Shown: positions 1 through 49,025 of the stretch, piece after piece
How positions within the stretch are numbered: position 1 is the stretch's first letter
Layout of the letters: each line of letters begins with the position of its first letter
Source: Candidatus Magasanikiibacteriota bacterium
GTDB taxonomy: Bacteria > Patescibacteriota > Patescibacteriia > Magasanikbacterales > UBA922
Reading direction: 5' to 3'
Assembly: GCA_018651085.1 (NCBI GenBank)
Contig: JABIEQ010000011.1
Span: forward strand, 133,598-182,622
DNA length: 49,025 nucleotides
Translations under genes and position numbers: made by a program
Notes under the pieces: model-generated
What the model saw: only the letters and a program-made list of their open reading frames with translations
Told to the model about the DNA's origin: nothing
Databases searched by the model: none

Positions 1-878
1 CCTGCTCGTACACTGTAGGCTAATCCTTTCTTTTCTCTTATTTGTGTAAACAATCTTGAACTCATTGATCCTCCAAGAATAGTAGTAAGTACCCACAACA
101 CAGCATTCTTTTTTGAATTGTTATACGCAAATCCAGGCCAACCGAGCATTAATTGTGCTTGATCGGTTTTTTTATGTTCAACTTTAACTCTGTCACCTTT
201 TTTTGCTGAACAATATATTGCCGGTGCATATGTTTTTGACACCTTATTGGTATTTTTTTGCTTTCCGAAATATTTTTCTACCAATTCTTTTGTTTCTTCC
301 GTTACAGCTCCAGCAAGTACAATGGTCATGTTCTCTGGTTGATAGAATTTGTTTCTATACGAAATCACGTCTTTAGGAAGATAACTTAATACTCGCTTTT
401 CGTCTCCTGCTATATCAGTTCCTAATGCTCCTTCAAACATAACATTATCAAGCACTGATCCAATGTTCATGATTGGATTATCATTATACATGCGAATTTC
501 TTCAACAATCACGGTCTTTTCTTTTTCCATGTCTTTTTCTCGAAATACTGAACCAAAAAGCATGTCTGAGAGAATGTCTAATGCCGTTTCTGTGTATTTT
601 GCATCTGTTTTAATGTAATACCCAGTAGCTTCTTTTCCAGTAAAGGCATTATATTCTGCACCTAACCGATCAATTTCTCTTGTCAGTGTTAGGCTGTCTT
701 TTCGTTTCTTGGTTCCTTTGAACATCATGTGCTCAATGAAATGAGATACTCCAGCCATCTTTTTTGATTCATAACGTGATCCCACTGGATACATAATCAT
801 GGTTGTGATTGATTTTGTATCGTGCTGTGGTACCAAAATAATATTTGCGCGGTTTCCTAGTGAGTATTTTTCAAACAT
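1..878 (-). CDS. M16 family (pitrilysin/insulinase-like) zinc peptidase, truncated by the window edge
   Basis: Not in the ORF track. Manual translation from ATG at 878 gives MFEKYSLGNRANIILVPQHDTKSITTMIMYPVGSRYESKKMAGVSHFIEHMMFKGT, containing the inverted HxxEH zinc motif; starts 3 nt after the glyQS stop. Confidence 0.9.
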   Translation of the reverse strand, partial: MFEKYSLGNRANIILVPQHDTKSITTMIMYPVGSRYESKKMAGVSHFIEHMMFKGTKKRKDSLTLTREIDRLGAEYNAFTGKEATGYYIKTDAKYTETALDILSDMLFGSVFREKDMEKEKTVIVEEIRMYNDNPIMNIGSVLDNVMFEGALGTDIAGDEKRVLSYLPKDVISYRNKFYQPENMTIVLAGAVTEETKELVEKYFGKQKNTNKVSKTYAPAIYCSAKKGDRVKVEHKKTDQAQLMLGWPGFAYNNSKKNAVLWVLTTILGGSMSSRLFTQIREKKGLAYSVRA

Positions 879-881
879 AGA

Positions 882-2249
882 TTATACAGAAAATGCATCA
901 GTAAAAAATGAAGGGAGGTCTGTTATTGCGATTCGTTCTTGTTCCATAGTATCTCTATCTCGCACTGTTACTCGATGGTCTTCTAGACTCTCAAAGTCTA
1001 CAGTGACACAATATGGCGTACCTATTTGATCTTGGCGACGATATCGTTTTCCAATTGACCCTGTTTCGTCATATTGAGTCATATAATTATACCACAGTTT
1101 TTGTTGTATTTCTTTAGCTAACTTTTGAAGTGGTTCTTTTTTTGATAGTGGAAAAATAGCCATTTTTATTGGTGCAAGTGATTTATGAAATCGAAGGACG
1201 ACTTCCTTATCATGCTTTGACTGATCTGATCCATCTCGTTCATCATACGCGTCAGCAAGGAAGGCGAGAGTTGCTCGATCTGCTCCATCGGCTGTTTCAA
1301 TAATGTGTGGCGTAATTTTTTCTCCTGTTTCTTGATAAAAATACGTCAGATCTTGCCCACTAAACTCTTGGTGACGAGAAAGATCCCAATCTCCTCTATC
1401 ATGAATCCCAGCAAGCTCTTTAAATCCAAGCCCTGGGTAGTTATATTCAATGTCAGTTGCATTCTTTGCGTAGTGTGCTAACTCATCTGGTCTGTGATCA
1501 CGAAAACGAAGGTTCTCTTCTTTTATTCCAAGATCTTTATACCATTGCATCCGTAACTCTTTCCACATTTCAAATATATCTCCTTTTCCTTCTGGATGCA
1601 CAAAATATTGTTGTTCCATCTGTTCAAACTCACGTGTTCTAAACGTAAAGTTTCCTGGAGTAATTTCATTTCTAAATGATTTTCCAATTTGCGCGATTCC
1701 AAACGGTAGTTTTCTTCGCATACTTTGTTGTACATGCACAAAGTTGGTATAAATTCCTTGGCATGTCTCTGGTCGAAGGTAAATTTCATTTGCACTGTCT
1801 TCAAGTGGCCCCATGAATGTTTTAAACATGAGGTTAAAATTTCTTACTCCAGTTAACTCTCCTTCACAACTTGGGCACACCATATTATGTTTTTCCCAAG
1901 TTCCCGGTCTAAAATCTGGCTCAATTCCTTTGTCTTCAAGAAGATGATCAGCTCGCCATCTTTTTTTACATTTTTTACAATCAACAAGAGGATCGCTAAA
2001 TCCTTCAAGGTGACCACTTGCTTCCCAAACACGAGGGTGCATTAAAATTGCGGCATCAAGCCCTACTACATCACCTCTCATTTGTACCATAGCTTTCCAC
2101 CACGCTTTTTTTACATTATTTTTAAGTTCAACCCCAAGTGGACCATAATCATAACTACTTGAAAGTCCCCCATAAATTTCTGAAGATGGATAGATGAATC
2201 CTCGTTGTTTTGAGAGCGACACGATGTGCTCTAATGATGTTTTTTCCAT
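882..2249 (-). CDS. glyQS: Glycine--tRNA ligase, alpha2 (eukaryote/archaea-like) type
   Basis: SEIYGG, YDYGPLGVELKNN, YLRPETCQG, GKSFRNEITPGNFTFRTREFEQME motifs and C-terminal anticodon domain GSIGKRYRRQDQIGTP. Confidence 0.97.
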   Translation of the reverse strand: MEKTSLEHIVSLSKQRGFIYPSSEIYGGLSSSYDYGPLGVELKNNVKKAWWKAMVQMRGDVVGLDAAILMHPRVWEASGHLEGFSDPLVDCKKCKKRWRADHLLEDKGIEPDFRPGTWEKHNMVCPSCEGELTGVRNFNLMFKTFMGPLEDSANEIYLRPETCQGIYTNFVHVQQSMRRKLPFGIAQIGKSFRNEITPGNFTFRTREFEQMEQQYFVHPEGKGDIFEMWKELRMQWYKDLGIKEENLRFRDHRPDELAHYAKNATDIEYNYPGLGFKELAGIHDRGDWDLSRHQEFSGQDLTYFYQETGEKITPHIIETADGADRATLAFLADAYDERDGSDQSKHDKEVVLRFHKSLAPIKMAIFPLSKKEPLQKLAKEIQQKLWYNYMTQYDETGSIGKRYRRQDQIGTPYCVTVDFESLEDHRVTVRDRDTMEQERIAITDLPSFFTDAFSV

Positions 2250-2285
2250 ATGATATTGATGTTAAAATATCTATTTTTTTCTATT

Positions 2286-2310
2286 AAAAAAAGACAGCCT
2301 GTACTGTCTT
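2286..2310 (-). terminator. Intrinsic terminator (attenuator) of the T-box leader
   Basis: Minus strand AAGACAGU-ACAG-GCUGUCUU followed by U-tract; shares AAG with the 3' strand of the antiterminator. Confidence 0.85.
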
Positions 2311-2413
2311 GGGACCCCGAAGGGCGGTTCCACCCAAGTTCTTTTCCTTGAAAAGCACCTTGATGTGTTGTCTATCTCACTCCACAGACGCCACTCTGCT
2401 TCATAGTGAAGAT
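2286..2413 (-). ncRNA. Glycine-specific T-box riboswitch (transcriptional, ultrashort Stem I)
   Basis: Minus strand: AA-CUUGGG-UGGAACC-GCCC-UUCG-GGGU-CCCAAG antiterminator with the canonical 7-nt UGGNACC bulge; stem III CUUUUC/GAAAAG just 5' of it; short Stem I with a GGC (Gly) codon in its loop; overlapping terminator; directly upstream of glyQS. Confidence 0.9.
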
Positions 2414-2419
2414 AAGTCT

Positions 2420-2447
2420 ATTATACGCCTTTTTATATTAGTGTCAA
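2420..2447 (-). promoter_or_regulatory. sigma70 promoter for the T-box/glyQS transcript
   Basis: TTGACA (2447-2442), 16-nt spacer, TATAAT (2425-2420) on the minus strand. Confidence 0.85.
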
Positions 2448-2454
2448 TAGAGCC

Positions 2455-2904
2455 TTATTCTTGTGTTTCTTTTTCTAAAAGTAGAGTCACTGGCCCATCA
2501 TTTACTAAAGACACTTGCATATAGGCACCAAATACACCAGTTTCTACTTTTACATCAGCTTTTTTTAATCGTTCGACCATATATTCATAAAGTGGACGCG
2601 CGATATCTCCTTTTGCGGCATTTGTAAAACTTGGTCTGGTTCCTTTTTTTGCATTACCATAAAGAGTAAATTGTGATACCACTAAAATCTCCCCGTTGAT
2701 GTCTTTTATACTCTCATTTAATTTGCCTTCTTTATATGTAAATATTCTCAGCTTCAATATTTTTTCTACTAACCAATCTACATCATTTTTACTATCACTA
2801 TGCGTTATACCAAGAAATACTAAAACACCGTGAGAAATACTTCCCACAGTGTTATTATCTACTGTTACCTTAGCCTTTTGTACGCGTTGAATAAGTGCGC
2901 GCAT
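2455..2904 (-). CDS. dtd: D-aminoacyl-tRNA deacylase
   Basis: MRALIQRV start, SQFTL and NDGPVT signature motifs. Confidence 0.97.
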   Translation of the reverse strand: MRALIQRVQKAKVTVDNNTVGSISHGVLVFLGITHSDSKNDVDWLVEKILKLRIFTYKEGKLNESIKDINGEILVVSQFTLYGNAKKGTRPSFTNAAKGDIARPLYEYMVERLKKADVKVETGVFGAYMQVSLVNDGPVTLLLEKETQE

Positions 2905-2912
2905 AATTTTAT

Positions 2913-3464
2913 TTAGATGGTCGTAATTTCTTTTTCTTTTTCTTCTCCAATCTTTTTGATTTGTTCGTTATATTCTTTTGTTAGGGTGTCTAGTTCATCT
3001 TGGAAACCATATCGCTCATCTCCATTTATATCTTTCTCTTTTGCGGCTCGATCAATTTCTCCACGAATGTCTTCGCGAATTTTTCGTATGGTAATGCGAG
3101 TATTTTCTAACTTTTTATGAAGCACTTTTATAAGTTCCTGTCTTCGGTCAGCAGTAAGATCAGGAAGCGGTAAACGAATAACTTTTCCATCATTTACTGG
3201 ACTAATCCCTATGTCTGAATTTCTAATAGCATTTTCTATTACTTGCATGAGTGATTTGTCCCATGGGTCAACCGCTAATGTTTTGGCATCAGACACGGTA
3301 ATTGAAGCAACACTTTTAAGTGATTGCTTTGTGCCGTATGATTCCACTTTGATATCTTCAACAAGCGCTGGTGTTGCACGACCAGTTCTAAGACTCGTAA
3401 TATCTGTCTTTAAAAAGTCTATAGCTTTTATAAACTCTCCTTTTCTTTCATCAATAATGGTCAT
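2913..3464 (-). CDS. frr: Ribosome recycling factor
   Basis: LRTGRATP, V.PWDK, NDGKVIRLPLPDLT.DRR motifs; 183 aa. Confidence 0.96.
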   Translation of the reverse strand: MTIIDERKGEFIKAIDFLKTDITSLRTGRATPALVEDIKVESYGTKQSLKSVASITVSDAKTLAVDPWDKSLMQVIENAIRNSDIGISPVNDGKVIRLPLPDLTADRRQELIKVLHKKLENTRITIRKIREDIRGEIDRAAKEKDINGDERYGFQDELDTLTKEYNEQIKKIGEEKEKEITTI

Positions 3465-3470
3465 ATCTTT

Positions 3471-4556
3471 TTATTTATTTTCTGGTGGAACCGTCATACC
3501 AAGATATACGAACCCATCTTCTGGGTGAATCCGTAGTGCTGTTGGTACTTGCCCACTTGGTAATTTTTCTGTTTCCCAACTTTTAGCTCCATTTGTGGTT
3601 GCATAAAATGTGGAACGCGTTCCAATTGTGGCTGTAAAGTAAATTTCTTGATCATTTTTTGGATTAATAGCAAATCCATAGATCTTTGCACTTCCAGCAG
3701 GAGGATTAATAGAAAGCTCTTCCCATCGGTCTCCCCCGTCTTCGGTCACGAGAATACCATACTCTGACACCCAATACAAGACATTTTGCTTATATGGATG
3801 ATATACCATTCGACGATATTGTTTTGCCTGAGGGAATGATTTTATGTTATCTAATAGAGCGTCCCAGGTAACACCACCATCTCTTGATCGGAATAAGCCT
3901 TTCTTTTTTGATGCAATGTAGACCGTTTTTTCTACAAATGGATCAAAAATTACATTGTGTAGATTTGTCTTTTTAAATCGTACAAGCGTATCCCAACTTA
4001 CTCCCTCGTCAATACTTTGGTGGACCCCTCCATCACTGTCAACAAGCATGATTTGATATGGAGGAAATGGACTAAATGCGATTGATTGAACTCTTACCGT
4101 ACTTCGTGATTCACGATATACATTTTTCCATGAACGGGCACAATCAGATGATTTAAATACTGTACTTCCAACTGAAGCGTACATTGTACATTTATCCTTT
4201 GGATGAACCGCCATGGCATAGATGAAACCTGTATTTAATGGCGCTCCTACCCCTCGCCAGGTTTTTCCATTGTCATAGGTAAAAAATAATCCTTGTCCTC
4301 GTGTTGCCCAATACATAGTATCTGGATCTTGTGGATCACCTTCTAATCTATACACACTTGAGTTTGAAAGATCTTTATTTCCGTCAACGGTTGGTTCTGT
4401 GGCAATTTTTTTCCATTCTTCTCCTTGGCTTGTTGAGACAAACATTCCTGCACTTCCACTTGTGCCGCCTTCGTTAAATGATACACACCCTGCACCTAAA
4501 AAGATAAGGGCAGCTCCAATGAGGACACTTGTTTTAATATAGGTAGACGATGTCAT
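3471..4556 (-). CDS. Putative lipoprotein with Asp-box/BNR repeats (VPS10/YCF48-like beta-propeller)
   Basis: Signal peptide ending LGAG-C; repeated S/T-x-D-x-G-x-T/S-W boxes (TYDNGKTW, SIDEGVSW, SRDGGVTW, TEDGGDRW, TTNGAKSW). Start placed at MTSST (4556) rather than 4589. Confidence 0.8.
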   Translation of the reverse strand: MTSSTYIKTSVLIGAALIFLGAGCVSFNEGGTSGSAGMFVSTSQGEEWKKIATEPTVDGNKDLSNSSVYRLEGDPQDPDTMYWATRGQGLFFTYDNGKTWRGVGAPLNTGFIYAMAVHPKDKCTMYASVGSTVFKSSDCARSWKNVYRESRSTVRVQSIAFSPFPPYQIMLVDSDGGVHQSIDEGVSWDTLVRFKKTNLHNVIFDPFVEKTVYIASKKKGLFRSRDGGVTWDALLDNIKSFPQAKQYRRMVYHPYKQNVLYWVSEYGILVTEDGGDRWEELSINPPAGSAKIYGFAINPKNDQEIYFTATIGTRSTFYATTNGAKSWETEKLPSGQVPTALRIHPEDGFVYLGMTVPPENK

Positions 4557-4575
4557 AGTGTAAACATTATATAAC

Positions 4576-5523
4576 TTATGGAAATGCAATAAGAATTTCT
4601 TCTACTAATAATTTTGGGTGTACATTTTGTCGTAATCCTTCTTTTGCTTCAGTAATTCTTTTCGTCACGTTTAAAATATCCTTTATCGGTATTGATACTT
4701 GCGTATGTTTATGCACAGTATGCTCATGAAGTCCTGAATGTGTAAACAATGCATCTCGAAGTACCATTTCCCAAATAGATAGTGCTTCTACCAGTTTCCC
4801 TCTTGTTGAAATATGATCTGTTTTATCTCCAAATAATTCGTCTACAATACTCATTTTTTTATACAAGGGCTTTCCAATTAATGATACGCATCGATCTACT
4901 TCTTTTTTATATCCATTAAAGATCTCACTATCCTTTGCCCAAGATAATGCTAATCCAGGAAGTCCTCTTGCCATTTTGGCATAGATTCTTGAAAGATCAG
5001 TTTCAATATTTCTTTTTTCTAATGCTTGTTGTATTTTTGTTTCCTCCACTTCGTGAAGATATATTGATTGCACTCTTGAACGGATTGTTTGTGGAAGGGC
5101 CTCAACATCATGGGTTAGTAAAAATAGTATTGTATGTGCCGCTGGTTCTTCTAACGTTTTTAGTAATCCGTTTGCAGCATTTGCATTCATTTTTTCTGCG
5201 CCATCAATAATTGCTACTTTATACTTTCCAAGGTACGGGCGCTTATGCACATATGATCGTAATGTTCTTATCTGCTCAATATCTATATGTTTTTTAAGCT
5301 TCTCTGTCTTTTTGTTCACTTCTTGCGTAACAGTGACAATATCCGGATGTGTGTGTAGTTTTTGAATTGAACATTGAAGTATTTCCGCGACAATATGTTT
5401 GATGAGGGGGTGTTTTCCTACATGTTTAGGCCCTACAATTGCATATGCATGACTTAAAGACTCTTTTTCACTGAGTGCTTTAAAAAATGCTTGTGCCTTT
5501 TCGTGCCCAATAATCTCATCCAT
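4576..5523 (-). CDS. holB: DNA polymerase III subunit delta-prime
   Basis: HAYAIVGPKHVGK, HPD, AANGLLKTLEEP, TIRSR motifs. Confidence 0.92.
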   Translation of the reverse strand: MDEIIGHEKAQAFFKALSEKESLSHAYAIVGPKHVGKHPLIKHIVAEILQCSIQKLHTHPDIVTVTQEVNKKTEKLKKHIDIEQIRTLRSYVHKRPYLGKYKVAIIDGAEKMNANAANGLLKTLEEPAAHTILFLLTHDVEALPQTIRSRVQSIYLHEVEETKIQQALEKRNIETDLSRIYAKMARGLPGLALSWAKDSEIFNGYKKEVDRCVSLIGKPLYKKMSIVDELFGDKTDHISTRGKLVEALSIWEMVLRDALFTHSGLHEHTVHKHTQVSIPIKDILNVTKRITEAKEGLRQNVHPKLLVEEILIAFP

Positions 5524-5528
5524 ATGCT

Positions 5529-6659
5529 TTAGGATACCATGTTTTTTCCCTCACTTAAAGCAATGAAGGTTTCTTTTGCACAGGTAGCCCATGAAAATTG
5601 TTGTACATTTAAAAATCCTTTTTGCAGACATTCTTCTCGTTTTTCTTTATTATGTAGTGCCATTTCTATCCCTTTTGCAATATCTTCTTCACTTTTCACA
5701 TCTATATAAATAGCACCATCTTTGCCAACTTCTTCTAGACTTGATCCTTTTCCAGCAACCACAATCGTTCCACTTGCTTGCGCTTCAAGTATAGGGATAC
5801 CAAACCCTTCATATAGACTTGGGAACAAAAATACCGCTGCTTTTTTCATAAATAACATAAGATCATTGTCTTTTACCCAACCTAATTCATAGATATCTTT
5901 TTTGTACGGACTTTTTTCTATAGCTTCTTGTACTTTTTTGTAGCCATAGCCTGGTTTCCCAATAAGGACAAACTTTATGTCGTCATGTTGGTGAGCATCT
6001 TTATATATGGTAAACGCCTTAATCATTCTTGCGGTGTTTTTCTTTTGCTCGAGTCTTCCAACAGATAATATATATTTTGCACCTGTTCCATATATTTTTT
6101 GTACGTCCTTTTCACTTTTTTTGTCTTTTTTATTATAGACCTCGTTATAGCCATGATGAATGACATTAATATGGTCTGTTTTCTTTGGAGAAAATTTTTC
6201 TATTAATTCTTCTTTTGTAAATTGTGACGGTACAATAATCTTCCACAACTTTTTTAATGCTTTTTTAGGAATGTATGTTGAATACCACGCTTCAAAAAAA
6301 TTATAACTTTCTTTAAATGTACAAGCAGCAATGTCATGCACAGTCATCACTGTTTTTTTCGGATGAATCAACGGAAACACGTGTGCTGGTATCCATAATA
6401 CATCTGGTGCGTGTATTACCATTTCAATACTAAGACGCACTTGGGTCCAGAGTCTTTTGGGTGGCCAACGAAGCACTTTTTCTTCCCAATGCTTTGGTAA
6501 CACGGCGAGATCCCCTTGTAGAGGAGTATTTGTATATAAAACAACCCGAACAGTGTCGGGGATAATATGTTTCAAGTGCTCTATGGTGTGCCACGCATAC
6601 CACTCAACGCCGGTTTTTTGGGTATGGTTTGCACGTGATGCGTCAATCCCTATAACCAT
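5529..6659 (-). CDS. Glycosyltransferase family 4 (GT-B fold)
   Basis: IGIDASRA start, TVHD, VGRLEQKKN, FPSLYEGFGIPILEA motifs; start placed at 6659 to avoid overlap with mreB. Confidence 0.92.
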   Translation of the reverse strand: MVIGIDASRANHTQKTGVEWYAWHTIEHLKHIIPDTVRVVLYTNTPLQGDLAVLPKHWEEKVLRWPPKRLWTQVRLSIEMVIHAPDVLWIPAHVFPLIHPKKTVMTVHDIAACTFKESYNFFEAWYSTYIPKKALKKLWKIIVPSQFTKEELIEKFSPKKTDHINVIHHGYNEVYNKKDKKSEKDVQKIYGTGAKYILSVGRLEQKKNTARMIKAFTIYKDAHQHDDIKFVLIGKPGYGYKKVQEAIEKSPYKKDIYELGWVKDNDLMLFMKKAAVFLFPSLYEGFGIPILEAQASGTIVVAGKGSSLEEVGKDGAIYIDVKSEEDIAKGIEMALHNKEKREECLQKGFLNVQQFSWATCAKETFIALSEGKNMVS

Positions 6660-6660
6660 A

Positions 6661-7668
6661 TTATTTTGTTGCAAGAACGCTTCGTTTATAACTATCAAGA
6701 TTTTCTAAGGCAATGCCTGTTCCTTTCGCCACACAAAGCAATGGATCGTCAGCGAGGTAACATGCCACACCGGTTGCTTCTGTTATAAGTGTTTGAAGAT
6801 TTCTTAATTGGCTTGATCCTCCTGACATGATAATTCCTTTTTCCATGACGTCAGCTGAAAGTTCTGGAGGTGTTTCATGAAGGACATCTTTAATTGCTTG
6901 CACTAACCCTTCAAGATCGTGTTGCAATGCTTCTGTTGTATCGTCTGATGTTACAATAATTGTTTTTGGCAATCCTGAAATCATGTCTCGTCCTTTGACT
7001 TCCATTTCTAATGGATCGTCCATAAACATGGCTGACCCTACTTGAATTTTTACTTGTTCTGCTGATTGATCACCAATAGCTAATCCATATTTTCTTCTAA
7101 TATGCTCGGCGATTGATTGATCAAATCGTGTGCCTCCAATTCTTACTGATCCGCATGACACAATTCCTCCAAGAGAGATGACAGCAATTTCTGATGTTCC
7201 CCCTCCGATATCAATAATCATATGCCCTGAAGCACTTCCAATTGGAATATCCGCTCCAATGGCAGCAACGATGGGTTCTTTTATAATGTATGCGGCTCTT
7301 GCTCCTGCTGCCATCGCGGCATCAATCACCGCACGTCTTTCTGTTGATGTGATACCAGCAGGTACAGCAATCATCACTTCTGGACGAAATAACCGTACGC
7401 CACCAAGGGCTTTATTAATAAAGTATCGAAGCATGGCTTCTGTTGTTCTATAGTTTGCAATTACCCCATCTTTTAAAGGACGCTCAGCTCGAATTGAGTC
7501 AGGAGTTCTTCCAATCATTTCTTTTGCTTCAACCCCAACAGCCATGACTTTTTTATCTTCAGTAGAAATGGCAACAACGGAGGGTTCATTAATAACAATC
7601 CCTCGTTTTGGTAGATGGACAAGAACATTAGTTGTTCCAAGATCAATCGCTACTTTTTTTATCCACAT
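6661..7668 (-). CDS. mreB: Rod shape-determining protein MreB/Mbl
   Basis: IDLGTTN, NEPSVVA, RPLKDGVIA, DIGGGTSE, CVAKGTG motifs. Confidence 0.96.
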   Translation of the reverse strand: MWIKKVAIDLGTTNVLVHLPKRGIVINEPSVVAISTEDKKVMAVGVEAKEMIGRTPDSIRAERPLKDGVIANYRTTEAMLRYFINKALGGVRLFRPEVMIAVPAGITSTERRAVIDAAMAAGARAAYIIKEPIVAAIGADIPIGSASGHMIIDIGGGTSEIAVISLGGIVSCGSVRIGGTRFDQSIAEHIRRKYGLAIGDQSAEQVKIQVGSAMFMDDPLEMEVKGRDMISGLPKTIIVTSDDTTEALQHDLEGLVQAIKDVLHETPPELSADVMEKGIIMSGGSSQLRNLQTLITEATGVACYLADDPLLCVAKGTGIALENLDSYKRSVLATK

Positions 7669-7675
7669 ATCTTAC

Positions 7676-9169
7676 TTATTTACTTAACTCAATCGTAAAT
7701 TCTTGGTCTACTCGAAGATCCCTTTCTACTTCATAACTTGTGTCATGCCACTTATCTGGAGATTCTGGTGGTGTTGCAGCTTTTAATGTTGTACCAAAAT
7801 CAAGATGCGTGGTCAAACCAGCGAACGGTAGCCCTGACTGTTTTTGAACAAATAACGTATACACGCCGTTTTCTATTTCTGCTGTTATTTTTTTAGGAAG
7901 TTTATAGGTGAATGATAGTTCTCCTGTTTCACCAGGTTCAATTGATGTGAATGCTCCAAACCACTGCTTCCCGGCTTCTTGCCCTTCATCTATTTTCCCA
8001 ACTTCTTCTGTCCTGTCCCAAGCTAATGATCCCTTTGTTTCAATAAGCTCAGACCCTGTCGGTACAAATACTCGGGCATATGTTCTATACCGTGTTGTCC
8101 GCCAATCAAACGTACCATTATGAATATAGGTCATCTTTGCTGTTGCATATATTTCCCCGTCAGCTCTTTTTTCTAATGCATAGTCTAATGTTCTTTCTAT
8201 GGCATGATCTGTTTTTAATGCAGCAAGATTTGCATCGGTCCATAATAAATAATCTCCTTTTACATATTGTACTTTCCCTGACCAATCTTGTGCATCTAAT
8301 AATTGCTGTAAAGCATCATTATCTTTTGCATATACGAGAATATGTTTTTCTTCAAGAAGACTCAATATTGTTGGTACATACGTAGGAATCTGAGAAAAAA
8401 TATCACTTCCCAATTTATCCCCCAAGCGTTGCATAAATGGGCCAATAATCTGTTTTCTATTTTCAAAGCTTATGCCTCGTTTTTCATATCCATATTCTAC
8501 TTCGTACTCTAACGTTTCAGTAACGTTTGATTCGTCAAAGGTAATTCCATCAATGGTGATTGGCCCAGTTAGTCCAATGAATCGCTCAAGTACTGTTGGG
8601 GTAAAAGCTACTACCATATCTATTTCATCAGCTAACTTCCCATTTTCTCCTTTATAAAACGCTAAGGCTCTTTTACTGTTGTCAACAAAATCAGGTGACC
8701 AGTTACTGTCTCTAAAAAACCATCGATCAACATTTAGATGATCAAGGATTGGTTGTGGTGGCACAGGTTTCCACGCGGCTGGAGTTAATTTATCTAATAC
8801 TTCTGTTCCTTCTGTTTTTATAATTTCTATTTTTCCATTATGCATTCGAACAAGTGCATAGGTTCCAATGAATCCTCCACCTGGTCTCATTTCTGTATTA
8901 TTTTGAAATAAAAACAAATAGGTTACTGGTTTAGAAATTCCTGTGACATCTGCTAAAAACGGAACAAATGCACTGTACTCATCTGTCCCTGTTTGTTCTT
9001 CAATCGTATCTGCTATTTGATCTTGAATAAAGCTACTATTTAATACGTCTTCTACTGAAAATCGTGAAATAATGTTATACGCAATAACAATACATGTTAC
9101 AAACAACACAAAAAACATGATCATAATGTAGAGCCATAGCCTCGATTTTTTTCTTTTGTGTATCTGCAT
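7676..9169 (-). CDS. DUF4012 domain membrane-anchored protein
   Basis: N-terminal TM; YLFLFQNNTEMRPGGGFIG and RDSNWSPDF motifs typical of DUF4012. Confidence 0.8.
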   Translation of the reverse strand: MQIHKRKKSRLWLYIMIMFFVLFVTCIVIAYNIISRFSVEDVLNSSFIQDQIADTIEEQTGTDEYSAFVPFLADVTGISKPVTYLFLFQNNTEMRPGGGFIGTYALVRMHNGKIEIIKTEGTEVLDKLTPAAWKPVPPQPILDHLNVDRWFFRDSNWSPDFVDNSKRALAFYKGENGKLADEIDMVVAFTPTVLERFIGLTGPITIDGITFDESNVTETLEYEVEYGYEKRGISFENRKQIIGPFMQRLGDKLGSDIFSQIPTYVPTILSLLEEKHILVYAKDNDALQQLLDAQDWSGKVQYVKGDYLLWTDANLAALKTDHAIERTLDYALEKRADGEIYATAKMTYIHNGTFDWRTTRYRTYARVFVPTGSELIETKGSLAWDRTEEVGKIDEGQEAGKQWFGAFTSIEPGETGELSFTYKLPKKITAEIENGVYTLFVQKQSGLPFAGLTTHLDFGTTLKAATPPESPDKWHDTSYEVERDLRVDQEFTIELSK

Positions 9170-9174
9170 ATATG

Positions 9175-10665
9175 TTATGTTTTTCTATTTTTTTGTGCTA
9201 CTTCATACCCAAGGTATTTTCCAAACATCAATCTTGTTACGGCATCAATGGCTGGGATGGCACTTACTATAATAAGAGAGATTGGCATTAATATCCATTG
9301 CAAAAGCATAATAATGTATCTATGTCTTGGATGTGATTCTGGTCGCTTCGGGAGTAATGGAAAACTTAATGCAGCTGACAATAAAAGGGCAAGCATGGCA
9401 AGTCCCATGAGGCGTTGTAATAATTGTGGTGTATTGAAAAATAATGCACTTTGTCTTACGGCATCCCCTGCTACCCAAAATGGGAGTTGGCCAAGGACAG
9501 TAATAATAATGGCAGCGACACACCAGGTCCACTTCCCTTCCCATTCAACAAATAACCATTTTACTTTTTTCCATAAAGGAATAGTTTTTCCTTTTTTTCT
9601 AAATTCCCATAATAAATATGGAATCTGTTCCATTCCCCATGCCCACCGTCTTTGTTGCTTGTATAGATTTTTTATGCTTTTCCATGTTGAGTCATCTCTT
9701 ACGGTGTCCATCGATACAGGAACATACAACGGAGTGACCTCATAGTTTCCATCATACCTTAGAAAGCATTGATAAAACAGCCGCGCGTCTTCACTAATGA
9801 TCCGAGGATCATGAAACCCAATATCAACAAGTGCATTATAACTTAATGAATACGAAGAAAATGTCATCAGTGCATCTTGACGTGCAAGCATCATCATTGT
9901 CCAAAAACTGGTACCAAACGCCATGATTCGTAAAATTGCGGGTGAATCCCAGATGTTATTGTTATACAGTGGTACAGGCTGAAATGAGCTTCTGGTTGGG
10001 TTTGGATGATCAAGGTACGTACACGTGAGATATGCAAAATATGACAAGTGACACATAGCATCGATATCAAAGACAGTCACAACGATTTTTGCATAGTTCC
10101 ACCCCTTCTTATCAATGTAGGCCTTCATCTCTTTTTCTGCGTGATGAAGATTTGAGGCTTTTCCTGGAATCTCTCCTTTTAACCCATGTGGATGACAGGT
10201 TCCTACAATGTCATGCACTTTGTGCCCGTATGTTTCTCGAGCCTTTTTTAAAATACTCTCGAAATTTTCTTTTGCTCGTGCTTCTCCTGCAATAACCACC
10301 ACCATGCTTTCTTTATCGTATGCGGCATTACACACTCGCTCAATTGTTGGTCCAGCAATTGACCAATCTTCATTATATATAGTCAAAAATACTACGTGAT
10401 GGATATCTTTCCAATTTGGTTGTGTATGAAATAAGGTGTCTTTCCAATCTACCTTTCGTACCTTTGAAAAACGAAACCATGATACCCCAAGGTAAAATAT
10501 ATAGCTTGAAGCTTTTAGCACCCAATACACATCAAAAAGAATGATGAAATATAACACCCACACTGGTCTTATAAATGACAAAGTGATACTTCCAATAAGC
10601 GTTCCCCATACTAAAAGTCCTGGCAACATCTCGTACATTCTATATCGTTGAAAATCTGTTAGCAT
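9175..10665 (-). CDS. Membrane glycosyltransferase family 2 (processive type)
   Basis: N- and C-terminal TM helices; GKASN, DID, SED and QRRWAWG (QxxRW) motifs. Confidence 0.85.
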   Translation of the reverse strand: MLTDFQRYRMYEMLPGLLVWGTLIGSITLSFIRPVWVLYFIILFDVYWVLKASSYIFYLGVSWFRFSKVRKVDWKDTLFHTQPNWKDIHHVVFLTIYNEDWSIAGPTIERVCNAAYDKESMVVVIAGEARAKENFESILKKARETYGHKVHDIVGTCHPHGLKGEIPGKASNLHHAEKEMKAYIDKKGWNYAKIVVTVFDIDAMCHLSYFAYLTCTYLDHPNPTRSSFQPVPLYNNNIWDSPAILRIMAFGTSFWTMMMLARQDALMTFSSYSLSYNALVDIGFHDPRIISEDARLFYQCFLRYDGNYEVTPLYVPVSMDTVRDDSTWKSIKNLYKQQRRWAWGMEQIPYLLWEFRKKGKTIPLWKKVKWLFVEWEGKWTWCVAAIIITVLGQLPFWVAGDAVRQSALFFNTPQLLQRLMGLAMLALLLSAALSFPLLPKRPESHPRHRYIIMLLQWILMPISLIIVSAIPAIDAVTRLMFGKYLGYEVAQKNRKT

Positions 10666-11066
10666 ATATTTTTTTTCGGTGTCGTAATATTTGGTTCTCC
10701 ACTATACGTTGCTGATACGTATTGTCCTTTTGGCACATTGTCTAATGCGTTGATAAATCTATCTTCATCATACCCCTCTTCAAGCGTAGTTGTTACAACG
10801 GCAGTATGTTTTGCATAACTAAACCCGTTTGCAACCGTCGTTGCTATTCTTGTACTTGTAAATCCTCCAGTCCCTACGACAACGACAATACCTTGAATAC
10901 TATTTTTATCCAAGCCTTCTTGTATTAAAAACGTATTAATAACGAGAAGAAGCATCTTGTTTCTTCCTGTCTTCAGGCACTCTTTTTTTTCTTTTTCCTT
11001 ATTAAATAAGACCAAATGAATCTGGTCTTTTTGTGACATGTTAATGTAGAGATATGGATTATTCAT
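10659..11066 (-). CDS. tsaB: Truncated TsaB-like protein (t6A biosynthesis)
   Basis: IVVVVGTGGFTSTRIATTVANGF resembles TsaB GPGSFTGLRIG; C-terminal YSGEPNIT; only 135 aa. Confidence 0.7.
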   Translation of the reverse strand: MNNPYLYINMSQKDQIHLVLFNKEKEKKECLKTGRNKMLLLVINTFLIQEGLDKNSIQGIVVVVGTGGFTSTRIATTVANGFSYAKHTAVVTTTLEEGYDEDRFINALDNVPKGQYVSATYSGEPNITTPKKNIC

Positions 11067-11658
11067 CTTTCATGTTATTTACCACTAATACATGATCCCC
11101 ATCAAATAATGAATATATAAATTTATCCATCACATTTCTTCTATCTTTAAACTCTTGGTTAGTCATGATGGTGTATCTAATATCAAAACCAAATTCTTTT
11201 TCGTAGGTACTTATGATTTTTGTCATGACTCTTTCTTTTATCTTTCCTACTAACAAGAGATCACTTTGCACATCTGTATCTCCTGTGAATCTTCCTGTTA
11301 CTAAAAAGAGCGTCACGTCCCCTGCTTTTTTCTTTACTTCTTCGACGAACATATTTTGTTCCATCAACTTTCCCTTTGTTAAAAGGGCCTGTATTTCTGG
11401 GTACAAAATAGACTCAGTATTTAATATATAATATTTTCTGAGCTTTGCTCCGGCGTCACTTTCTTTTATATCTACCGGTGGCGTGGTAACCTGGAGAAGG
11501 GACGACTTAAGTAATAAATCTATTTCTCTACGTACACCATTAATCTGTACCTCTGCTTCTCGCGCAAGCTCTCGTACATACCAAGCTCTACTTGGATCCC
11601 TAAAAAAGATGCCGAGGAGCTTTAATCGTGTTTTTGAACCAAAAAGATGTTCAAGCAT
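11059..11658 (-). CDS. Winged-HTH plus degenerate nucleotidyltransferase-fold protein
   Basis: LFGSKTRLKLL...YVRELARE...VRREID wHTH; C-terminal TGRF...DLLLVG resembles a minimal NTase fold. Confidence 0.65.
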   Translation of the reverse strand: MLEHLFGSKTRLKLLGIFFRDPSRAWYVRELAREAEVQINGVRREIDLLLKSSLLQVTTPPVDIKESDAGAKLRKYYILNTESILYPEIQALLTKGKLMEQNMFVEEVKKKAGDVTLFLVTGRFTGDTDVQSDLLLVGKIKERVMTKIISTYEKEFGFDIRYTIMTNQEFKDRRNVMDKFIYSLFDGDHVLVVNNMKDE

Positions 11659-11732
11659 AATATTCGTATTGATATAATTCTTATTCCCCTCCCTAGACGA
11701 TTGTATCTTTAGAGCTATTTATAGTATACTAC

Positions 11733-11761
11733 AGTATAATTTCTTACCGTAAAAAAGTCAA
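11733..11761 (-). promoter_or_regulatory. sigma70 promoter for the leftward operon
   Basis: TTGACT (11761-11756), 17-nt spacer, TATACT (11738-11733). Confidence 0.7.
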
Positions 11762-11781
11762 AATTGCCTTGATACACTGCT

Positions 11782-13881
11782 ATGACTACCCGCCTCGACT
11801 TGCAAGAATTTTTTGTTGAAGGACATAACCAGAAACGGTCTCATGTACTCCTTCATATTACAGAACCCTCTACCCCTCAAGAGCGTAAAAAGGGGCATTT
11901 TTTTGCTATAGTAGAAATTGAGCATGCGAACCGAGAATATATAGAACAAATTCAACATATTATAGAAGAAGTTGAGGCAAGCTATTATAACTCCCCTACT
12001 CAGGTAAAAAGTACTGAAGCGTTTGAGCGTATTATTGAAGACATTAACCGACGAGGACATCATCTGTTACGAAACCCTCGAATGAGCATGCATTGCGTAC
12101 TAGGAATCATACAAGATACGAGTGTTGCATTTGTATATCATGGATCTCCTCAAGCACTTCTATTTTATCATGCAAAGGGTTCTCTTCATACCCTTGATAT
12201 TTTGTCTGATGAGCCAACATCTTCTTCAACCCAGCTATTTTCTGCTCTGATGGAAGGTGCTATGAATGAAGATGATTTTTTCTATGTGAGTACGCCCTAC
12301 GTACGAGAAACTATTCCTAAAAAGAAACTAGAAACTGTTGTGTCTTCTCGTAATGTCCAAGGGGCAACAGAATATATTGAACATATTTTACAAAATCTCC
12401 GATCTGATCGATCTCATGGAGGAATTCTTTTTCAACTCATTGGTGATGAAGAACCTGTGTCTTCTTCACCAGTACACAAAAATAAAAAAGAACAAAAGAA
12501 AGAACAAGCTAAAGATACTTCTGAATCTAATTATCGTCCACGAAAAAAAGACACCTCTTCTGACTCCTTTTTGAGTACGACACTTATTATGATTGGACGA
12601 ACACTCTTTTCTTTTCTCGGCTTTCTTATTCGTCTTGTTCGTACACTCCTTATTATCTTAGGAAAAATATTCATTCGTTTTTTTATCATTGTTACGAACA
12701 AAGGAAATAATAGAAAAGCGGTTATTAATGAGACAAAACGCGATATTATTTCTCAAAAGGAAAAGATTGTGGCAATGCCACTTATGACAAAGATCTTGTT
12801 TGTATTTGTTCTTATCTTTATTGTTGTCTTTTTATCTAGTATCTTTACCCTTCGAGCAAAAGAAGAGCGGGCCACTGCTGAAGCTCAATATAATCAACAA
12901 CTTGAACGAATAAGCGCGTACCAAGATGAAGCAGAAGCGAGTCTTATTTATGGAGATGAAGAAAAAGCGCTTGTTATGCTTCAAGAAGCAAAAAAGGCAC
13001 TGACAGAACTTCCTAACGAATCAAAGGAAGAAGCGTCTCGGTATAAGACTTTAGAAGACAGTACAAATGTATTACTACAAAAGCTTCAAAAACTTGTTAC
13101 TATTACTCCATCTATTGTAGTCAATATTACTGAGACTCATGAATCATCTAACGTAACTGAACTTGCTCGCATTGGAGATTCTTTTATTGCTTACGGTAAA
13201 AGTGATGAACTTATTTATACCTTTGATCCTGATGTACAAGAGGTGTCAACGAAAACCCATGCAAATGCTCAGGAACTTATTGCTGCAACGACACCGAAGG
13301 AAGAAGATGAAATTATTTTTCTTACTACCAATAATGCTATAGCTTCTTACGATAATGACGCCGGGGTATTTTCTGCACGAGACATATCATTTCTAGAAGA
13401 AAATACTGATACAAATGCCCTTTTTGTATATAACCAACGCCTCTATAGCCTTGATCCAACTCACAATCAAGTGTATAAACACAATCGGACTCAAACTGGA
13501 TATGATAGAGGTACGGCTTGGATTAGTAGCGAGGTTGATTTATCAAAAGCAGTTTCCTTTGCCATTGACGGCAACATCTTTGTCCTTACAAGTACTGGAG
13601 ATCTACACAAATTTACTGCCGGGGAAAAAGAATCGTTTACAATCAAAGGACTTGAACCAACGCTTAGTGCTCCAACCCGTATATGGACCCACAATACAAC
13701 TGAATACATCTATATCCTTGAGCCAGCAGAAAAACGTCTTATTACATTAGATAAAGAAGGAAAACTTATTCAACAATATACGGCAACTGAGTGGCAAGCC
13801 CCAAGTTCATTTATCATTGATGAAGAAAAGGGCATAGCGTACATTCTTGATAGTGGTATAGTCTATCGAATTTCTCTTTAA
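11782..13881 (+). CDS. Membrane protein: degenerate PP2C-like N-domain, TM, coiled coil, C-terminal beta-propeller
   Basis: 699-aa ORF; TM KILFVFVLIFIVVFLSSIF; C-terminal LYSLD/IFVL/IYILE blade repeats; PP2C-like pattern at N-terminus is an inference. Confidence 0.6.
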   Translation: MTTRLDLQEFFVEGHNQKRSHVLLHITEPSTPQERKKGHFFAIVEIEHANREYIEQIQHIIEEVEASYYNSPTQVKSTEAFERIIEDINRRGHHLLRNPRMSMHCVLGIIQDTSVAFVYHGSPQALLFYHAKGSLHTLDILSDEPTSSSTQLFSALMEGAMNEDDFFYVSTPYVRETIPKKKLETVVSSRNVQGATEYIEHILQNLRSDRSHGGILFQLIGDEEPVSSSPVHKNKKEQKKEQAKDTSESNYRPRKKDTSSDSFLSTTLIMIGRTLFSFLGFLIRLVRTLLIILGKIFIRFFIIVTNKGNNRKAVINETKRDIISQKEKIVAMPLMTKILFVFVLIFIVVFLSSIFTLRAKEERATAEAQYNQQLERISAYQDEAEASLIYGDEEKALVMLQEAKKALTELPNESKEEASRYKTLEDSTNVLLQKLQKLVTITPSIVVNITETHESSNVTELARIGDSFIAYGKSDELIYTFDPDVQEVSTKTHANAQELIAATTPKEEDEIIFLTTNNAIASYDNDAGVFSARDISFLEENTDTNALFVYNQRLYSLDPTHNQVYKHNRTQTGYDRGTAWISSEVDLSKAVSFAIDGNIFVLTSTGDLHKFTAGEKESFTIKGLEPTLSAPTRIWTHNTTEYIYILEPAEKRLITLDKEGKLIQQYTATEWQAPSSFIIDEEKGIAYILDSGIVYRISL

Positions 13882-13884
13882 ATA

Positions 13885-13934
13885 TTTCACAATAAAAAAG
13901 AACCCCATTAACGGGGTTCTTTTTTATTGTGAAA
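13885..13934. terminator. Bidirectional intrinsic terminator
   Basis: Perfect 22-bp inverted repeat TTTCACAATAAAAAAGAACCCC-attaac-GGGGTTCTTTTTTATTGTGAAA between convergent genes. Confidence 0.9.
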
Positions 13935-13938
13935 GAAT

Positions 13939-14385
13939 TTACTTTAATGTAACTTTTCCACCAGCTTCTTCAAGTGTCTTTTTGAGTTCTTCAGCTTCAG
14001 CTTTTGGTACACCTTCTTTAATCATAGCAGGTGCTCCATCAACCATACCTTTAGCATCAGCAAGTCCAAGACCTGTGATTGCTTTTACTGCTTTAATGAC
14101 ACCAATCTTGTTGTCACCAATTTCAGTAAGTTCTACATCAAACTCACTCTTTTCTTCAGCTCCACCAGCGTCTCCAGCTCCACCTGCTCCAGGAGCAGCC
14201 ATCATCATTGCAGGAGCAGCAGCGCTTACGCCGAACTTATCTTCAAGAATGCTTACAAGTTCTGCAAGGTCTAGTACTGACATCTTTTCGATTTCTTCTA
14301 CTAGTCCTTTAAATTTTGCAGGAACTTCTACGTCTTTTTTTTCGTCAACTGCTTCTTCAGCTGCGTTTACTTTTTCTTCAGACAT
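13939..14385 (-). CDS. rplL: 50S ribosomal protein L7/L12
   Basis: [34 protein letters not shown] motifs; acidic N-terminal extension. Confidence 0.98.
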
Positions 14386-14400
14386 ATATAGTCAATTAAT

Positions 14401-14922
14401 TTATGCTTTTTGTTCTTTAATAGCACTCAACACAGTTACGAGTCCACGCAGGTTTCCTGCGAGTACATTTACGAAACCAGAGATAGGTGCGTTTAGGGTT
14501 CCAACCAATTGTCCCAAAAGTTGCTGTTTGCTTGGAAGCTTTGAAAGCTCCGTTACTTTTGCTTCACTGATGAATTGCCCTTCAAGTATCCCTCCAAAAA
14601 TTGTCATCATTTTATGATCTTTTGCAAAGTTTGCAACAATTTGCGCTGGCGCAACTTCGTCTTCTAGACCAATGAATACTGCTGGAGCTCCGTCAAATTG
14701 CTTCGTGTCAATATCCATTCCTACGTCAGCAAGTGCCTTTTTTACAAAAGTTTTTTTACTTGCAACACAGGTAATGTTGTTTTCACGACATTTTGCACGA
14801 AGTTCTTCCATCTCACTTACCTTCAACCCTTGAAAGTTTGCGATAACTACAGCTTTTGCTGATTTCATTCCTTCGGTGATACTTGTGATTGATTGTTCTT
14901 TTTGTTGTTTGGTTTTTGCCAT
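14401..14922 (-). CDS. rplJ: 50S ribosomal protein L10
   Basis: MAKTKQQK start (ATG 14922), NFQGLKVSEMEELR, LSKLPSKQQL motifs; upstream of rplL. Confidence 0.96.
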   Translation of the reverse strand: MAKTKQQKEQSITSITEGMKSAKAVVIANFQGLKVSEMEELRAKCRENNITCVASKKTFVKKALADVGMDIDTKQFDGAPAVFIGLEDEVAPAQIVANFAKDHKMMTIFGGILEGQFISEAKVTELSKLPSKQQLLGQLVGTLNAPISGFVNVLAGNLRGLVTVLSAIKEQKA

Positions 14923-15058
14923 AAAATAAAAAAAATGCGGCAGAAACCACATGACAATAAGGATAATCGACCTTAGATCGGTATTATACCTACAGTTTAT
15001 CCCTCGGCAGCGTATTTAATCTAAGCGATTCTTAGAAGCTACTGTCAGCGGTTTTATG
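14923..15058 (-). ncRNA. L10 leader (ribosomal protein autoregulatory RNA) with probable attenuator
   Basis: Minus strand CC-GCU-GACAGUAGC...UUAAAUAC-GCUGCCGAGG matches the kink-turn core of L10 leaders; hairpin AUGUGG/CCGCAU plus U-tract just before the rplJ ATG. Confidence 0.75.
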
Positions 15059-15063
15059 GGCCA

Positions 15064-15092
15064 ATTGTAGCAAAAAGAAGGTTAGCTGTCAA
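15064..15092 (-). promoter_or_regulatory. sigma70 promoter for rplJL
   Basis: TTGACA, 17-nt spacer, TG-n-TACAAT on the minus strand. Confidence 0.85.
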
Positions 15093-15129
15093 GATATACT
15101 CCTATTATGTGGAAAAGTACCTTTTATTA

Positions 15130-15158
15130 TTGACGATATATGGAAAATGAGATATACT
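15130..15158 (+). promoter_or_regulatory. sigma70 promoter for tRNA-Glu
   Basis: TTGACG, 17-nt spacer, TATACT. Confidence 0.75.
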
Positions 15159-15176
15159 CATCTTGTTCTAATTTAT

Positions 15177-15248
15177 GGCCCCATCGTCTAATGGTTAGGA
15201 TACTTGGTTTTCATCCAAGAGATAGGGGTTCGATTCCCCTTGGGGCTA
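15177..15248 (+). tRNA. tRNA-Glu (anticodon TTC), CCA not encoded
   Basis: Acceptor GGCCCCA/TGGGGCT, anticodon arm CTTGG-TT-TTC-AT-CCAAG, T arm AGGGG-TTCGATT-CCCCT; followed by CAC, not CCA. Confidence 0.96.
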
Positions 15249-15279
15249 CACTAAACGTCGTTCTGAACGACGCAAATCT

Positions 15280-15316
15280 AAAACAAAAGCCGCTCTGTTG
15301 AGCGGCTTTTGTTTTT
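15280..15316 (+). terminator. Intrinsic terminator after tRNA-Glu
   Basis: AAAACAAAAGCCGCTC-tgtt-GAGCGGCTTTTGTTTT hairpin. Confidence 0.85.
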
Positions 15317-15393
15317 CAACAGACCCATGCGTCGGGGTTGTACGCCTAATGTCCCTGTTATGCGACGAATCTTTTGTTTTTGACTGAGTGTAG

Positions 15394-15426
15394 ATCAAAA
15401 GTGAGGTGTTCCATTTTTTCTAGCTA
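15394..15426 (+). repeat. 33-bp direct repeat, copy 1 (30/33 identical to 18124-18156)
   Basis: ATCAAAAGTGAGGTGTTCCATTTTTTCTAGCTA. Confidence 0.9.
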
Positions 15427-15552
15427 ATCCGAGGATTTGTCTACACCGTCGTCTTCTTTTTTCTTCTGACTTACTTCATGCATCCAGATTTCGATGAGGA
15501 GGCTGATGAGTTGGTTGGCCCGGCGTTCCAGGTCTTCTTGTTCGCTTTCCAT
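15424..15552 (-). CDS. Small hypothetical protein (42 aa), not in ORF track
   Basis: MESEQEDLERRANQLISLLIEIWMHEVSQKKKEDDGVDKSSD*; amphipathic helix pattern; its stop codon lies in the repeat. Confidence 0.45.
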   Translation of the reverse strand: MESEQEDLERRANQLISLLIEIWMHEVSQKKKEDDGVDKSSD

Positions 15553-15691
15553 AGATGTTCTTGGCTAATGCAAGAACGATAGCTCTGCAGGGAGCAAGAA
15601 GCAAATTACGGAGAGTGGATAAGTTGGTGGGGAGGTGGAGATGTTTAGTTTTTGGGGTTTTTCTAAACATCTTGAGAGGGGATGTTTAGGT

Positions 15692-16552
15692 CTAGATATT
15701 TATATCAACCCCGTTCTGTGGAACATCTATCCGCGTAACTAGTTCTTCCATTGTATAGTGGACAAACTGTTTACCTAGTTCAGTTAAAACATATCTTTTT
15801 GAGTTTTCAAAAGCTGATGTCATTGTCCGAGATCCTTTAGTGCTTGTTTTTCTTTGTTTTTTTAGGAAGTTCCCAGACCCATCGGTTTGTCTTTCTTGTC
15901 TGATTACTCTACCTTGGCTTAAGTCATCTACTAATAATCTAAACAAATCTGCTTCAGCAGAGTTTTCTCTAGGCTTTGCACCGTATATATTTTCCCATAT
16001 TTCACCACGGGTTATCCTTGGATTCTGATAGACTTCTTTAATTACCTTAAAATGGGATTCATGATACTTGTGTATCCAATCAATAAACAGTCTTACAAGT
16101 TCATCAGGACACAGTTTTGTTGCTCCTGCACTGGTAAGGAGTTTTCTAATTAGTTCTCTTTTTTCTTCTGTGTCAGCTTGATCCCAAGTTCGGAACCCTT
16201 TTCTTACAAGATTCAAGTATTGAGGAGATTCTAGTCTAGATTGTATCTCTTCACCGAATGTTTCCAGTCGGGAGAGTATTTGGAAAAAGGTAAATGCAAG
16301 TTTATGTACTTTTTCTTCATGCTCTTGAAGCCAAAGCTGTTGAAGTTCATTTATTTCTCCTTGTTCCTTTTCAGCATCCTTCGCAGATAATGCTCCAAGA
16401 AATCCTCCAACCCAAGGTATACTGCCTAAGGCAGCGGCAATAAATCTTACGTGGCTCCTTCGTTTTCCCTTGTCAGTTATTTTTGATAACTGATCCTTAA
16501 TCGATTCAGGTAAATTATCACGAGAGATAATTGATGGAATTTTATTAATCAT
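15692..16552 (-). CDS. Hypothetical protein, possibly DUF4393/Abi-alpha-like
   Basis: About 286 aa; Gly-rich N-terminal helices (GSIPWVGGFLG), helical core and C-terminal wHTH-like wing YVLTELGKQFV. Family call is tentative. Confidence 0.6.
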   Translation of the reverse strand: MINKIPSIISRDNLPESIKDQLSKITDKGKRRSHVRFIAAALGSIPWVGGFLGALSAKDAEKEQGEINELQQLWLQEHEEKVHKLAFTFFQILSRLETFGEEIQSRLESPQYLNLVRKGFRTWDQADTEEKRELIRKLLTSAGATKLCPDELVRLFIDWIHKYHESHFKVIKEVYQNPRITRGEIWENIYGAKPRENSAEADLFRLLVDDLSQGRVIRQERQTDGSGNFLKKQRKTSTKGSRTMTSAFENSKRYVLTELGKQFVHYTMEELVTRIDVPQNGVDINI

Positions 16553-16751
16553 ACGCAACAAAAGTCATATTTTTAAGATAAATCATAAATTCTAAGATAC
16601 CTTAAAAGTGATGTTATCGTCTAGGTGCGACATCAAGGTCGCACTCCACCAACATCCTCAAACCCAAACGAAGCAAACACACCCTCCCACTTCCTTATCA
16701 TCTTGACGGTGGTGTTCCATCTTGGGCACAAATGGCCTACCAATGTAAAGA

Positions 16752-16790
16752 GAAACGAAAAACCACCATATACTGGTGGTTTTTCGTTTC
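16752..16790. terminator. Intrinsic terminator hairpin downstream of the 16844-17047 gene
   Basis: GAAACGAAAAACCACCA-tatac-TGGTGGTTTTTCGTTTC inverted repeat. Confidence 0.75.
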
Positions 16791-16843
16791 TGCCCCCCGT
16801 TACCATCGAGAGGTGAAACGGGAGGTGGGGATCTCCTTAGAAG

Positions 16844-17047
16844 TCAGGACTTGGTCAGCTCCGACGGGTCGTACCAGCCGAGGCTGCCATCGTCGTGCTT
16901 GACCTGATAGCACAGGCCATGAGAGTCCGACTCATTGAACACCACTCCCGAGACACCCCAACGGCGATCCTCTGGCTTCCGCCAGCCCGTCACTGTGGGA
17001 TTCTCCTCGGTGGTGGTGACTTTGTCTCCGATCATGATCTGGCTCAT
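16844..17047 (-). CDS. Small SH3/KOW-like beta-barrel hypothetical protein (67 aa)
   Basis: IGDKV...GVSGVV...YQVKHDDGSLGWYDPSEL pattern; AAGGAG Shine-Dalgarno and own promoter; GC-rich codons. Confidence 0.7.
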   Translation of the reverse strand: MSQIMIGDKVTTTEENPTVTGWRKPEDRRWGVSGVVFNESDSHGLCYQVKHDDGSLGWYDPSELTKS

Positions 17048-17077
17048 GATGTCCGCTCCTTGGTTGATGGAAGAAAT

Positions 17078-17106
17078 ACTATATCAGCTAGATACTCCCC
17101 TGTCAA
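17078..17106 (-). promoter_or_regulatory. sigma70 promoter for the 67-aa gene
   Basis: TTGACA (17106-17101), 17-nt spacer, TATAGT (17083-17078). Confidence 0.75.
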
Positions 17107-17284
17107 TTTTAAAGACCCCGCATTTCTGCGAGGTCTTTGATGAAACAATCTATCCACTTTTTGTTTGTTCCGAGCACTATACTCCATAATTATATGAAGT
17201 GCATTGCAGGGTTGGCGTGTCGCATGAGCGAACGCCATTCCCACCTTATCACGCTTCTCCTGAGCGTGTCCCTTGTAGATTGTA

Positions 17285-17884
17285 TCAACCGCTAGGTTCT
17301 TCTTCCACGTCGCTGGAAGGCTCTTTGGGTGATGACGTCGCCCCCCTCATTCCTCGATGCCGCTTGATCGACTTGCAGGCTTTACTACGAGTCTGATCAA
17401 AAAGCGCCATTCTCACCCGATGCGGCTGATTCTTATCATCTATCTGGCCCTCCATGCTGACTCCATCTATGAGGAGTACTTCCGCTGTCAGGCTCTTGGC
17501 CTGACTTTCCATGATGAGGTGGCTCTCCAGACTGCCCTGAAGGAACTCCTTGAAGGCCTCCACGGAGTAGAACTCCCTGCAGTGCAGTCCAAGGAAGGTC
17601 TCGAGGCTGAAATGCCCCAAACATTCACAGACCGAAATCGATGGCTCGAGCTGTCCGTCTGGCAACTTCGAGTCGACGATACAGCCGTATAGCCAGAGAA
17701 AACGCTCATGCGTCATGTGACCCTTCTTCAGGATCTTCCAGATGCACAGAAGCGCTTCCGCCTTGCTCTCGAAGGACTTTTCCTCAGTAATCCTGAGGTG
17801 CTTTCCTCCTTCCTCCCAGTCGATCCATGTACAGTCGAGCTGCACCGGAGAATCCTCACTCTTCGTTCCCATGACTCCTATCAC
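17285..17884 (-). CDS. Hypothetical protein (about 199 aa), GC-rich
   Basis: Longest ORF of a visibly GC-rich patch; alternative start at 17872; no recognisable motif. Confidence 0.55.
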   Translation of the reverse strand: MIGVMGTKSEDSPVQLDCTWIDWEEGGKHLRITEEKSFESKAEALLCIWKILKKGHMTHERFLWLYGCIVDSKLPDGQLEPSISVCECLGHFSLETFLGLHCREFYSVEAFKEFLQGSLESHLIMESQAKSLTAEVLLIDGVSMEGQIDDKNQPHRVRMALFDQTRSKACKSIKRHRGMRGATSSPKEPSSDVEEEPSG

Positions 17885-18088
17885 ACTGGTTTCCGGTTAG
17901 TTTTTTGTTCGGCCCCCTTGCCGTAAACCAACCCGGGAAATTTCAGGGGGATAAAAATATGATGTTCATACTCTTATCCCCTTGAGTGTGAAAAGAAAGA
18001 AGGATGGTCTATATTAATATATATATACCATCTTTTGTCAACTATTTATGTCATTGTACTTATACGGTTTTAGCTTACCACCTTCGGT

Positions 18089-18125
18089 ATTACAAAAACG
18101 TCGTTTAAAACGACGTTTTTGTAAT
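18089..18125. terminator. Near-perfect palindrome, probable terminator
   Basis: ATTACAAAAACGTCGTTT-a-AAACGACGTTTTTGTAAT, 18-bp arms. Confidence 0.65.
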
Positions 18126-18156
18126 CAAAAGTGAAGTGTTCCATTTTTTTGAGCTA
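18124..18156 (+). repeat. 33-bp direct repeat, copy 2
   Basis: ATCAAAAGTGAAGTGTTCCATTTTTTTGAGCTA. Confidence 0.9.
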
Positions 18157-18357
18157 GGCTGCTTTGTCTACGGCTCTTCTTGCTTCATCAATCTTTGCCT
18201 GATCTTCTTTATCGCGCTCAAGAATACTTTCTTCTACTACCTTTTGTTCTTCCGCCTCTTGTTCTTGAATGCCCTTAACATGATCTTTAATTTCTTGAGT
18301 TGTTTCACTACTAGTATATCGTTCTGAGCCAGGAAGAGCTTCAAAATCAAGCAACAA
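18154..18357 (-). CDS. Short acidic coiled-coil hypothetical protein or gene remnant
   Basis: 67 aa, TTG start, E/K-rich; stop codon lies in repeat copy 2. Confidence 0.4.
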   Translation of the reverse strand: MLLDFEALPGSERYTSSETTQEIKDHVKGIQEQEAEEQKVVEESILERDKEDQAKIDEARRAVDKAA

Positions 18358-18459
18358 CCGATCTATATCAAACTATTTATTTTTATCAAATCTTCTTATT
18401 TTCTTAAAAAAGTTCCAAAGGATGCTATGTTAGACCGTATCTGGTATACTTTTCCTCAT

Positions 18460-20610
18460 ATGACTATATCTACAGCAAAAGAATCTTTGAAACAATATTT
18501 TGGATACGATACCTTCCGTCCCTTGCAAGAAGAGATTATTTCTCACGCAATGTCAGGAAAAGATGCACTGGTACTCATGCCCACAGGAGGTGGAAAATCT
18601 ATGTGCTATCAGATACCTGGAATTATTATGCCTGGTGTCACTATTGTGGTATCCCCTCTTATCGCTCTTATGCGCGATCAAGTAGAAGGACTTGTGGCAA
18701 ATGGTGTGTCAGCGGCATTTATTAATAGTAGTATTTCTCACGAAGAGCAAGCAGGTGTTGAACGCGATGTACAAGACGGGAAGATAAAACTCTTATATGT
18801 TTCCCCGGAGAAACTCATGTCTTCGTATTTCTTATCTTTTCTTTTTACCCTTGATGTTTCTTTATTTGCTATTGATGAAGCACATTGTATTTCTAGTTGG
18901 GGGCACAGTTTTAGACCAGAATATACGCGATTACGTATTCTTAAAGAAAAATTTCCAACAGTCCCTATCATTGCGCTTACGGCAACGGCTGATAAAATTA
19001 CGAGACGTGATATTTTAGGGCAACTTAATATTTTCAAAGCAAAAACATTTTTGTCTTCATTTGATCGACCAAATATTTCTTTGAAAGTATCTCCTGGACG
19101 AAAGAAATTTGATCGTATTTTACATTTTTTAAAAGATAGAAAAGATCAATCTGGTATTATTTATTGTTTAAGTAGAAAGTCTACTGAAAAAGTTGCAGAA
19201 AAACTTCAAAGCGCTGGATATAATGCCAAAGCATATCATGCAGGTCTTGATTCACATGAACGAACAAATAGACAAGATGATTTTATTTATGGTCGAACAA
19301 ACATCATGTGTGCGACCATTGCGTTTGGTATGGGTATCGATAAATCAAATGTTCGTTGGGTTATCCACTATAACCTTCCTAAAAGTTTAGAAGGATATTA
19401 CCAAGAGATTGGACGAGCTGGTCGAGATGGTCTTCCTAGTGATACGCTCCTTTTTTATAGTTTGTCTGACGTTATCATGCTTCGAAAGTTTGCTGAAGAC
19501 TCTGGTCAACGTGAAATTGAACTTGCAAAACTTACTCGCATGCAACAATATGCTGATGCATTAATTTGTCGACGTAAGATCTTGCTTAACTATTTTAGTG
19601 AACATCTTGAAGAACATTGTAATAATTGTGACGTATGCCATAACCCTCCAGAGCACATTAATGGAACAGAAATTGCTCAAAAAGCACTCTCTGCTGCTGC
19701 TCGGATGGATCAAAAAGTGGGTATCAACATGCTTATTGATGTACTTCGTGGATCTCAACGTCATGACATTGTCGCCCGAGGCTATGACACCATAAAAACG
19801 TATGGTGCAGGAAAAGAGCTGTCCGTTGACGAATGGCAACACTATTTATTACAAATGCTAAACCTTGGTCACATTTCTATTGCTTATGATCAGGGAAATG
19901 TTATTCACGTTACTCCCCTTGGGGTCTCTATCTTAAAAGGAAACAAACATGTTAATTTTGTTTCTCTTTTAACTGCTGAAAAGAAAGCTCAAGAACAAGA
20001 TGAACCTGTTAAAACACGGACGAAAAAACAACATAGAGAAGAACGTTTATTTCAAAAACTCCGAGAGCTCCGTAAATCTCTTGCCCAACAAAAACAAGTT
20101 CCTGCATACATTATTTTTAATGATGCAACACTTGAAGATATGGTTGAGCGTATGCCAACAAATAAAGACGAAATACGCCAAGTCTCAGGTGTTGGTGAGA
20201 AAAAATTCTCAAAGTACGGACAACTATTTATTAATGAAATCACTTCTTTTATCCATGAAGAACAACAAAGTGGTAAGGTCATTAAAGGTGGCACGCATAT
20301 GGTTACCTTCACCATGTATAAAAGTGGTATGACCGTGTATGGGATTGCCGAAGAAAGGAATCTTAAGATACAAACAGTGTATGCTCACCTCGCAACACTT
20401 ATTGAAAATGGCCACGAAATTGATTTACGAAAATTTCTTTCAAAGGATGACGAAAAGAAAATAAAAGCGGCTATCCTTGAAATAGGTGTCATTAAAAGTT
20501 TAAAAGGTTTGTTTGAAAAACTTAATGAAGATATCCCTTACGAAAAATTAAAACTTGTCTTGGCCTCTGATCACTATGAAAAACGGAAACGAGGTATCAT
20601 TCAAGTCTAG
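18460..20610 (+). CDS. recQ: ATP-dependent DNA helicase RecQ
   Basis: MPTGGGKS, IDEAHCISSWGHSFRP, YYQEIGRAGRDG, Zn-binding CRR...CNNCDVC, RQC, HRDC and C-terminal HTH; start likely MTIST at 18460. Confidence 0.97.
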   Translation: MTISTAKESLKQYFGYDTFRPLQEEIISHAMSGKDALVLMPTGGGKSMCYQIPGIIMPGVTIVVSPLIALMRDQVEGLVANGVSAAFINSSISHEEQAGVERDVQDGKIKLLYVSPEKLMSSYFLSFLFTLDVSLFAIDEAHCISSWGHSFRPEYTRLRILKEKFPTVPIIALTATADKITRRDILGQLNIFKAKTFLSSFDRPNISLKVSPGRKKFDRILHFLKDRKDQSGIIYCLSRKSTEKVAEKLQSAGYNAKAYHAGLDSHERTNRQDDFIYGRTNIMCATIAFGMGIDKSNVRWVIHYNLPKSLEGYYQEIGRAGRDGLPSDTLLFYSLSDVIMLRKFAEDSGQREIELAKLTRMQQYADALICRRKILLNYFSEHLEEHCNNCDVCHNPPEHINGTEIAQKALSAAARMDQKVGINMLIDVLRGSQRHDIVARGYDTIKTYGAGKELSVDEWQHYLLQMLNLGHISIAYDQGNVIHVTPLGVSILKGNKHVNFVSLLTAEKKAQEQDEPVKTRTKKQHREERLFQKLRELRKSLAQQKQVPAYIIFNDATLEDMVERMPTNKDEIRQVSGVGEKKFSKYGQLFINEITSFIHEEQQSGKVIKGGTHMVTFTMYKSGMTVYGIAEERNLKIQTVYAHLATLIENGHEIDLRKFLSKDDEKKIKAAILEIGVIKSLKGLFEKLNEDIPYEKLKLVLASDHYEKRKRGIIQV

Positions 20611-20658
20611 ACTTTTCCTGTTTTTCATGGTACATAGGTAAATATATAACCATTTTTT

Positions 20659-21822
20659 ATGAAAAAATTTCTTAAACCCATCTCATACCTTACAATTACT
20701 CTTGTTATTGTGGCATCAATCTTTTTATATGTGATGCGAGAAGATATACAAGAATTGTCTTACACGGGTGATATCCGCAGTCATTACCCTGTAGCTACCT
20801 TTGCTGGTGGATGTTTTTGGTGTTCTGAAAGTGATTTTGAAAAAACAACAGGAGTAATAGAGGCTGTTAGTGGATATGCTGGTGGTGATACAGAGGCCCC
20901 AACATATCAAGCTGTTGCAAGTGGAAGTACAAATTACAGAGAAGCTGTTCAAGTCTATTATAATCCTGATGTTGTTACTTTTGACCAACTTCTCGATGTA
21001 TATTGGCGCCATATTAATCCAACTGACGACAGTGGTCAATTTTCTGACCGAGGGTATCAATATACGACAGCTATCTATTATACAAATAATGAAGAACGAT
21101 CGATTATTCTTGATTCTAAACGCCTTCTTGAAACTACCTATGAGTTAGGTTCCCCCGTTGTGACAGAGATTCTTCCTCTTACAACATTTTACTCAGCAGA
21201 AGACTATCATCAAGACTACGCTAAAAATAATACGAATCATTATAATAGATACCGTACAGGATCAGGTCGTAACCAATACATTACAAATACTTGGGGAGAA
21301 GGATTAATACATGCGCAACACCTCGCACTTGATCCCCCCGCAGAACTTACACCACAAGAACCATCTTGTACGGGATATCGATGTTATGTCCCTCTTACCT
21401 TTCAAGAGATTACAGAAAAATTATCCCCTATTGCATATGACGTAACGCAAAAAGATGGGACAGAAAGACCATTTGATAATCCATATTGGGATAATAAAGA
21501 AGACGGTATTTATGTTGATATTGTTTCTGGGGAGCCACTATTTTCTTCAGTAGACAAGTACGTTTCTGGTACTGGATGGCCAAGTTTTGTTAAACCAATA
21601 ACTGAAGAATTTATTGATCTACAAGTGGATCATAAGCTAGGGTACCCTCGTGTCGAGGTTCGATCAAAACTTGCGAATTCTCACGTTGGTCATATCTTTC
21701 CTGATGGACCAGCGGAATATGGTGGGCAACGTTGGTGTATGAATTCTGCAGCGATGGAATTTATTCCAAAGGACCAACTAGAAGCGAAAGGCTATGGAGA
21801 GTATCTTTCTTCATTTAACTAG
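20659..21822 (+). CDS. msrAB: Exported/membrane-anchored peptide methionine sulfoxide reductase MsrA-MsrB fusion
   Basis: N-terminal TM; MsrA AGGCFWC and AEDYHQDY; MsrB GTGWPSF, HVGHIFPDGP, RWCMNSAA. Confidence 0.95.
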   Translation: MKKFLKPISYLTITLVIVASIFLYVMREDIQELSYTGDIRSHYPVATFAGGCFWCSESDFEKTTGVIEAVSGYAGGDTEAPTYQAVASGSTNYREAVQVYYNPDVVTFDQLLDVYWRHINPTDDSGQFSDRGYQYTTAIYYTNNEERSIILDSKRLLETTYELGSPVVTEILPLTTFYSAEDYHQDYAKNNTNHYNRYRTGSGRNQYITNTWGEGLIHAQHLALDPPAELTPQEPSCTGYRCYVPLTFQEITEKLSPIAYDVTQKDGTERPFDNPYWDNKEDGIYVDIVSGEPLFSSVDKYVSGTGWPSFVKPITEEFIDLQVDHKLGYPRVEVRSKLANSHVGHIFPDGPAEYGGQRWCMNSAAMEFIPKDQLEAKGYGEYLSSFN

Positions 21823-21835
21823 TTCCCCTTTCTTT

Positions 21836-21878
21836 TAAAGATAAAAAACAGCCATATTATGGCTGTTTTTTATCTTTA
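21836..21878 (+). terminator. Intrinsic terminator after msrAB
   Basis: Perfect 20-bp arms TAAAGATAAAAAACAGCCAT-att-ATGGCTGTTTTTTATCTTTA. Confidence 0.85.
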
Positions 21879-21920
21879 GGTAATATGCTACTATATGGAC
21901 ACGATATAGATATTGTATAT

Positions 21921-24899
21921 ATGAATACTGAAGACATTCAGGCACTCTTAAATGATAAGAAAAGATCCCTCCTTGAGGCATATTTAGAGCTTCACACGCA
22001 CTTTGAGACGGTTTATGGCCCAAACACCCTTCTTCTTATGGAAGTGGGTTCTTTTTTTGAGATATATGGGGTAGATAATGATAAAGAAACCATTGGAAAG
22101 CCTCGTGAGATCGCTGATATTCTTAATATCCAGCTCACAAGAAAAGATAAACGTGTCAAAGAAAATAATGCAAAAAATCCCCTTATGGCGGGATTTCCCA
22201 CAGCGACGTTTGATCGATATATTACAAGACTTATTCAGGAGAAGAAATATACGATTGTTATTATCCGCCAAAAAGGAACACCTCCTAATATAATTCGTTA
22301 TGTTGATAACATTTTATCACCTGGGGTAAATATTGATTATTGTATTGATCATCAAGATAACTTTATTGCATCAATTATTGTAGAAAAACATCATGATATT
22401 TATTCTATTGGATACGCAGCGATTGATGTGAGTACTGGAAAAACATATCTTTTTGAAACTCATAGTACAAAAGAAGATAAGACGGCTGCATTAGACGAGT
22501 TGTTTCGTTTACTTCAATCACACAATACAGCTGAATTAATTCTCTCTACAAATGGAGAATCTATTGATCAACAAAAAATCCTTGATTATCTTGAGTTTGG
22601 AGAATTTGAACAGGTTCATTTACGACATACCCGAGTACCAATCAGCTATCAAAATGAGTTGTTTAAAAAAGCCTATACGATTGAATCCTTTTTGTCTCCT
22701 GTCGAGTTTCTTGATATTGAAAAAAATCCACTTACATCAGAAGCACTTGCTCATTTAATTGAGTTTATCGTAGATCATGATGCTCGTATTATTGAACAAT
22801 TAAAAAAACCTATTATCCTTGATACATCTCGTTATTTGTATCTTGGAAATAATCCACTTGAGCAGCTCAACATTATCTCGTATGATCCACGTGAAGCGAC
22901 AGTACTTAGCCTTTTTGATAAAACAGTTACAAGCATTGGAAAACGTTTATTTAAAGATCGACTTGAAAACCCCATAACAAACAAGAATGACATCGAAGCA
23001 CAGTATAACCTTTCTGATTGGCTTATACCACTTTCTTCTGAAATTGACACACATCTTAAGAAAGTATATGATCTTGAACGATTATCACGGCGCATTGCGC
23101 TTACCCGTCTTCATCCGTTTGAAATAAATTTTTTGTATGATTCTCTTCTTGCAACGGCTCATATTATAGAAATCATTAAAGAAGAAGAAAATGCGGCTAT
23201 TGAAGAAACATTTCAGACAAAAGCTGGTACTCTTCAAGATTTCATTGCACACATTGAATCAATTTTTAACCTTGATCAAACAAATAAAGTTACAAGACAC
23301 ACCATCACTCGTTCTCTTTTTCAAACAGGGTTCCATCGTGACATTGATGCTCTTATTACTCGTAGAAAAGAACAAGAAGAAAAACTTGAGCAAATTAAAA
23401 CAACTATTGCGACACTTCTTGAAGACAAAAATGGAAAAGATCATACAGACTATATCGGTATTAAACAACTTGATAAAGAAGGGCATTATATCCATATGAC
23501 AAAAAGTCGGTATGCTCTTATTGAAGAAGAAATTAAAAAAAGTTTTGTTTCTCTTAATGGTACGGTATATGCCCTTTCTGATTTTACCTATAAAGTACAA
23601 ACAACGAATGTTAAAATTACGGCACCAATCATTGATCGGATTTCTGAAGAAATCACTCTTATTCAAACACGAATTACCGCTCTTACAAGAGAGCTTTTTG
23701 ATGAACAACTCCGCTACATTCAAACCACTTTTTCTCATCAATTAGATATATTTACTGACTCTCTTGCTAAGATTGATGTTGCTCTTAGTAATATAAAATC
23801 ATCCTTGCAACATCGCCTTGCCCGTCCTACTATTATTGATACAACAAAAGATTCTTCTTATCTATCTTTAGATGACCTTCGACATCCTCTTGTTGAGACA
23901 AAAGAAGAACAAGGCATTTATATTCCAAACTCTCTGGTCCTTGGTTCAAAAGAACACTATACTGATCAAGATAAACTGTCTGTGATTACCACTCAATCTT
24001 CTGAAAGTATCTCTGGACTACTCCTTTATGGGATTAATGCTAGTGGAAAATCATCTCTTATGAAGAGTCTTGGTATTTCTATTATCCTTGCTCAGAGTGG
24101 TCTTTATGTTCCTGCATCATCAATGACCTTTTCTATTTGTACAGAAATTTTTACTCGTATCGTTGCGAAAGATAATTTTGAAAAAGGTCTTTCTTCTTTT
24201 GCTGTTGAAATGGTTGAATTAAAAAACATCTTTAATCGCTGCACATCAAAAAGTCTTATATTAGGAGACGAAATAAGTCATGGGACAGAAACGCTCTCAG
24301 CTATTTCTATTGTTGCTGCTACAATTAAACGCCTTACTGAAACTGGTTCACTCTTTTTGTTTACGACGCATCTTCACCAACTACATTCTCTCGGTATGCT
24401 TAAAGACAACCCTCATGTAGCAAGTACACATATGAGTGTTCACTATGATACAGCAGCTGATCGGCTTATTTTTGATAGACTCCTTCAGTCTGGAAATGGG
24501 AATAGTGTTTATGGCCTTGAATTTGCTCACTCTCTTCATATGGATCCGGCCTTTTTGAAATATGCTATGGGTATTAGAAAATCACTTGCAAAAGAGTATA
24601 CTGATTTAGAATTGCTCACCAAACAACAAAAAAGTAAATACAACTCAAATCTTATTTTAACAACCTGTGCAATTTGTAAAAATAATGTTGAAGATGTTCA
24701 TCATATTGCTCCACAAAAATCAGCGGATGATCATGGAAACATTACTCATTTCCATAAAAACCACAAATATAATCTTCTCCCCATTTGTAAAAGTTGTCAT
24801 ACTAAGGTCCATGACAAGATTATTCATATTAAAGGGTTTATGATGACAGATAAAGGCTTAGAACTTACATACGAACAAACTGATTCATCTTCTTCGTAG
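21921..24899 (+). CDS. mutS: MutS7-type mismatch repair protein with C-terminal HNH endonuclease
   Basis: Domain I EVGSFFE (FxE), Walker A GINASGKS, SSFAVEM, LGDEISHGT, C-terminal CAIC...DVHHI...N...NLLPICKSCH..VH; start likely MNTED at 21921. Confidence 0.92.
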   Translation: MNTEDIQALLNDKKRSLLEAYLELHTHFETVYGPNTLLLMEVGSFFEIYGVDNDKETIGKPREIADILNIQLTRKDKRVKENNAKNPLMAGFPTATFDRYITRLIQEKKYTIVIIRQKGTPPNIIRYVDNILSPGVNIDYCIDHQDNFIASIIVEKHHDIYSIGYAAIDVSTGKTYLFETHSTKEDKTAALDELFRLLQSHNTAELILSTNGESIDQQKILDYLEFGEFEQVHLRHTRVPISYQNELFKKAYTIESFLSPVEFLDIEKNPLTSEALAHLIEFIVDHDARIIEQLKKPIILDTSRYLYLGNNPLEQLNIISYDPREATVLSLFDKTVTSIGKRLFKDRLENPITNKNDIEAQYNLSDWLIPLSSEIDTHLKKVYDLERLSRRIALTRLHPFEINFLYDSLLATAHIIEIIKEEENAAIEETFQTKAGTLQDFIAHIESIFNLDQTNKVTRHTITRSLFQTGFHRDIDALITRRKEQEEKLEQIKTTIATLLEDKNGKDHTDYIGIKQLDKEGHYIHMTKSRYALIEEEIKKSFVSLNGTVYALSDFTYKVQTTNVKITAPIIDRISEEITLIQTRITALTRELFDEQLRYIQTTFSHQLDIFTDSLAKIDVALSNIKSSLQHRLARPTIIDTTKDSSYLSLDDLRHPLVETKEEQGIYIPNSLVLGSKEHYTDQDKLSVITTQSSESISGLLLYGINASGKSSLMKSLGISIILAQSGLYVPASSMTFSICTEIFTRIVAKDNFEKGLSSFAVEMVELKNIFNRCTSKSLILGDEISHGTETLSAISIVAATIKRLTETGSLFLFTTHLHQLHSLGMLKDNPHVASTHMSVHYDTAADRLIFDRLLQSGNGNSVYGLEFAHSLHMDPAFLKYAMGIRKSLAKEYTDLELLTKQQKSKYNSNLILTTCAICKNNVEDVHHIAPQKSADDHGNITHFHKNHKYNLLPICKSCHTKVHDKIIHIKGFMMTDKGLELTYEQTDSSSS

Positions 24900-24903
24900 A
24901 TTG

Positions 24904-24932
24904 TTGCTTTTTCCCTTTTTTTCCGCTATGCT
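24904..24932 (+). promoter_or_regulatory. Putative sigma70 promoter for tsaD
   Basis: TTGCTT, 17-nt spacer, TATGCT; ATG 10 nt downstream. Confidence 0.55.
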
Positions 24933-24942
24933 AAGCCTAACT

Positions 24943-25950
24943 ATGAATATATTAGGTATTGAATCGTCTTGTGACGACACATCAGCTGCCCTGGTGTCCA
25001 TTACTGATGGACATTTTTCTGTTTTGTCTGAAAAGACGGCAAGCCAAATTGAAGTACACAAAAAATATGGTGGTGTGGTTCCTGAAATTGCAGGAAGAAA
25101 ACATGCTGAGCATATTTTTCCAGTTATTGAGGAAGTTCTTCAACATCAAATAAGACCTGACGCTATTGCGGTGACGACAGGGCCAGGACTTATTACCGGA
25201 CTTCTTGTAGGTGTTGAAGCTGCAAAATCTCTTTCATACCTTCTTGATATTCCTGTGGTGTCAACAAATCATATTGAAGGACACATTTATTCTACTCTTT
25301 TAAAAATGGATCAAAAAGAAATACTTTTTCCTGCGCTTTGTCTTATTGTTAGCGGTGGTCACACTGAACTGATTCTCATGAAAGCTCATGGGGTATATGA
25401 ACGTATTGGAGGTACCCGAGATGATGCAGCTGGGGAATGTTTTGATAAAATTGCAAAAATGCTTGATCGCCCTTACCCAGGTGGACCTGAAATCTCTCGT
25501 CTTGCTACAAATGGAAATCCATCAACAATTTCTTTTCCAAGACCAATGATCAATTCAGATAATTATGACTTTAGTTTTTCTGGACTAAAGACTGCAGCTC
25601 TTTATTGGTTACGAGATAATACTCTCCTTAATGATGCGGATACTTCTAATTTTTGTGCAAGTGTAGAGCAAGCAATTGTTGATGTTTTACTTGCAAAGAC
25701 AAAAAAAGCCATTGAGCATTTTTCTCCCCAATCTCTTATTCTTGCTGGAGGTGTTAGTGCAAACCAAAAACTTCGAGAAACCCTTCAACACAATATTACG
25801 GACATTCCTCTTTTTCTTCCTCCTAAAAAATATGCAATGGATAATGCAACAATGATTGCGGTTGCTGGGTATTTTCATGCCAAAGAAAAACATTTTACCA
25901 ATTGGAAAGATCTTGAAGCTAATCCAAATTGGAAACTATACTCTTCCTAA
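24943..25950 (+). CDS. tsaD: tRNA N6-adenosine threonylcarbamoyltransferase TsaD
   Basis: ILGIESSCDDT, NHIEGH, VSGGHT, DDAAGE, FSFSGLKT, DNATMI motifs. Confidence 0.97.
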   Translation: MNILGIESSCDDTSAALVSITDGHFSVLSEKTASQIEVHKKYGGVVPEIAGRKHAEHIFPVIEEVLQHQIRPDAIAVTTGPGLITGLLVGVEAAKSLSYLLDIPVVSTNHIEGHIYSTLLKMDQKEILFPALCLIVSGGHTELILMKAHGVYERIGGTRDDAAGECFDKIAKMLDRPYPGGPEISRLATNGNPSTISFPRPMINSDNYDFSFSGLKTAALYWLRDNTLLNDADTSNFCASVEQAIVDVLLAKTKKAIEHFSPQSLILAGGVSANQKLRETLQHNITDIPLFLPPKKYAMDNATMIAVAGYFHAKEKHFTNWKDLEANPNWKLYSS

Positions 25951-25952
25951 AT

Positions 25953-25979
25953 ATAAAATCCCCATAATGGGGATTTTAT
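25953..25979. terminator. Bidirectional terminator between tsaD and dnaE
   Basis: ATAAAATCCCC-ataat-GGGGATTTTAT, overlapping the dnaE stop. Confidence 0.75.
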
Positions 25980-28900
25980 TCTCCTATAAGTATTTTCCCT
26001 TTCCCGATGACTTCTTCTACTTTTTCTTGAAATGCTTCTGAGTTATCTACTCGAGCTTGTGTTTTTATCATGTTTGATCCAACACGGACGTACACTTCTA
26101 TATCCCCTACAAATTTCTCAAATACCTCTTTAAGGGGATTAGCAAACTCTTTTACTTCTTCTTGAGACAAAAGTAGTGTCACTACTTTCTTTTTTCTTTC
26201 TTTTTTCTTTTTCCTATCCTTTCCTCCTTGTGTTGCCTTCCCTAATTGAACTTGTCTTGCAATTTGTTCAGCATTTTCTTTTGTAAGCGTATACACATTC
26301 TCTACAAATACTTTATTATCTCCAGAGTCTCTTGGTGTTTTTCCGACCACACAAACCACTTTTCTTTCTTCCCAAACAAACTTTGTTTCTTCATATTTTT
26401 TAGGAAAAACAAGTAGTTCAACAGATCCTGATCTATCTTGAAGGGTTACAAACATCATGATAGATCCTTTTTTGGTAATCTTTTTTGTAAGTTTATCAAT
26501 AACTCCTCCAAGAACAATCCATTCATCTCGTGGATGATCTTCTGATTCAATAATTGGGGATACAGCTCCCTCGAGAGCTGTTTCAAATGGTGTAAGAGGA
26601 TGAGAAGATACATAAATACCCAGTAAATCCTTTTCCCAGTTCAATTTTTCTATCATCGTGGCGTCAGGTGAAGACTTCAACGTTACTTTTGAACCAATAT
26701 CAATAGCAGTACCACTAAATAGTGAGCCCTGATTTGTTATGGCATTTTCTTTTAAGTGTCTTAAGAAGTTTAAAATATTTTCTGTATTGTTTAGTAAAAC
26801 TCCTCTATCATATCCAAAAGCATCAAAGGCCCCTACTTTCACAAGACTCTCAACCGATTTTTTATTCATGTCTTTATGCTGTACTCTTTCTAGGATATTT
26901 TCTAAACTCGTGTACTTTCCATGTTCTTTTCTTTCTCTAAAAATCACCTCTGAAATATTTGCTCCCACATTTTTCACGGCATTTAACCCAAAACGGATAC
27001 GTCCGTCTTCTCCTTGTTTACTTACCATGGCAAAGTTTTTAAAACTTTCATTAACATCTGGAGGTAATACTTTAATACCCATACGATTGCACTCGTTTAC
27101 AATGGCAGATACTTTTTCTGAATCACCAAATTCTGATTTTAATACAGACGTCATAAACTGCACAGGGTAATGTGCTTTCATGAATGCTGTTTGATATGCC
27201 ACAATTCCGTAACTCGCTGCATGTGCTTTATTAAATCCGTAGGCAGCAAAGGGTTCAATAGCTCGCCAAAGTTCATTAATAATATCTTGGGGTACTTTTC
27301 CGATTTCTTTACACCCTTTGAAAAACTTTTCTTTTTGTTTTGCCATTTCTTCTGGAATCTTTTTTCCCATGGCTTTTCTAAATTTATCAGCTTCCATCCA
27401 GTTGTATCCAGCAAGCTTCATGGCAGTTAACATGACGTCGTCTTGGTATACCAATAGTCCATATGATGCACTAAGAATCTCTTCTAACCGAGGATCTAGA
27501 TACTTCACGGCTTCTGGATTATATTTTCTATGAATATACTCAGGAATGGCTTCCATAGGCCCTGGTCGATAGAGTGCCACCATAGCCATGATGTCTTCAA
27601 TACGATTGGGTTTAAGCTCTTTTAACCATCTCGTCATCCCTGATCCAGATAATTGGAATACCCCCATGGTTTCTCCTCTTGCAAGCATTTCAAAAACTAA
27701 AGCGTCATCAAGTGGAAGATTATAAATATCTACATCATCTCCTGTTGTTGCTTTTACAATTTCAACCGCGTTTCCTAAAATAGCAAGATTTCTAATACCT
27801 AAAAAATCATTTTTTAATACTCCTGCTGCCTCCACGGTTTTCATCTCAAATTGTGTCACGATCTTATCTCCCCCACTTTCTCGTTGAATTGGCGTAAAAT
27901 CTGTAAGTGGTGTTGGAGAGATCACAACTCCTGCAGCATGAATTGAGGTGTGCCTCGCGCATCCTTCTACGGTTTGAGCAAAATTAAGTAATTTTTTTAC
28001 ATCATCATTGGTCTCATATAATTTTCCCAGATCAGGTTCTTCATCAATTGCTCGTTTTACTGTCATTGGAAAACCCTGCGCTCCTTGAGGAATAAGTTTT
28101 GCAACTTGATCACAAAAACTATACGAAAACCCAAGGGCTCGCCCAACATCTCGGACACTTGCTCGTGCTGCCATTGTTCCAAAAGTAATAATCTGAGCAA
28201 CCCTATCTGCCCCATATTTCTTTGTAACATACTCAATCATTTCTTCACGTCTATCGTCAGCAAAATCCGTATCAATATCGGGAGGACTTGGTCGAAATGG
28301 ATTTAAGAATCGTTCAAACGGCAGTTTAAATCTGAGTGGATCAACGGTAGTAATACCAAGAACAAAAGAAACTAATGATCCAGCCGCAGATCCCCTGGTA
28401 GATTCTACGATTCCGTTTGCTTTTGCATATTCTACGTAGTCTGCAACACAGATAAAATATGGTGAATACCCCTTTGTTTTAATAATATCTAATTCGTAAT
28501 CAATACGTTCACTTACCTCACTTCCCATGTCTGGGTAAAATGAAGGCGCTAATCTATATGATTCATCTCGAAGGTGATCATCAGCGGTTTTTCCTTCAGG
28601 AAGATCAACAGGCGCAAAATGCCAGTTATTTAATTCAATTTCTATATTAATCCTGTCTGCAATTTTTCCTGTATTTTCTATGGCTTCTTTGACATGACGA
28701 AACCTTGAAGCAATATCATCCCCAGTATTAAGGGATCTATCTACATGACGATAATCTTCTCTATTGGTGTACCCCACTTTCCATCCTTTTCCAATACAAA
28801 GCAATATGTCTTGCGCTTCTGCGTGTTCTGGATCAAGGTAATGAACATCTCTTGTTACAACAAGCGGAATTCCTGTATCTTTTGATAATTCAATCAGTTT

Positions 28901-29470
28901 TGTATTTACACTTAGTTGTCCTTCAATCGCTGGATGATCTTGGAGTTCTAAATAAAAATTATCTTGCCCAAATATTTCATTATATTCAAGTGCTACTCTT
29001 TTTGCTTCCTCTATTTTATTTTTTAAAAGCAATTGCTGTATTTCTCCTTCAATTGGACCAGATAAAGCAATAATATTTTTACTATATGTCTTAAGAAGTT
29101 CTTTATCTACCCTTGGTTTTTCATTAAAAAAACCATGAAGATGCCCTTCTGAAGTTATTTTCATCAAATTTCTATATCCATCGTAATTTTCTGCAAGCAA
29201 AATAATATTATAGACGTCCTTATCCTTTTCTGGATCTTTATCATGCATGGATCTTGGAGCCACAAAGGCTTCAAATCCAATAATTGGCTTAATGTCTTGT
29301 TTGAGACACTCCTCATAAAACTTAATAGCTCCGTACATTGACCCATAATCTGTAAGTGTTGCAGCTTTAAATCCACGCTTTTTAAACGCTTTTACGAGGG
29401 GTTTTATCTTTGTTAACCCATTTAAAAGAGAAAAATGAGAATGGACGTGAAGATGGACAAAATCAGACAT
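25976..29470 (-). CDS. dnaE: DNA polymerase III subunit alpha
   Basis: HLHVHS PHP domain, RGSAAGSL, PDIDTDF, HAAGVVIS, YGFNKAHA, OB-fold. Confidence 0.98.
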   Translation of the reverse strand: MSDFVHLHVHSHFSLLNGLTKIKPLVKAFKKRGFKAATLTDYGSMYGAIKFYEECLKQDIKPIIGFEAFVAPRSMHDKDPEKDKDVYNIILLAENYDGYRNLMKITSEGHLHGFFNEKPRVDKELLKTYSKNIIALSGPIEGEIQQLLLKNKIEEAKRVALEYNEIFGQDNFYLELQDHPAIEGQLSVNTKLIELSKDTGIPLVVTRDVHYLDPEHAEAQDILLCIGKGWKVGYTNREDYRHVDRSLNTGDDIASRFRHVKEAIENTGKIADRINIEIELNNWHFAPVDLPEGKTADDHLRDESYRLAPSFYPDMGSEVSERIDYELDIIKTKGYSPYFICVADYVEYAKANGIVESTRGSAAGSLVSFVLGITTVDPLRFKLPFERFLNPFRPSPPDIDTDFADDRREEMIEYVTKKYGADRVAQIITFGTMAARASVRDVGRALGFSYSFCDQVAKLIPQGAQGFPMTVKRAIDEEPDLGKLYETNDDVKKLLNFAQTVEGCARHTSIHAAGVVISPTPLTDFTPIQRESGGDKIVTQFEMKTVEAAGVLKNDFLGIRNLAILGNAVEIVKATTGDDVDIYNLPLDDALVFEMLARGETMGVFQLSGSGMTRWLKELKPNRIEDIMAMVALYRPGPMEAIPEYIHRKYNPEAVKYLDPRLEEILSASYGLLVYQDDVMLTAMKLAGYNWMEADKFRKAMGKKIPEEMAKQKEKFFKGCKEIGKVPQDIINELWRAIEPFAAYGFNKAHAASYGIVAYQTAFMKAHYPVQFMTSVLKSEFGDSEKVSAIVNECNRMGIKVLPPDVNESFKNFAMVSKQGEDGRIRFGLNAVKNVGANISEVIFRERKEHGKYTSLENILERVQHKDMNKKSVESLVKVGAFDAFGYDRGVLLNNTENILNFLRHLKENAITNQGSLFSGTAIDIGSKVTLKSSPDATMIEKLNWEKDLLGIYVSSHPLTPFETALEGAVSPIIESEDHPRDEWIVLGGVIDKLTKKITKKGSIMMFVTLQDRSGSVELLVFPKKYEETKFVWEERKVVCVVGKTPRDSGDNKVFVENVYTLTKENAEQIARQVQLGKATQGGKDRKKKKERKKKVVTLLLSQEEVKEFANPLKEVFEKFVGDIEVYVRVGSNMIKTQARVDNSEAFQEKVEEVIGKGKILIGE

Positions 29471-29618
29471 GTTTAGTGTTTATCTATCTAAGTACCTGAA
29501 GTGTATATGATGCTTGGTTTTGCTGCAACCTTACTATATCTTGACTTTTTTCTCTTTTTGTGGGTATTATGAGATTGGAAGTTGTTCCGTAGGACCCCTA
29601 AAAGAAGGAGAATGGGTC

Positions 29619-30002
29619 ATGAAGAAATTGTTAGGAGTTCTCGCTGTTTTATTTGCCGCCGCCCTCATCATTGGAAGCGCTGTGACAGCCGGCGTGGTGG
29701 CAGGTCAGGTCAAATGCTACTACCACGACGTGGTAGAGCAGAAGACCATCATTAAGGAAGGCCTCTCCCCGAAGATGTGCATCGCGAAGCACCTCTTCTA
29801 CGAAGAGAAGATCGGTGAGTTTCTCAACAAGAAGGACGCCGTCATCAAGGCCCAGAAGGACCTCATTGCTTCACAGCAAGAGATGATTGGTCTTCAAGAG
29901 GGCAAGAACGACTTTGCGAATCGTCTTCGGGATGAAAACCAAAGGCTCATCAAGGCTCAACAAGAGCTTCTTGACCAAAGGACCTTCGGAGATACACCGT
30001 AA
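29619..30002 (+). CDS. Hypothetical exported coiled-coil protein, GC-rich
   Basis: AAGGAG SD then MKKLLGVLAVLFAAALIIG signal/TM; heptad repeats; upstream TTGACT-18-TATTAT promoter at 29541-29570. Confidence 0.7.
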   Translation: MKKLLGVLAVLFAAALIIGSAVTAGVVAGQVKCYYHDVVEQKTIIKEGLSPKMCIAKHLFYEEKIGEFLNKKDAVIKAQKDLIASQQEMIGLQEGKNDFANRLRDENQRLIKAQQELLDQRTFGDTP

Positions 30003-30094
30003 ATGCCCCTAACCGGGCCTGCCGGACATGTGTGTCTTTTCAACCAATCTCCATTGTCAGTGGTCCGGCCTGACACATGAGAATTATATTAAAT

Positions 30095-30121
30095 AAAACA
30101 GCCCCGTTATGGGGCTGTTTT
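30095..30121. terminator. Bidirectional intrinsic terminator
   Basis: AAAACAGCCCC-gttat-GGGGCTGTTTT between convergent genes. Confidence 0.85.
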
Positions 30122-30132
30122 TTTAAGGGATA

Positions 30133-33069
30133 TCATCTAATACCAACGTCTTTAAATTCTATTGAAGCAATTATCTCTTCAAATTCTGATGGAATCGTTT
30201 GTATTTCTAATATATTATCATCTATCTGTATTTCTATCCCTTCATAGGTTATACCTTCTTTTTCTACTCTAAATAACACAGCATTATACTCTCCTATAAT
30301 AAGAGTTGTGCCTTCTTTTCCTCGTAATGTTTCTTTTATAAACACATCAACCCCCTCAAATATTTCTTTTTGAGGATTTTTTATTATTACGTTACCTTTT
30401 TTATGTTCTACCTGGGTCCACGACTGTGGGTAAGAAAATGTTATTCCAAAAAATTCTTCACTACTATATATATTCTTTTTTTCTTGTACTTCCTCTTCCA
30501 AGGCTGTGATTCTTTCTTCAAGAGACCCAACAAGTTGTTGGCGTATTTGTGCAGGGCTTACTTCTTCAATAGGTGTTGGAACTACATACGAAGATCCACA
30601 TCCAGCTCCCACTCCAATAAGACTTGCAGCCATTAGGGCAAATCCAGCGACAATACTTAAATATCGCTTATTTGTCTCCCCTTTTTTAACATTTCTTTTT
30701 TCCACTGATGCAATTCTTTTTTTCGTTGCAATAAGTGCACTGGGATTAAGAGAAACACTGTCAATTCCGGATTGTACTAAAAAATTTGTAAACTCAGGGT
30801 ACTCACTTGAAGCCTCTCCACAAATGCTTACTTTTCTCTTATGCTTATGTGCTACATCTATAATATCTTTTACTAATCCTCTTACAATCTTATTTTTTGT
30901 ATTATAAAACTCTGCAAGGCTCTTTTTACTACGTGCCTCACCCACTATTTCTCTCATTTTAGTGTCTATTCCAATACTAAAACCATCAAACAGCTTTGCA
31001 AAATCTCCTGCCAAAACGGCATTTGAAGGTATTTCACACATGACCGTAACTTTCAGTCCATGATCACCTCTTTTTACCCCATACTTTTCCATCTGTTTAA
31101 GGACTTTTTTTCCTTCTTCTGGTGTTCTACAAAATGGTACCATCAACATGACATTATGTAATCCCCACTGTTCTCGAACTTTTTTAATGGCATCACACTC
31201 TAATTTAAATGCAGGTGTATATTTTTTATTATAATACCTACTTACACCACAAAAAGAAGCCCCTGTTTCTTTCTTTTTATCTTCAAATAATTCTCCACCA
31301 AGGAGTTTTTTATATTCGCTTGCACTCTGATCACTTAGTTGTATAGTTACTTCTTTTGGGTATGTTGCCGCAGCAACCTTTGCAATACCTTCAGCAAGCT
31401 TATCTACTCCGTACTGATTTTTCTTACTATACCCTTTTGTGATTTCTTGTATTTGTTTTTTAATCTTTTTATTCTTAAGTGTGAGATAGTTACTTAACGC
31501 AAGTGGATGCACCTTTACTTCACTTGCTAATATTGATTCCATTTTGATTAGTCCTACTCCATCATGAGGGAGGTCTGAAAGATTAAAAGTATCGGTTGGA
31601 TCTCCAACATTTATCATTATTTTTGTTTGTGTCTTTGGAATATCTTGTATTAAGGTCTTTTTTACCTCGTACGGAAGAAACCCTTCAAAAACACCACTTT
31701 TTTCTCCTAAGCCACCACTCACGGTTATCTTTTTATACTTTTTCAATGTCTTTCTGGCATTCTTTACTCCTACTATTGTAGGAATTCCAAGTCTTCTTCC
31801 TACAAGGGCAGCATGACTTGTTTTTCCTTCCTCTTCCACGATAATTGCTGAGGCTATACGCATCAAAGGCTCCCACTCACGTGTCGTTGTTTTTGTTACT
31901 AGAACATCTTTTGCTTTAAATTTCTTTAGATCTTCCAAGCTGTCGAGTACACATACTTTTCCTGCCCCGATTTTCTGCCCAATCGTTGTCCCATCAAGAA
32001 TTTTCTTTCCAGTCTTTTTTAGAAGATATGTTTCTAAATTGCTTCTTTTTTCTTTTATATCTACTGTTTTTGAACTTGATTGCACAATATATAATGTACC
32101 GGTCTTTCCATCCTTTACCCATGCTATATGTTGTGGTATTTTACATATTTCTTCAATTCTCATTCCCCATTTTGCAAGCGTTATGATATCTCCATTATTG
32201 ATCGAAGATTTTTCTTGTTTTGTTTTTGGTACTACAGCTTTTTTTGTCCCTACATTTTTTCCACAAATACGTTTTGTGTCTTTTTTTGTAATGTTTTTTC
32301 TTATAATGGCTTCTTTTCCTTTTTTTACTCCTTCTTTAAATATATGAAATTGATCAGAGACCATGTTCCCTGTTACTCCATATTCACCAAGTCCGTACGT
32401 TGCATTAATTAACATTACTCCATTCATTCCTAATTCTGTATCTAAAGTAGATATCATGCCATTTGCTCCATTACTCGCATCAATCATTTGTTGTATTCCT
32501 ACAGACAATCCTACTGTCATGTGGTCATACCCCTTTTTTTCTCGATATACTAATGCTCGGTCACTAAATAACGAAGCTATACATCTTTTAACAGCATGAA
32601 GAAGTGCCTTTTCTGTTGTAATATTTAAAAAACTATCTTGCTGACCCGCAAAACTTTCTTTTGGCGTATTCTTTGATGCCACACTTGGACGTATCATTAC
32701 GGCACCGTATCGCTTATGTAATTTTTTGTAGGACTTTATCAATGCTTTTTGTACATTATTTGGAAGATCTTTTTCTAAGATGAGGTTTCTAATATTTTTT
32801 CCAATTTTTTTCAGTTCTACTACATTTCTTATATCAACCTCTTTTAGCATTCCTTTTATCTTTTTGTCTATATTATGTGTTTTCAAAAATTCCCAATATG
32901 CCGTGGTTGTCAGGGCAAATCCGTCTAAGAGGTTCATTTCTTTTTTAGAGACACTTTTATGTAATCTCCCGAAATCAGCATGTTGTTTTCCAACTAAAAA
33001 ATCATCATTTTTCTTGATGTCTTTAAACCAGGCAATATACTGCCCATTTTTTTGTTGTCTTTTTGCCAT
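30133..33069 (-). CDS. Degenerate PEP synthase (PpsA)-like protein fused to TM/lipobox and extracytoplasmic domain
   Basis: SFAGQQDSFLN, GLGE, KTSHAA, MCEIPSN, FDGFSIG, GIDSVSLNP show PpsA ancestry; many catalytic residues replaced; C-terminal about 180 aa starting RYLSIVAGFALMAASLIGVGAGC. Confidence 0.85.
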   Translation of the reverse strand: MAKRQQKNGQYIAWFKDIKKNDDFLVGKQHADFGRLHKSVSKKEMNLLDGFALTTTAYWEFLKTHNIDKKIKGMLKEVDIRNVVELKKIGKNIRNLILEKDLPNNVQKALIKSYKKLHKRYGAVMIRPSVASKNTPKESFAGQQDSFLNITTEKALLHAVKRCIASLFSDRALVYREKKGYDHMTVGLSVGIQQMIDASNGANGMISTLDTELGMNGVMLINATYGLGEYGVTGNMVSDQFHIFKEGVKKGKEAIIRKNITKKDTKRICGKNVGTKKAVVPKTKQEKSSINNGDIITLAKWGMRIEEICKIPQHIAWVKDGKTGTLYIVQSSSKTVDIKEKRSNLETYLLKKTGKKILDGTTIGQKIGAGKVCVLDSLEDLKKFKAKDVLVTKTTTREWEPLMRIASAIIVEEEGKTSHAALVGRRLGIPTIVGVKNARKTLKKYKKITVSGGLGEKSGVFEGFLPYEVKKTLIQDIPKTQTKIMINVGDPTDTFNLSDLPHDGVGLIKMESILASEVKVHPLALSNYLTLKNKKIKKQIQEITKGYSKKNQYGVDKLAEGIAKVAAATYPKEVTIQLSDQSASEYKKLLGGELFEDKKKETGASFCGVSRYYNKKYTPAFKLECDAIKKVREQWGLHNVMLMVPFCRTPEEGKKVLKQMEKYGVKRGDHGLKVTVMCEIPSNAVLAGDFAKLFDGFSIGIDTKMREIVGEARSKKSLAEFYNTKNKIVRGLVKDIIDVAHKHKRKVSICGEASSEYPEFTNFLVQSGIDSVSLNPSALIATKKRIASVEKRNVKKGETNKRYLSIVAGFALMAASLIGVGAGCGSSYVVPTPIEEVSPAQIRQQLVGSLEERITALEEEVQEKKNIYSSEEFFGITFSYPQSWTQVEHKKGNVIIKNPQKEIFEGVDVFIKETLRGKEGTTLIIGEYNAVLFRVEKEGITYEGIEIQIDDNILEIQTIPSEFEEIIASIEFKDVGIR

Positions 33070-33127
33070 AATGCCTTAACAAAGCATACCCCACCCTATT
33101 GAAAGGAGTGTATTAAGTATAGCACAT

Positions 33128-34573
33128 TTACTCTACTTCTCGCACTTCAAGTGTATTTATGTGATTAGATTCTCCGACAGGTTCACCAGCGATAACGACT
33201 ATGGTATCCTTTTTTTTCACAAGACCATTCTTTTTTAGATATATTATTGATTGATCAATAAGTTCTCCTAAAGAATCACAAGGAAGTGCAACAAATGGCA
33301 CTATCCCCCAAGATAAATTTAATTGCTGAGATACTTCTTTACTCCCTGTTGCAACAACAATAGGTAATTCTGGTCTATATCTACTTATACGTCTTCCTGT
33401 TTTTCCAGAAAGAGATGCGGTCAGTATAACCTTAGCTTTCATTTCTTCAGCTGAAATACGAGATAATTTGGTCATGATACTTTCTATATTATCAAGATCT
33501 TCATCTTTTGTTGTTTTGTACAGTGAAAGATTATCGTATTCAGAGTCTTCAGTTTCTTTAATTATGTCTGCCATTGTTTTTACCACCTCTATTGGATACT
33601 TCCCAGTTGCAGTTTCATTTGAAAGCATTAAGGCATCGGCATGATCGATCACAGCGTTTGCAACGTCTGATACTTCTGCCCTTGTTGGTCGTTGATGTTC
33701 TTGCATTGAGTCGAGCATTTGTGTTGCGACAATAACAGGCTTTGCTTTTAGCAATGCAGCGCTAATTAATCTCTTTTGTATAACCGGTACATCTTCTACG
33801 GGCACTTCAACACCAAGATCTCCTCTTGCAACCATGATACCGTCAGCTACATCTAATATATTATCAATATCCTCTACAGCTTCTTTTCTTTCTATTTTTG
33901 CAATGATTTGTATTGGACATTCCCGCGTGATACCAAGTTCTTTTTCTGATTTTGTAATATATACACGTAAATCTTCAATATCTTGTGGTGTAGTTACAAA
34001 AGATAATGCCATCATGTCCACCCCCTCTTGTATTCCAAAATAAGCATCTTTTTTGTCTTTTTCTGTCAATGCTCTTGCTTGTACATTTGAATCCGGTATA
34101 TTTATTCCTTTATGAGCGTGTATTTCTCCTCCAAATACTACTTTTGTTTCTATTTTTGTTCCCGTCACACCTGTAATGACTAATTCTATTGCCCCATCAG
34201 CAATAAATACCCTTTCTCCGCTTTTAACTATGGTATGAAAGTCCTCATAATCTATAGGAATGTCATTATTTTCTTTTTGGTCTATATTGGTATTTAATAT
34301 CACGACATCATCTTTTTGTACCAATACACCATCCTTAGACAGCTCTCCTACTCGTATTTTTGGTCCCTGAAGATCTTGCAATATTGTTATTGGATGCCCT
34401 GTTTTTTTTCTTATATTTTTTACCCGAGCAATTAACTCTCTATGATTTTCGTGTGTCCCATGTGAAAAATTTAACCTTGCAACATTCATTCCTGAATCTA
34501 CCATGGTTTCTATTGTTTCCATTGTTTCTGATGCTGGTCCTAATGTACAAACAATTTTAGTTCTCTTTTCCAT
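33128..34573 (-). CDS. pyk: Pyruvate kinase
   Basis: TKIVCTLGP, ARLNFSHG, DLQGPKIR, AKIE, MVARGDLGVE, ATQMLDSM, PTRAEVSDVANA motifs. Confidence 0.98.
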   Translation of the reverse strand: MEKRTKIVCTLGPASETMETIETMVDSGMNVARLNFSHGTHENHRELIARVKNIRKKTGHPITILQDLQGPKIRVGELSKDGVLVQKDDVVILNTNIDQKENNDIPIDYEDFHTIVKSGERVFIADGAIELVITGVTGTKIETKVVFGGEIHAHKGINIPDSNVQARALTEKDKKDAYFGIQEGVDMMALSFVTTPQDIEDLRVYITKSEKELGITRECPIQIIAKIERKEAVEDIDNILDVADGIMVARGDLGVEVPVEDVPVIQKRLISAALLKAKPVIVATQMLDSMQEHQRPTRAEVSDVANAVIDHADALMLSNETATGKYPIEVVKTMADIIKETEDSEYDNLSLYKTTKDEDLDNIESIMTKLSRISAEEMKAKVILTASLSGKTGRRISRYRPELPIVVATGSKEVSQQLNLSWGIVPFVALPCDSLGELIDQSIIYLKKNGLVKKKDTIVVIAGEPVGESNHINTLEVREVE

Positions 34574-34582
34574 ATTCTTTGA

Positions 34583-34876
34583 TTACGGTGTGTACTGATA
34601 CACTGACAGATCTATGCTATCTTTTTTAATATAAATACCTTCGTCACGCAATTTCTTTTTTTTCTTTTCAGAGCCAAATGCAAACCCACCGACAATACCA
34701 CTACTTCTTACGACACGATGACATGGAGTCTTTTTTGTATCAGGATTTTTATTTAATGCATTTCCAACGGCTCTTGCGGCATTTGGTTTCCCCATTATAT
34801 TTGCAACCTGTCCGTATGTGGCCACTTTTCCTTTTGGAATTTTTTGCACAACACGATAGACGTCATCTTGAAACAT
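34583..34876 (-). CDS. O6-alkylguanine DNA alkyltransferase (MGMT family), single domain
   Basis: IPKGKVATYGQVA, ARAVGNAL, active-site PCHRVV. Confidence 0.9.
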   Translation of the reverse strand: MFQDDVYRVVQKIPKGKVATYGQVANIMGKPNAARAVGNALNKNPDTKKTPCHRVVRSSGIVGGFAFGSEKKKKKLRDEGIYIKKDSIDLSVYQYTP

Positions 34877-34881
34877 ATTTC

Positions 34882-35244
34882 TTAACGCTCTAGTATTTTT
34901 TGTAGTTGCTCACCTTGTTCTGGTGTTAACTTATCAAGTATTCCTTTTACTTGATCAATTTGAATTGGTGAACTTGTTGGCACAATTCCATCGAGATGAA
35001 ATATCTCAGCAGCCTTATCAGTAAGGTATGATGGTAAATATATCACTCCAATTATAAGTGGCACTAATACAACAAGCCAACGCAGATACCCACCTAAAGT
35101 AAGTAGTGTTATCCGTCTTGATATTCGTTTGGTTTGTTTTTGTAATGCTTTGGTTAGTTTAATATTCTCCTTAAGTAACGCTTCAATTTTTTTTTGCCTT
35201 ATATCCATATCATTATTTTTTGTGTTTTGTTCTTCTTGCTCCAT
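34882..35244 (-). CDS. Hypothetical membrane protein
   Basis: Coiled-coil N-terminus plus hydrophobic segment WLVVLVPLIIGVIYLP; tightly packed in operon. Confidence 0.7.
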   Translation of the reverse strand: MEQEEQNTKNNDMDIRQKKIEALLKENIKLTKALQKQTKRISRRITLLTLGGYLRWLVVLVPLIIGVIYLPSYLTDKAAEIFHLDGIVPTSSPIQIDQVKGILDKLTPEQGEQLQKILER

Positions 35245-35250
35245 AATAGT

Positions 35251-35745
35251 TTATATTTTTTTCTTTTTTTGATCTTTCTTTTTAGTTGTATTCTTTTTTC
35301 GTTTTAATGATTGTACCTCTTGTTTAAATCCATCCACATCAGTAAATGCCCTATAAATTGAAGCAAATCTGATGTAAGCAATTTTATCAAATCGACGAAT
35401 ATGTTTCATAACAATATCCCCTAAATCTTTACTTCTCACCTCTCTTTTTTTCCTCTTTTGTATATCTCTTTCTATAGAGCAAATGAGTCTATCAAATTTT
35501 TCTTGTGTATGTGGTCTTTTTACCAAAGATTGTTTAATTCCTCTTTCTAATTTTTCTCTGTTATAGGATTCTCTTACCCCATCATTTTTTACAACCACAA
35601 TATCAAGGAGTTCGGTCTCCTCTTTTGTAGAGAATCGATAATGACATGATTCACACTCTCTTCTCCTTCGTACAGCCATTCCATCTTGCTGCAATCTAGA
35701 ATCTACCACTCGTGTTATCGTTGATCGACAAACTGGACAATGCAT
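35251..35745 (-). CDS. nrdR: Transcriptional repressor NrdR
   Basis: MHCPVC...RVVDSR...RRRRECESC zinc ribbon, ATP cone, AYIRFASIYR. Confidence 0.97.
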   Translation of the reverse strand: MHCPVCRSTITRVVDSRLQQDGMAVRRRRECESCHYRFSTKEETELLDIVVVKNDGVRESYNREKLERGIKQSLVKRPHTQEKFDRLICSIERDIQKRKKREVRSKDLGDIVMKHIRRFDKIAYIRFASIYRAFTDVDGFKQEVQSLKRKKNTTKKKDQKKKKI

Positions 35746-35804
35746 ATCTTTACAATAGGTTGATCATGTTGTATGTAATAGTATAGCACTACTATATTTA
35801 AACA

Positions 35805-35828
35805 CAAAACCCGCTTTCGCGGGCTTTG
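35805..35828 (-). terminator. Terminator after ftsZ
   Basis: Minus strand CAAAGCCCGC-GAAA-GCGGGTTTTG. Confidence 0.75.
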
Positions 35829-35836
35829 ATATTCTC

Positions 35837-37090
35837 TTATGATCCCATTTTTTTTCTAATAAATGCTGGGATTTCTAAATCTTGATCATCATTATCTTGT
35901 TCTAATGGCTTGAATCCAGTTGTTGGTGGATGCATTGGTTTTTGAGGCATTGTTTTTCTCATTGGTCTTGCCATGAATTCTGCTTTATCTGATTTTTCTT
36001 CCTCCTCTTCTTCAAACTCTTCTCTCTTTTCTTTTCTTTTAGAAAAAATACCAGCACCATAGCGCGATGGCTTTGAACCAAAGGGGTGTTCTTGTTTGTC
36101 TTCTTTGTCTCTATGCCGTTCTACTGTTTTTCTTGGCCTATCCCCAAAACCTGTTGCAATAACTGTTACTCTAATGTCTTCTCCCATTGATTCGTCAATA
36201 ACAGTTCCAAAAATAACTTTTGCATCTTCGTCAATCGAATTTGTTATTAATTCTGCAGCTTCTGCTACTTCTTGCATTCCAAGATCATTTCCTCCAGTTA
36301 CAGTCATTAACACTCCTCTTGCGCCATCAATTGATACTTCAAGTAACGGACTTGAAATGGCAGCCTTCGCCGCTTCAATAGCCCTATTTTCTCCTGAACC
36401 AGTTCCAATTCCCATCAAAGCTGATCCGGTATCTTTCATGATGGTTTTTACATCAGCGAAATCAACATTAATTGTTCCGTGAACAGTAATTAATTCTGAA
36501 ATCCCTTGCACTCCCTGACGAAGGACATCGTCTACTATTTGAAATGCTTCGAGGAGAGATGTTTTCTTATCAATAATTTGTAATACTCTATCGTTAGGAA
36601 TAGTAATAATAGTATCAACATGTCTTGCTAATTCTCTATATGCTTCCTCTGCAATTTTTTTTCGTTGTGGTCCTTCAAAATTAAAAGGCTTTGTTACAAC
36701 AGCAACAGTTAGAGCTCCCATATCTCTTGCAATTTCTGCAATAACAGGACTTGCTCCTGACCCTGTTCCACCACCAAGACCACAGGTGATAAATACCATG
36801 TCAGTATCTTTAAGTACTTGTCTTACTTCATTTTGTCCTTCTTCTGCACTTTTCTTTCCCATTTCAGGATCCATTCCAGCACCGAGACCTCTTGTAATTG
36901 TTTTTCCAATATGTAATTTTTTTGGTGCACTGTTATTATGAAGAGCCTGTACATCAGTATTCATAACGACAAACTCAACCCCTCGGATTCCATTTTGAAT
37001 CATTCGATTTACAGCTGAACCACCTGACCCACCAATCCCAACTACTTTAATTTTTGCAAACGTTTCAATGTCTGGTTTCACTTGCGGCAT
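35837..37090 (-). CDS. ftsZ: Cell division protein FtsZ
   Basis: GLGGGTGSG, NVDFADV, C-terminal DLEIPAFIRK; start likely MPQV at 37090. Confidence 0.98.
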   Translation of the reverse strand: MPQVKPDIETFAKIKVVGIGGSGGSAVNRMIQNGIRGVEFVVMNTDVQALHNNSAPKKLHIGKTITRGLGAGMDPEMGKKSAEEGQNEVRQVLKDTDMVFITCGLGGGTGSGASPVIAEIARDMGALTVAVVTKPFNFEGPQRKKIAEEAYRELARHVDTIITIPNDRVLQIIDKKTSLLEAFQIVDDVLRQGVQGISELITVHGTINVDFADVKTIMKDTGSALMGIGTGSGENRAIEAAKAAISSPLLEVSIDGARGVLMTVTGGNDLGMQEVAEAAELITNSIDEDAKVIFGTVIDESMGEDIRVTVIATGFGDRPRKTVERHRDKEDKQEHPFGSKPSRYGAGIFSKRKEKREEFEEEEEEKSDKAEFMARPMRKTMPQKPMHPPTTGFKPLEQDNDDQDLEIPAFIRKKMGS

Positions 37091-37187
37091 ATACACGTAT
37101 AATTATTCCTGATATATATTGATTGAACACTAAAATTGTTCAATTTTGGCTTTACCTGGTCAAAAAATAAATCTTTCGGATACGTAT

Positions 37188-37216
37188 AGTGTACAAATAC
37201 TAACTACTTGTGTCAA
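37188..37216 (-). promoter_or_regulatory. sigma70 promoter for ftsZ
   Basis: TTGACA (37216-37211), 17-nt spacer, TACACT (37193-37188). Confidence 0.75.
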
Positions 37217-37241
37217 GGTTTTTAAAACCATCATTTTATAC

Positions 37242-37263
37242 AAAAACCCCTCTTCTGAGGGGT
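37242..37263 (-). terminator. Terminator after ftsA
   Basis: Minus strand ACCCCTC-AGAA-GAGGGGT followed by T-tract. Confidence 0.7.
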
Positions 37264-37289
37264 AGTCTACAATTTTGATTGTTTTTCTA

Positions 37290-38549
37290 TTATGGAATCA
37301 ATGATTTAAACAATTTTTGGAATTGTTCAATAACTTTTCCTGTGTTCATTTTCATTATTCTTCTCTTTTTTGTCCCTTGCTGTACCCCTGCTCCCCACCG
37401 AACTAAGCCTATTGCAGGCGCAAAAGCAATATTGTGACAATCTTCTGTTATTCCTTGAATATTAATTGGTGTGCCAATAGATGCTGGTAAGCGTAAGACT
37501 TCTTTTGTTAACTCAATAAGCCTTTCTATTTTAGATCCACCACCAACAAACATAACTCCAGCTGGAAGAAGACCACTTCTTCCAATTAATTGAAGCTCTT
37601 GATCTACTCTTTCAAGAATTTCCGTCATCCTTGCTTCTATTATTTCTGCTACATACTGCAATGAAAATTCTTCTTCTTTTCCATCATCAGTACTTACACG
37701 AATTTTATCTTTTTTTGATATACCTTTTGCTATACAATTTCCATAATGAATTTTCACTCTTTCTGCCATATCAATTGACGTCCGTAACCCAATAGCAAGA
37801 TCATTTGTCACATGTGCTGATCCAATAGGAACAACGCCTGTATGAATGATATCTCCACTTTCATAGACAATAACACTAGTTGTTGAACTTCCGATGTCTA
37901 TCACTGCTGTTCCAAGTTCTTTTTGTCTTGATGTAGCCACTACGTCTCCAGTGGCAAGTGTTGAAAGAACTAAATCATCAATGTCTACTCCTGTACGATA
38001 TACCGCTTTCATAACATTTTTTATGTGTGCGGTAGCTCCATGAATCATCTGTGTTACGACTTCAAGACGTATCCCTGTCATTCCCACAGGATCCTTAATA
38101 TCTGTTTGTCCATCAACGGAAAAACTTCTTGGGATAACGTGGAGTACTTCGTAATTTAAGGGCGCAGCGACCGTTCTAGCGGCTTCTATGGCTCTTTCAG
38201 CATCATCTTCACCTATTTCTCCATGTGGGGTAGCAATAGCGACAACACCACGACTTTCTTGCGATATAATATGCATACCACTCATTCCAATCCAGACGTG
38301 CTCTACTGGTATTCCTGTTAGTCTTTCAATGTGCTCTAATGCATTAGAAATGGATGATACGGTTTCTTCTATACTTGAGATAACTCCCTTACTAATTCCT
38401 TCTGAGGGTACTTCTATAGTTGCAATTATCTGAAGCTGTGGCTTTCCACTCATATCGCTAGACTCTTGCCCTACGGCAATACGAATAGCTGACGATCCTA
38501 TATCGATGCCAGTAATAATACCTGTATTGTTTTTTTTCTTACGAATCAT
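37290..38549 (-). CDS. ftsA: Cell division protein FtsA
   Basis: GIDIGSS, DPVGMTGIRLEV, DIGSSTT, TNDLAIGL, AERVK, GGGSK motifs; upstream of ftsZ; start likely 38549. Confidence 0.96.
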   Translation of the reverse strand: MIRKKKNNTGIITGIDIGSSAIRIAVGQESSDMSGKPQLQIIATIEVPSEGISKGVISSIEETVSSISNALEHIERLTGIPVEHVWIGMSGMHIISQESRGVVAIATPHGEIGEDDAERAIEAARTVAAPLNYEVLHVIPRSFSVDGQTDIKDPVGMTGIRLEVVTQMIHGATAHIKNVMKAVYRTGVDIDDLVLSTLATGDVVATSRQKELGTAVIDIGSSTTSVIVYESGDIIHTGVVPIGSAHVTNDLAIGLRTSIDMAERVKIHYGNCIAKGISKKDKIRVSTDDGKEEEFSLQYVAEIIEARMTEILERVDQELQLIGRSGLLPAGVMFVGGGSKIERLIELTKEVLRLPASIGTPINIQGITEDCHNIAFAPAIGLVRWGAGVQQGTKKRRIMKMNTGKVIEQFQKLFKSLIP

Positions 38550-38620
38550 ACCTTTAAACTCAAACCTGTAACACAAATATACGCCGTATGTATAGGGTCT
38601 AATTAAGGGTTATTGTACCA

Positions 38621-38989
38621 TCATTTTATGAAGAACTCAAAAATGTATGGCACAAATACCAATGCACCGACAACAACAGCTCCAATGGATGCAATAAGTA
38701 CCATTGCAGCCATCATATCCTTAATTATCTTTACCTGATGATGCAGGCGAGGTTTTAATACATCAATAAGTCTTTCTAAAACACTATTGATTATTTCTAA
38801 TACTAAAATAGAAATAATTACTATAATAACTAAAAGGGCTTCTTGTTTTGGTGGCTGAAATATAATAAGCGCGGCAATGACACAAAGGGCCGCCACACAA
38901 TGAATTCTGAAATTTTGTTCATACCTAAAGACCAGCCATATCCCATGGATAGCATGTTTTACACTTCTAAACAGATTCTTTATCATCAT
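38621..38989 (-). CDS. dgkA: Diacylglycerol/undecaprenol kinase (DgkA family)
   Basis: EQNFRIH, EIINSVLERLID, KIIKDM motifs with TM helices. Confidence 0.92.
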   Translation of the reverse strand: MMIKNLFRSVKHAIHGIWLVFRYEQNFRIHCVAALCVIAALIIFQPPKQEALLVIIVIISILVLEIINSVLERLIDVLKPRLHHQVKIIKDMMAAMVLIASIGAVVVGALVFVPYIFEFFIK

Positions 38990-39414
38990 ATCCAGTGTTT
39001 TAGTATCTTTTCTTGAAGCGGAAACATGATATCTGCATCCTTTTTCTTTATATGATCATACCCCACAAGATGCAATATTCCATGAATAAGCATCCGAGAA
39101 AATTCTTCTTCAAAAGAGACTCCTTCTCTTTTTGCTTGTCTTTTAATGTATGGTATTGCTAAAAATACATCTCCAAGATCATCACTTTCCATAATGGATG
39201 TTCCTTCTTGCATCCGAAACGAAAGTACATCTGTGGGTCTATCTATATGTCTATATTCTCTATTTAAACTATGTATTCTTTTATCTCCTATACAATGTAC
39301 ACTTAATACCCTCTTTTTTTCCTTTACTCTTTTAAGAGTATACGCTGCTATCGCTTGTATTTTTTTTTTGGAAAAACCAATTTTTTTTACTGTTTGGTAT
39401 ATATTGCATTCCAT
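38986..39414 (-). CDS. ybeY: rRNA maturation RNase YbeY
   Basis: LNREYR..DRPTDVLSF, LGD, HGILHLVGYDH. Confidence 0.97.
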   Translation of the reverse strand: MECNIYQTVKKIGFSKKKIQAIAAYTLKRVKEKKRVLSVHCIGDKRIHSLNREYRHIDRPTDVLSFRMQEGTSIMESDDLGDVFLAIPYIKRQAKREGVSFEEEFSRMLIHGILHLVGYDHIKKKDADIMFPLQEKILKHWI

Positions 39415-39419
39415 ATTTT

Positions 39420-40604
39420 TTATTCCAAAAGTGTTGATGTGGAAATATCAATTTCTCCTATTTCTTCTAAGGTTGAAGTATTTACTCCTGGTAATGTTGT
39501 TTGTTCTGGGAGTACGTCTATACTATTTTCTAAACGAAAACTTTGTACCATCATTTCTATGACATGTCTAAACGGAATCTGTTGCTGTTGTCTTGGATTG
39601 TAAATAAGTACAAATACTTGTACGTCATCTTCAATATATGCTACCAACCGATCTTTTCGTACAATGACTTCTTGTTTAAAACTATTTTGTGTTGTAAGTA
39701 AATCTGAAAACTTTTGCCCCTTAGCTACTCTTCCAAACCAATTTCTAAAGGATTCCCCAAATTCTTTTTTTACAATATGCACCGACACATATTCCCCACT
39801 AATATCACTAAATAGTACATCTGTTGCTTTTCCATTTATATCTCCCACCTCCCAGGCGCTTGGATAATACATCCTATACGCTCTTTTAGGGTGAATATAA
39901 TCAAAAACTCTTCCGGTATCAATAATTTTTGACGGAGAAATCTTTTCTGGACTATACAAATTGACGACTTCTAAACCATCATAATACCCATCACCATCAG
40001 TATCCCAGATACCTGGATTTGATCTAAATATATCTTCTTCTTGATCTGTAAGAGAATCTTTATCAACATCACTCGTATCAACAAGAATCATTCTTGGAAA
40101 AGGTAATGATATATCTTCATCAATTGAAGGTGTCGATGTTGGTGTTGGTACCCTTTGTGTACTTGTTGGTGATATTACTTTTATTTCTGTAATCTTTGTT
40201 GAAGAAGGTGTCTTTAATGGTTCTTCTATATCTTCTTGAAGAGGAGTATTTTGAACTTCGTTACCTACTTGCTTTGTCGCTTGGGTAATATAATACCAAC
40301 TTACGAGAGCCATAACGACGACAAATAAGACAATAATAAGTATTATTAGCCATTTTTTCTTATCATTTTTTTTAGAAGGAATAGTTGTTTTTTTTGTTGT
40401 AGGAGGCGTTGTCCTTGGTTGCTTGCCTGATATCTTTTCTTGTGCGTGTTTATCGCCTTGTTTTGTTATTGATACCTCATTTTTATATATGACTGGATCT
40501 TGTCCACCATAAAAAACATCTGGAATTGTGTGAATCTCCACAGATGTGTTTTTATGCTCTTTATTTTTATTCTCTTGCTCTTTTTTCTTCTTTTTGAAGA
40601 GCAT
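39420..40604 (-). CDS. Membrane-anchored protein with DxDxDG (TSP3-like) Ca-binding repeats and PsbP-like C-terminal domain
   Basis: TM WLIILIIVLFVVVMALVSWYY; DVDKDSLTDQEE and DTDGDGYYDGLE; YRMYYPSAW. Confidence 0.75.
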   Translation of the reverse strand: MLFKKKKKEQENKNKEHKNTSVEIHTIPDVFYGGQDPVIYKNEVSITKQGDKHAQEKISGKQPRTTPPTTKKTTIPSKKNDKKKWLIILIIVLFVVVMALVSWYYITQATKQVGNEVQNTPLQEDIEEPLKTPSSTKITEIKVISPTSTQRVPTPTSTPSIDEDISLPFPRMILVDTSDVDKDSLTDQEEDIFRSNPGIWDTDGDGYYDGLEVVNLYSPEKISPSKIIDTGRVFDYIHPKRAYRMYYPSAWEVGDINGKATDVLFSDISGEYVSVHIVKKEFGESFRNWFGRVAKGQKFSDLLTTQNSFKQEVIVRKDRLVAYIEDDVQVFVLIYNPRQQQQIPFRHVIEMMVQSFRLENSIDVLPEQTTLPGVNTSTLEEIGEIDISTSTLLE

Positions 40605-40609
40605 AGGTG

Positions 40610-41788
40610 TTATGATGTTTCCTCACTTTGACAAATAAGTGATAAATTTCTCTTTATTTCTTCAGCTAATAATGGAAGAAGCACAGGATCTTGTAATATA
40701 TCCCCATTAATTGTGTGCCCTTGTGCACTTAAAGAAGCAATTGCGGCAGAGTATGCAGCGGCATATTGTTCTTCTGTACAAGGTTCATCTTTAGATACAT
40801 CACTTGAAAAGGGTTCTTCTTCAAATACTGGTTTTGTACTTGTTGCGTTCCCTTCTTCATTATTCAATTCCCCTGGGATAAATATTTTTCCAGGACCAGT
40901 TGGACTATACCCTGAACGAACTTCTACGCCGTCTAAATAACTATCTCCATCAGTATCTTTATTTAGTGGATCAGTATTCCAAGAAAGAATTTCAGCTCCG
41001 TCACTTAATTCATCATTATCAGTATCCCAATTATTTGGATCTGTTCCTAATTCTCTTTCTTCTGTGTCTTCTAATCCATCTTCATCAGAATCTATCGGTT
41101 GCCCAAATAAAATGATATCATCAATTATTTGATTTTGAGCATCTACTGACCCTAACGGCTGATTACTTGTGTCATCTTGGTCTTCAACTTGCTGATCTCT
41201 ATTTGTAGTATCTTCAATATCTACTTGAAAGGTATCATCACTACTTTGTTGTTGTGTTGCCGGTGCACCATTTGAAGACACAAAGGTTCCGTATGCCCAC
41301 CATGCAGCTCCTACAATACCTGCTAATACAAATATGAGAATTACAATAACAATAATTGCTTTTCCAATCCCAGGCTTTTTAATTGTATAGCTTTCACCCG
41401 GATAATTTCCAGGTGGAGGTGGTGTTCCTATTCCTAAAGGAGAAAATGGTTGCGCATTTACGTCTTGAGCTGAAGACAATGCTTGTGGCGCTTGTTCTGT
41501 ATGATCTATCGCCGCAAAAACATCTTGCACAGGTGGGTTTTGTATTTTTATCTCTGTTTTTTCTTTTGCTTGAAGCTTCCCCGAAGAAATAGCTGATGAT
41601 ACTTCTGGTGGAGATTGAGGAACTTCTCTAACCGGTGGTGCTTGTACTTTTGCTTGTGGTTGGTTTTCTACCACCTCTTCAGCAGCATCCACGGGTTCTA
41701 TAGTATCCTTAAAAATATCTTCTGGTTCACCAATAGGAAGATTTGGAGGTGGAGTGCTTCCCCCTGCTTGTGCGTGATCATCAAACAT
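40610..41788 (-). CDS. Membrane-anchored protein with TSP3-like Ca-binding repeats and Pro-rich N-terminus
   Basis: TM IIVIVILIFVLAGIVGAAWW; DSDEDGLEDTEE, DTDNDELSDGAE, DTDGDSYLDGVE. Confidence 0.8.
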   Translation of the reverse strand: MFDDHAQAGGSTPPPNLPIGEPEDIFKDTIEPVDAAEEVVENQPQAKVQAPPVREVPQSPPEVSSAISSGKLQAKEKTEIKIQNPPVQDVFAAIDHTEQAPQALSSAQDVNAQPFSPLGIGTPPPPGNYPGESYTIKKPGIGKAIIVIVILIFVLAGIVGAAWWAYGTFVSSNGAPATQQQSSDDTFQVDIEDTTNRDQQVEDQDDTSNQPLGSVDAQNQIIDDIILFGQPIDSDEDGLEDTEERELGTDPNNWDTDNDELSDGAEILSWNTDPLNKDTDGDSYLDGVEVRSGYSPTGPGKIFIPGELNNEEGNATSTKPVFEEEPFSSDVSKDEPCTEEQYAAAYSAAIASLSAQGHTINGDILQDPVLLPLLAEEIKRNLSLICQSEETS

Positions 41789-41816
41789 ATATATTACCTA
41801 ACGTTACAAGTATTTT

Positions 41817-42266
41817 TTATTTACTTAATGGATCGAACCCTTTTCGCACTTCTCTTCCATCCCCAAAGCCATCACCATCAGTATCAGGGTTCAAAGGATC
41901 AGTTTTGGTTACAGACACTTCTTCTCCATCTTTTAGCCCATCTCCATCGGTATCAAATTCAAAATCACTCGTTCCAAGCTCGGCTTCTTGTGTTGCACTA
42001 AGGCCATCTCTATCCTTATCTTCTGGAAATGGATCAACAGTAAGTGTTGCAGAGGGATCCTGATTTTTATCACTAATGATGTTTTTTGTCTCTTCTTTAT
42101 CTTGAGAAACTACCAAGACAACACCCGTAACAATTAATGCAATGCATACAATAATTACTATAAGAATCCACCATCTCTTTTTTTGAGGAGGTTTTTGATA
42201 ATACGCTGCATGATTTACAGACTGTTGTCCTTCTTCTATAGGTGATTGTACTTGATTTATTTCCAT
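41817..42266 (-). CDS. Small membrane-anchored protein with TSP3-like Ca-binding repeats
   Basis: TM WWILIVIIVCIALIVTGVVLVV; DKDRDGL, DTDGDGLKDGEE, DTDGDGFGDGRE; start likely MEINQ at 42266. Confidence 0.8.
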   Translation of the reverse strand: MEINQVQSPIEEGQQSVNHAAYYQKPPQKKRWWILIVIIVCIALIVTGVVLVVSQDKEETKNIISDKNQDPSATLTVDPFPEDKDRDGLSATQEAELGTSDFEFDTDGDGLKDGEEVSVTKTDPLNPDTDGDGFGDGREVRKGFDPLSK

Positions 42267-42307
42267 ACCAATCTGTCTTTTAGTATAACACAATTTTTTC
42301 TTCTTTT

Positions 42308-45300
42308 TTATCCTTCTTGATTTTGTTCATTTTCATTTTCTGAATCATTACAAAATTCAGTTGAAATATTACATTTCACATCTTGGAATCCACTTTCAAT
42401 TGTTCCATCTTCATATTCTCTATTTCCTTCTTTTACTACTTCTACTTCATACCCTCCATTTTTCTTTACCAAGTTAAATGCATGCCAATATCTTGCAACT
42501 TCGTTACTACTTGTACCAGCAGCACCACGAATTTCAAATGTATGCGCTGGCTTATATATAGAATATCTTGGGTTTTGTCTTTCATTATACTCGTAGACCT
42601 CAACCTGAAGATTTGAATGAATGTGCCCAAATATTGGTACTCCATCAGTTCCTACAAATATTGCATATGTTGCATTTTCTACAGATCCTTCTCCTTGAGG
42701 CTTATCTGTTTCAATAGTAAATGATTGAATAAATGTATTATCAAGACTTTGTTCTCTGTGCGCGTATACATGTTCATACCATTGATGCATGTTGTCAGTT
42801 GGCCACCAATAATTACTGTAATTTGGATTTTCTGAAAGTCCTAATGACCCAGATATTTCTGAAACAAATGGGTTACTTGTGTCTATTGGGTATCCAAGTA
42901 CTTTCGGAAACCCTCCGAATACTCTATCGTTAAATTCTTGATTGTATACATTTAACAAAAATGGGGCATTCTCTCCACCTTCGTCATTCGTCCAACGAAG
43001 CACCACTCTGAATGTTCCTTCTGGAACAGCAGGAGATGCAATGAACTCATTTGTTATCGCTTCTGCTTGTCCTCTCACAGGGTATAAAAATTCATTATAT
43101 TCCCCTAAACTCACCCTACTTCTATTAAACTCTACTTCGTATTCTCCTGAACAACGAACATTTGTTTCAATACGAGCTTCTTCACTACCAAGTAAGGTTA
43201 CTTCATAATCTGATCCTATAGTGATATGAGACCCTTGCCATATTCTTTGATTTAATGGGTTGAAAAAGCCTCCTTGTTCTCTAAACAAGCGCACTGTTGC
43301 TCTTCCACTCCAATTGTCTTCTTCATCAAATTCTTGATGCCCAAATAATGGGTTTATAAACTTTGCCCTTGGGACAGTTCCTCCTGGAGGAGAAACCAGG
43401 TTACATGAAAGACAATCATTTGTTACATTTGTACAACTATTGTTACAACTATATTCTCCAACATCAGCACACCCTTCTGTAAATACTTCTTCTGAAAGTT
43501 CTACCCCACAAAAAAGTTCTTCTTGTGTACACTCTTGATCAGTATTACAGCCTGCTGCCCATACTCTATCTCCAAGCACACAAATTCCACCTAAAGCAAA
43601 ACATGTTCCATGACATTCACTATTTTGTGTACAGAGGGTATCAAGCACCTCGTCTTCAAACTGACAATATTGTTTTCGATATGTCACGGTATTATCTATA
43701 AACTCACACACTTCTATGTCTTCAATATCATTGTTCCCACAAAATAATGGAGAATCCACTTGCAATACTTCCCGACAATCGTCAGAACAATATGTGCAGG
43801 ACTCATCATACCCGGGAACACAGGCAATTCCATTTTCTACACCAAGATCACATACTTCTCCTCGTTCTGCCTGCACAATACCATCGTCACACCTTACTTC
43901 TTGTTGATTATTGTTTTGATTATTATTTTCACCTTCTTCTATTTGACATATGGCACTACACCCATCACCATCAACATTATTTCCATCGTCACATGATTCA
44001 ACAGATTCGATAATACCATCTCCACAATAACCTCCCGCACGCTGACAATCTTCGGAACAAGACACACCTTCAAAATGATGGTATGAACTTCCATATCTAT
44101 TTGTTCCTGCTTCCACACAATCTCCATAAGAGACTAGTTCATCAACAGGTAATACTTTTTCTCTTACATCATTTCTTGTAATCTCATTATCAAGTAGATC
44201 AATGACATTATCTGGCGAAGGAGCGGTACAATCAGCATTTCCTCTTTCTATGTCACAACGTAATTGTGGATCTCCTGAACAATAGTGTGTTTGATATGAC
44301 TCTTCATCTTTTATGTCTTCAATATTCTGAAATAAACTTCCAAATTCTATAAATGCTCGTTCACACAAAATTATACCTTCGTTATTACACATCCGAATGA
44401 TGATATCACTACCACTACTCTCTTCTAAAAGTTGTGGATATATTACACGAATCTTATTTGCCCCAGAATTTAAGGTAACGTGTGTATCTTCTATAATTTC
44501 ACAATGTTCAAGTGGTTGGTTTGTATCTTGGTCAATGTTAATTTGTCCATCTCCACATCGTGCAACACCAGAAAACCCAGTACATTGACTATTACATTGG
44601 CCATATTCTCCGTTTACACTTCCGTCGTCACAGGCTTCATCTCCTTCGACTACCCCATTTCCACATTCAAATATTTCGCGACAACTTCCATATACATACT
44701 GACACTCATTATTACAGATTCCTACCCCAACGTCTCCTTCACGACAAAGCCCAACTTCTCCTTCTTGAGCTCCTACACATTGAGTGGTTTCAAGGTTTAA
44801 CCCAAGATATGATTCTGAATCTTTAATTGCTCCACACGTAAACCGTGTTCTTTGGAATGGATTTTCTAAAAGAGTGGCATCAATTGTTTCTTGTCTAATT
44901 GGGTTTGATAATACACTCACCGCTGTTGGTAACCCTTCTTCTGAATAGGTTCTTATGTCCCGACAAGCATCAGTTGAATTACACTGAAATACTCCATCAA
45001 TTTCATTCTCATTTCTTTCGGTAAATATAATTTCATTATCAACTAAACATACCTCTGTTTCTGGCACATCTGCAAAATTCACTCCCTCTTCCAATAGAGA
45101 TATTGGACAATCAGCATCGGTTGAACAAGAAGTTTGAGTATTATCATAATTACACAATCCTTCCTCAGTTGGATAATATCCCTGGCTACTTAAAATTCTA
45201 CTTCCCGGTGGGTCACACTGTTCACTTACTTGGTTTACAATTCCGTCTCCACAGGCTTCACCAAATGGTGAGATTATTTGTCCTGGTTGACACCATCTTT

Positions 45301-48300
45301 CTGTGGTAAATGATTCTTGATCTGGCACAAACTCTTCAACAACAGTATTTTGGTTTCCAAAATATTCAAGCGGTACATGAAGACTATAATTCTCTTCATC
45401 AATTGCTTCGTACTCATAGACACTTGCTGCTAGTGGACACATATACTGACTACTTGCTACATCCCAACATGTTCGTGCATCTTTTAATTCACAAGCATTT
45501 CCTGACCCAGGACAATCTGCGTTTGATACACAAAACGTTGCCTGATCATTTACTCTGTCAGAACACACCCCACAAGCACTCCATTCATTAATTTGATCAC
45601 TTGGTGCCCCTCCGATGCTTTGTCCCAAAAGTCCCCATGATGGCCAACGTGAATTTGTATATCTTGGTATAAAGGTTCCACTTTCTAACTGTGGATATGT
45701 TCCTTCATTTCGTTTAAATTGTTCAAATGCATTTTGTACTGGGGCGACATCTTGTAGACGTTCCCAATCTCTAAGGAACTTTGTTCGAGCATTTGAACAA
45801 ACACCTATAGTTTGAGGTAATGGACTCCCTCCTGCATCTCGGCAATCAAAATCAGTTACACACGTATCTGTTGTAATGTTAGCAAGACTATTTTCTGAAA
45901 TAAATTCGAGTGCGCTGTCTATTATCTCTGTTCCTTCTGCCAAACAAAAACCATAATCACTTACATTGATATTAAACTGCAATGAATCAATTAATTTCTC
46001 TACAACTTCTCGTGTATCTTCTCGTGCATTTTCGTTTACACTGATGTGTAATATATAGTTTTCTACTACTCCTTGGTTTACTTTATTTAAGGCATTTATG
46101 TAGAAATTGTCTCCGTCTGTAATTGCATCAAATCCGTCTACTGCAATAACGACAAAATCACTAATGTTTTGAAATGTGATGTCCCGTATTCCTTGATCTT
46201 GGTACCATCTTGCTGCAGAGAGTCTTCCTGGATTATCAAATATTTGCACTCCGACAACATCATTATTCACCTCATTAAACATGAGCCATCTTTTTTGTAC
46301 TTCATTTGGTAATGAACGTACTGATTGACACGCATTCAATGTATTTTCTCCGGCACCACACTGCCCATATGACTGAAAATCAATACATTCAATATCTTCT
46401 GTACAAAATATATCTGCTAATTCACAAAAATTTTGATCTACAAGACATGGCCCGAAATCTTCAGTTACGGCACAACTACTATCATCAGTACAAGAAAGGG
46501 CATCATTTTCACTACATACACGGTTAAAACAATCACCGTCGGCTGAACAGGCTTCTCCGACATTATCACCATGAGCACATTGTTTTACGGTATCTGAAAA
46601 TTCTGGTGTAAAGACAAATGGTCTTAAGTATGGTAAATCATCGTCAGATACACCTTGACGACCAGCATCTGCACAATAATTTAGTGAAAAATTGTAAAAC
46701 TTTCCAAATACTGATGGTGCTTCTCCACCACGAAATCCTTCGTCAGGGAGAATATCAAATTCATTTGGTGCATATTCATCATCATTCAGCTCTCTTCCTG
46801 GAGGATTTCCATCTTCATATGGAAATACATTATGTACAGGCCAAGGTCTTTCACAAAAAAGTGATGTTAATTGTGTTACCCCGGTAAACACTCGCCCTTC
46901 GTGTGAATCTGGTGTTCTATCTTGTATTACTGTTGCACTGGCCACACCAATTCCTTGTCCTTCGACAGTTCGTGATCCTATTAATGTAAATGCTTCTGTT
47001 GTTGTTGCTGGAGCAAATGGAATTTCGAAAATATTGTGGTTTTTTGGACCCCAGTCCCATGTCCAGTTATATACATCTTCAATGGGAACAATCCGTTGTC
47101 CATTACTACTTCTTGATTCTACAACAAATTCTTGCCCTGTTTCAGGAACACTAAACAAGTGTTGCGGTGGATCAACATCTAAATCAGCTAATTTACATAC
47201 TTCTTCTGTTGTACGGAAAATAACACTGTCGTGAAGTAAGTTTGTATTATCTGGGTTTCCAATCCCGACATCGTTTACATCTGTTATTCCTTCTAATCCT
47301 CCTCTTAAAATAATCGCATATGTTGTATCAGCTTCTAAGAGATCTTCTAGATATAACTCTACAGTTGTTGTAACGCTGTCCCCTTCTTGATCATATATTA
47401 CATGTGGTTGTGGTGCTATTTCTCCACTACACCATGTTTCAATATTTAGGGCATTATTATTTATCTGTGATGCTTGTGCTTTTCTTCCAACAATTGTGTA
47501 AAATGCTTTTTTAGCATGCCACCATACTTTTGCAAATAATGTTTCAGGTGGGGTGTCTTCAAGAAGTACTCCTACTAATGTTTCTTGGAGTTCTCCTGTG
47601 ACATCTACTTCTCTTCCATCTGAAATGTCCCGACAATTTACTGCGTCTTCGTATCCTTTTGCAATCCAGACATTACCATTTAATGTTTCTTCATCAATAA
47701 CTTCATCAAATGAAACTGATATGAATGTGTTTCTACATACTCCTTCTTCATTTCCTATTCCAGCGAGATCTCTTGGGTATGATGCACTTCTTCTTGGTCG
47801 TGGGTAACAACATGAATTACTTGCAACACCATCTTCAGCATTTGGACAATTATTAAACTGTCCATTTACTTGTTCATCAAACTCTTCATATCCACATTGC
47901 AAGAAATAATCTCCGGTTCCCTCTACTGGTGGCGTAATGTCGTCAACGGTAATAAGTGGACGATCTTCTGTTGGAGGACGCTCAATACTATTTGCTTCAA
48001 CTGAAATTTCTGTAAATTGAATTGTTGGGAATTCTTCTGGATTTCCTTGCCCTATAGCCGTTACAATTTGGATAGGGTGTTCTTCGAGTCTATTATTTCC
48101 TTGTTGATTTGGATCTTCACAACCGACATATTCCCCAACGCCCTGAATACCATCTCCACATACTGATGGATTTTCATATCCTATTGAAGACCCAGCATAC
48201 GTACAATCATCATTACACCCTGGTTCTCCAGCAGTACACCTTAAGCTTGAAGGAATAGATGGACCTTCACAAATATTTTCAAGCAAACATCCGTCGTTAC

Positions 48301-49024
48301 ATTCTGATCCTCTTGTCACTGATATTCCTTGTTCTCCATTTGGGAATGCCATGAGAAATAATCCTGGTTGCACTTCTCGAATAATCTCACATTGTTCTCC
48401 AGATTCCACTACCTGGTTTCCACAGACACTTACGGCGTTGTTACATACTTCAAGATCTTGTCCAAATTCATCACACCAACTTACCGCAAGTGGCGTTCCT
48501 GTGTGTAGACAAATTGGTGAACATCCAATTCTTCCATCTGCAATATCACAATCTTCTCCAGCCGTTACGAACCCACTTCCACACCAAGATTGCCCAACAT
48601 CACCTTCTGGTTCTCTTGATGATGTTCCGATGTTTAAACAACGAATTGGATCACAGAATCTTCCCTCACTTGGATCATTTGGATCTTCTGGATCACATTC
48701 TTCTCCTTGTTCTGGTTCAATAATACCGTTTCCACAAAATGGAGCAGCAGAACCAGGACGAAGACAATTTAGTGAACAACTTTCTCCTACGACTTCACCA
48801 ACGGGTGTATCATTAATTAATCGTGGATTTCCATCTTTAAATCGTACAATGTCTTGAATATCACAATCTTCACCAAGATCTACTACACCGTTTCCACAAA
48901 TACGAGGATTTTCTGTTGATCTTGGAATATTTGATCCAATAGACGTACATCCTGCGGTACAATATTCTGATAGATTTCCTACTGTTTCAAAATGGGTAAT
49001 ATCTGCTACTTCAGCATTTTGAGT
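42308..49024 (-). CDS. Giant acidic Cys-rich surface protein (DUF4215/Myxococcus cysteine-rich repeats, Ig-like domain), 5' end beyond the window
   Basis: Frame stays open upstream of the 48409 call to the window edge (manual translation ...ICGNGVVDLGEDCD...FCGNGIIEPEQGEECD...), so at least 2238 aa; about 11 CG(D/N)G...E.C repeats. Confidence 0.88.
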   Translation of the reverse strand, partial: TQNAEVADITHFETVGNLSEYCTAGCTSIGSNIPRSTENPRICGNGVVDLGEDCDIQDIVRFKDGNPRLINDTPVGEVVGESCSLNCLRPGSAAPFCGNGIIEPEQGEECDPEDPNDPSEGRFCDPIRCLNIGTSSREPEGDVGQSWCGSGFVTAGEDCDIADGRIGCSPICLHTGTPLAVSWCDEFGQDLEVCNNAVSVCGNQVVESGEQCEIIREVQPGLFLMAFPNGEQGISVTRGSECNDGCLLENICEGPSIPSSLRCTAGEPGCNDDCTYAGSSIGYENPSVCGDGIQGVGEYVGCEDPNQQGNNRLEEHPIQIVTAIGQGNPEEFPTIQFTEISVEANSIERPPTEDRPLITVDDITPPVEGTGDYFLQCGYEEFDEQVNGQFNNCPNAEDGVASNSCCYPRPRRSASYPRDLAGIGNEEGVCRNTFISVSFDEVIDEETLNGNVWIAKGYEDAVNCRDISDGREVDVTGELQETLVGVLLEDTPPETLFAKVWWHAKKAFYTIVGRKAQASQINNNALNIETWCSGEIAPQPHVIYDQEGDSVTTTVELYLEDLLEADTTYAIILRGGLEGITDVNDVGIGNPDNTNLLHDSVIFRTTEEVCKLADLDVDPPQHLFSVPETGQEFVVESRSSNGQRIVPIEDVYNWTWDWGPKNHNIFEIPFAPATTTEAFTLIGSRTVEGQGIGVASATVIQDRTPDSHEGRVFTGVTQLTSLFCERPWPVHNVFPYEDGNPPGRELNDDEYAPNEFDILPDEGFRGGEAPSVFGKFYNFSLNYCADAGRQGVSDDDLPYLRPFVFTPEFSDTVKQCAHGDNVGEACSADGDCFNRVCSENDALSCTDDSSCAVTEDFGPCLVDQNFCELADIFCTEDIECIDFQSYGQCGAGENTLNACQSVRSLPNEVQKRWLMFNEVNNDVVGVQIFDNPGRLSAARWYQDQGIRDITFQNISDFVVIAVDGFDAITDGDNFYINALNKVNQGVVENYILHISVNENAREDTREVVEKLIDSLQFNINVSDYGFCLAEGTEIIDSALEFISENSLANITTDTCVTDFDCRDAGGSPLPQTIGVCSNARTKFLRDWERLQDVAPVQNAFEQFKRNEGTYPQLESGTFIPRYTNSRWPSWGLLGQSIGGAPSDQINEWSACGVCSDRVNDQATFCVSNADCPGSGNACELKDARTCWDVASSQYMCPLAASVYEYEAIDEENYSLHVPLEYFGNQNTVVEEFVPDQESFTTERWCQPGQIISPFGEACGDGIVNQVSEQCDPPGSRILSSQGYYPTEEGLCNYDNTQTSCSTDADCPISLLEEGVNFADVPETEVCLVDNEIIFTERNENEIDGVFQCNSTDACRDIRTYSEEGLPTAVSVLSNPIRQETIDATLLENPFQRTRFTCGAIKDSESYLGLNLETTQCVGAQEGEVGLCREGDVGVGICNNECQYVYGSCREIFECGNGVVEGDEACDDGSVNGEYGQCNSQCTGFSGVARCGDGQINIDQDTNQPLEHCEIIEDTHVTLNSGANKIRVIYPQLLEESSGSDIIIRMCNNEGIILCERAFIEFGSLFQNIEDIKDEESYQTHYCSGDPQLRCDIERGNADCTAPSPDNVIDLLDNEITRNDVREKVLPVDELVSYGDCVEAGTNRYGSSYHHFEGVSCSEDCQRAGGYCGDGIIESVESCDDGNNVDGDGCSAICQIEEGENNNQNNNQQEVRCDDGIVQAERGEVCDLGVENGIACVPGYDESCTYCSDDCREVLQVDSPLFCGNNDIEDIEVCEFIDNTVTYRKQYCQFEDEVLDTLCTQNSECHGTCFALGGICVLGDRVWAAGCNTDQECTQEELFCGVELSEEVFTEGCADVGEYSCNNSCTNVTNDCLSCNLVSPPGGTVPRAKFINPLFGHQEFDEEDNWSGRATVRLFREQGGFFNPLNQRIWQGSHITIGSDYEVTLLGSEEARIETNVRCSGEYEVEFNRSRVSLGEYNEFLYPVRGQAEAITNEFIASPAVPEGTFRVVLRWTNDEGGENAPFLLNVYNQEFNDRVFGGFPKVLGYPIDTSNPFVSEISGSLGLSENPNYSNYWWPTDNMHQWYEHVYAHREQSLDNTFIQSFTIETDKPQGEGSVENATYAIFVGTDGVPIFGHIHSNLQVEVYEYNERQNPRYSIYKPAHTFEIRGAAGTSSNEVARYWHAFNLVKKNGGYEVEVVKEGNREYEDGTIESGFQDVKCNISTEFCNDSENENEQNQEG

Positions 49025-49025
49025 A

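What the first reader, a model, noticed from the sequence alone, without database searches (positions are those of the whole stretch)
2286..2413. Minimal glycine T-box riboswitch with the specifier in the apical loop of an ultrashort Stem I
Seen: from the predicted TSS (about 2413) to the U-tract the leader is only about 125 nt. Stem I is about 31 nt (CAC-UAUGA-A-GCAGA-[GUGGCG]-UCUGU-GGA-GUG, 2408-2378), with a GA/kink-turn-like base and the Gly codon GGC (2392-2390) in a 6-nt terminal loop. A short linker follows (GAU/AUC mini-stem whose loop CAC could pair with a downstream GUG), then stem III, a textbook antiterminator and a terminator. The UGGA bulge matches U73-CCA of bacterial tRNA-Gly. 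Known: Bacillus-type glyQS T-boxes lack Stem II but need a long Stem I with interdigitated T-loops; actinobacterial ileS T-boxes have an ultrashort Stem I but keep Stem II and act on translation. Inference: this element lacks both the elbow clamp and a full Stem II yet acts by termination, so it may be an undescribed minimal T-box class in CPR bacteria.
Basis: partly seen in the sequence, partly recalled or inferred. Interest (0 to 1): 0.88.

Follow-up and report, generated by a model that had tools for sequence, protein, structure and literature searches.

The report
Minimal glycine tRNA-sensing T-box leader
In front of the glycyl-tRNA synthetase gene of this ultra-small marine bacterium sits a stripped-down tRNA-sensing RNA switch that lacks two parts thought necessary for this kind of switch, and the same short design is conserved in dozens of related genomes.

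Summary
On the minus strand, a 12-of-12 promoter (2447-2420) is followed by a leader of about 128 nt (2413-2286) upstream of glyQS.

The leader contains:
- a K-turn;
- a 5-bp helix capped by the 6-nt loop GUGGCG, which carries GGC at 2392-2390;
- a 21-nt linker;
- Stem III;
- an antiterminator with a UGGAACC bulge;
- an 8-bp terminator with seven U.

Rfam's T-box model matches only the 3' half, at 22 bits against a cut-off of 93.

A model built from relatives found the leader in at least 60 of 107 genomes of the same family. All 55 that I examined lie before GlyRS. Stem I covaries strongly. The loop always holds a glycine codon, GGC in 49 and GGA in 6. Leaders of thrS with the same architecture carry ACC, ACU or ACA. 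The genome's tRNA-Gly has U73, which matches the bulge.

There is no room for an elbow-binding platform or a Stem II.

I read it as a working, termination-type tRNA-Gly T-box of a reduced class. I found no description of this class in six literature searches, but I could not query TBDB. An earlier scan note (e1-1290732) reported a similar thrS leader in another CPR lineage.

The parts
2420..2447 (-). Sigma-70-type promoter, TTGACA-16 nt-TATAAT. The predicted start is near 2413.
   Evidence: It scores 12 of 12. In relatives, a promoter of at least 8 of 12 lies in the 70 nt upstream in 52 of 55 leaders. In 37 of those 52, the -10 box ends 9-11 nt before the first Stem I pair.
2377..2409 (-). Ultrashort Stem I: outer helix UCAC/GUGA, K-turn (bulge UAU, G2402.A2381, A2401.G2382, A2400.G2383), a 5-bp helix GCAGA/UCUGU and a 6-nt apical loop.
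   Evidence: Read from the sequence. All 8 modelled Stem I pairs show compensatory changes over 55 leaders. The GA/GA K-turn signature is present in 54 of 55.
2390..2392 (-). Specifier codon GGC (glycine) in the apical loop GUGGCG (2394-2389).
   Evidence: A glycine codon sits at this loop position in 55 of 55 leaders, GGC in 49 and GGA in 6. U precedes it in 50. A, G, U or C follows it in 33, 9, 12 and 1. The genome has tRNA-Gly(GCC) and tRNA-Gly(UCC).
2356..2376 (-). Single-stranded linker of 21 nt carrying GACAAC (ACAA at 2371-2368) and AAGGUG (2361-2356). It is too short for a Stem II or a IIA/B pseudoknot.
   Evidence: ACAA lies within 14 nt after Stem I in 36 of 55 leaders. A(A/G)AGUG flanks Stem III in most. 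No conserved pairing was seen.
2341..2355 (-). Stem III: CUUUUC-AAG-GAAAAG.
   Evidence: The Rfam T-box model aligns it to its Stem III. A helix of at least 4 bp at this place occurs in 50 of 55 leaders, with 47 different 5' arms. It is absent in 5.
2308..2338 (-). Antiterminator: helix A1 CUUGGG/CCCAAG, a 7-nt T-box bulge UGGAACC (2332-2326) and helix A2 GCCC-UUCG-GGGU.
   Evidence: Aligned by RF00230. GGGUGGAACC is invariant in 15 of 15 leaders. The A1 and A2 pairs covary. The A of UGGA pairs with discriminator U73 of both tRNA-Gly genes.
2286..2310 (-). Intrinsic terminator AAGACAGU-ACAG-GCUGUCUU with seven U. Its first 3 nt (AAG, 2310-2308) are also the last 3 nt of A1.
   Evidence: Found by the terminator scan. 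A 3-nt overlap occurs in 49 of 55 leaders. For the whole leader, the terminator fold is -26.1 kcal/mol and the antiterminator fold -24.3 kcal/mol.
882..2249 (-). Regulated gene: glyQS-type glycyl-tRNA synthetase, 455 aa.
   Evidence: All 55 of 55 related leaders are followed by a GlyRS N-terminus.

Best explanation
This is a working T-box riboswitch that senses uncharged tRNA-Gly and controls glyQS by transcription termination. It is built from the smallest set of parts so far seen for that mode.

Proposed sequence of events:
1. Transcription starts just before Stem I.
2. The K-turn and the 5-bp helix present GGC in a 6-nt apical loop, which pairs with the GCC anticodon of tRNA-Gly.
3. About 20 unpaired bases and Stem III lead to the antiterminator. 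The UGGA of its bulge pairs with the free U73-C-C-A end of uncharged tRNA.
4. That pairing holds helix A1 closed and keeps the trinucleotide AAG (2310-2308) away from the terminator.
5. The remaining 5-bp hairpin no longer reaches the U run, so RNA polymerase reads through into glyQS.
6. With charged tRNA, or with none, AAG pairs instead with the CUU at the start of the U run. The 8-bp terminator then forms and transcription stops.

What is shown here: the anatomy, its conservation and covariation, the match between codon and gene, and the match between bulge and discriminator.

What is inferred: tRNA binding, the switch itself, and how the missing elbow and Stem II contacts are made up for.
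For: Local anatomy and genome context:
- The anatomy is as described, with a perfect promoter.
- RF00230 aligns Stem III and the antiterminator.
- tRNA-Gly(GCC) and tRNA-Gly(UCC) are both present with U73.
- The dtd stop codon lies only about 45 nt before Stem I, so a long Stem I cannot fit upstream.
- The terminator fold is only 1.8 kcal/mol below the antiterminator fold, a balance that four extra pairs with tRNA could tip.

Distribution:
- The covariance model R1 hits 88 of 107 genomes of the family.
- 60 of those genomes have glyQS-type scores of 47 bits or more.
- 55 of 55 examined leaders lie before GlyRS.

Structure:
- 97.9% of cells are paired, and 15 of 17 pairs show compensatory changes.
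- No shuffle out of 500 reached the observed covariation.
- An alignment not fitted to the structure gives the same picture.

Specifier:
- A glycine codon is present in 55 of 55 leaders, with GGC-to-GGA switches.
- The 5 GGA genomes I tested all keep tRNA-Gly(GCC), and a tRNA-Gly(UCC) gene lies beside it in 4 of the 5.
- thrS leaders of the same build carry ACC, ACU or ACA in the loop, both in the family (4 of the 21 loci read) and elsewhere in the phylum (7 more). The genome's tRNA-Thr has U73.

Promoter and terminator:
- The promoter position is conserved.
- A terminator-like hairpin plus U run follows in all 55 leaders. Of these, 51 were found automatically and 4 by eye.
Against: - There is no experimental or RNA-level evidence. 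No RNA run holds the stretch.
- The field's view, in the 2020 review PMC7583486 (section 6.2 read), runs against this design. It says transcriptional T-boxes need the elbow-binding motif to capture tRNA in time, and that truncated Stem I's barely bind tRNA without Stem II (passages). This design should therefore bind weakly and slowly unless something else helps.
- The terminator and antiterminator compete for only 3 nt, less than in textbook T-boxes.
- The base after the codon is a pyrimidine in 13 of 55 leaders, whereas a purine is the rule in known T-boxes.
- RF00230 scores it far below the family cut-off (22.1 against 93 bits).
- 19 of 107 family genomes, and 7 of the 10 families of the order, show no hit, so the element is dispensable.
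Confidence: 0.82

Rival explanations
1. The same T-box works only with a helper that replaces the missing elbow and Stem II contacts. The helper could be the conserved ACAA-containing linker docking on the codon-anticodon helix or on the tRNA, or an unknown protein. The two visible contacts alone are not sufficient.
For: - The ACAA motif is conserved just after Stem I in 36 of 55 glyQS leaders, and it also appears in thrS leaders. No pairing partner for it is evident.
- The review states that a truncated Stem I alone binds tRNA barely detectably.
- The K-turn is kept in 54 of 55 leaders. Some K-turns are protein-binding sites in Bacillus T-boxes (recalled, and discussed in PMC11404447, passages read).
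Against: - No L7Ae-family K-turn-binding protein is found in this 99%-complete genome.
- 19 of 55 leaders lack ACAA at that place.
- One leader (L004) has a linker of only about 6 nt before the GUG motif.
- No covarying partner for the motif was found.
Confidence: 0.3
2. The element is an ordinary long-Stem-I T-box. Its 5' half would be supplied by a transcript starting further upstream, inside or before dtd.
For: - The start site is only predicted.
- This genome's thrS leader does have a long Stem I that Rfam also misses.
Against: - The dtd coding sequence ends at 2455.
- A 12-of-12 promoter fills most of the gap to Stem I.
- Relatives have different upstream genes but keep a promoter ending 9-11 nt before Stem I.
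- The short hairpin closes on itself with covarying pairs and carries the codon in its loop.
Confidence: 0.03
3. The leader senses only the free 3' end of any tRNA with U73. Stem I would serve another purpose, such as RNA stability, or an operator for GlyRS in the manner of the E. coli thrS operator.
For: The antiterminator is the best-conserved part. Anticodon-arm-like hairpins do serve as synthetase operators in E. coli thrS (recalled).
Against: - The loop carries the codon, not the anticodon, so it does not mimic tRNA-Gly.
- The codon tracks the downstream gene: glycine codons before glyQS in 55 of 55, and threonine codons before thrS.
- Only synonymous changes are seen at the codon.
Confidence: 0.05
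4. The element is a decaying, non-functional remnant of a T-box in a shrinking genome. The terminator would act constitutively or not at all.
For: - The genomes are reduced, at about 0.6-2.0 Mb in the samples listed.
- The element is missing in some relatives.
- Stem III has been lost in 5 of 55 leaders.
Against: Compensatory changes in every helix, the invariant bulge, and the conserved glycine codon, promoter and 3-nt overlap across 55 leaders from many genera all indicate purifying selection on the whole design.
Confidence: 0.03

Closest known systems
Bacillus-type glyQS T-box (transcriptional class I, Rfam RF00230). Examples are the B. subtilis, Geobacillus kaustophilus and Oceanobacillus iheyensis glyQ/glyQS leaders.
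   Same: - The same gene is regulated, with a GGC specifier and a UGGAACC bulge for U73.
- There is no Stem II.
- It has a K-turn at the base of Stem I, a single-stranded linker, and Stem III with purine flanks.
- It uses an antiterminator/terminator switch (passages of PMC11404447).
   Different: - Stem I here is 33 nt instead of roughly 85-100 nt (the canonical length is recalled).
- The AG bulge and distal loop that clamp the tRNA elbow are absent.
- The codon sits in an apical loop rather than an internal Specifier Loop with an S-turn.
- The terminator shares only 3 nt with the antiterminator.
- The Rfam score is 22 bits against a cut-off of 93.
Actinobacterial ileS T-boxes with an 'ultrashort' Stem I (translational class II; Sherwood, Grundy and Henkin 2015; Mycobacterium ileS structures). 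These are known to me only through the review PMC7583486; the original paper could not be opened.
   Same: Stem I is reduced to a short hairpin with the specifier 'mounted in an apical loop', and there is no elbow-binding motif (review passages).
   Different: - Those keep Stem II and the IIA/B pseudoknot, which become essential for tRNA binding. They act by hiding the Shine-Dalgarno sequence.
- Here there is no Stem II and no conserved pseudoknot.
- There is a hairpin plus U run 37 nt before the start codon.
- The amino acid differs (Gly, and Thr in sister leaders), as does the phylum.
thrS T-box-like leader reported earlier in this scan in a Doudnabacteria genome (note e1-1290732).
   Same: It is an uncatalogued, short-Stem-I leader with an apical-loop specifier in front of an aminoacyl-tRNA synthetase gene in a CPR lineage. 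I found similar thrS leaders myself.
   Different: The gene, the codon and the lineage differ. I did not see that note's sequence or checks.

Membership tests
T-box riboswitch (general mechanism) | A specifier codon for the amino acid of the regulated gene. | tested here: met
   GGC lies before glyQS. A glycine codon is present in 55 of 55 leaders, and Thr codons occur in thrS leaders of the same build.
T-box riboswitch (general mechanism) | A conserved T-box sequence forming a 7-nt antiterminator bulge UGGN, with N complementary to the tRNA discriminator base. | tested here: met
   The bulge is UGGAACC at 2332-2326. tRNA-Gly(GCC) and tRNA-Gly(UCC) both have U73.
T-box riboswitch (general mechanism) | Mutually exclusive antiterminator and terminator (or sequestrator) helices. 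| tested here: met
   The two share AAG at 2310-2308. A 3-nt overlap occurs in 49 of 55 leaders. The folds are -24.3 and -26.1 kcal/mol. The overlap is smaller than usual.
T-box riboswitch (general mechanism) | tRNA-dependent, charge-sensitive readthrough. | not testable with these tools
   This needs in vitro transcription or reporter assays.
Rfam RF00230 (class I T-box leader) | A score at or above the gathering cut-off of 93 bits. | tested here: not met
   The score is 22.1 bits and covers the 3' half only. Nothing in the own genome reaches E <= 0.001. No match over the cut-off occurs in 0 of 107 family genomes, against 5 of 151 in the phylum sample.
Class I transcriptional T-box | A long Stem I with an AG bulge and distal loop (interdigitated T-loops) that stack on the tRNA elbow. 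| tested here: not met
   Above the K-turn, Stem I is a 5-bp helix capped by a 6-nt loop. The loop is 5-9 nt in 54 of 55 leaders.
Class I transcriptional T-box | A K-turn (GA motif) at the base of Stem I. | tested here: met
   It has a 3-nt bulge and tandem G.A/A.G. The GA/GA signature is present in 54 of 55 leaders. The K-turn consensus rules are recalled.
Class I transcriptional T-box | Stem III before the antiterminator. | tested here: met
   It lies at 2355-2341 and is aligned by RF00230. It is present in 50 of 55 leaders and absent in 5.
Class II (actinobacterial ileS, ultrashort Stem I) | A specifier in the apical loop of a short Stem I. | tested here: met
Class II (actinobacterial ileS, ultrashort Stem I) | Stem II and a Stem IIA/B pseudoknot that support the codon-anticodon helix. 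| tested here: not met
   The linker is 21 nt with no conserved pairing. The proposed CAC partner occurs in 11 of 55 leaders. Some thrS leaders elsewhere in the phylum do carry a IIA/B-like pseudoknot.
Class II (actinobacterial ileS, ultrashort Stem I) | Control of translation by sequestering the Shine-Dalgarno sequence. | tested here: not met
   A hairpin plus seven U ends 37 nt before the ATG. No ribosome-binding site lies inside the switch.

The most novel reading that the evidence does not exclude
CPR (Patescibacteria) bacteria use a distinct class of transcription-terminating T-boxes. In this class tRNA is read by only two short contacts: a codon-anticodon loop-loop pairing on an anticodon-arm-sized hairpin, and the 3'-end pairing in the antiterminator. 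That would show that neither the elbow clamp nor Stem II is needed for co-transcriptional tRNA sensing. The extreme members lack Stem III as well and measure about 86 nt to the end of the antiterminator. They would define the minimal natural T-box, and the conserved ACAA linker may be a new kind of tRNA or codon-helix contact.
Probability: 0.5. Interest if true: 0.85.

Novelty: new variant of a known kind. Interest (0 to 1): 0.78.

Why it matters
The current picture of T-boxes has two parts. Switches that act during transcription need the Stem I platform to catch the tRNA elbow quickly. Switches that have lost the platform survive only as translational switches and lean on Stem II (review PMC7583486).

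This leader and its relatives combine a platform-less, Stem II-less decoding hairpin with a terminator. They do so for two amino acids and across many lineages of one phylum. If they work as read, three things follow:
- They set a new lower bound on what is needed to recognise a tRNA and its charging state.
- They give a very small natural scaffold of about 100-130 nt for structural and engineering work.
- They show that standard annotation misses a regulatory layer controlling aminoacyl-tRNA synthetases in ultra-small bacteria. Rfam passes its cut-off in 0 of 107 genomes of the family.

They also raise a kinetic question: how is tRNA captured in time? Slow polymerases, pausing, or a new contact are the candidates.

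Tried and rejected
- **Pattern scan of genome contigs** for TGGC-N7-GA-N30-60-GGGTGGAACC.
- **Public sequencing runs**. No RNA holder was listed: all 10 are DNA runs from marine or seawater metagenomes, 5 of them possible sources. I therefore used no read laying and have no start or end mapping.
- **Original papers.** Sherwood 2015 and a recalled id for Vitreschak 2008 are not held, so class II features are taken from the review only. Supplements were not consulted. TBDB's supplementary models and tables may bear on whether such leaders are listed.
Rejected on lack of conservation.
- **Loss of tRNA-Gly(GCC) as the cause of the GGA specifiers.** Rejected: 5 of 5 GGA genomes tested keep it.
- **A K-turn-binding L7Ae-family protein.** Not found in the own genome.
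- **MAFFT alignments A1 and A2.** They misaligned Stem III. My first helper scripts paired the wrong GTG and were corrected. Stem III was left out of model R1 and analysed separately.
- **Search** was too loose to be informative. None of its 15 listed papers contains the T-box term.
Full report
**What is there**

Read on the minus strand, the interval between dtd and glyQS holds a perfect sigma-70-type promoter. dtd runs 2904-2455 and encodes a D-aminoacyl-tRNA deacylase-like protein of 149 aa. glyQS runs 2249-882 and encodes a GlyRS of 455 aa. The promoter is TTGACA 2447-2442, a 16-nt spacer and TATAAT 2425-2420, scoring 12 of 12. A leader of about 128 nt follows it and ends in seven U (2292-2286).

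From the 5' end the leader contains:
- An outer helix, U2409-C-A-C2406 paired with G2380-U-G-A2377.
- A 3-nt bulge, UAU.
- Tandem sheared-type pairs G2402.A2381 and A2401.G2382, followed by A2400.G2383. This is the arrangement of a standard K-turn (consensus recalled).
- A 5-bp helix, GCAGA/UCUGU.
- A 6-nt loop, GUGGCG, with GGC at 2392-2390.
- 21 unpaired bases (2376-2356), including GACAAC and AAGGUG.
- Stem III, CUUUUC-AAG-GAAAAG (2355-2341).
- The antiterminator: A1 CUUGGG/CCCAAG, bulge UGGAACC 2332-2326, A2 GCCC-UUCG-GGGU.
- A terminator, AAGACAGU-ACAG-GCUGUCUU (2310-2291). The terminator scan also lists it.

**Is it more than chance?**

Rfam finds nothing here at its own thresholds. A permissive scan of 2200-2500 matches the T-box model RF00230 only over Stem III and the antiterminator, at 22.1 bits against a cut-off of 93 and E = 0.004. 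The upstream part of that alignment runs into the promoter and dtd at low posterior probability. The whole genome (947 kb, 17 contigs, 99% complete) has no RF00230 match at E <= 0.001. The case therefore had to be made by comparison.

**Relatives**

With the GlyRS protein I located glyQS in 41 related genomes and read the upstream DNA. Fifteen of the 41 had GGGUGGAACC preceded by the same short hairpin. All fifteen are in the window's own family.

A covariance model (R1) built from those 15 used only the Stem I and antiterminator pairs. It gave these results:
- Own genome: 2 hits, this leader at 83.6 bits and a second at 32.9 bits.
- Own family: hits in 88 of 107 genomes, 60 of them with scores of 47 bits or more.
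- Order: 96 of 151 sampled genomes, but in only 3 of its 10 families.
- Phylum: 22 of 151 genomes of an even sample at E <= 1e-4.

I fetched and aligned 55 of the 60 strong hits. Five were not fetched: G103, G046, G096, G085 and G042.

**Structure**

Over the 55 leaders, 97.9% of the cells of the 17 modelled pairs are standard pairs, against 74.8% in shuffles.
- 15 of the 17 pairs show compensatory double changes, including all 8 Stem I pairs.
- The covariation score is 0.699, against 0.237 in shuffles (0 of 500 reach it) and at most 0.113 when partners are slid by 1-3 columns.

That alignment was fitted to the model, so I repeated the count on the plain MAFFT alignment of 15 leaders. It gave 94.5% paired and 0.592 against 0.237.

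Stem III was analysed apart. A helix of at least 4 bp abutting the antiterminator is present in 50 of 55 leaders, with 47 different 5' arms. It is absent in 5: L031, L033, L037, L072 and L090. A few of the automatic picks in that call are not the true Stem III, but a Stem III is visible by eye in those sequences.

**Specifier**

The loop holds a glycine codon at the same place in 55 of 55 leaders, GGC in 49 and GGA in 6.
- The loop is 6 nt long in 40 of them.
- U precedes the codon in 50.
- The next base is A in 33, G in 9, U in 12 and C in 1.

The change between two synonymous glycine codons, with nothing else ever seen, is what a specifier predicts. Five GGA genomes that I checked all still have tRNA-Gly(GCC), and a tRNA-Gly(UCC) gene lies next to it in 4 of the 5 loci. 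GGA leaders therefore simply monitor the other isoacceptor.

The own genome has 36 tRNA genes, including tRNA-Gly(GCC) and tRNA-Gly(UCC). Both have U73 and neither has an encoded CCA. U73 matches the A of the UGGA bulge.

**The strongest independent support comes from thrS**

The weaker R1 hits are mostly leaders of threonyl-tRNA synthetase genes. Of the 21 loci read there:
- 4 have the same K-turn, 5-bp helix and apical loop, but with ACU or ACC followed by A in the loop (L095, L096, L098, L109).
- 3 are glyQS leaders with large insertions (L093, L102, L103).

Outside the order, 19 hits were read:
- 12 show the short hairpin with a codon that matches the gene behind it. Five are glyQS with GGC. 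Seven are thrS with ACC, ACU or ACA.
- 5 more have the same hairpin, but I could not identify the gene.
- 2 are different.

The own genome's tRNA-Thr(GGU) and tRNA-Thr(UGU) have U73, which fits the UGGA bulge of the thrS leaders.

The loop codon thus tracks the regulated gene across two amino acids and many lineages.

**No hidden long Stem I**

In the window, the dtd stop codon (2457-2455) and the promoter leave no room upstream. In relatives the upstream genes differ.
- A promoter of at least 8 of 12 lies within 70 nt upstream in 52 of 55 leaders.
- In 37 of those 52, its -10 box ends 9-11 nt before the first Stem I pair.
- The larger distances belong mostly to leaders with an extra outer helix.

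Above the K-turn there are only 5 pairs and a 5-9-nt loop in 54 of 55 leaders, so the AG bulge and distal loop of the elbow-binding platform cannot exist.

The linker between Stem I and Stem III is roughly 6-27 nt and has no conserved pairing. What is conserved is ACAA shortly after Stem I (36 of 55) and A(A/G)AGUG before Stem III. I have no explanation for ACAA.

**The switch**

All 55 leaders end in a hairpin plus U run. Of these, 51 were found automatically. The other four are three long hairpins and one with an interrupted U run, seen.

In 49 leaders the terminator's 5' arm begins with the last 3 nt of helix A1: (A/G)AG, then AC. The two structures therefore compete for one trinucleotide, which can pair either with the CU(U/C) of the T-box strand or with the CUU at the start of the U run. 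Holding it in A1 leaves a 4-6-bp hairpin that no longer abuts the U run.

For the own leader, the terminator fold is -26.1 kcal/mol and the antiterminator fold -24.3 kcal/mol. This is a near balance that four pairs with the tRNA 3' end, plus stacking, could tip. That last step is inference. The five leaders without Stem III have long terminators that cover the whole A1 strand.

The start codon lies 37 nt after the U run, with no ribosome-binding site inside the switch. Control is therefore by termination, not by sequestration.

**Comparison with what is known**

The 2020 review by Zhang (PMC7583486; passages, section 6.2) makes these statements:
- Transcriptional T-boxes 'generally require' the long Stem I with the elbow-binding motif, which speeds tRNA capture before the polymerase reaches the terminator.
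- Most translational T-boxes lack that motif.
- Truncated Stem I's hardly bind tRNA without Stem II.

The 2024 study of glycyl T-boxes (PMC11404447; abstract and passages) says that all previously characterised glycyl T-boxes lack Stem II. It attributes this to the strength of GGC:GCC pairing. All of those have long Stem I's.

The present leader combines the decoding hairpin of the actinobacterial class with the Stem II-less layout and terminator of the glyQS class. I did not find that combination described. The threonine versions show that strong G-C pairing is not the whole reason it can work.

**Literature and catalogues**

Four searches returned no paper:
- 'T-box riboswitch' with 'Candidate Phyla Radiation'.
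- 'T-box', 'riboswitch' and 'Patescibacteria'.
- 'T-box', 'riboswitch' and 'Saccharibacteria'.
- 'riboswitch', 'Candidate Phyla Radiation' and 'T-box'.

Two others returned only known work. The search for 'ultrashort' with Stem I and specifier listed 4 papers, all on known classes. A search on ileS, Stem II and terminal loop listed 9.

The TBDB paper (PMC7778990, passages) collected class I leaders with RF00230. It searched its class II model only in Actinobacteria and in class I hits that had a truncated Stem I. Leaders scoring about 20-40 bits would probably not be in it. I could not query TBDB or see its supplements.

RF00230 results in the genome samples:
- It passes its cut-off in 0 of 107 genomes of the family, with 25 of 107 showing a sub-threshold match at E <= 0.01.
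- It passes in 5 of 151 genomes of the phylum sample, with 50 of 151 at E <= 0.001.

Canonical T-boxes therefore do exist in the phylum, and the short forms look like reductions within it. That direction is inference; I built no tree.

This agrees with what I saw, but I did not check it.

**Organism**

All listed genomes of the order are 0.7-1.4 Mb, and those listed for the phylum sample are 0.6-2.0 Mb. The own genome has no uL30 match over the cut-off but does have bL9. This is consistent with a CPR/Patescibacteria organism. The abstract of PMC9297842, seen in the listing, says that CPR genomes often lack uL1, bL9 and/or uL30. Earlier notes call the genome a marine Candidatus Magasanikbacteria. 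I did not verify that name.

**Verdict**

Function remains to be shown. It is a new structural variant of a known riboswitch kind. It is widespread in one phylum and runs against a current generalisation about what a transcriptional T-box needs.

Noticed in passing
Own genome outside the window: G000:C3, about 23,850-24,100, minus strand (locus L043 1450-1700): A second T-box precedes thrS. It has a long Stem I: a conserved CCCAGC, an AG-bulge-like CAGGGAAAGA, a distal hairpin GGUCAUAGACUGAGAGCC, the specifier ACC within AUGGUACCAC, and no Stem III. RF00230 misses it too at E <= 0.001.
   Followed up: partly
L095, L096, L098, L109 (same family); L237, L241, L243, L250 and others (other families of the phylum): These are thrS leaders with the same ultrashort Stem I but with ACC, ACU or ACA in the apical loop. 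L237 is only 86 nt from Stem I to the end of the antiterminator and has no Stem III.
   Followed up: partly
L234, L236, L238 (CGG...GGCCGUUAUC) and L240, L244, L246 (CACCCAGGAGCCCAGGUGUAUAUGGGCC): Some short-Stem-I leaders elsewhere in the phylum carry what looks like a Stem IIA/B pseudoknot with an F-box-like CCGUUA, but they have no Stem II. This would be an intermediate architecture.
   Followed up: no
window 2368-2371 (ACAA) and the same place in 36 of 55 related leaders: A conserved ACAA motif lies a few bases after Stem I in both glyQS and thrS leaders. It has no evident pairing partner, and its role is unexplained.
   Followed up: partly
L031, L033, L037, L072, L090: These glyQS leaders lack Stem III. 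The AGUG and AAAU flanks are joined directly, and the terminator is a long hairpin covering the whole 3' strand of helix A1.
   Followed up: partly
window 2455-2904 (minus strand), and upstream of glyQS in L003, L031, L032, L036, L037: A dtd (D-aminoacyl-tRNA deacylase) gene lies directly upstream of the glyQS leader in this genome and in several relatives. The pairing of a tRNA-proofreading gene with GlyRS may be more than coincidence.
   Followed up: no
Own genome G000:C7:37970-38061 (minus strand): ARAGORN calls a 92-nt tRNA-Thr(AGU) with a long insertion after the anticodon arm. This is unusual for a bacterial tRNA-Thr.
   Followed up: no
Own genome (whole): No L7Ae-family (YbxF/YlxQ-like) K-turn-binding protein was found, although the K-turn of the leader is conserved in 54 of 55 relatives.
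   Followed up: partly
L093, L102, L103, L249: These glyQS leaders have large insertions: an extra hairpin between Stem I and Stem III, a Stem III region of about 70 nt, a long helix A2, or an inserted hairpin inside the specifier loop.
   Followed up: no

What the first reader, a model, noticed from the sequence alone, without database searches (positions are those of the whole stretch)
21921..24899. MutS7 (MutS-HNH fusion) in a probable CPR bacterium
Seen: full MutS with mismatch-binding FxE, ATPase motifs and a C-terminal Zn-binding HNH domain (about 24666-24812); no mutL in the window. Known: MutS7 is described from Epsilonproteobacteria (Campylobacterota), giant viruses (Mimiviridae relatives) and octocoral mitochondria, and is proposed to be a self-contained recognise-and-nick enzyme. 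Inference: an additional host lineage, probably by horizontal transfer, relevant to the origin of the family and to repair in reduced genomes.
Basis: partly seen in the sequence, partly recalled or inferred. Interest (0 to 1): 0.8.

Follow-up and report, generated by a model that had tools for sequence, protein, structure and literature searches.

The report
MutS7 mismatch nuclease in CPR bacterium
This gene encodes an intact MutS7 protein, a DNA-mismatch sensor with its own built-in HNH cutting domain, in a tiny-genome (CPR/Patescibacteria) bacterium that has no other mismatch-repair genes; the protein family is known, but papers do not list this host group.

Summary
The ORF at 21921-24899 (+) encodes a 992-aa MutS with Pfam domains I, II, III and V. 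It keeps the Phe-x-Glu mismatch motif, Walker A/B and a C-terminal Zn-finger HNH at 24666-24812. It is a MutS7 member: 47-49% identical over its full length to Campylobacterota MutS7, and inside a 100/100 clade with giant-virus MutS7, apart from MutS1.

The host is a 0.95-Mb, 99%-complete Patescibacteria genome whose best named relatives are Magasanikbacteria. It has no MutS1, MutL, NucS or Dam. Independent assemblies bridge both gene borders, and base composition matches the neighbours.

New here:
- Genuine CPR copies were found in one family only: 20 of 83 other genomes, 0 of 117 in the rest of the order, and none genuine in 397 other genomes of the phylum.
- The CPR copies form one 100/100 clade whose order relative to Campylobacterota is unresolved.
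- MutS7 holders lack MutL, whereas 65 of 72 MutS1 holders have it.
- No neighbouring gene is conserved.

Function is inferred, not shown: MutL-independent, mismatch-directed cutting. My searches found no paper on CPR MutS7. The sequences are already public, and this scan noted the same thing on at least seven other genomes. Verdict: a new member of a known kind, of moderate interest.

The parts
21921..24899 (+). MutS7 coding sequence (992 aa, stop TAG 24897-24899); an alternative upstream ATG at 21885 would add 12 residues
   Evidence: Homologues align from the 21921 start. The full-length AlphaFold model has mean pLDDT 86.5 and matches E. coli MutS at Foldseek E 1.1e-47, TM 0.82-0.85 on the target.
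22020..22331 (+). MutS domain I (mismatch binding), residues 34-137
   Evidence: Pfam PF01624, 39.7 bits against a cut-off of 20.6.
22053..22061 (+). Phe-x-Glu mismatch-recognition motif (F45 F46 E47)
   Evidence: F45 and E47 are invariant in 16 and in 40 family sequences. The role is inferred from E. coli MutS F36/E38, which I recall from established knowledge.
22359..22775 (+). MutS domain II (connector), residues 147-285
   Evidence: Pfam PF05188, 29.3 bits against a cut-off of 25.
22857..23789 (+). MutS domain III (core/levers) with the clamp region nested in it, residues 313-623
   Evidence: Pfam PF05192, E 7.4e-22. MutS_IV scores only 13.9 bits, below its cut-off. The model shows long lever helices 473-504 and 569-631 with a beta-rich insert at 513-567.
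24021..24578 (+). MutS domain V (ABC-type ATPase and dimerisation helix-turn-helix), residues 701-886
   Evidence: Pfam PF00488, E 2.2e-40.
24030..24056 (+). Walker A / P-loop, G704-S712 (GINASGKSS)
   Evidence: G704, N706, G709, K710, S711 and S712 are invariant in A1. N706, G709 and K710 are invariant in A3.
24267..24272 (+). Walker B, D783-E784
   Evidence: Invariant in both alignments.
24633..24878 (+). Folded C-terminal HNH (beta-beta-alpha-metal) domain, residues about 905-986. The catalytic and zinc core is C916-H964 (24666-24812): CxxC, HH, N, CxxCH, H.
   Evidence: Core residues are invariant in 43 sequences. Pfam HNH, HNH_2 or DUF968 match 22, 30 and 33 of the 43. The domain model has pLDDT 84.3. 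The best structural matches are all HNH nucleases but modest: IscB Z 5.4, VcaM4I 4.8, TagI and McrA 4.2, Cap5 4.0. A PDB profile search gives the IscB HNH domain at E 0.0034.
21849..21871 (+). Hairpin CAGCCA-TATTA-TGGCTG followed by a T-run, between the msrAB stop (21822) and the MutS7 start. It is probably the msrAB terminator, so MutS7 would have its own transcription start.
   Evidence: Read directly from the sequence. The consensus scan did not list it, so this is an inference.

Best explanation
The gene encodes an intact MutS7-family protein. MutS7 is a complete MutS mismatch sensor (domains I-V) joined by a roughly 25-residue linker to a zinc-stabilised HNH nuclease.

Proposed mechanism, all of it inferred:
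1. A homodimer forms through domain V and scans duplex DNA.
2. Phe45/Glu47 of one subunit engages a mismatch or a small insertion/deletion loop.
3. The ATP-driven switch of the ABC ATPase then licenses the tethered HNH domains to cut DNA near the lesion. No MutL or MutH is involved.
4. I think it most likely that both strands are cut, one by each HNH domain of the dimer.
5. The break is then resected (RecJ, RecQ and UvrD-type helicases are present) and repaired by RecA from the sister chromosome. This route needs no strand-discrimination signal.

In this genome MutS7 is the only mismatch-repair gene. The surrounding order lacks MutS1 and MutL in every genome sampled. One family of it carries MutS7, probably after a single horizontal acquisition shared with, or exchanged with, Campylobacterota.

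Odds: it is a MutS7 member, 0.97. It performs MutL-independent mismatch-directed incision, about 0.65. The full chain with a double-strand break and recombination, about 0.4.
For: Shown here:
- Domain architecture and invariant catalytic residues.
- The whole-protein model superposes on mismatch-bound E. coli MutS (E 1.1e-47, TM 0.82-0.85 on the target, about 890 aligned columns).
- The C-terminal model's best structural matches are HNH nucleases.
- 47-49% full-length identity to Campylobacterota proteins, some named 'HNH endonuclease' or 'MutS-related protein'.
- In the tree, MutS7 is 100/100 apart from MutS1, and the 19 CPR rows form one 100/100 clade. FastTree on 200 rows agrees, with 33 CPR rows at 100.
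- The own genome has one MutS_V match, no MutL, no NucS and no Dam-type methylase. It has RecA, RecJ and two UvrD-type helicases.
- In 401 genomes of the phylum, 65 of 72 MutS1 holders also have MutL. The 3 genuine MutS7 holders, and the 1 mis-binned case, have none.
- In 5 Campylobacterota MutS7 holders, MutL is over its cut-off in 0 of 5.
- The motifs are conserved across CPR sequences only 50-65% identical, which argues for purifying selection.

By analogy:
- Plant MSH1, a MutS fused to a GIY-YIG nuclease, makes mismatch-directed staggered double-strand breaks that need the mismatch motif and the ATPase (bioRxiv 10.64898/2026.06.11.731605; I read the abstract and passages).
Against: - No biochemistry exists for any MutS7 in the papers I could read. 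Bilewitch & Degnan 2011 (passages read) show only transcription in corals and slower mitochondrial evolution.
- Pfam HNH is below its cut-off for this copy.
- Foldseek found no PDB match at E <= 0.001 for the HNH model, and the VIA Z-scores are at most 5.4.
- HNH domains have one active site and many act as nickases, so a nick is as natural a product as a break.
- Only 21 of 84 genomes of the family keep the gene, and 325 of 401 genomes of the phylum have no MutS at all. The function is therefore dispensable.
- Dimerisation and the position of the HNH domain relative to DNA were not modelled.
- I did not look for AddAB or RecBCD.
Confidence: 0.4

Rival explanations
1. The enzyme is the same but acts as a nickase, as originally proposed for MutS7. 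After mismatch recognition, one HNH domain nicks one strand. A UvrD-type helicase and RecJ excise that strand, and a polymerase and ligase fill the gap. In this reading the HNH replaces MutL and MutH.
For: Bilewitch & Degnan 2011 propose self-contained nicking (passages). HNH domains have a single active site, and the structural matches include a nicking HNH (Gme, Z 3.1) and the one-strand cutters of IscB and Cas9. The genome holds two UvrD-type helicases and RecJ.
Against: I found no source of strand discrimination: no Dam-type methylase, no MutL, and no clamp-binding motif that I could see by eye in the alignments (this was not tested further). The same gene works in viruses, mitochondria and two bacterial phyla, which fits a host-independent mechanism better. 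The one fused MutS-nuclease with biochemistry, plant MSH1, cuts both strands.
Confidence: 0.27
2. The protein does not correct replication errors. It polices recombination or incoming DNA by cutting mismatched heteroduplexes that form when diverged DNA (taken-up, phage or mobile) pairs with the chromosome. That would make it an anti-recombination or defence-like role.
For: The distribution is patchy and accessory-like: 21 of 84 genomes in the family, and split within genera (g331 3 of 6, g321 1 of 2, g342 2 of 3). There is no conserved gene context. Giant viruses carry the family in large numbers (379 of 489 candidate stretches). MutS proteins in general reject homeologous recombination, which is established knowledge.
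Against: No defence-system model matches beyond the P-loop (PADLOC). Neighbours in 22 CPR loci are housekeeping genes such as phosphoglucomutase, ClpB, GyrB, NusG, L11, TsaD and DnaE, not defence islands or mobile genes. The mutual exclusion with MutS1/MutL fits replacement of mismatch repair.
Confidence: 0.12
3. The HNH domain is not catalytic, being only a structural zinc module. The protein would act only as a mismatch sensor or clamp that recruits an unidentified nuclease.
For: Pfam HNH is below its cut-off for this copy, and the structural scores are modest.
Against: The full catalytic set HH...N...H and all four zinc ligands are invariant in 43 sequences spanning three host groups. The one variable ligand, C959, is replaced by His, which also binds zinc, in the Campylobacterota rows of A1. 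No partner gene is conserved next to it.
Confidence: 0.05
4. The gene is an artefact: a Campylobacterota or viral gene that was mis-assembled or mis-binned into a CPR genome.
For: This does happen. In the phylum sample, G044's 'MutS7' lies on a 3.4-kb contig and is 95% identical to a Sulfuricurvum copy.
Against: - Contigs from three runs not marked as the source bridge the msrAB|mutS7 border: X6 20981-22197, X7 21566-22292, X8 21730-22273. Contigs from two of them bridge the mutS7|tsaD border: X6 24244-28044, X8 24705-25007. All show 0 differences.
- The window lies 133-183 kb into a contig of housekeeping genes.
- Gene GC is 0.343 and GC3 0.22, against 0.374 +/- 0.041 and 0.26 +/- 0.10 for 34 ORFs of the window.
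- 20 other genomes of the family hold orthologues that form their own clade, one of them in a single-contig 1.2-Mb genome.
Confidence: 0.01

Closest known systems
MutS7 of Campylobacterota (Epsilonproteobacteria), e.g. Hydrogenimonas, Sulfurospirillum, Sulfurimonas, Sulfuricurvum and Thiovulum copies (P0097-P0121, L141-L201)
   Same: Same length (about 980-1010 aa) and same order of domains I-II-III-V-HNH. They are 45-49% identical over the full length. The FxE, Walker A/B and HH-N-H residues are the same. The holders lack MutL (0 of 5 over its cut-off). Together with the CPR copies and one unnamed representative they form a 100/100 clade.
   Different: The host phylum differs. The CPR copies form a separate 100/100 clade on a 0.25 branch. 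The second zinc knuckle is CxxCH in the CPR rows and CxxHH in the Campylobacterota rows of the 16-sequence alignment. The Campylobacterota holders checked also carry a MutS2-like gene of about 735 aa, whereas this genome has MutS7 alone. Prevalence is 46 of 201 sampled Campylobacterota, against one family only in Patescibacteria.
MutS7 of giant viruses (Nucleocytoviricota) and octocoral mitochondrial mtMutS
   Same: Same domain order with the C-terminal HNH and the HHNH residues. They sit in the same 100/100 MutS7 clade apart from MutS1.
   Different: Identity is only 27-37%. Many viral copies have C-terminal extensions after the HNH. Octocoral sequences were not in my trees. Papers describe MutS7 as lacking domains II and IV. 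Here Pfam detects domain II, and the model superposes on the whole of E. coli MutS, so I read that 'absence' as a limit of detection.
Plant organellar MSH1 (MutS fused to a GIY-YIG nuclease)
   Same: It is a full MutS sensor with a nuclease tethered at the C-terminus, described as a minimal one-protein mismatch-repair system. It is also found in giant viruses.
   Different: The nuclease fold is unrelated (GIY-YIG, not HNH), and it belongs to a different MutS lineage. Its mismatch-directed staggered double-strand cleavage has been shown biochemically in a 2026 preprint; nothing comparable exists for MutS7.
Canonical bacterial MutS1 with MutL (and MutH)
   Same: Five-domain MutS fold, FxE motif and ABC ATPase. 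Foldseek gives E 1e-47 to E. coli and Taq MutS.
   Different: Identity is only 19-21% in the structural alignment. The NCBIfam MutS1 models score below their cut-offs: 360.8 against 480, and 269.9 against 641.7. It is a separate clade. It carries its own nuclease and has no MutL partner in the genome.
MutS2 (MutS-Smr) and EndoMS/NucS
   Same: MutS2 is another MutS with a C-terminal nuclease. NucS is another MutL-free mismatch nuclease that cuts both strands (recalled from established knowledge).
   Different: MutS2 lacks domain I and carries Smr, and here TIGR01069 scores 109.8 against a cut-off of 400. NucS is an unrelated fold and was not found in this genome.

Membership tests
MutS7 (HNH-bearing MutS subfamily; definition as read in passages of Bilewitch & Degnan 2011) | MutS domain I with the mismatch-binding Phe (Phe-x-Glu) | tested here: met
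   PF01624 is over its cut-off. F45 and E47 are invariant in the 16-sequence and 40-sequence alignments.
MutS7 | MutS domains III and V with intact ATPase motifs | tested here: met
   PF05192 at E 7.4e-22 and PF00488 at E 2.2e-40. Walker A, Walker B and H817 are conserved.
MutS7 | C-terminal HNH endonuclease domain with the H-H-N-H residues | tested here: met
   H927, H928, N951, H960 and H964 plus the Cys ligands are invariant in 43 sequences. Pfam HNH families match 22-33 of the 43 members, though the window's own copy is below the PF01844 cut-off. The structural matches are HNH nucleases at modest Z, at most 5.4.
MutS7 | Falls in the clade of epsilonproteobacterial and giant-virus HNH-MutS, apart from MutS1 | tested here: met
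   IQ-TREE with LG+G4 on 70 rows gives MutS7 100/100, and CPR + Campylobacterota + P0123 100/100. FastTree on 200 rows agrees. Limits: octocoral mtMutS and MutS2-6/8 references were not included, and the site-mixture model did not finish.
MutS7 | Mismatch-dependent nuclease activity without MutL | not testable with these tools
   Only indirect support. The own genome has no MutL, nor do the other MutS7 holders checked. I found no biochemistry in print.
MutS1 (canonical mismatch-repair MutS) | Scores over the curated NCBIfam equivalog cut-offs | tested here: not met
   NF003810 scores 360.8 against 480. TIGR01070 scores 269.9 against 641.7.
MutS1 | A MutL partner encoded in the genome | tested here: not met
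   No match for TIGR00585 or PF08676 in a genome that is 99.27% complete. In the phylum sample, 65 of 72 MutS1 holders have MutL.
MutS2 | Lacks domain I and has a C-terminal Smr domain | tested here: not met
   Domain I is present. TIGR01069 scores 109.8 against 400. The only Smr match in the genome is a separate 87-aa frame on another contig.

The most novel reading that the evidence does not exclude
A single horizontally acquired gene restored mismatch correction in a CPR family whose ancestors had lost MutS1 and MutL. It would do so without strand discrimination: the MutS7 dimer cuts both strands at a mismatch, and RecA copies the sister chromosome. If so, Magasanikbacteria-type MutS7 would be the smallest known bacterial mismatch-repair system. 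Genomes of one family with and without the gene would then be a natural experiment on what mismatch repair does to mutation rate and base composition in reduced genomes.
Probability: 0.35. Interest if true: 0.65.

Novelty: new member of a known kind. Interest (0 to 1): 0.4.

Why it matters
MutS7 is cited as a curiosity of octocoral mitochondria, giant viruses and Epsilonproteobacteria, and its origin and direction of transfer are unsettled.

A second bacterial phylum adds a new point to that question. The gene is confined to one family and forms one old clade next to Campylobacterota. This shows the gene can settle as a resident chromosomal gene in a genome of under 1 Mb.

Most sampled Patescibacteria have no MutS at all (325 of 401). 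A family in which about a quarter of genomes carry a one-gene candidate repair system is therefore a usable comparison set for studying fidelity in reduced genomes.

The protein is also a compact candidate for the first biochemical test of the 'self-contained mismatch repair' idea.

The gain is incremental. The family, its architecture and the hypothesis are all known, and the sequences are already public.

Tried and rejected
- Viral contigs with the single protein: 24 pattern matches but no relative. The alignment query was needed instead.
- Site-mixture (C20 PMSF) tree of 70 rows: it did not finish in two 300-s runs. I fell back to LG+G4, which joins long branches more readily.
- Test of Campylobacterota monophyly: no AU test was run, because the best tree already has them as one group. 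Support is only 46 SH-aLRT and 78 bootstrap, so the donor and the order of branching stay open.
- Naming the unnamed MutS7-like clades between the bacterial and viral groups (P0125-P0135, P0133, P0139):
  - The cluster look-up gave no organism names.
  - A homologue search with P0128 showed unnamed relatives on contigs up to 431 kb, then Sulfurimonas at 38-40%.
  - The metagenome scan returned only 27-40% relatives (20 of 115 stretches), so it gave no context.
- Conserved neighbours: RecQ, MsrAB, TsaD and DnaE flank MutS7 in none of 21 other CPR loci. The commonest shared neighbours, phosphoglucomutase (8 of 22 loci) and ClpB (6 of 22), are housekeeping genes.
- Foldseek on the HNH model against the PDB: no match at E <= 0.001.
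- PADLOC: only P-loop noise.
- Clamp-binding motif: none seen by eye in alignment A1. I ran no complex prediction, because the prior was low and blind false passes are frequent.
- Ogata et al. 2011, the paper that defined MutS7, is not held. What I say about it comes from papers that cite it.
- Rfam at a relaxed threshold on the GC-rich island at 16.6-18.0 kb: nothing credible.
Full report
**What is there**

A single open frame runs from 21885 to 24899 on the + strand. Most homologues begin at that position. The upstream ATG at 21885 cannot be excluded.

A hairpin followed by a T-run at 21849-21871, just after the msrAB stop, looks like a terminator. If so, the gene probably has its own transcription start (this is an inference, and the consensus scan did not list it).

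Pfam finds MutS domains I, II, III and V over their cut-offs and domain IV below its cut-off. The NCBIfam MutS1 and MutS2 equivalog models score well below their cut-offs.

Several residues are invariant or nearly so in a 16-sequence and a 40-sequence family alignment:
- the mismatch motif F45-x-E47
- the Walker A (G704..K710 S711 S712)
- the Walker B (D783 E784)
- H817

**The HNH domain**

In 43 C-terminal domains from CPR, Campylobacterota and giant viruses, C916, C919, H927, H928, N951, C956, H960 and H964 are invariant. The fourth zinc ligand is Cys in the CPR rows and His in the Campylobacterota rows of the 16-sequence alignment.

Scanned alone, the window's domain gives PF01844 at E 0.0018, which is below the cut-off. 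Across the 43 members, 22 match HNH, 30 match HNH_2 and 33 match DUF968.

A profile search of PDB sequences gives weak matches to the HNH domains of IscB (E 0.0034), Cap5 and the group II intron protein LtrA. This fits a published classification that puts the mitochondrial MutS HNH in the same group as LtrA (PMC5714182, passages read).

The AlphaFold model of residues 880-992 has mean pLDDT 84.3. Foldseek finds nothing at E <= 0.001, and its top rows are McrA, IscB and Cap5. The Foldseek-independent search ranks HNH nucleases first: IscB Z 5.4, VcaM4I 4.8, TagI and EcoKMcrA 4.2, Cap5 4.0, GVE2 HNH 3.6. These Z values are modest and would mean little alone. Together with the motif and profile results, the HNH assignment is safe.

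**The MutS body**

The full-length model (pLDDT 86.5, pTM 0.78) superposes on mismatch-bound E. coli MutS over about 890 alignment columns. Foldseek gives E 1.1e-47 and TM 0.82-0.85 normalised to the target.

Papers describe MutS7 as lacking domains II and IV. Here domain II is detected and the whole five-domain shape is predicted. I read the reported absence as a limit of domain detection.

**Host and integrity of the locus**

- The window is bases 133,598-182,622 of a contig in a 946,857-base, 17-contig genome rated 99.27% complete.
- Its genes are core housekeeping: RecQ, MsrAB, TsaD, DnaE, FtsZ/FtsA, MreB, L10/L12, RRF and others.
- Among the 120 best homologues listed, the 12 between 49% and 65% identity that carry a taxon name are 8 Magasanikbacteria, 2 Patescibacteria group, 1 Kerfeldbacteria and 1 Nomurabacteria. 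From 49% identity downward the names are Hydrogenimonas.
- Gene GC is 0.343 and GC3 is 0.22. The means for 34 ORFs of the window are 0.374 +/- 0.041 and 0.26 +/- 0.10.
- Eleven marine-metagenome runs hold all or part of the stretch.
- Contigs of three runs not marked as the possible source bridge the msrAB|mutS7 border: X6 20981-22197, X7 21566-22292, X8 21730-22273. Contigs of two of them bridge the mutS7|tsaD border: X6 24244-28044, X8 24705-25007. None shows a difference.

The gene is not a chimeric join.

**Family membership**

- Giant-virus contigs hold many relatives: 379 of 489 candidate stretches, at 27-37% identity.
The best 80 are CPR and Campylobacterota: Sulfurospirillum, Sulfuricurvum, Sulfurimonas, Thiovulum, Hydrogenimonas and Nitratifractor.
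- In the 1.84-billion-protein representative library there are 2,857 matches at E <= 1e-30. At 50% clustering, the CPR and Campylobacterota proteins collapse into a few representatives.

The FastTree tree has 200 rows. I used every locus with an ORF of at least 700 aa carrying the P-loop pattern. I limited the viral rows to 900-1100 aa, which kept 74 of 80 loci. Of the genome-contig loci, 74 of 80 qualified. The IQ-TREE LG+G4 tree has 70 rows that I chose from these.

Both trees, rooted on 25 and 7 MutS1 rows respectively (CPR MutS1 plus E. coli), give the same picture:
- MutS7 is 100/100 apart from MutS1.
- All CPR rows form one clade: 33 rows at 100 in FastTree, 19 rows at 100/100 in IQ-TREE.
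- CPR + Campylobacterota + one unnamed representative is 100/100.
- Unnamed representatives and then giant viruses lie outside that clade.
- Campylobacterota monophyly (78/46) and a sister relation between CPR and Campylobacterota (67/34) are not supported. The donor cannot be named.

Limits: the site-mixture model did not finish. Octocoral and MutS2-8 references were not included.

**Distribution**

| Sample | Result |
|---|---|
| 401 genomes across the phylum | 76 have a MutS match. 72 are MutS1-like (about 860-900 aa, 25-35% identity). 4 score as MutS7: G000, two genomes of the same family, and G044. |
| 201 genomes of the order | 21 hold MutS7 including G000, all in family f1 (20 of 83 others). 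0 of 117 in the nine other families. No MutS1 anywhere in the order sample. |
| 201 sampled Campylobacterota | 46 hold MutS7. |

G044's copy is a fragment on a 3.4-kb contig and is 95% identical to a Sulfuricurvum gene, so it is mis-binned.

Within f1 the gene is patchy inside genera: g331 3 of 6, g321 1 of 2, g342 2 of 3.

Records labelled Uhrbacteria, Kerfeldbacteria, Nomurabacteria or 'uncultured Gammaproteobacteria' nest inside the f1 diversity. Some are identical to f1 genomes. I take these labels as loose.

**Relation to other repair genes**

- MutL was found in 66 of the 401 genomes.
- 65 of the 72 MutS1 holders have MutL. One genome has MutL only.
- None of the MutS7 holders has MutL.
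- In five Campylobacterota holders, MutL is over its cut-off in 0 of 5. Besides MutS7, each has a MutS2-like gene of about 735 aa.
- The own genome has no NucS and no Dam-type methylase.
- The own genome has a lone 87-aa Smr frame, RecA, RecJ and two UvrD-type helicases.

**Gene context**

There is no conserved gene context. None of the window's neighbours flanks MutS7 in 21 other CPR loci. The commonest shared neighbours are phosphoglucomutase (8 of 22 loci) and ClpB (6 of 22). Others are GyrB, NusG, L11, LemA and an M48 peptidase. PADLOC gives nothing beyond the P-loop.

**How it most likely works**

Shown here: an intact sensor, ATPase and HNH under purifying selection, standing alone in genomes without MutL.

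Inferred: a dimer recognises a mismatch, and the ATP switch licenses the tethered HNH domains to cut.

The classical proposal is a strand nick that replaces MutL and MutH. I give slightly better odds to cleavage of both strands followed by RecA-mediated copying of the sister chromosome, for three reasons:
- I found no strand-discrimination signal.
- The gene works in viruses, mitochondria and two bacterial phyla, which favours a host-independent route.
- The only fused MutS-nuclease with biochemistry, plant MSH1, makes mismatch-directed staggered double-strand breaks that need the mismatch motif and the ATPase (preprint 10.64898/2026.06.11.731605; abstract and passages read).

An anti-recombination or defence role and a non-catalytic HNH are less likely rivals. 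An artefact is excluded.

**Novelty**

The papers I read name only octocorals, nucleocytoviruses and Epsilonproteobacteria as MutS7 hosts. These are a 2024 preprint on plant MutS genes, a 2021 paper on animal MutS and the 2011 octocoral paper, read as passages.

| Search terms | Result |
|---|---|
| 'MutS7' | 28 papers, 23 listed, none on CPR by title or abstract |
| MutS + HNH + Patescibacteria | 2 papers, 1 listed, unrelated |
| MutS + mismatch repair + candidate phyla radiation | 6 papers, none on this by title or abstract |
| MutS + mismatch repair + Patescibacteria | 8 papers, none on this by title or abstract |
| Magasanikbacteria + MutS | 0 papers |

Subscription journals and supplementary files were not searchable. 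The sequences are already public under generic names.

This scan's earlier notes report the same conclusion on at least seven other genomes. Those are unchecked AI notes and not independent evidence.

**Verdict**

This is a new member (host lineage) of a known family, with useful new detail on its narrow distribution and its exclusivity with MutS1/MutL. Interest is moderate.

Noticed in passing
window 16600-18125: A GC-rich island (0.48-0.60 GC in 200-base bins, against about 0.36 around it) is bracketed by two perfect 18-nt hairpins, at 16751-16791 and 18089-18125. The 199-aa ORF inside it (17285-17884, - strand) has GC 0.537 and GC3 0.66 and no Pfam match. No credible Rfam match was found.
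   Followed up: partly
window 29514-30002 (+): A 162-aa ORF between dnaE and the pyruvate phosphate dikinase gene has foreign-looking composition (GC 0.479, GC3 0.58) and no Pfam match.
   Followed up: no
L005 (G044:C23:1-3393): A CPR genome of another family carries a 3.4-kb contig whose MutS7 fragment is 95% identical to a Sulfuricurvum gene (L200). This is almost certainly a mis-binned Campylobacterota contig, so it should not be counted as a second CPR lineage with MutS7.
   Followed up: yes
L122, L133, L140, L151: Four records titled 'uncultured Gammaproteobacteria bacterium' carry CPR-type MutS7. L140 is identical to the copy of a genome in the window's own family (L037). L151 and L133 nest among family members. 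The organism labels look wrong.
   Followed up: partly
P0125-P0135, P0133, P0139 and relatives of P0128 (P0277-P0300): Several unnamed clades of full-length HNH-MutS proteins sit between the bacterial (CPR + Campylobacterota) clade and the giant-virus clades. Some lie on contigs of 150-431 kb. I could not determine their hosts.
   Followed up: partly
G593:C5:142355-142921: One Sulfuricurvum genome has, besides its MutS7 and a MutS2-like gene, a second MutS_V match that scores as high as MutS7 (139.8 bits) in a 682-aa frame. It may be a truncated or second MutS7-like paralogue.
   Followed up: no
window 42308-49024 (-), with 40610-42293: A very large ORF (at least 2033 aa, and open to the window's end in the longer reading) has one DUF4215 match. 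Just downstream of it on the - strand are two genes with bacterial TSP3 repeats. This is probably a giant surface protein cluster.
   Followed up: no
window 18427-21822: Directly upstream of MutS7 lie a RecQ helicase with an extra C-terminal HTH_40 domain and a fused MsrA-MsrB. This adjacency is not conserved in the other CPR loci checked.
   Followed up: yes

Follow-up and report, generated by a model that had tools for sequence, protein, structure and literature searches.

A fused, membrane-tethered PEP synthase homologue with catalytic sites that look dead, a candidate carrier of a PsbP-like outer module in one marine lineage of Magasanikbacteria

The stretch of DNA analysed here (the window; 49,025 nucleotides of contig JABIEQ010000011.1, assembly GCA_018651085.1) contains an open reading frame, 30133..33069 on the minus strand, that is the positional orthologue of the Magasanikbacteria-type phosphoenolpyruvate (PEP) synthase, PpsA. 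Throughout the family, fusion of PpsA to a transmembrane (TM) helix, a lipobox and a PsbP-like domain is the old and normal form of the protein, with intact enzyme motifs. In the window copy, the ATP/Mg site and the PEP/pyruvate site both look dead in alignments, and activity has very probably been lost. This dead state is unique to one marine species-level lineage, where the decay of the enzyme part is strongly relaxed but not neutral. The explanation that we favour, with moderate confidence, is that the dead but folded PpsA body serves, on the cytoplasmic side, to carry a membrane or lipoprotein module that is still needed and that Lgt and LspA may process. The features discussed below are the following.

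30133..33069, minus strand: whole open reading frame, PpsA homologue with membrane anchor and outer domain (978 aa; stop codon 30133-30135)
33128..34573, minus strand: pyruvate kinase gene, pyk (Pfam PK, 371 bits), 58 nt upstream of ppsA and on the same strand
32038..32991, minus strand: ATP-grasp/nucleotide-binding domain, residues 27-344 (Pfam PPDK_N, 260.9 bits)
31711..31917, minus strand: mobile (central) phospho-carrier domain, residues 385-453 (Pfam PEP-utilizers, 72.6 bits)
30700..31641, minus strand: PEP/pyruvate-binding TIM-barrel domain, residues 477-790 (Pfam PEP-utilizers_C, 138.3 bits)
30598..30699, minus strand: signal-anchor, residues 791-824, with a basic stretch (KRNVKKGETNKR), the hydrophobic helix YLSIVAGFALMAASLIGV and a lipobox-like G-A-G-C
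30481..30555, minus strand: predicted long helix (stalk), residues 839-863 (AF2 model of the tail, helix 16-40)
30136..30477, minus strand: PsbP/Mog1-like beta-sheet domain, residues 865-978, with an invariant Y-P-x-x-W (AF2 pLDDT 86.8)
30095..30121, minus strand: terminator-like hairpin directly past the ppsA stop codon

The frame is open over 978 codons without a frameshift. In DNA of about 36% G+C, base composition gives about 0.07 stops per random codon and a computed probability of about 1e-31 for such a length. Ahead of the start lies a weak ribosome-binding-like AAGG. The identical protein sequence is present on 18 contigs, and contig pieces from three more marine runs (X7, X8, X9) have zero differing letters within the gene, which excludes a sequencing or assembly error. 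The 90%-identity protein cluster has five members, four of them identical over their lengths; the fifth, P0002, carries two changes in the tail (R843P, V847D). No RNA source for the gene was present among the nine runs found. Profile searches of the genome (947 kb, 99% complete) returned a single match to PEP_synth (TIGR01418) and a single match to PPDK_N (PF01326), both to this gene, and no second ppsA. PPDK was not found in the genome either, its sole match (26 bits) falling on the mobile domain of the same gene, nor was a PpsR/PSRP regulator (PF03618). The pairing with pyk is conserved, the two genes being adjacent in 12 of the 19 relatives' loci.

The enzyme part has the three-domain architecture of PpsA and passes both PEP-synthase equivalog models (NF005057, 821.2 bits for a cut-off of 598; TIGR01418, 805.3 bits for a cut-off of 739.75). 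Compared with known PpsA (TIGR01418/NF005057; 2OLS, 9DAE, 8A8E), the same domains follow in the same order and residues 10-795 can be aligned; the T-S-H carrier motif and the barrel Cys and Glu are kept, whereas active-site residues are replaced and an extension of 183 aa is added. Motif replacements were judged by alignment to Neisseria 2OLS, two archaeal PpsA structures and the 19 relatives. All the PpsA motif changes listed in an earlier reading made before any database search (hereafter the sequence-only reading) were recovered in these alignments: VGGKNASLGEM to VGKQHADFGRL (the G-G-K loop), VRSSATAEDLP to IRPSVASKNTP, DIEWAKDG to HIAWVKDG, QARPETV to QSSSKTV, GLAREEF to GLIKMES, VRFSDFK to IQLSDQS, ENPMLGFRG to KETGASFCG and GSNDLTQ to GIDTKMR. 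In the mobile domain, TDPDW has become TTREW. The eight ATP-grasp replacements (G28K, K29Q, S128P, E133K, D134N, D314H, E316A, R332S) all fall at columns invariant in the 19 relatives and conserved in the three solved PpsA structures; with the roles of these motif residues as known from PPDK, the nucleotide/Mg site of a PpsA is not preserved. Nor is the PEP/pyruvate site of the barrel (R509K, R577Q, K582S, N601E, P602T, R607C, N702D, D703T). By analogy with PPDK and Enzyme I, we take D314 and E316 of the D-I-E-W motif, N702-D703 and four basic residues to be Mg ligands and binders of phosphate and carboxylate groups.

The earlier view that both catalytic sites look dead is borne out by these replacements, and so is its observation that the T-x-H motif is kept: T417-S-H419 (31813-31821, with the His codon at 31813-31815) aligns with the TSH or TCH of the relatives and 2OLS, giving the protein the phospho-carrier His of a PpsA. 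E691 and C749 of the barrel are also kept; one study describes the barrel Cys as catalytic in P. furiosus PPSA (10.1101/2022.08.11.503304). The Lys-richness noted earlier is real, Lys making up 14.6% of the enzyme part vs 8.1-12.6% in the 19 relatives; it fits AT-biased relaxed drift as well as a surface function. No paper on a pseudoenzyme PEP synthase was found in the full-text literature searched.

The decay is private to this lineage. Among 271 columns invariant in the relatives, 82 are changed in the window copy, vs 0-15 in any relative, and its terminal branch measures 3.17 vs a median of 0.4. Its score of 806 bits lies below those of 120 other full-length matches in the class (1082-1223), and on family models it is about 30% lower than in relatives (821 vs 1192-1220 bits). 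In a collection of 5.8 billion clustered proteins, none has an identity between 49% and 100%. The DnaE protein shares 85% identity with that of a same-genus genome, where the PpsA match is 47%. Since the nearest PpsA relative is only 47% identical, synonymous sites are saturated. In divergence, the enzyme part ranks 1st of 20 and the tail 6th of 20, so that the acceleration is confined to the enzyme part while the tail is normal. It should, however, be noted that the tail evolves fast in all members (mean identity 19-28%), which leaves this test of the tail with little power. Three of the 271 invariant columns lie in the tail, and none of them is changed in the window copy.

The frame appears to be held open by selection. 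Before 29.6% of the codons had changed, drift would have produced 5-32 nonsense codons under uniform mutation and 12-36 under AT-biased mutation; none is present, and none of 200 simulations ended with zero. The replacements are also mild, with an average BLOSUM62 value of -0.18 vs -0.72 in neutral walks (the observed average being reached in 1 of 300 and 0 of 300 walks). On the other hand, all conservation classes show nearly the same amount of extra change (about 0.30-0.36), which comes close to neutral behaviour and is compatible with a body that acts just as a spacer. Pointing the other way, the changed columns are clustered (35 adjacent pairs vs 24.5 +/- 3.4 expected; reached in 21 of 10000 permutations), and two-step codon changes account for 33 of 82, vs 17% expected. 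Both the clustering and the two-step excess might stem from positive selection towards a new function instead of plain loss. Catalytic residues lost from a frame under selection are the marks of a pseudoenzyme, the inactivity itself being read from sequence. The sequence-only reading had proposed that neutral decay unique to this genome would count against a repurposed protein: the uniqueness was found, at the level of a species-level lineage, while neutrality fails on the simulations and on the mildness of the replacements.

The fusion itself is not a peculiarity of the dead copy. The loci of the 19 relatives have open frames of 977-1163 aa, with the query matched to about residue 973, and the TM helix, G-A-G-C and tail are present in all 20 aligned sequences (the window copy and the 19 relatives). 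Helix and Cys occur in 119 of 119 database homologues read, the form LGAGC in 77 of them, and at least 100 aa follow in 117. Catalytic motifs are intact, motif by motif, in 108-118 of the 119. These fused Magasanikbacteria proteins (974-1076 aa, named 'phosphoenolpyruvate synthase' in databases) share the architecture and adjoin pyk, but keep all the catalytic motifs that the window copy has lost. A further end piece with four Cys, matched by no Pfam family, is found in 90 of the 119 homologues and is missing from the window copy. In family f8, unfused PpsA (785 and 795 aa) stops exactly where the extension begins; in other families of the same class, it is about 800 aa long. In the class-wide sample, open frames of at least 980 aa are confined to family f4 (four of four) and one unverified case. 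No ancestral lipoprotein gene was found downstream of the unfused ppsA in the two f8 genomes examined. Membrane tethering is upheld, and the fusion was found in all 19 relatives, the dead state in none. The earlier idea that the fusion is a repurposing tied to the dead enzyme falls with the same observation. No paper describing a fused PpsA was found in the full-text literature searched, and the same search returned nothing relevant for Magasanikbacteria together with phosphoenolpyruvate, or for a transmembrane PEP synthase in Patescibacteria.

The outer part comprises 154 aa of the whole extension (anchor, lipobox and outer domain). Its predicted model has a PsbP/Mog1-like fold, an antiparallel sheet backed by helices that can be superposed on known members. 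Structural alignment with VIA-align gave Z 10.7 to BT_1490, 10.3 to CyanoP 2XB3 (rmsd 2.6, 108 aligned), 8.3 to Mog1 and 5.3 to the outer domain of PknH, and Foldseek returned six matches at E <= 0.001, PsbP and CyanoP among them, with E values down to 1.2e-5. The PsbP-like domain proposed earlier is therefore supported by the AF2 model and both searches. The tail falls below the gathering score of PF18933 PsbP_2 (17.5 vs 27 bits, E 0.0043), and 5 of the 20 aligned tails match that family at E <= 1; a stand-alone relative retrieved with the tail profile, P0204, scores 27.9 for the cut-off of 27. On the PsbP/CyanoP/Mog1 fold, BT_1490, LpqN, MTC28, DcrB and Tsi3, about 105-112 residues of the tail can be superposed (Z 10.7-8.3; Foldseek E 1e-5 to 1e-3) at 6-17% identity, and the fold does not point to a function; in the present protein, the domain sits on the C-terminus of a cytoplasmic enzyme. 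Several of the PsbP-fold envelope proteins named are lipoproteins or are secreted.

The C-terminal part resembles an entire lipoprotein precursor added to a normal ppsA end. It shares with classical precursors a basic n-region, an h-region of about 20 residues and small residues before an invariant Cys, but here the signal peptide comes after an 800-aa enzyme fold rather than at the start of the protein, its Cys being residue 824 of 978. G821-A-G-C824 lies at 30598-30609, where the sequence-only reading had placed the end of the helix, and Cys824, which ends the lipobox, is invariant in the 20 aligned sequences, the box being present in 119 of 119 homologues. The family pattern is [LIV]-G-[AG]-G-C. 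The textbook consensus has Leu, Val or Ile at position -3 (PMC12462473), whereas the box here has Gly at -3, with Leu/Ile/Val at -4. N-terminal leaders of lipoproteins in the same genome end in IGAGC, LGAGC or IGGGC, and that of the gene at 3471..4589, to which the box had been likened, does end in FLGAGC. This shared dialect makes cleavage into two products a live possibility. The genome encodes Lgt (PF01790, 143.7 bits) and LspA (PF01252, 88.2 bits) according to profile searches. We infer an N-in, C-out topology and a protein tethered to the membrane; Cys824 is probably modified with diacylglycerol by Lgt, and LspA may cut before it to give two products. In the literature searched, no case of LspA or Lgt acting about 820 residues from an N-terminus was found, and the full texts searched gave no match for an "internal lipobox" or for a lipobox in the Candidate Phyla Radiation.

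By the favoured explanation, the family enzyme is a single chain in which a cytoplasmic PpsA part (about 795 aa) is followed by a short basic stretch, one TM helix ending in the lipobox and a PsbP-like domain outside the cytoplasm. This helix would serve as a signal-anchor within the chain (N-terminus in, C-terminus out), Lgt would probably add diacylglycerol to Cys824, and LspA might then cut before this residue, so that tail-anchored PpsA and PsbP-like lipoprotein would arise in equal amounts. One marine species would have lost PpsA catalysis with the replacement of both the ATP/Mg and the PEP/pyruvate sites, leaving PEP-to-pyruvate flux to the adjacent pyruvate kinase, while the 800-aa body would persist under relaxed selection as a folded, non-catalytic cytoplasmic domain. 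We infer the reason for the gene's retention: with no separate translation start, the outer module depends on the upstream chain and anchor, and so the body had to stay. A bolder version, which we put forward tentatively and rate at somewhat below even chances, is that in Magasanikbacteria an 800-residue cytoplasmic enzyme takes the place of the 'n-region' in the signal peptide of a lipoprotein, that Lgt and LspA process the internal lipobox around residue 825 into a tail-anchored PpsA and an equimolar PsbP-like surface lipoprotein, and that the genome analysed here is a natural dissection, with a dead enzyme half and a gene retained solely for making and inserting the lipoprotein half.

Other explanations have to be weighed. 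The protein might be an uncleaved bitopic, receptor-like protein, the dead body of which is a scaffold, adaptor or phospho-carrier coupling the PsbP-like domain to PEP metabolism or pyruvate kinase. Residual purifying selection on the body, the clustering of changes in motif regions with a two-step excess (possibly directed remodelling), the retention of T417 and H419, the adjacent pyk and the occurrence of the tail's fold in the outer portion of membrane proteins (the PknH outer domain, Z 5.3) are in its favour. However, the architecture is identical in relatives with intact enzymes and hence was not built for a dead body, mild replacements are explained by the foldability of an 800-aa carrier, and no other lineage in the class-wide sample or the clustered-protein search took this route. 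The phospho-relay proposed earlier is without support: as about 70% of invariant residues are kept anyway, survival of the two residues of T-x-H is expected by chance about half the time and is no evidence for a relay, the residues for phosphorylation and dephosphorylation of the His are gone on both sides, and no PpsR-type regulator was found in the genome. We consider this coupling role unlikely. Far less probable is a protein that has remained an enzyme but changed its chemistry, neofunctionalised within the PEP-utilising superfamily like rifampicin phosphotransferase or PigC/RedH and working with other residues or substrates. Family names do indicate that the superfamily has been re-used elsewhere, His419, E691 and C749 are kept, and a Lys lies beside the lost motif Lys (G28K next to K29Q). 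Nevertheless, both active sites were hit at once, D314/E316 and N702-D703 having been lost jointly with four basic residues (the roles are those assumed above), and no sister lineage with the same new motifs was found, although working new families usually have one.

It is also very unlikely that the gene is a young pseudogene, with an enzyme part drifting neutrally, a frame open for lack of time and neither half of any importance. Decay restricted to one clonal population, near-uniform extra change across conservation classes, and Lys enrichment with low GC3, which match AT-biased drift, would agree with this. However, no simulation out of 200 reached the observed divergence without nonsense codons (the minimum was five), and the intactness of the 978-aa frame, already pointed out in the sequence-only reading, was confirmed against an expectation of 5-36 nonsense codons. 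The absence of frameshifts, replacements milder than in neutral walks, three of three family-invariant tail residues kept at normal tail divergence, the hairpin after the stop and the weak AAGG before the start all argue in the same direction. It is likewise very unlikely that two genes are being read as one, with the tail made as an ordinary lipoprotein from an internal start and the fusion only apparent. The window copy does have an in-frame GTG at V791, 12 codons ahead of the basic stretch, from which the chain resembles a lipoprotein precursor, and some database entries start near this point, although most of these look like contig-end fragments. But no stop codon separates enzyme and tail in 20 loci or 119 homologues, no Shine-Dalgarno-like run was found ahead of the GTG, the unfused f8 PpsA has no such gene downstream, and no start codon before the tail is conserved at any column. 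A separately started tail gene was rejected on this last ground, since L004, L005 and L009 have no ATG, GTG or TTG at all from the barrel end to the helix.

In an entire family of ultra-small bacteria, PEP synthase ends in an anchor with a strictly conserved lipobox, followed by a domain that is predicted to face outwards. If the favoured explanation is right, the dead copy tells us that this outer module has value even when the enzyme no longer works, and the domain fusion locks a useless enzyme body into a genome otherwise strongly reduced. Processing of the internal lipobox, if true, would mean a broader substrate range of Lgt and LspA than assumed, and would make this a rare instance in bacteria of a single frame that encodes both a cytoplasmic and a surface product. 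As both curated PEP-synthase models are passed, annotation pipelines will credit the organism with a gluconeogenic PEP synthesis that it very probably lacks, pyruvate kinase being the only link between PEP and pyruvate in the genome.

The open frame at 30133..33069 on the minus strand translates without a stop into 978 residues. This protein, here called the window copy, scores above both curated NCBIfam PEP-synthase equivalog cut-offs (821.2 bits against 598 and 805.3 against 739.75). Its closest solved structure is Neisseria PpsA (2OLS; 575 bits, residues 10-785 aligned), followed by two archaeal PpsA. The gene and its surroundings comprise:

residues 27-344 of the window copy: PPDK_N ATP-grasp domain (Pfam)
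residues 385-453: PEP-utilizers mobile domain (Pfam)
residues 477-790: PEP-binding barrel (Pfam)
past residue 790: basic stretch KRNVKKGETNKR, then hydrophobic helix YLSIVAGFALMAASLIGV, then G-A-G-C824, then 154 more residues
33128..34573, minus strand: pyruvate kinase gene, 58 nt upstream of the window copy on the same strand
30095-30121: terminator-like hairpin downstream of the stop codon of the window copy

The codons of His419 and of the G-A-G-C motif lie where the sequence-only reading had placed them. The hairpin is common to the ppsA gene and to a small convergent ORF (29514..30002, plus strand), whose product combines a single hydrophobic helix with a tail resembling a coiled coil; Pfam gave no match for it, and it was not found at the relatives' loci.

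The substitutions from which that reading had deduced a dead PEP synthase were all recovered in alignments to three solved PpsA structures and to 19 relatives. The window copy has changed at 82 of the 271 columns invariant in these relatives, as compared with 0-15 for each relative when left out in turn. The altered motifs are the following:

G-G-K loop: G28K, K29Q
S-S-A-T-A-E-D-L: eight positions altered
D-I-E-W: D314H, E316A
Q-A-R-P-E: R332S, E334K
T-D-P-D-W: altered
G-L-A-R: R509K
V-R-x-S-D-F-K: R577Q, K582S
E-N-P-M-x-G-x-R-G: seven invariant positions altered within residues 599-609, R607C among them
G-S-N-D-L-T-Q: N702D, D703T
C-G-Q-A-P-S-D: Q752E, P754S, D756E

By reference to PPDK and Enzyme I, we take the acidic and basic residues lost to be the Mg ligands and the phosphate or carboxylate binders of the two sites. 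R127, Q330, T417, H419, E691 and C749 are retained. For the P. furiosus enzyme PPSA, a preprint describes a three-domain shuttle mechanism and a catalytic Cys in the barrel (10.1101/2022.08.11.503304). Judging from the motifs, ordinary PEP-synthase activity has very probably been lost in the window copy.

The fusion, which had been tied to the death of the enzyme, is real but turns out to be the normal state of the family, without motif loss. A search of 40 related genomes with the window protein gave a match in 31, besides the window genome itself, and in 24 out of 24 genomes of its family, f1. Nineteen loci were taken, with matches to about query residue 973 within open frames of 977-1163 aa; outside this set are genome G018, whose full-length match is 38% identical, and several partial ones lying at the ends of contigs. 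Every one of the 20 aligned sequences, although as kin they do not provide independent counts, shows the same succession of barrel, basic stretch (consensus E-K-T-L-G-K-K-G-K-K-T-N-K), hydrophobic helix, small residues, invariant Cys and outer domain. A protein database search yielded 1355 matches at E ≤ 0.001 among 7999 scored candidates. Helix and Cys are present in all of the 119 best matches outside the window copy's own cluster; 77 of these carry the box LGAGC and all but a couple of the others a box of the [LIVFA]G[AGSTMV]GC type, 117 extend at least 100 residues beyond the Cys, and 90 contain four further Cys. Fused homologues, mostly from Candidatus Magasanikbacteria, are named only 'phosphoenolpyruvate synthase' in the database.

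In contrast, PpsA is unfused in two genomes of f8, another family of the order (785 and 795 aa), and ends at ...E-K-K-I-G-K, the exact point where the extension of fused PpsA starts. When 200 genomes were drawn evenly from the class and the window genome added, 134 of the 201 had a PpsA match. Apart from the window copy, 120 of the matches are full-length; among these, open frames of at least 980 aa occur only in the four genomes of the family f4 (990-1015 aa) and in the candidate G156 (1065 aa), the others spanning 787-886 aa. The fusion is thus a derived and stable trait of f1 and f4.

Two other variations were encountered in these searches. In four genomes of the family f50 (G080, G141, G188, G224), PpsA matches end at model position ~660 while the open frames are 838-865 aa long, pointing to a C-terminal third of another kind. 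Many of the relatives (G010, G019, G022, G034 and others) have arrays of proteins of ~450-525 aa matching only the mobile His domain (query ~350-455), with up to 20 matches per genome, frequently arranged in tandem along a single contig (e.g. G010:C1:182-17123); no such protein was found in the window genome with the window copy as query.

The possibility that enzyme part and tail are two separate genes was considered and rejected, as no stop separates them in any sequence. In the window copy there is an in-frame GTG at V791, with no ribosome-binding-like run ahead of it. Across the loci, start codons between barrel and helix occur at no column in more than a minority, and in three of them (L004, L005, L009) the stretch from barrel end to helix contains neither ATG nor GTG nor TTG.

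The anchor of the window copy is positively charged towards the enzyme and has acidic residues past the Cys; the N-terminus should therefore be inside and the C-terminus outside. Profile searches identified Lgt (143.7 bits) and LspA (88.2 bits) in the window genome. When all its ORFs were crudely scanned for leaders at the N-terminus, 34 candidates came out; those that convince end in IGAGC, LGAGC, IGGGC or VGMGC. Among them, as had been noticed from the sequence, is the gene at 3471..4589 (minus strand). The PpsA box is thus written in the local lipobox dialect, and it deviates at position -3 from the textbook consensus (PMC12462473). The 3471..4589 product of ~361 aa has a leader ending in FLGAGC at its N-terminus. 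No other Cys is found in the tail of the window copy, nor in those of 21 of the 119 homologues, so that the conserved Cys of the window copy cannot form a disulfide within the tail. The invariant lipobox argues for lipidation of the Cys by Lgt throughout the family. No report of an internal lipobox was found in the literature searched.

Residues 824-978 were modelled with AlphaFold2 from the 20-sequence alignment (mean pLDDT 86.8). In the model a helix of 25 residues leads into a sheet of nine strands, after which comes a short helix. Foldseek gave six matches at E ≤ 0.001, including BT_1490 (E 1.2e-5) and spinach and cyanobacterial PsbP (E 8e-4 to 9e-4). VIA-align against 48,161 chains also returned BT_1490 (Z 10.7, rmsd 3.4, 112 aligned), with CyanoP (Z 10.3), LpqN (8.9), Mog1 (8.3) and DcrB (6.7). 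Pfam PsbP_2 scores 17.5 bits on the window copy tail, for a threshold of 27, and matches five of the 20 tails at E up to 1. A tail-profile search retrieved 964 proteins at E ≤ 0.001 among 1.84 billion representatives; the 15 inspected of 150 listed include PpsA fusions and fragments. Among the matches inspected, P0204 and P0209 have the same tail domain behind a TM anchor, and P0204, at 27.9 bits, reaches the PsbP_2 threshold of 27. In P0180 the domain follows a pilin-type leader (type IV pilin-like, N_methyl 27.3 bits), so that the module is used on other surface carriers as well. These results support a PsbP-like tail located outside the cell.

The decay is not shared by the relatives: it is private to the window copy and affects the enzyme part alone. 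No protein with more than 49% but less than 100% identity to the window copy was found among 5.8 billion clustered proteins; its own cluster has five members, identical except for two tail changes in one. The exact sequence occurs on 18 contigs, and every run that contains it bears a marine or seawater metagenome label (9 rows, 6 of them possible sources, in 3 named studies). In the enzyme part, the window copy is the most divergent of the 20 sequences (mean identity 0.50 against 0.64-0.72); in the tail, whose fast evolution allows no sharp test of rate, it ranks sixth (0.22 within a range of 0.19-0.28). Its terminal branch in a maximum-likelihood tree of the enzyme part measures 3.17 changes per column, for a median of 0.4. 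It scores 806 bits on TIGR01418, as against 1082-1223 for the remaining 120 full-length matches in the class-wide sample; three fused relatives reach 1154-1220 bits on the two PEP-synthase models.

Neighbouring DnaE (residues 1-709) is 85% identical to that of the same-genus genome and 66-73% to those of three other family members, and for PpsA the match stands at 47% identity with each of the four. Most of the PpsA divergence is therefore later than the split within the genus. Because the pyk-ppsA pairing is conserved (12 of the 19 relatives' loci, with flanks of only ~1.5 kb), the window copy is an orthologue diverged in place and not an old paralogue. Profile searches found no second PpsA or PPDK in the window genome, where genes for enolase and pyruvate kinase are present. 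The enolase match (G000:C17:1566-2405, outside the window) is listed with one internal TAA, though the open frame is of 426 aa.

This raises the question of what has maintained the gene. That it is a young pseudogene would agree with several signs of near-neutral drift: the excess chance of change over a typical relative is nearly uniform (~0.30-0.36) across invariant, 90-100%, 75-90% and 50-75% conserved columns, Lys has risen to 14.6% in the enzyme part, and GC3 is low (0.236). To set against this, the coding sequences of five of the 19 relatives were put through random mutation until the encoded residue differed at 29.6% of codons (100 runs per spectrum). With a uniform spectrum, nonsense hits averaged 18.1 (range 5-32); under a threefold AT bias the average rose to 23.6 (12-36). 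None of the 200 simulations was stop-free. The 82 replacements at columns once invariant have a mean BLOSUM62 of -0.18, and 59% of them score zero or higher; neutral walks that started from the codons of the same-genus genome gave -0.72 ± 0.18 and -0.78 ± 0.18, reaching the observed value in 1/300 and 0/300 cases. Changes are clustered along the protein (35 adjacent pairs against 24.5 ± 3.4; 21 of 10,000 permutations reach that), 33 of the 82 need two or three nucleotide changes (17% expected at one rate for all sites), and Gly, Trp, Tyr, Pro, Cys and His columns changed less often (15/79) than other invariant ones (67/192). Together, these results say that selection has kept the frame open and still acts on the body as a reasonable protein, while the motif regions were free, or pushed, to change. 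A pseudogene is very unlikely, and so is a changed enzyme, against which the losses in both sites speak; two separate genes, with the GTG at V791 on their side and the uninterrupted frames against them, have similarly small odds.

It can be proposed that throughout the family the chain is inserted via its C-terminal signal-anchor, which would leave the enzyme at the inner membrane face and the PsbP-like domain outside. Once Lgt had lipidated the Cys, LspA might cut the chain into its two halves. In the window species, PEP synthesis would have become dispensable and the catalytic constraint lost. Truncating mutations would still be purged because they would also destroy the outer module, normally conserved, and replacements in the body would be mild because a misfolded 800-aa leader would be harmful too. 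That the dead PpsA body is kept for the outer module in this way seems to us reasonably probable. Alternatively, the body may have gained a role of its own, as in the scaffold or phospho-relay imagined from the sequence. Motif regions pushed to change would fit such a role; we regard it as rather unlikely.

Pyruvate kinase (33128..34573, minus strand) shows 60% identity to that of G001, the same-genus genome, barely above other genera (55-59%), where DnaE separates the two levels clearly. It may be that pyk evolves fast in the window genome too, or that the genus is deep. Finally, the tail of 90 of the 119 fused homologues ends in a piece of ~40 aa with four Cys (C-x-Q-x-I-T-Y-A-R ... C ... 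P-T-P-C-D-V-P-x-G-W-x-x-C), found for instance at the relatives' loci L003, L004, L005 and L008 and in the database proteins P0146, P0204 and P0209. It is absent from the window copy and corresponds to no Pfam family; the same motif is repeated 3-6 times in tandem in other proteins that look secreted.
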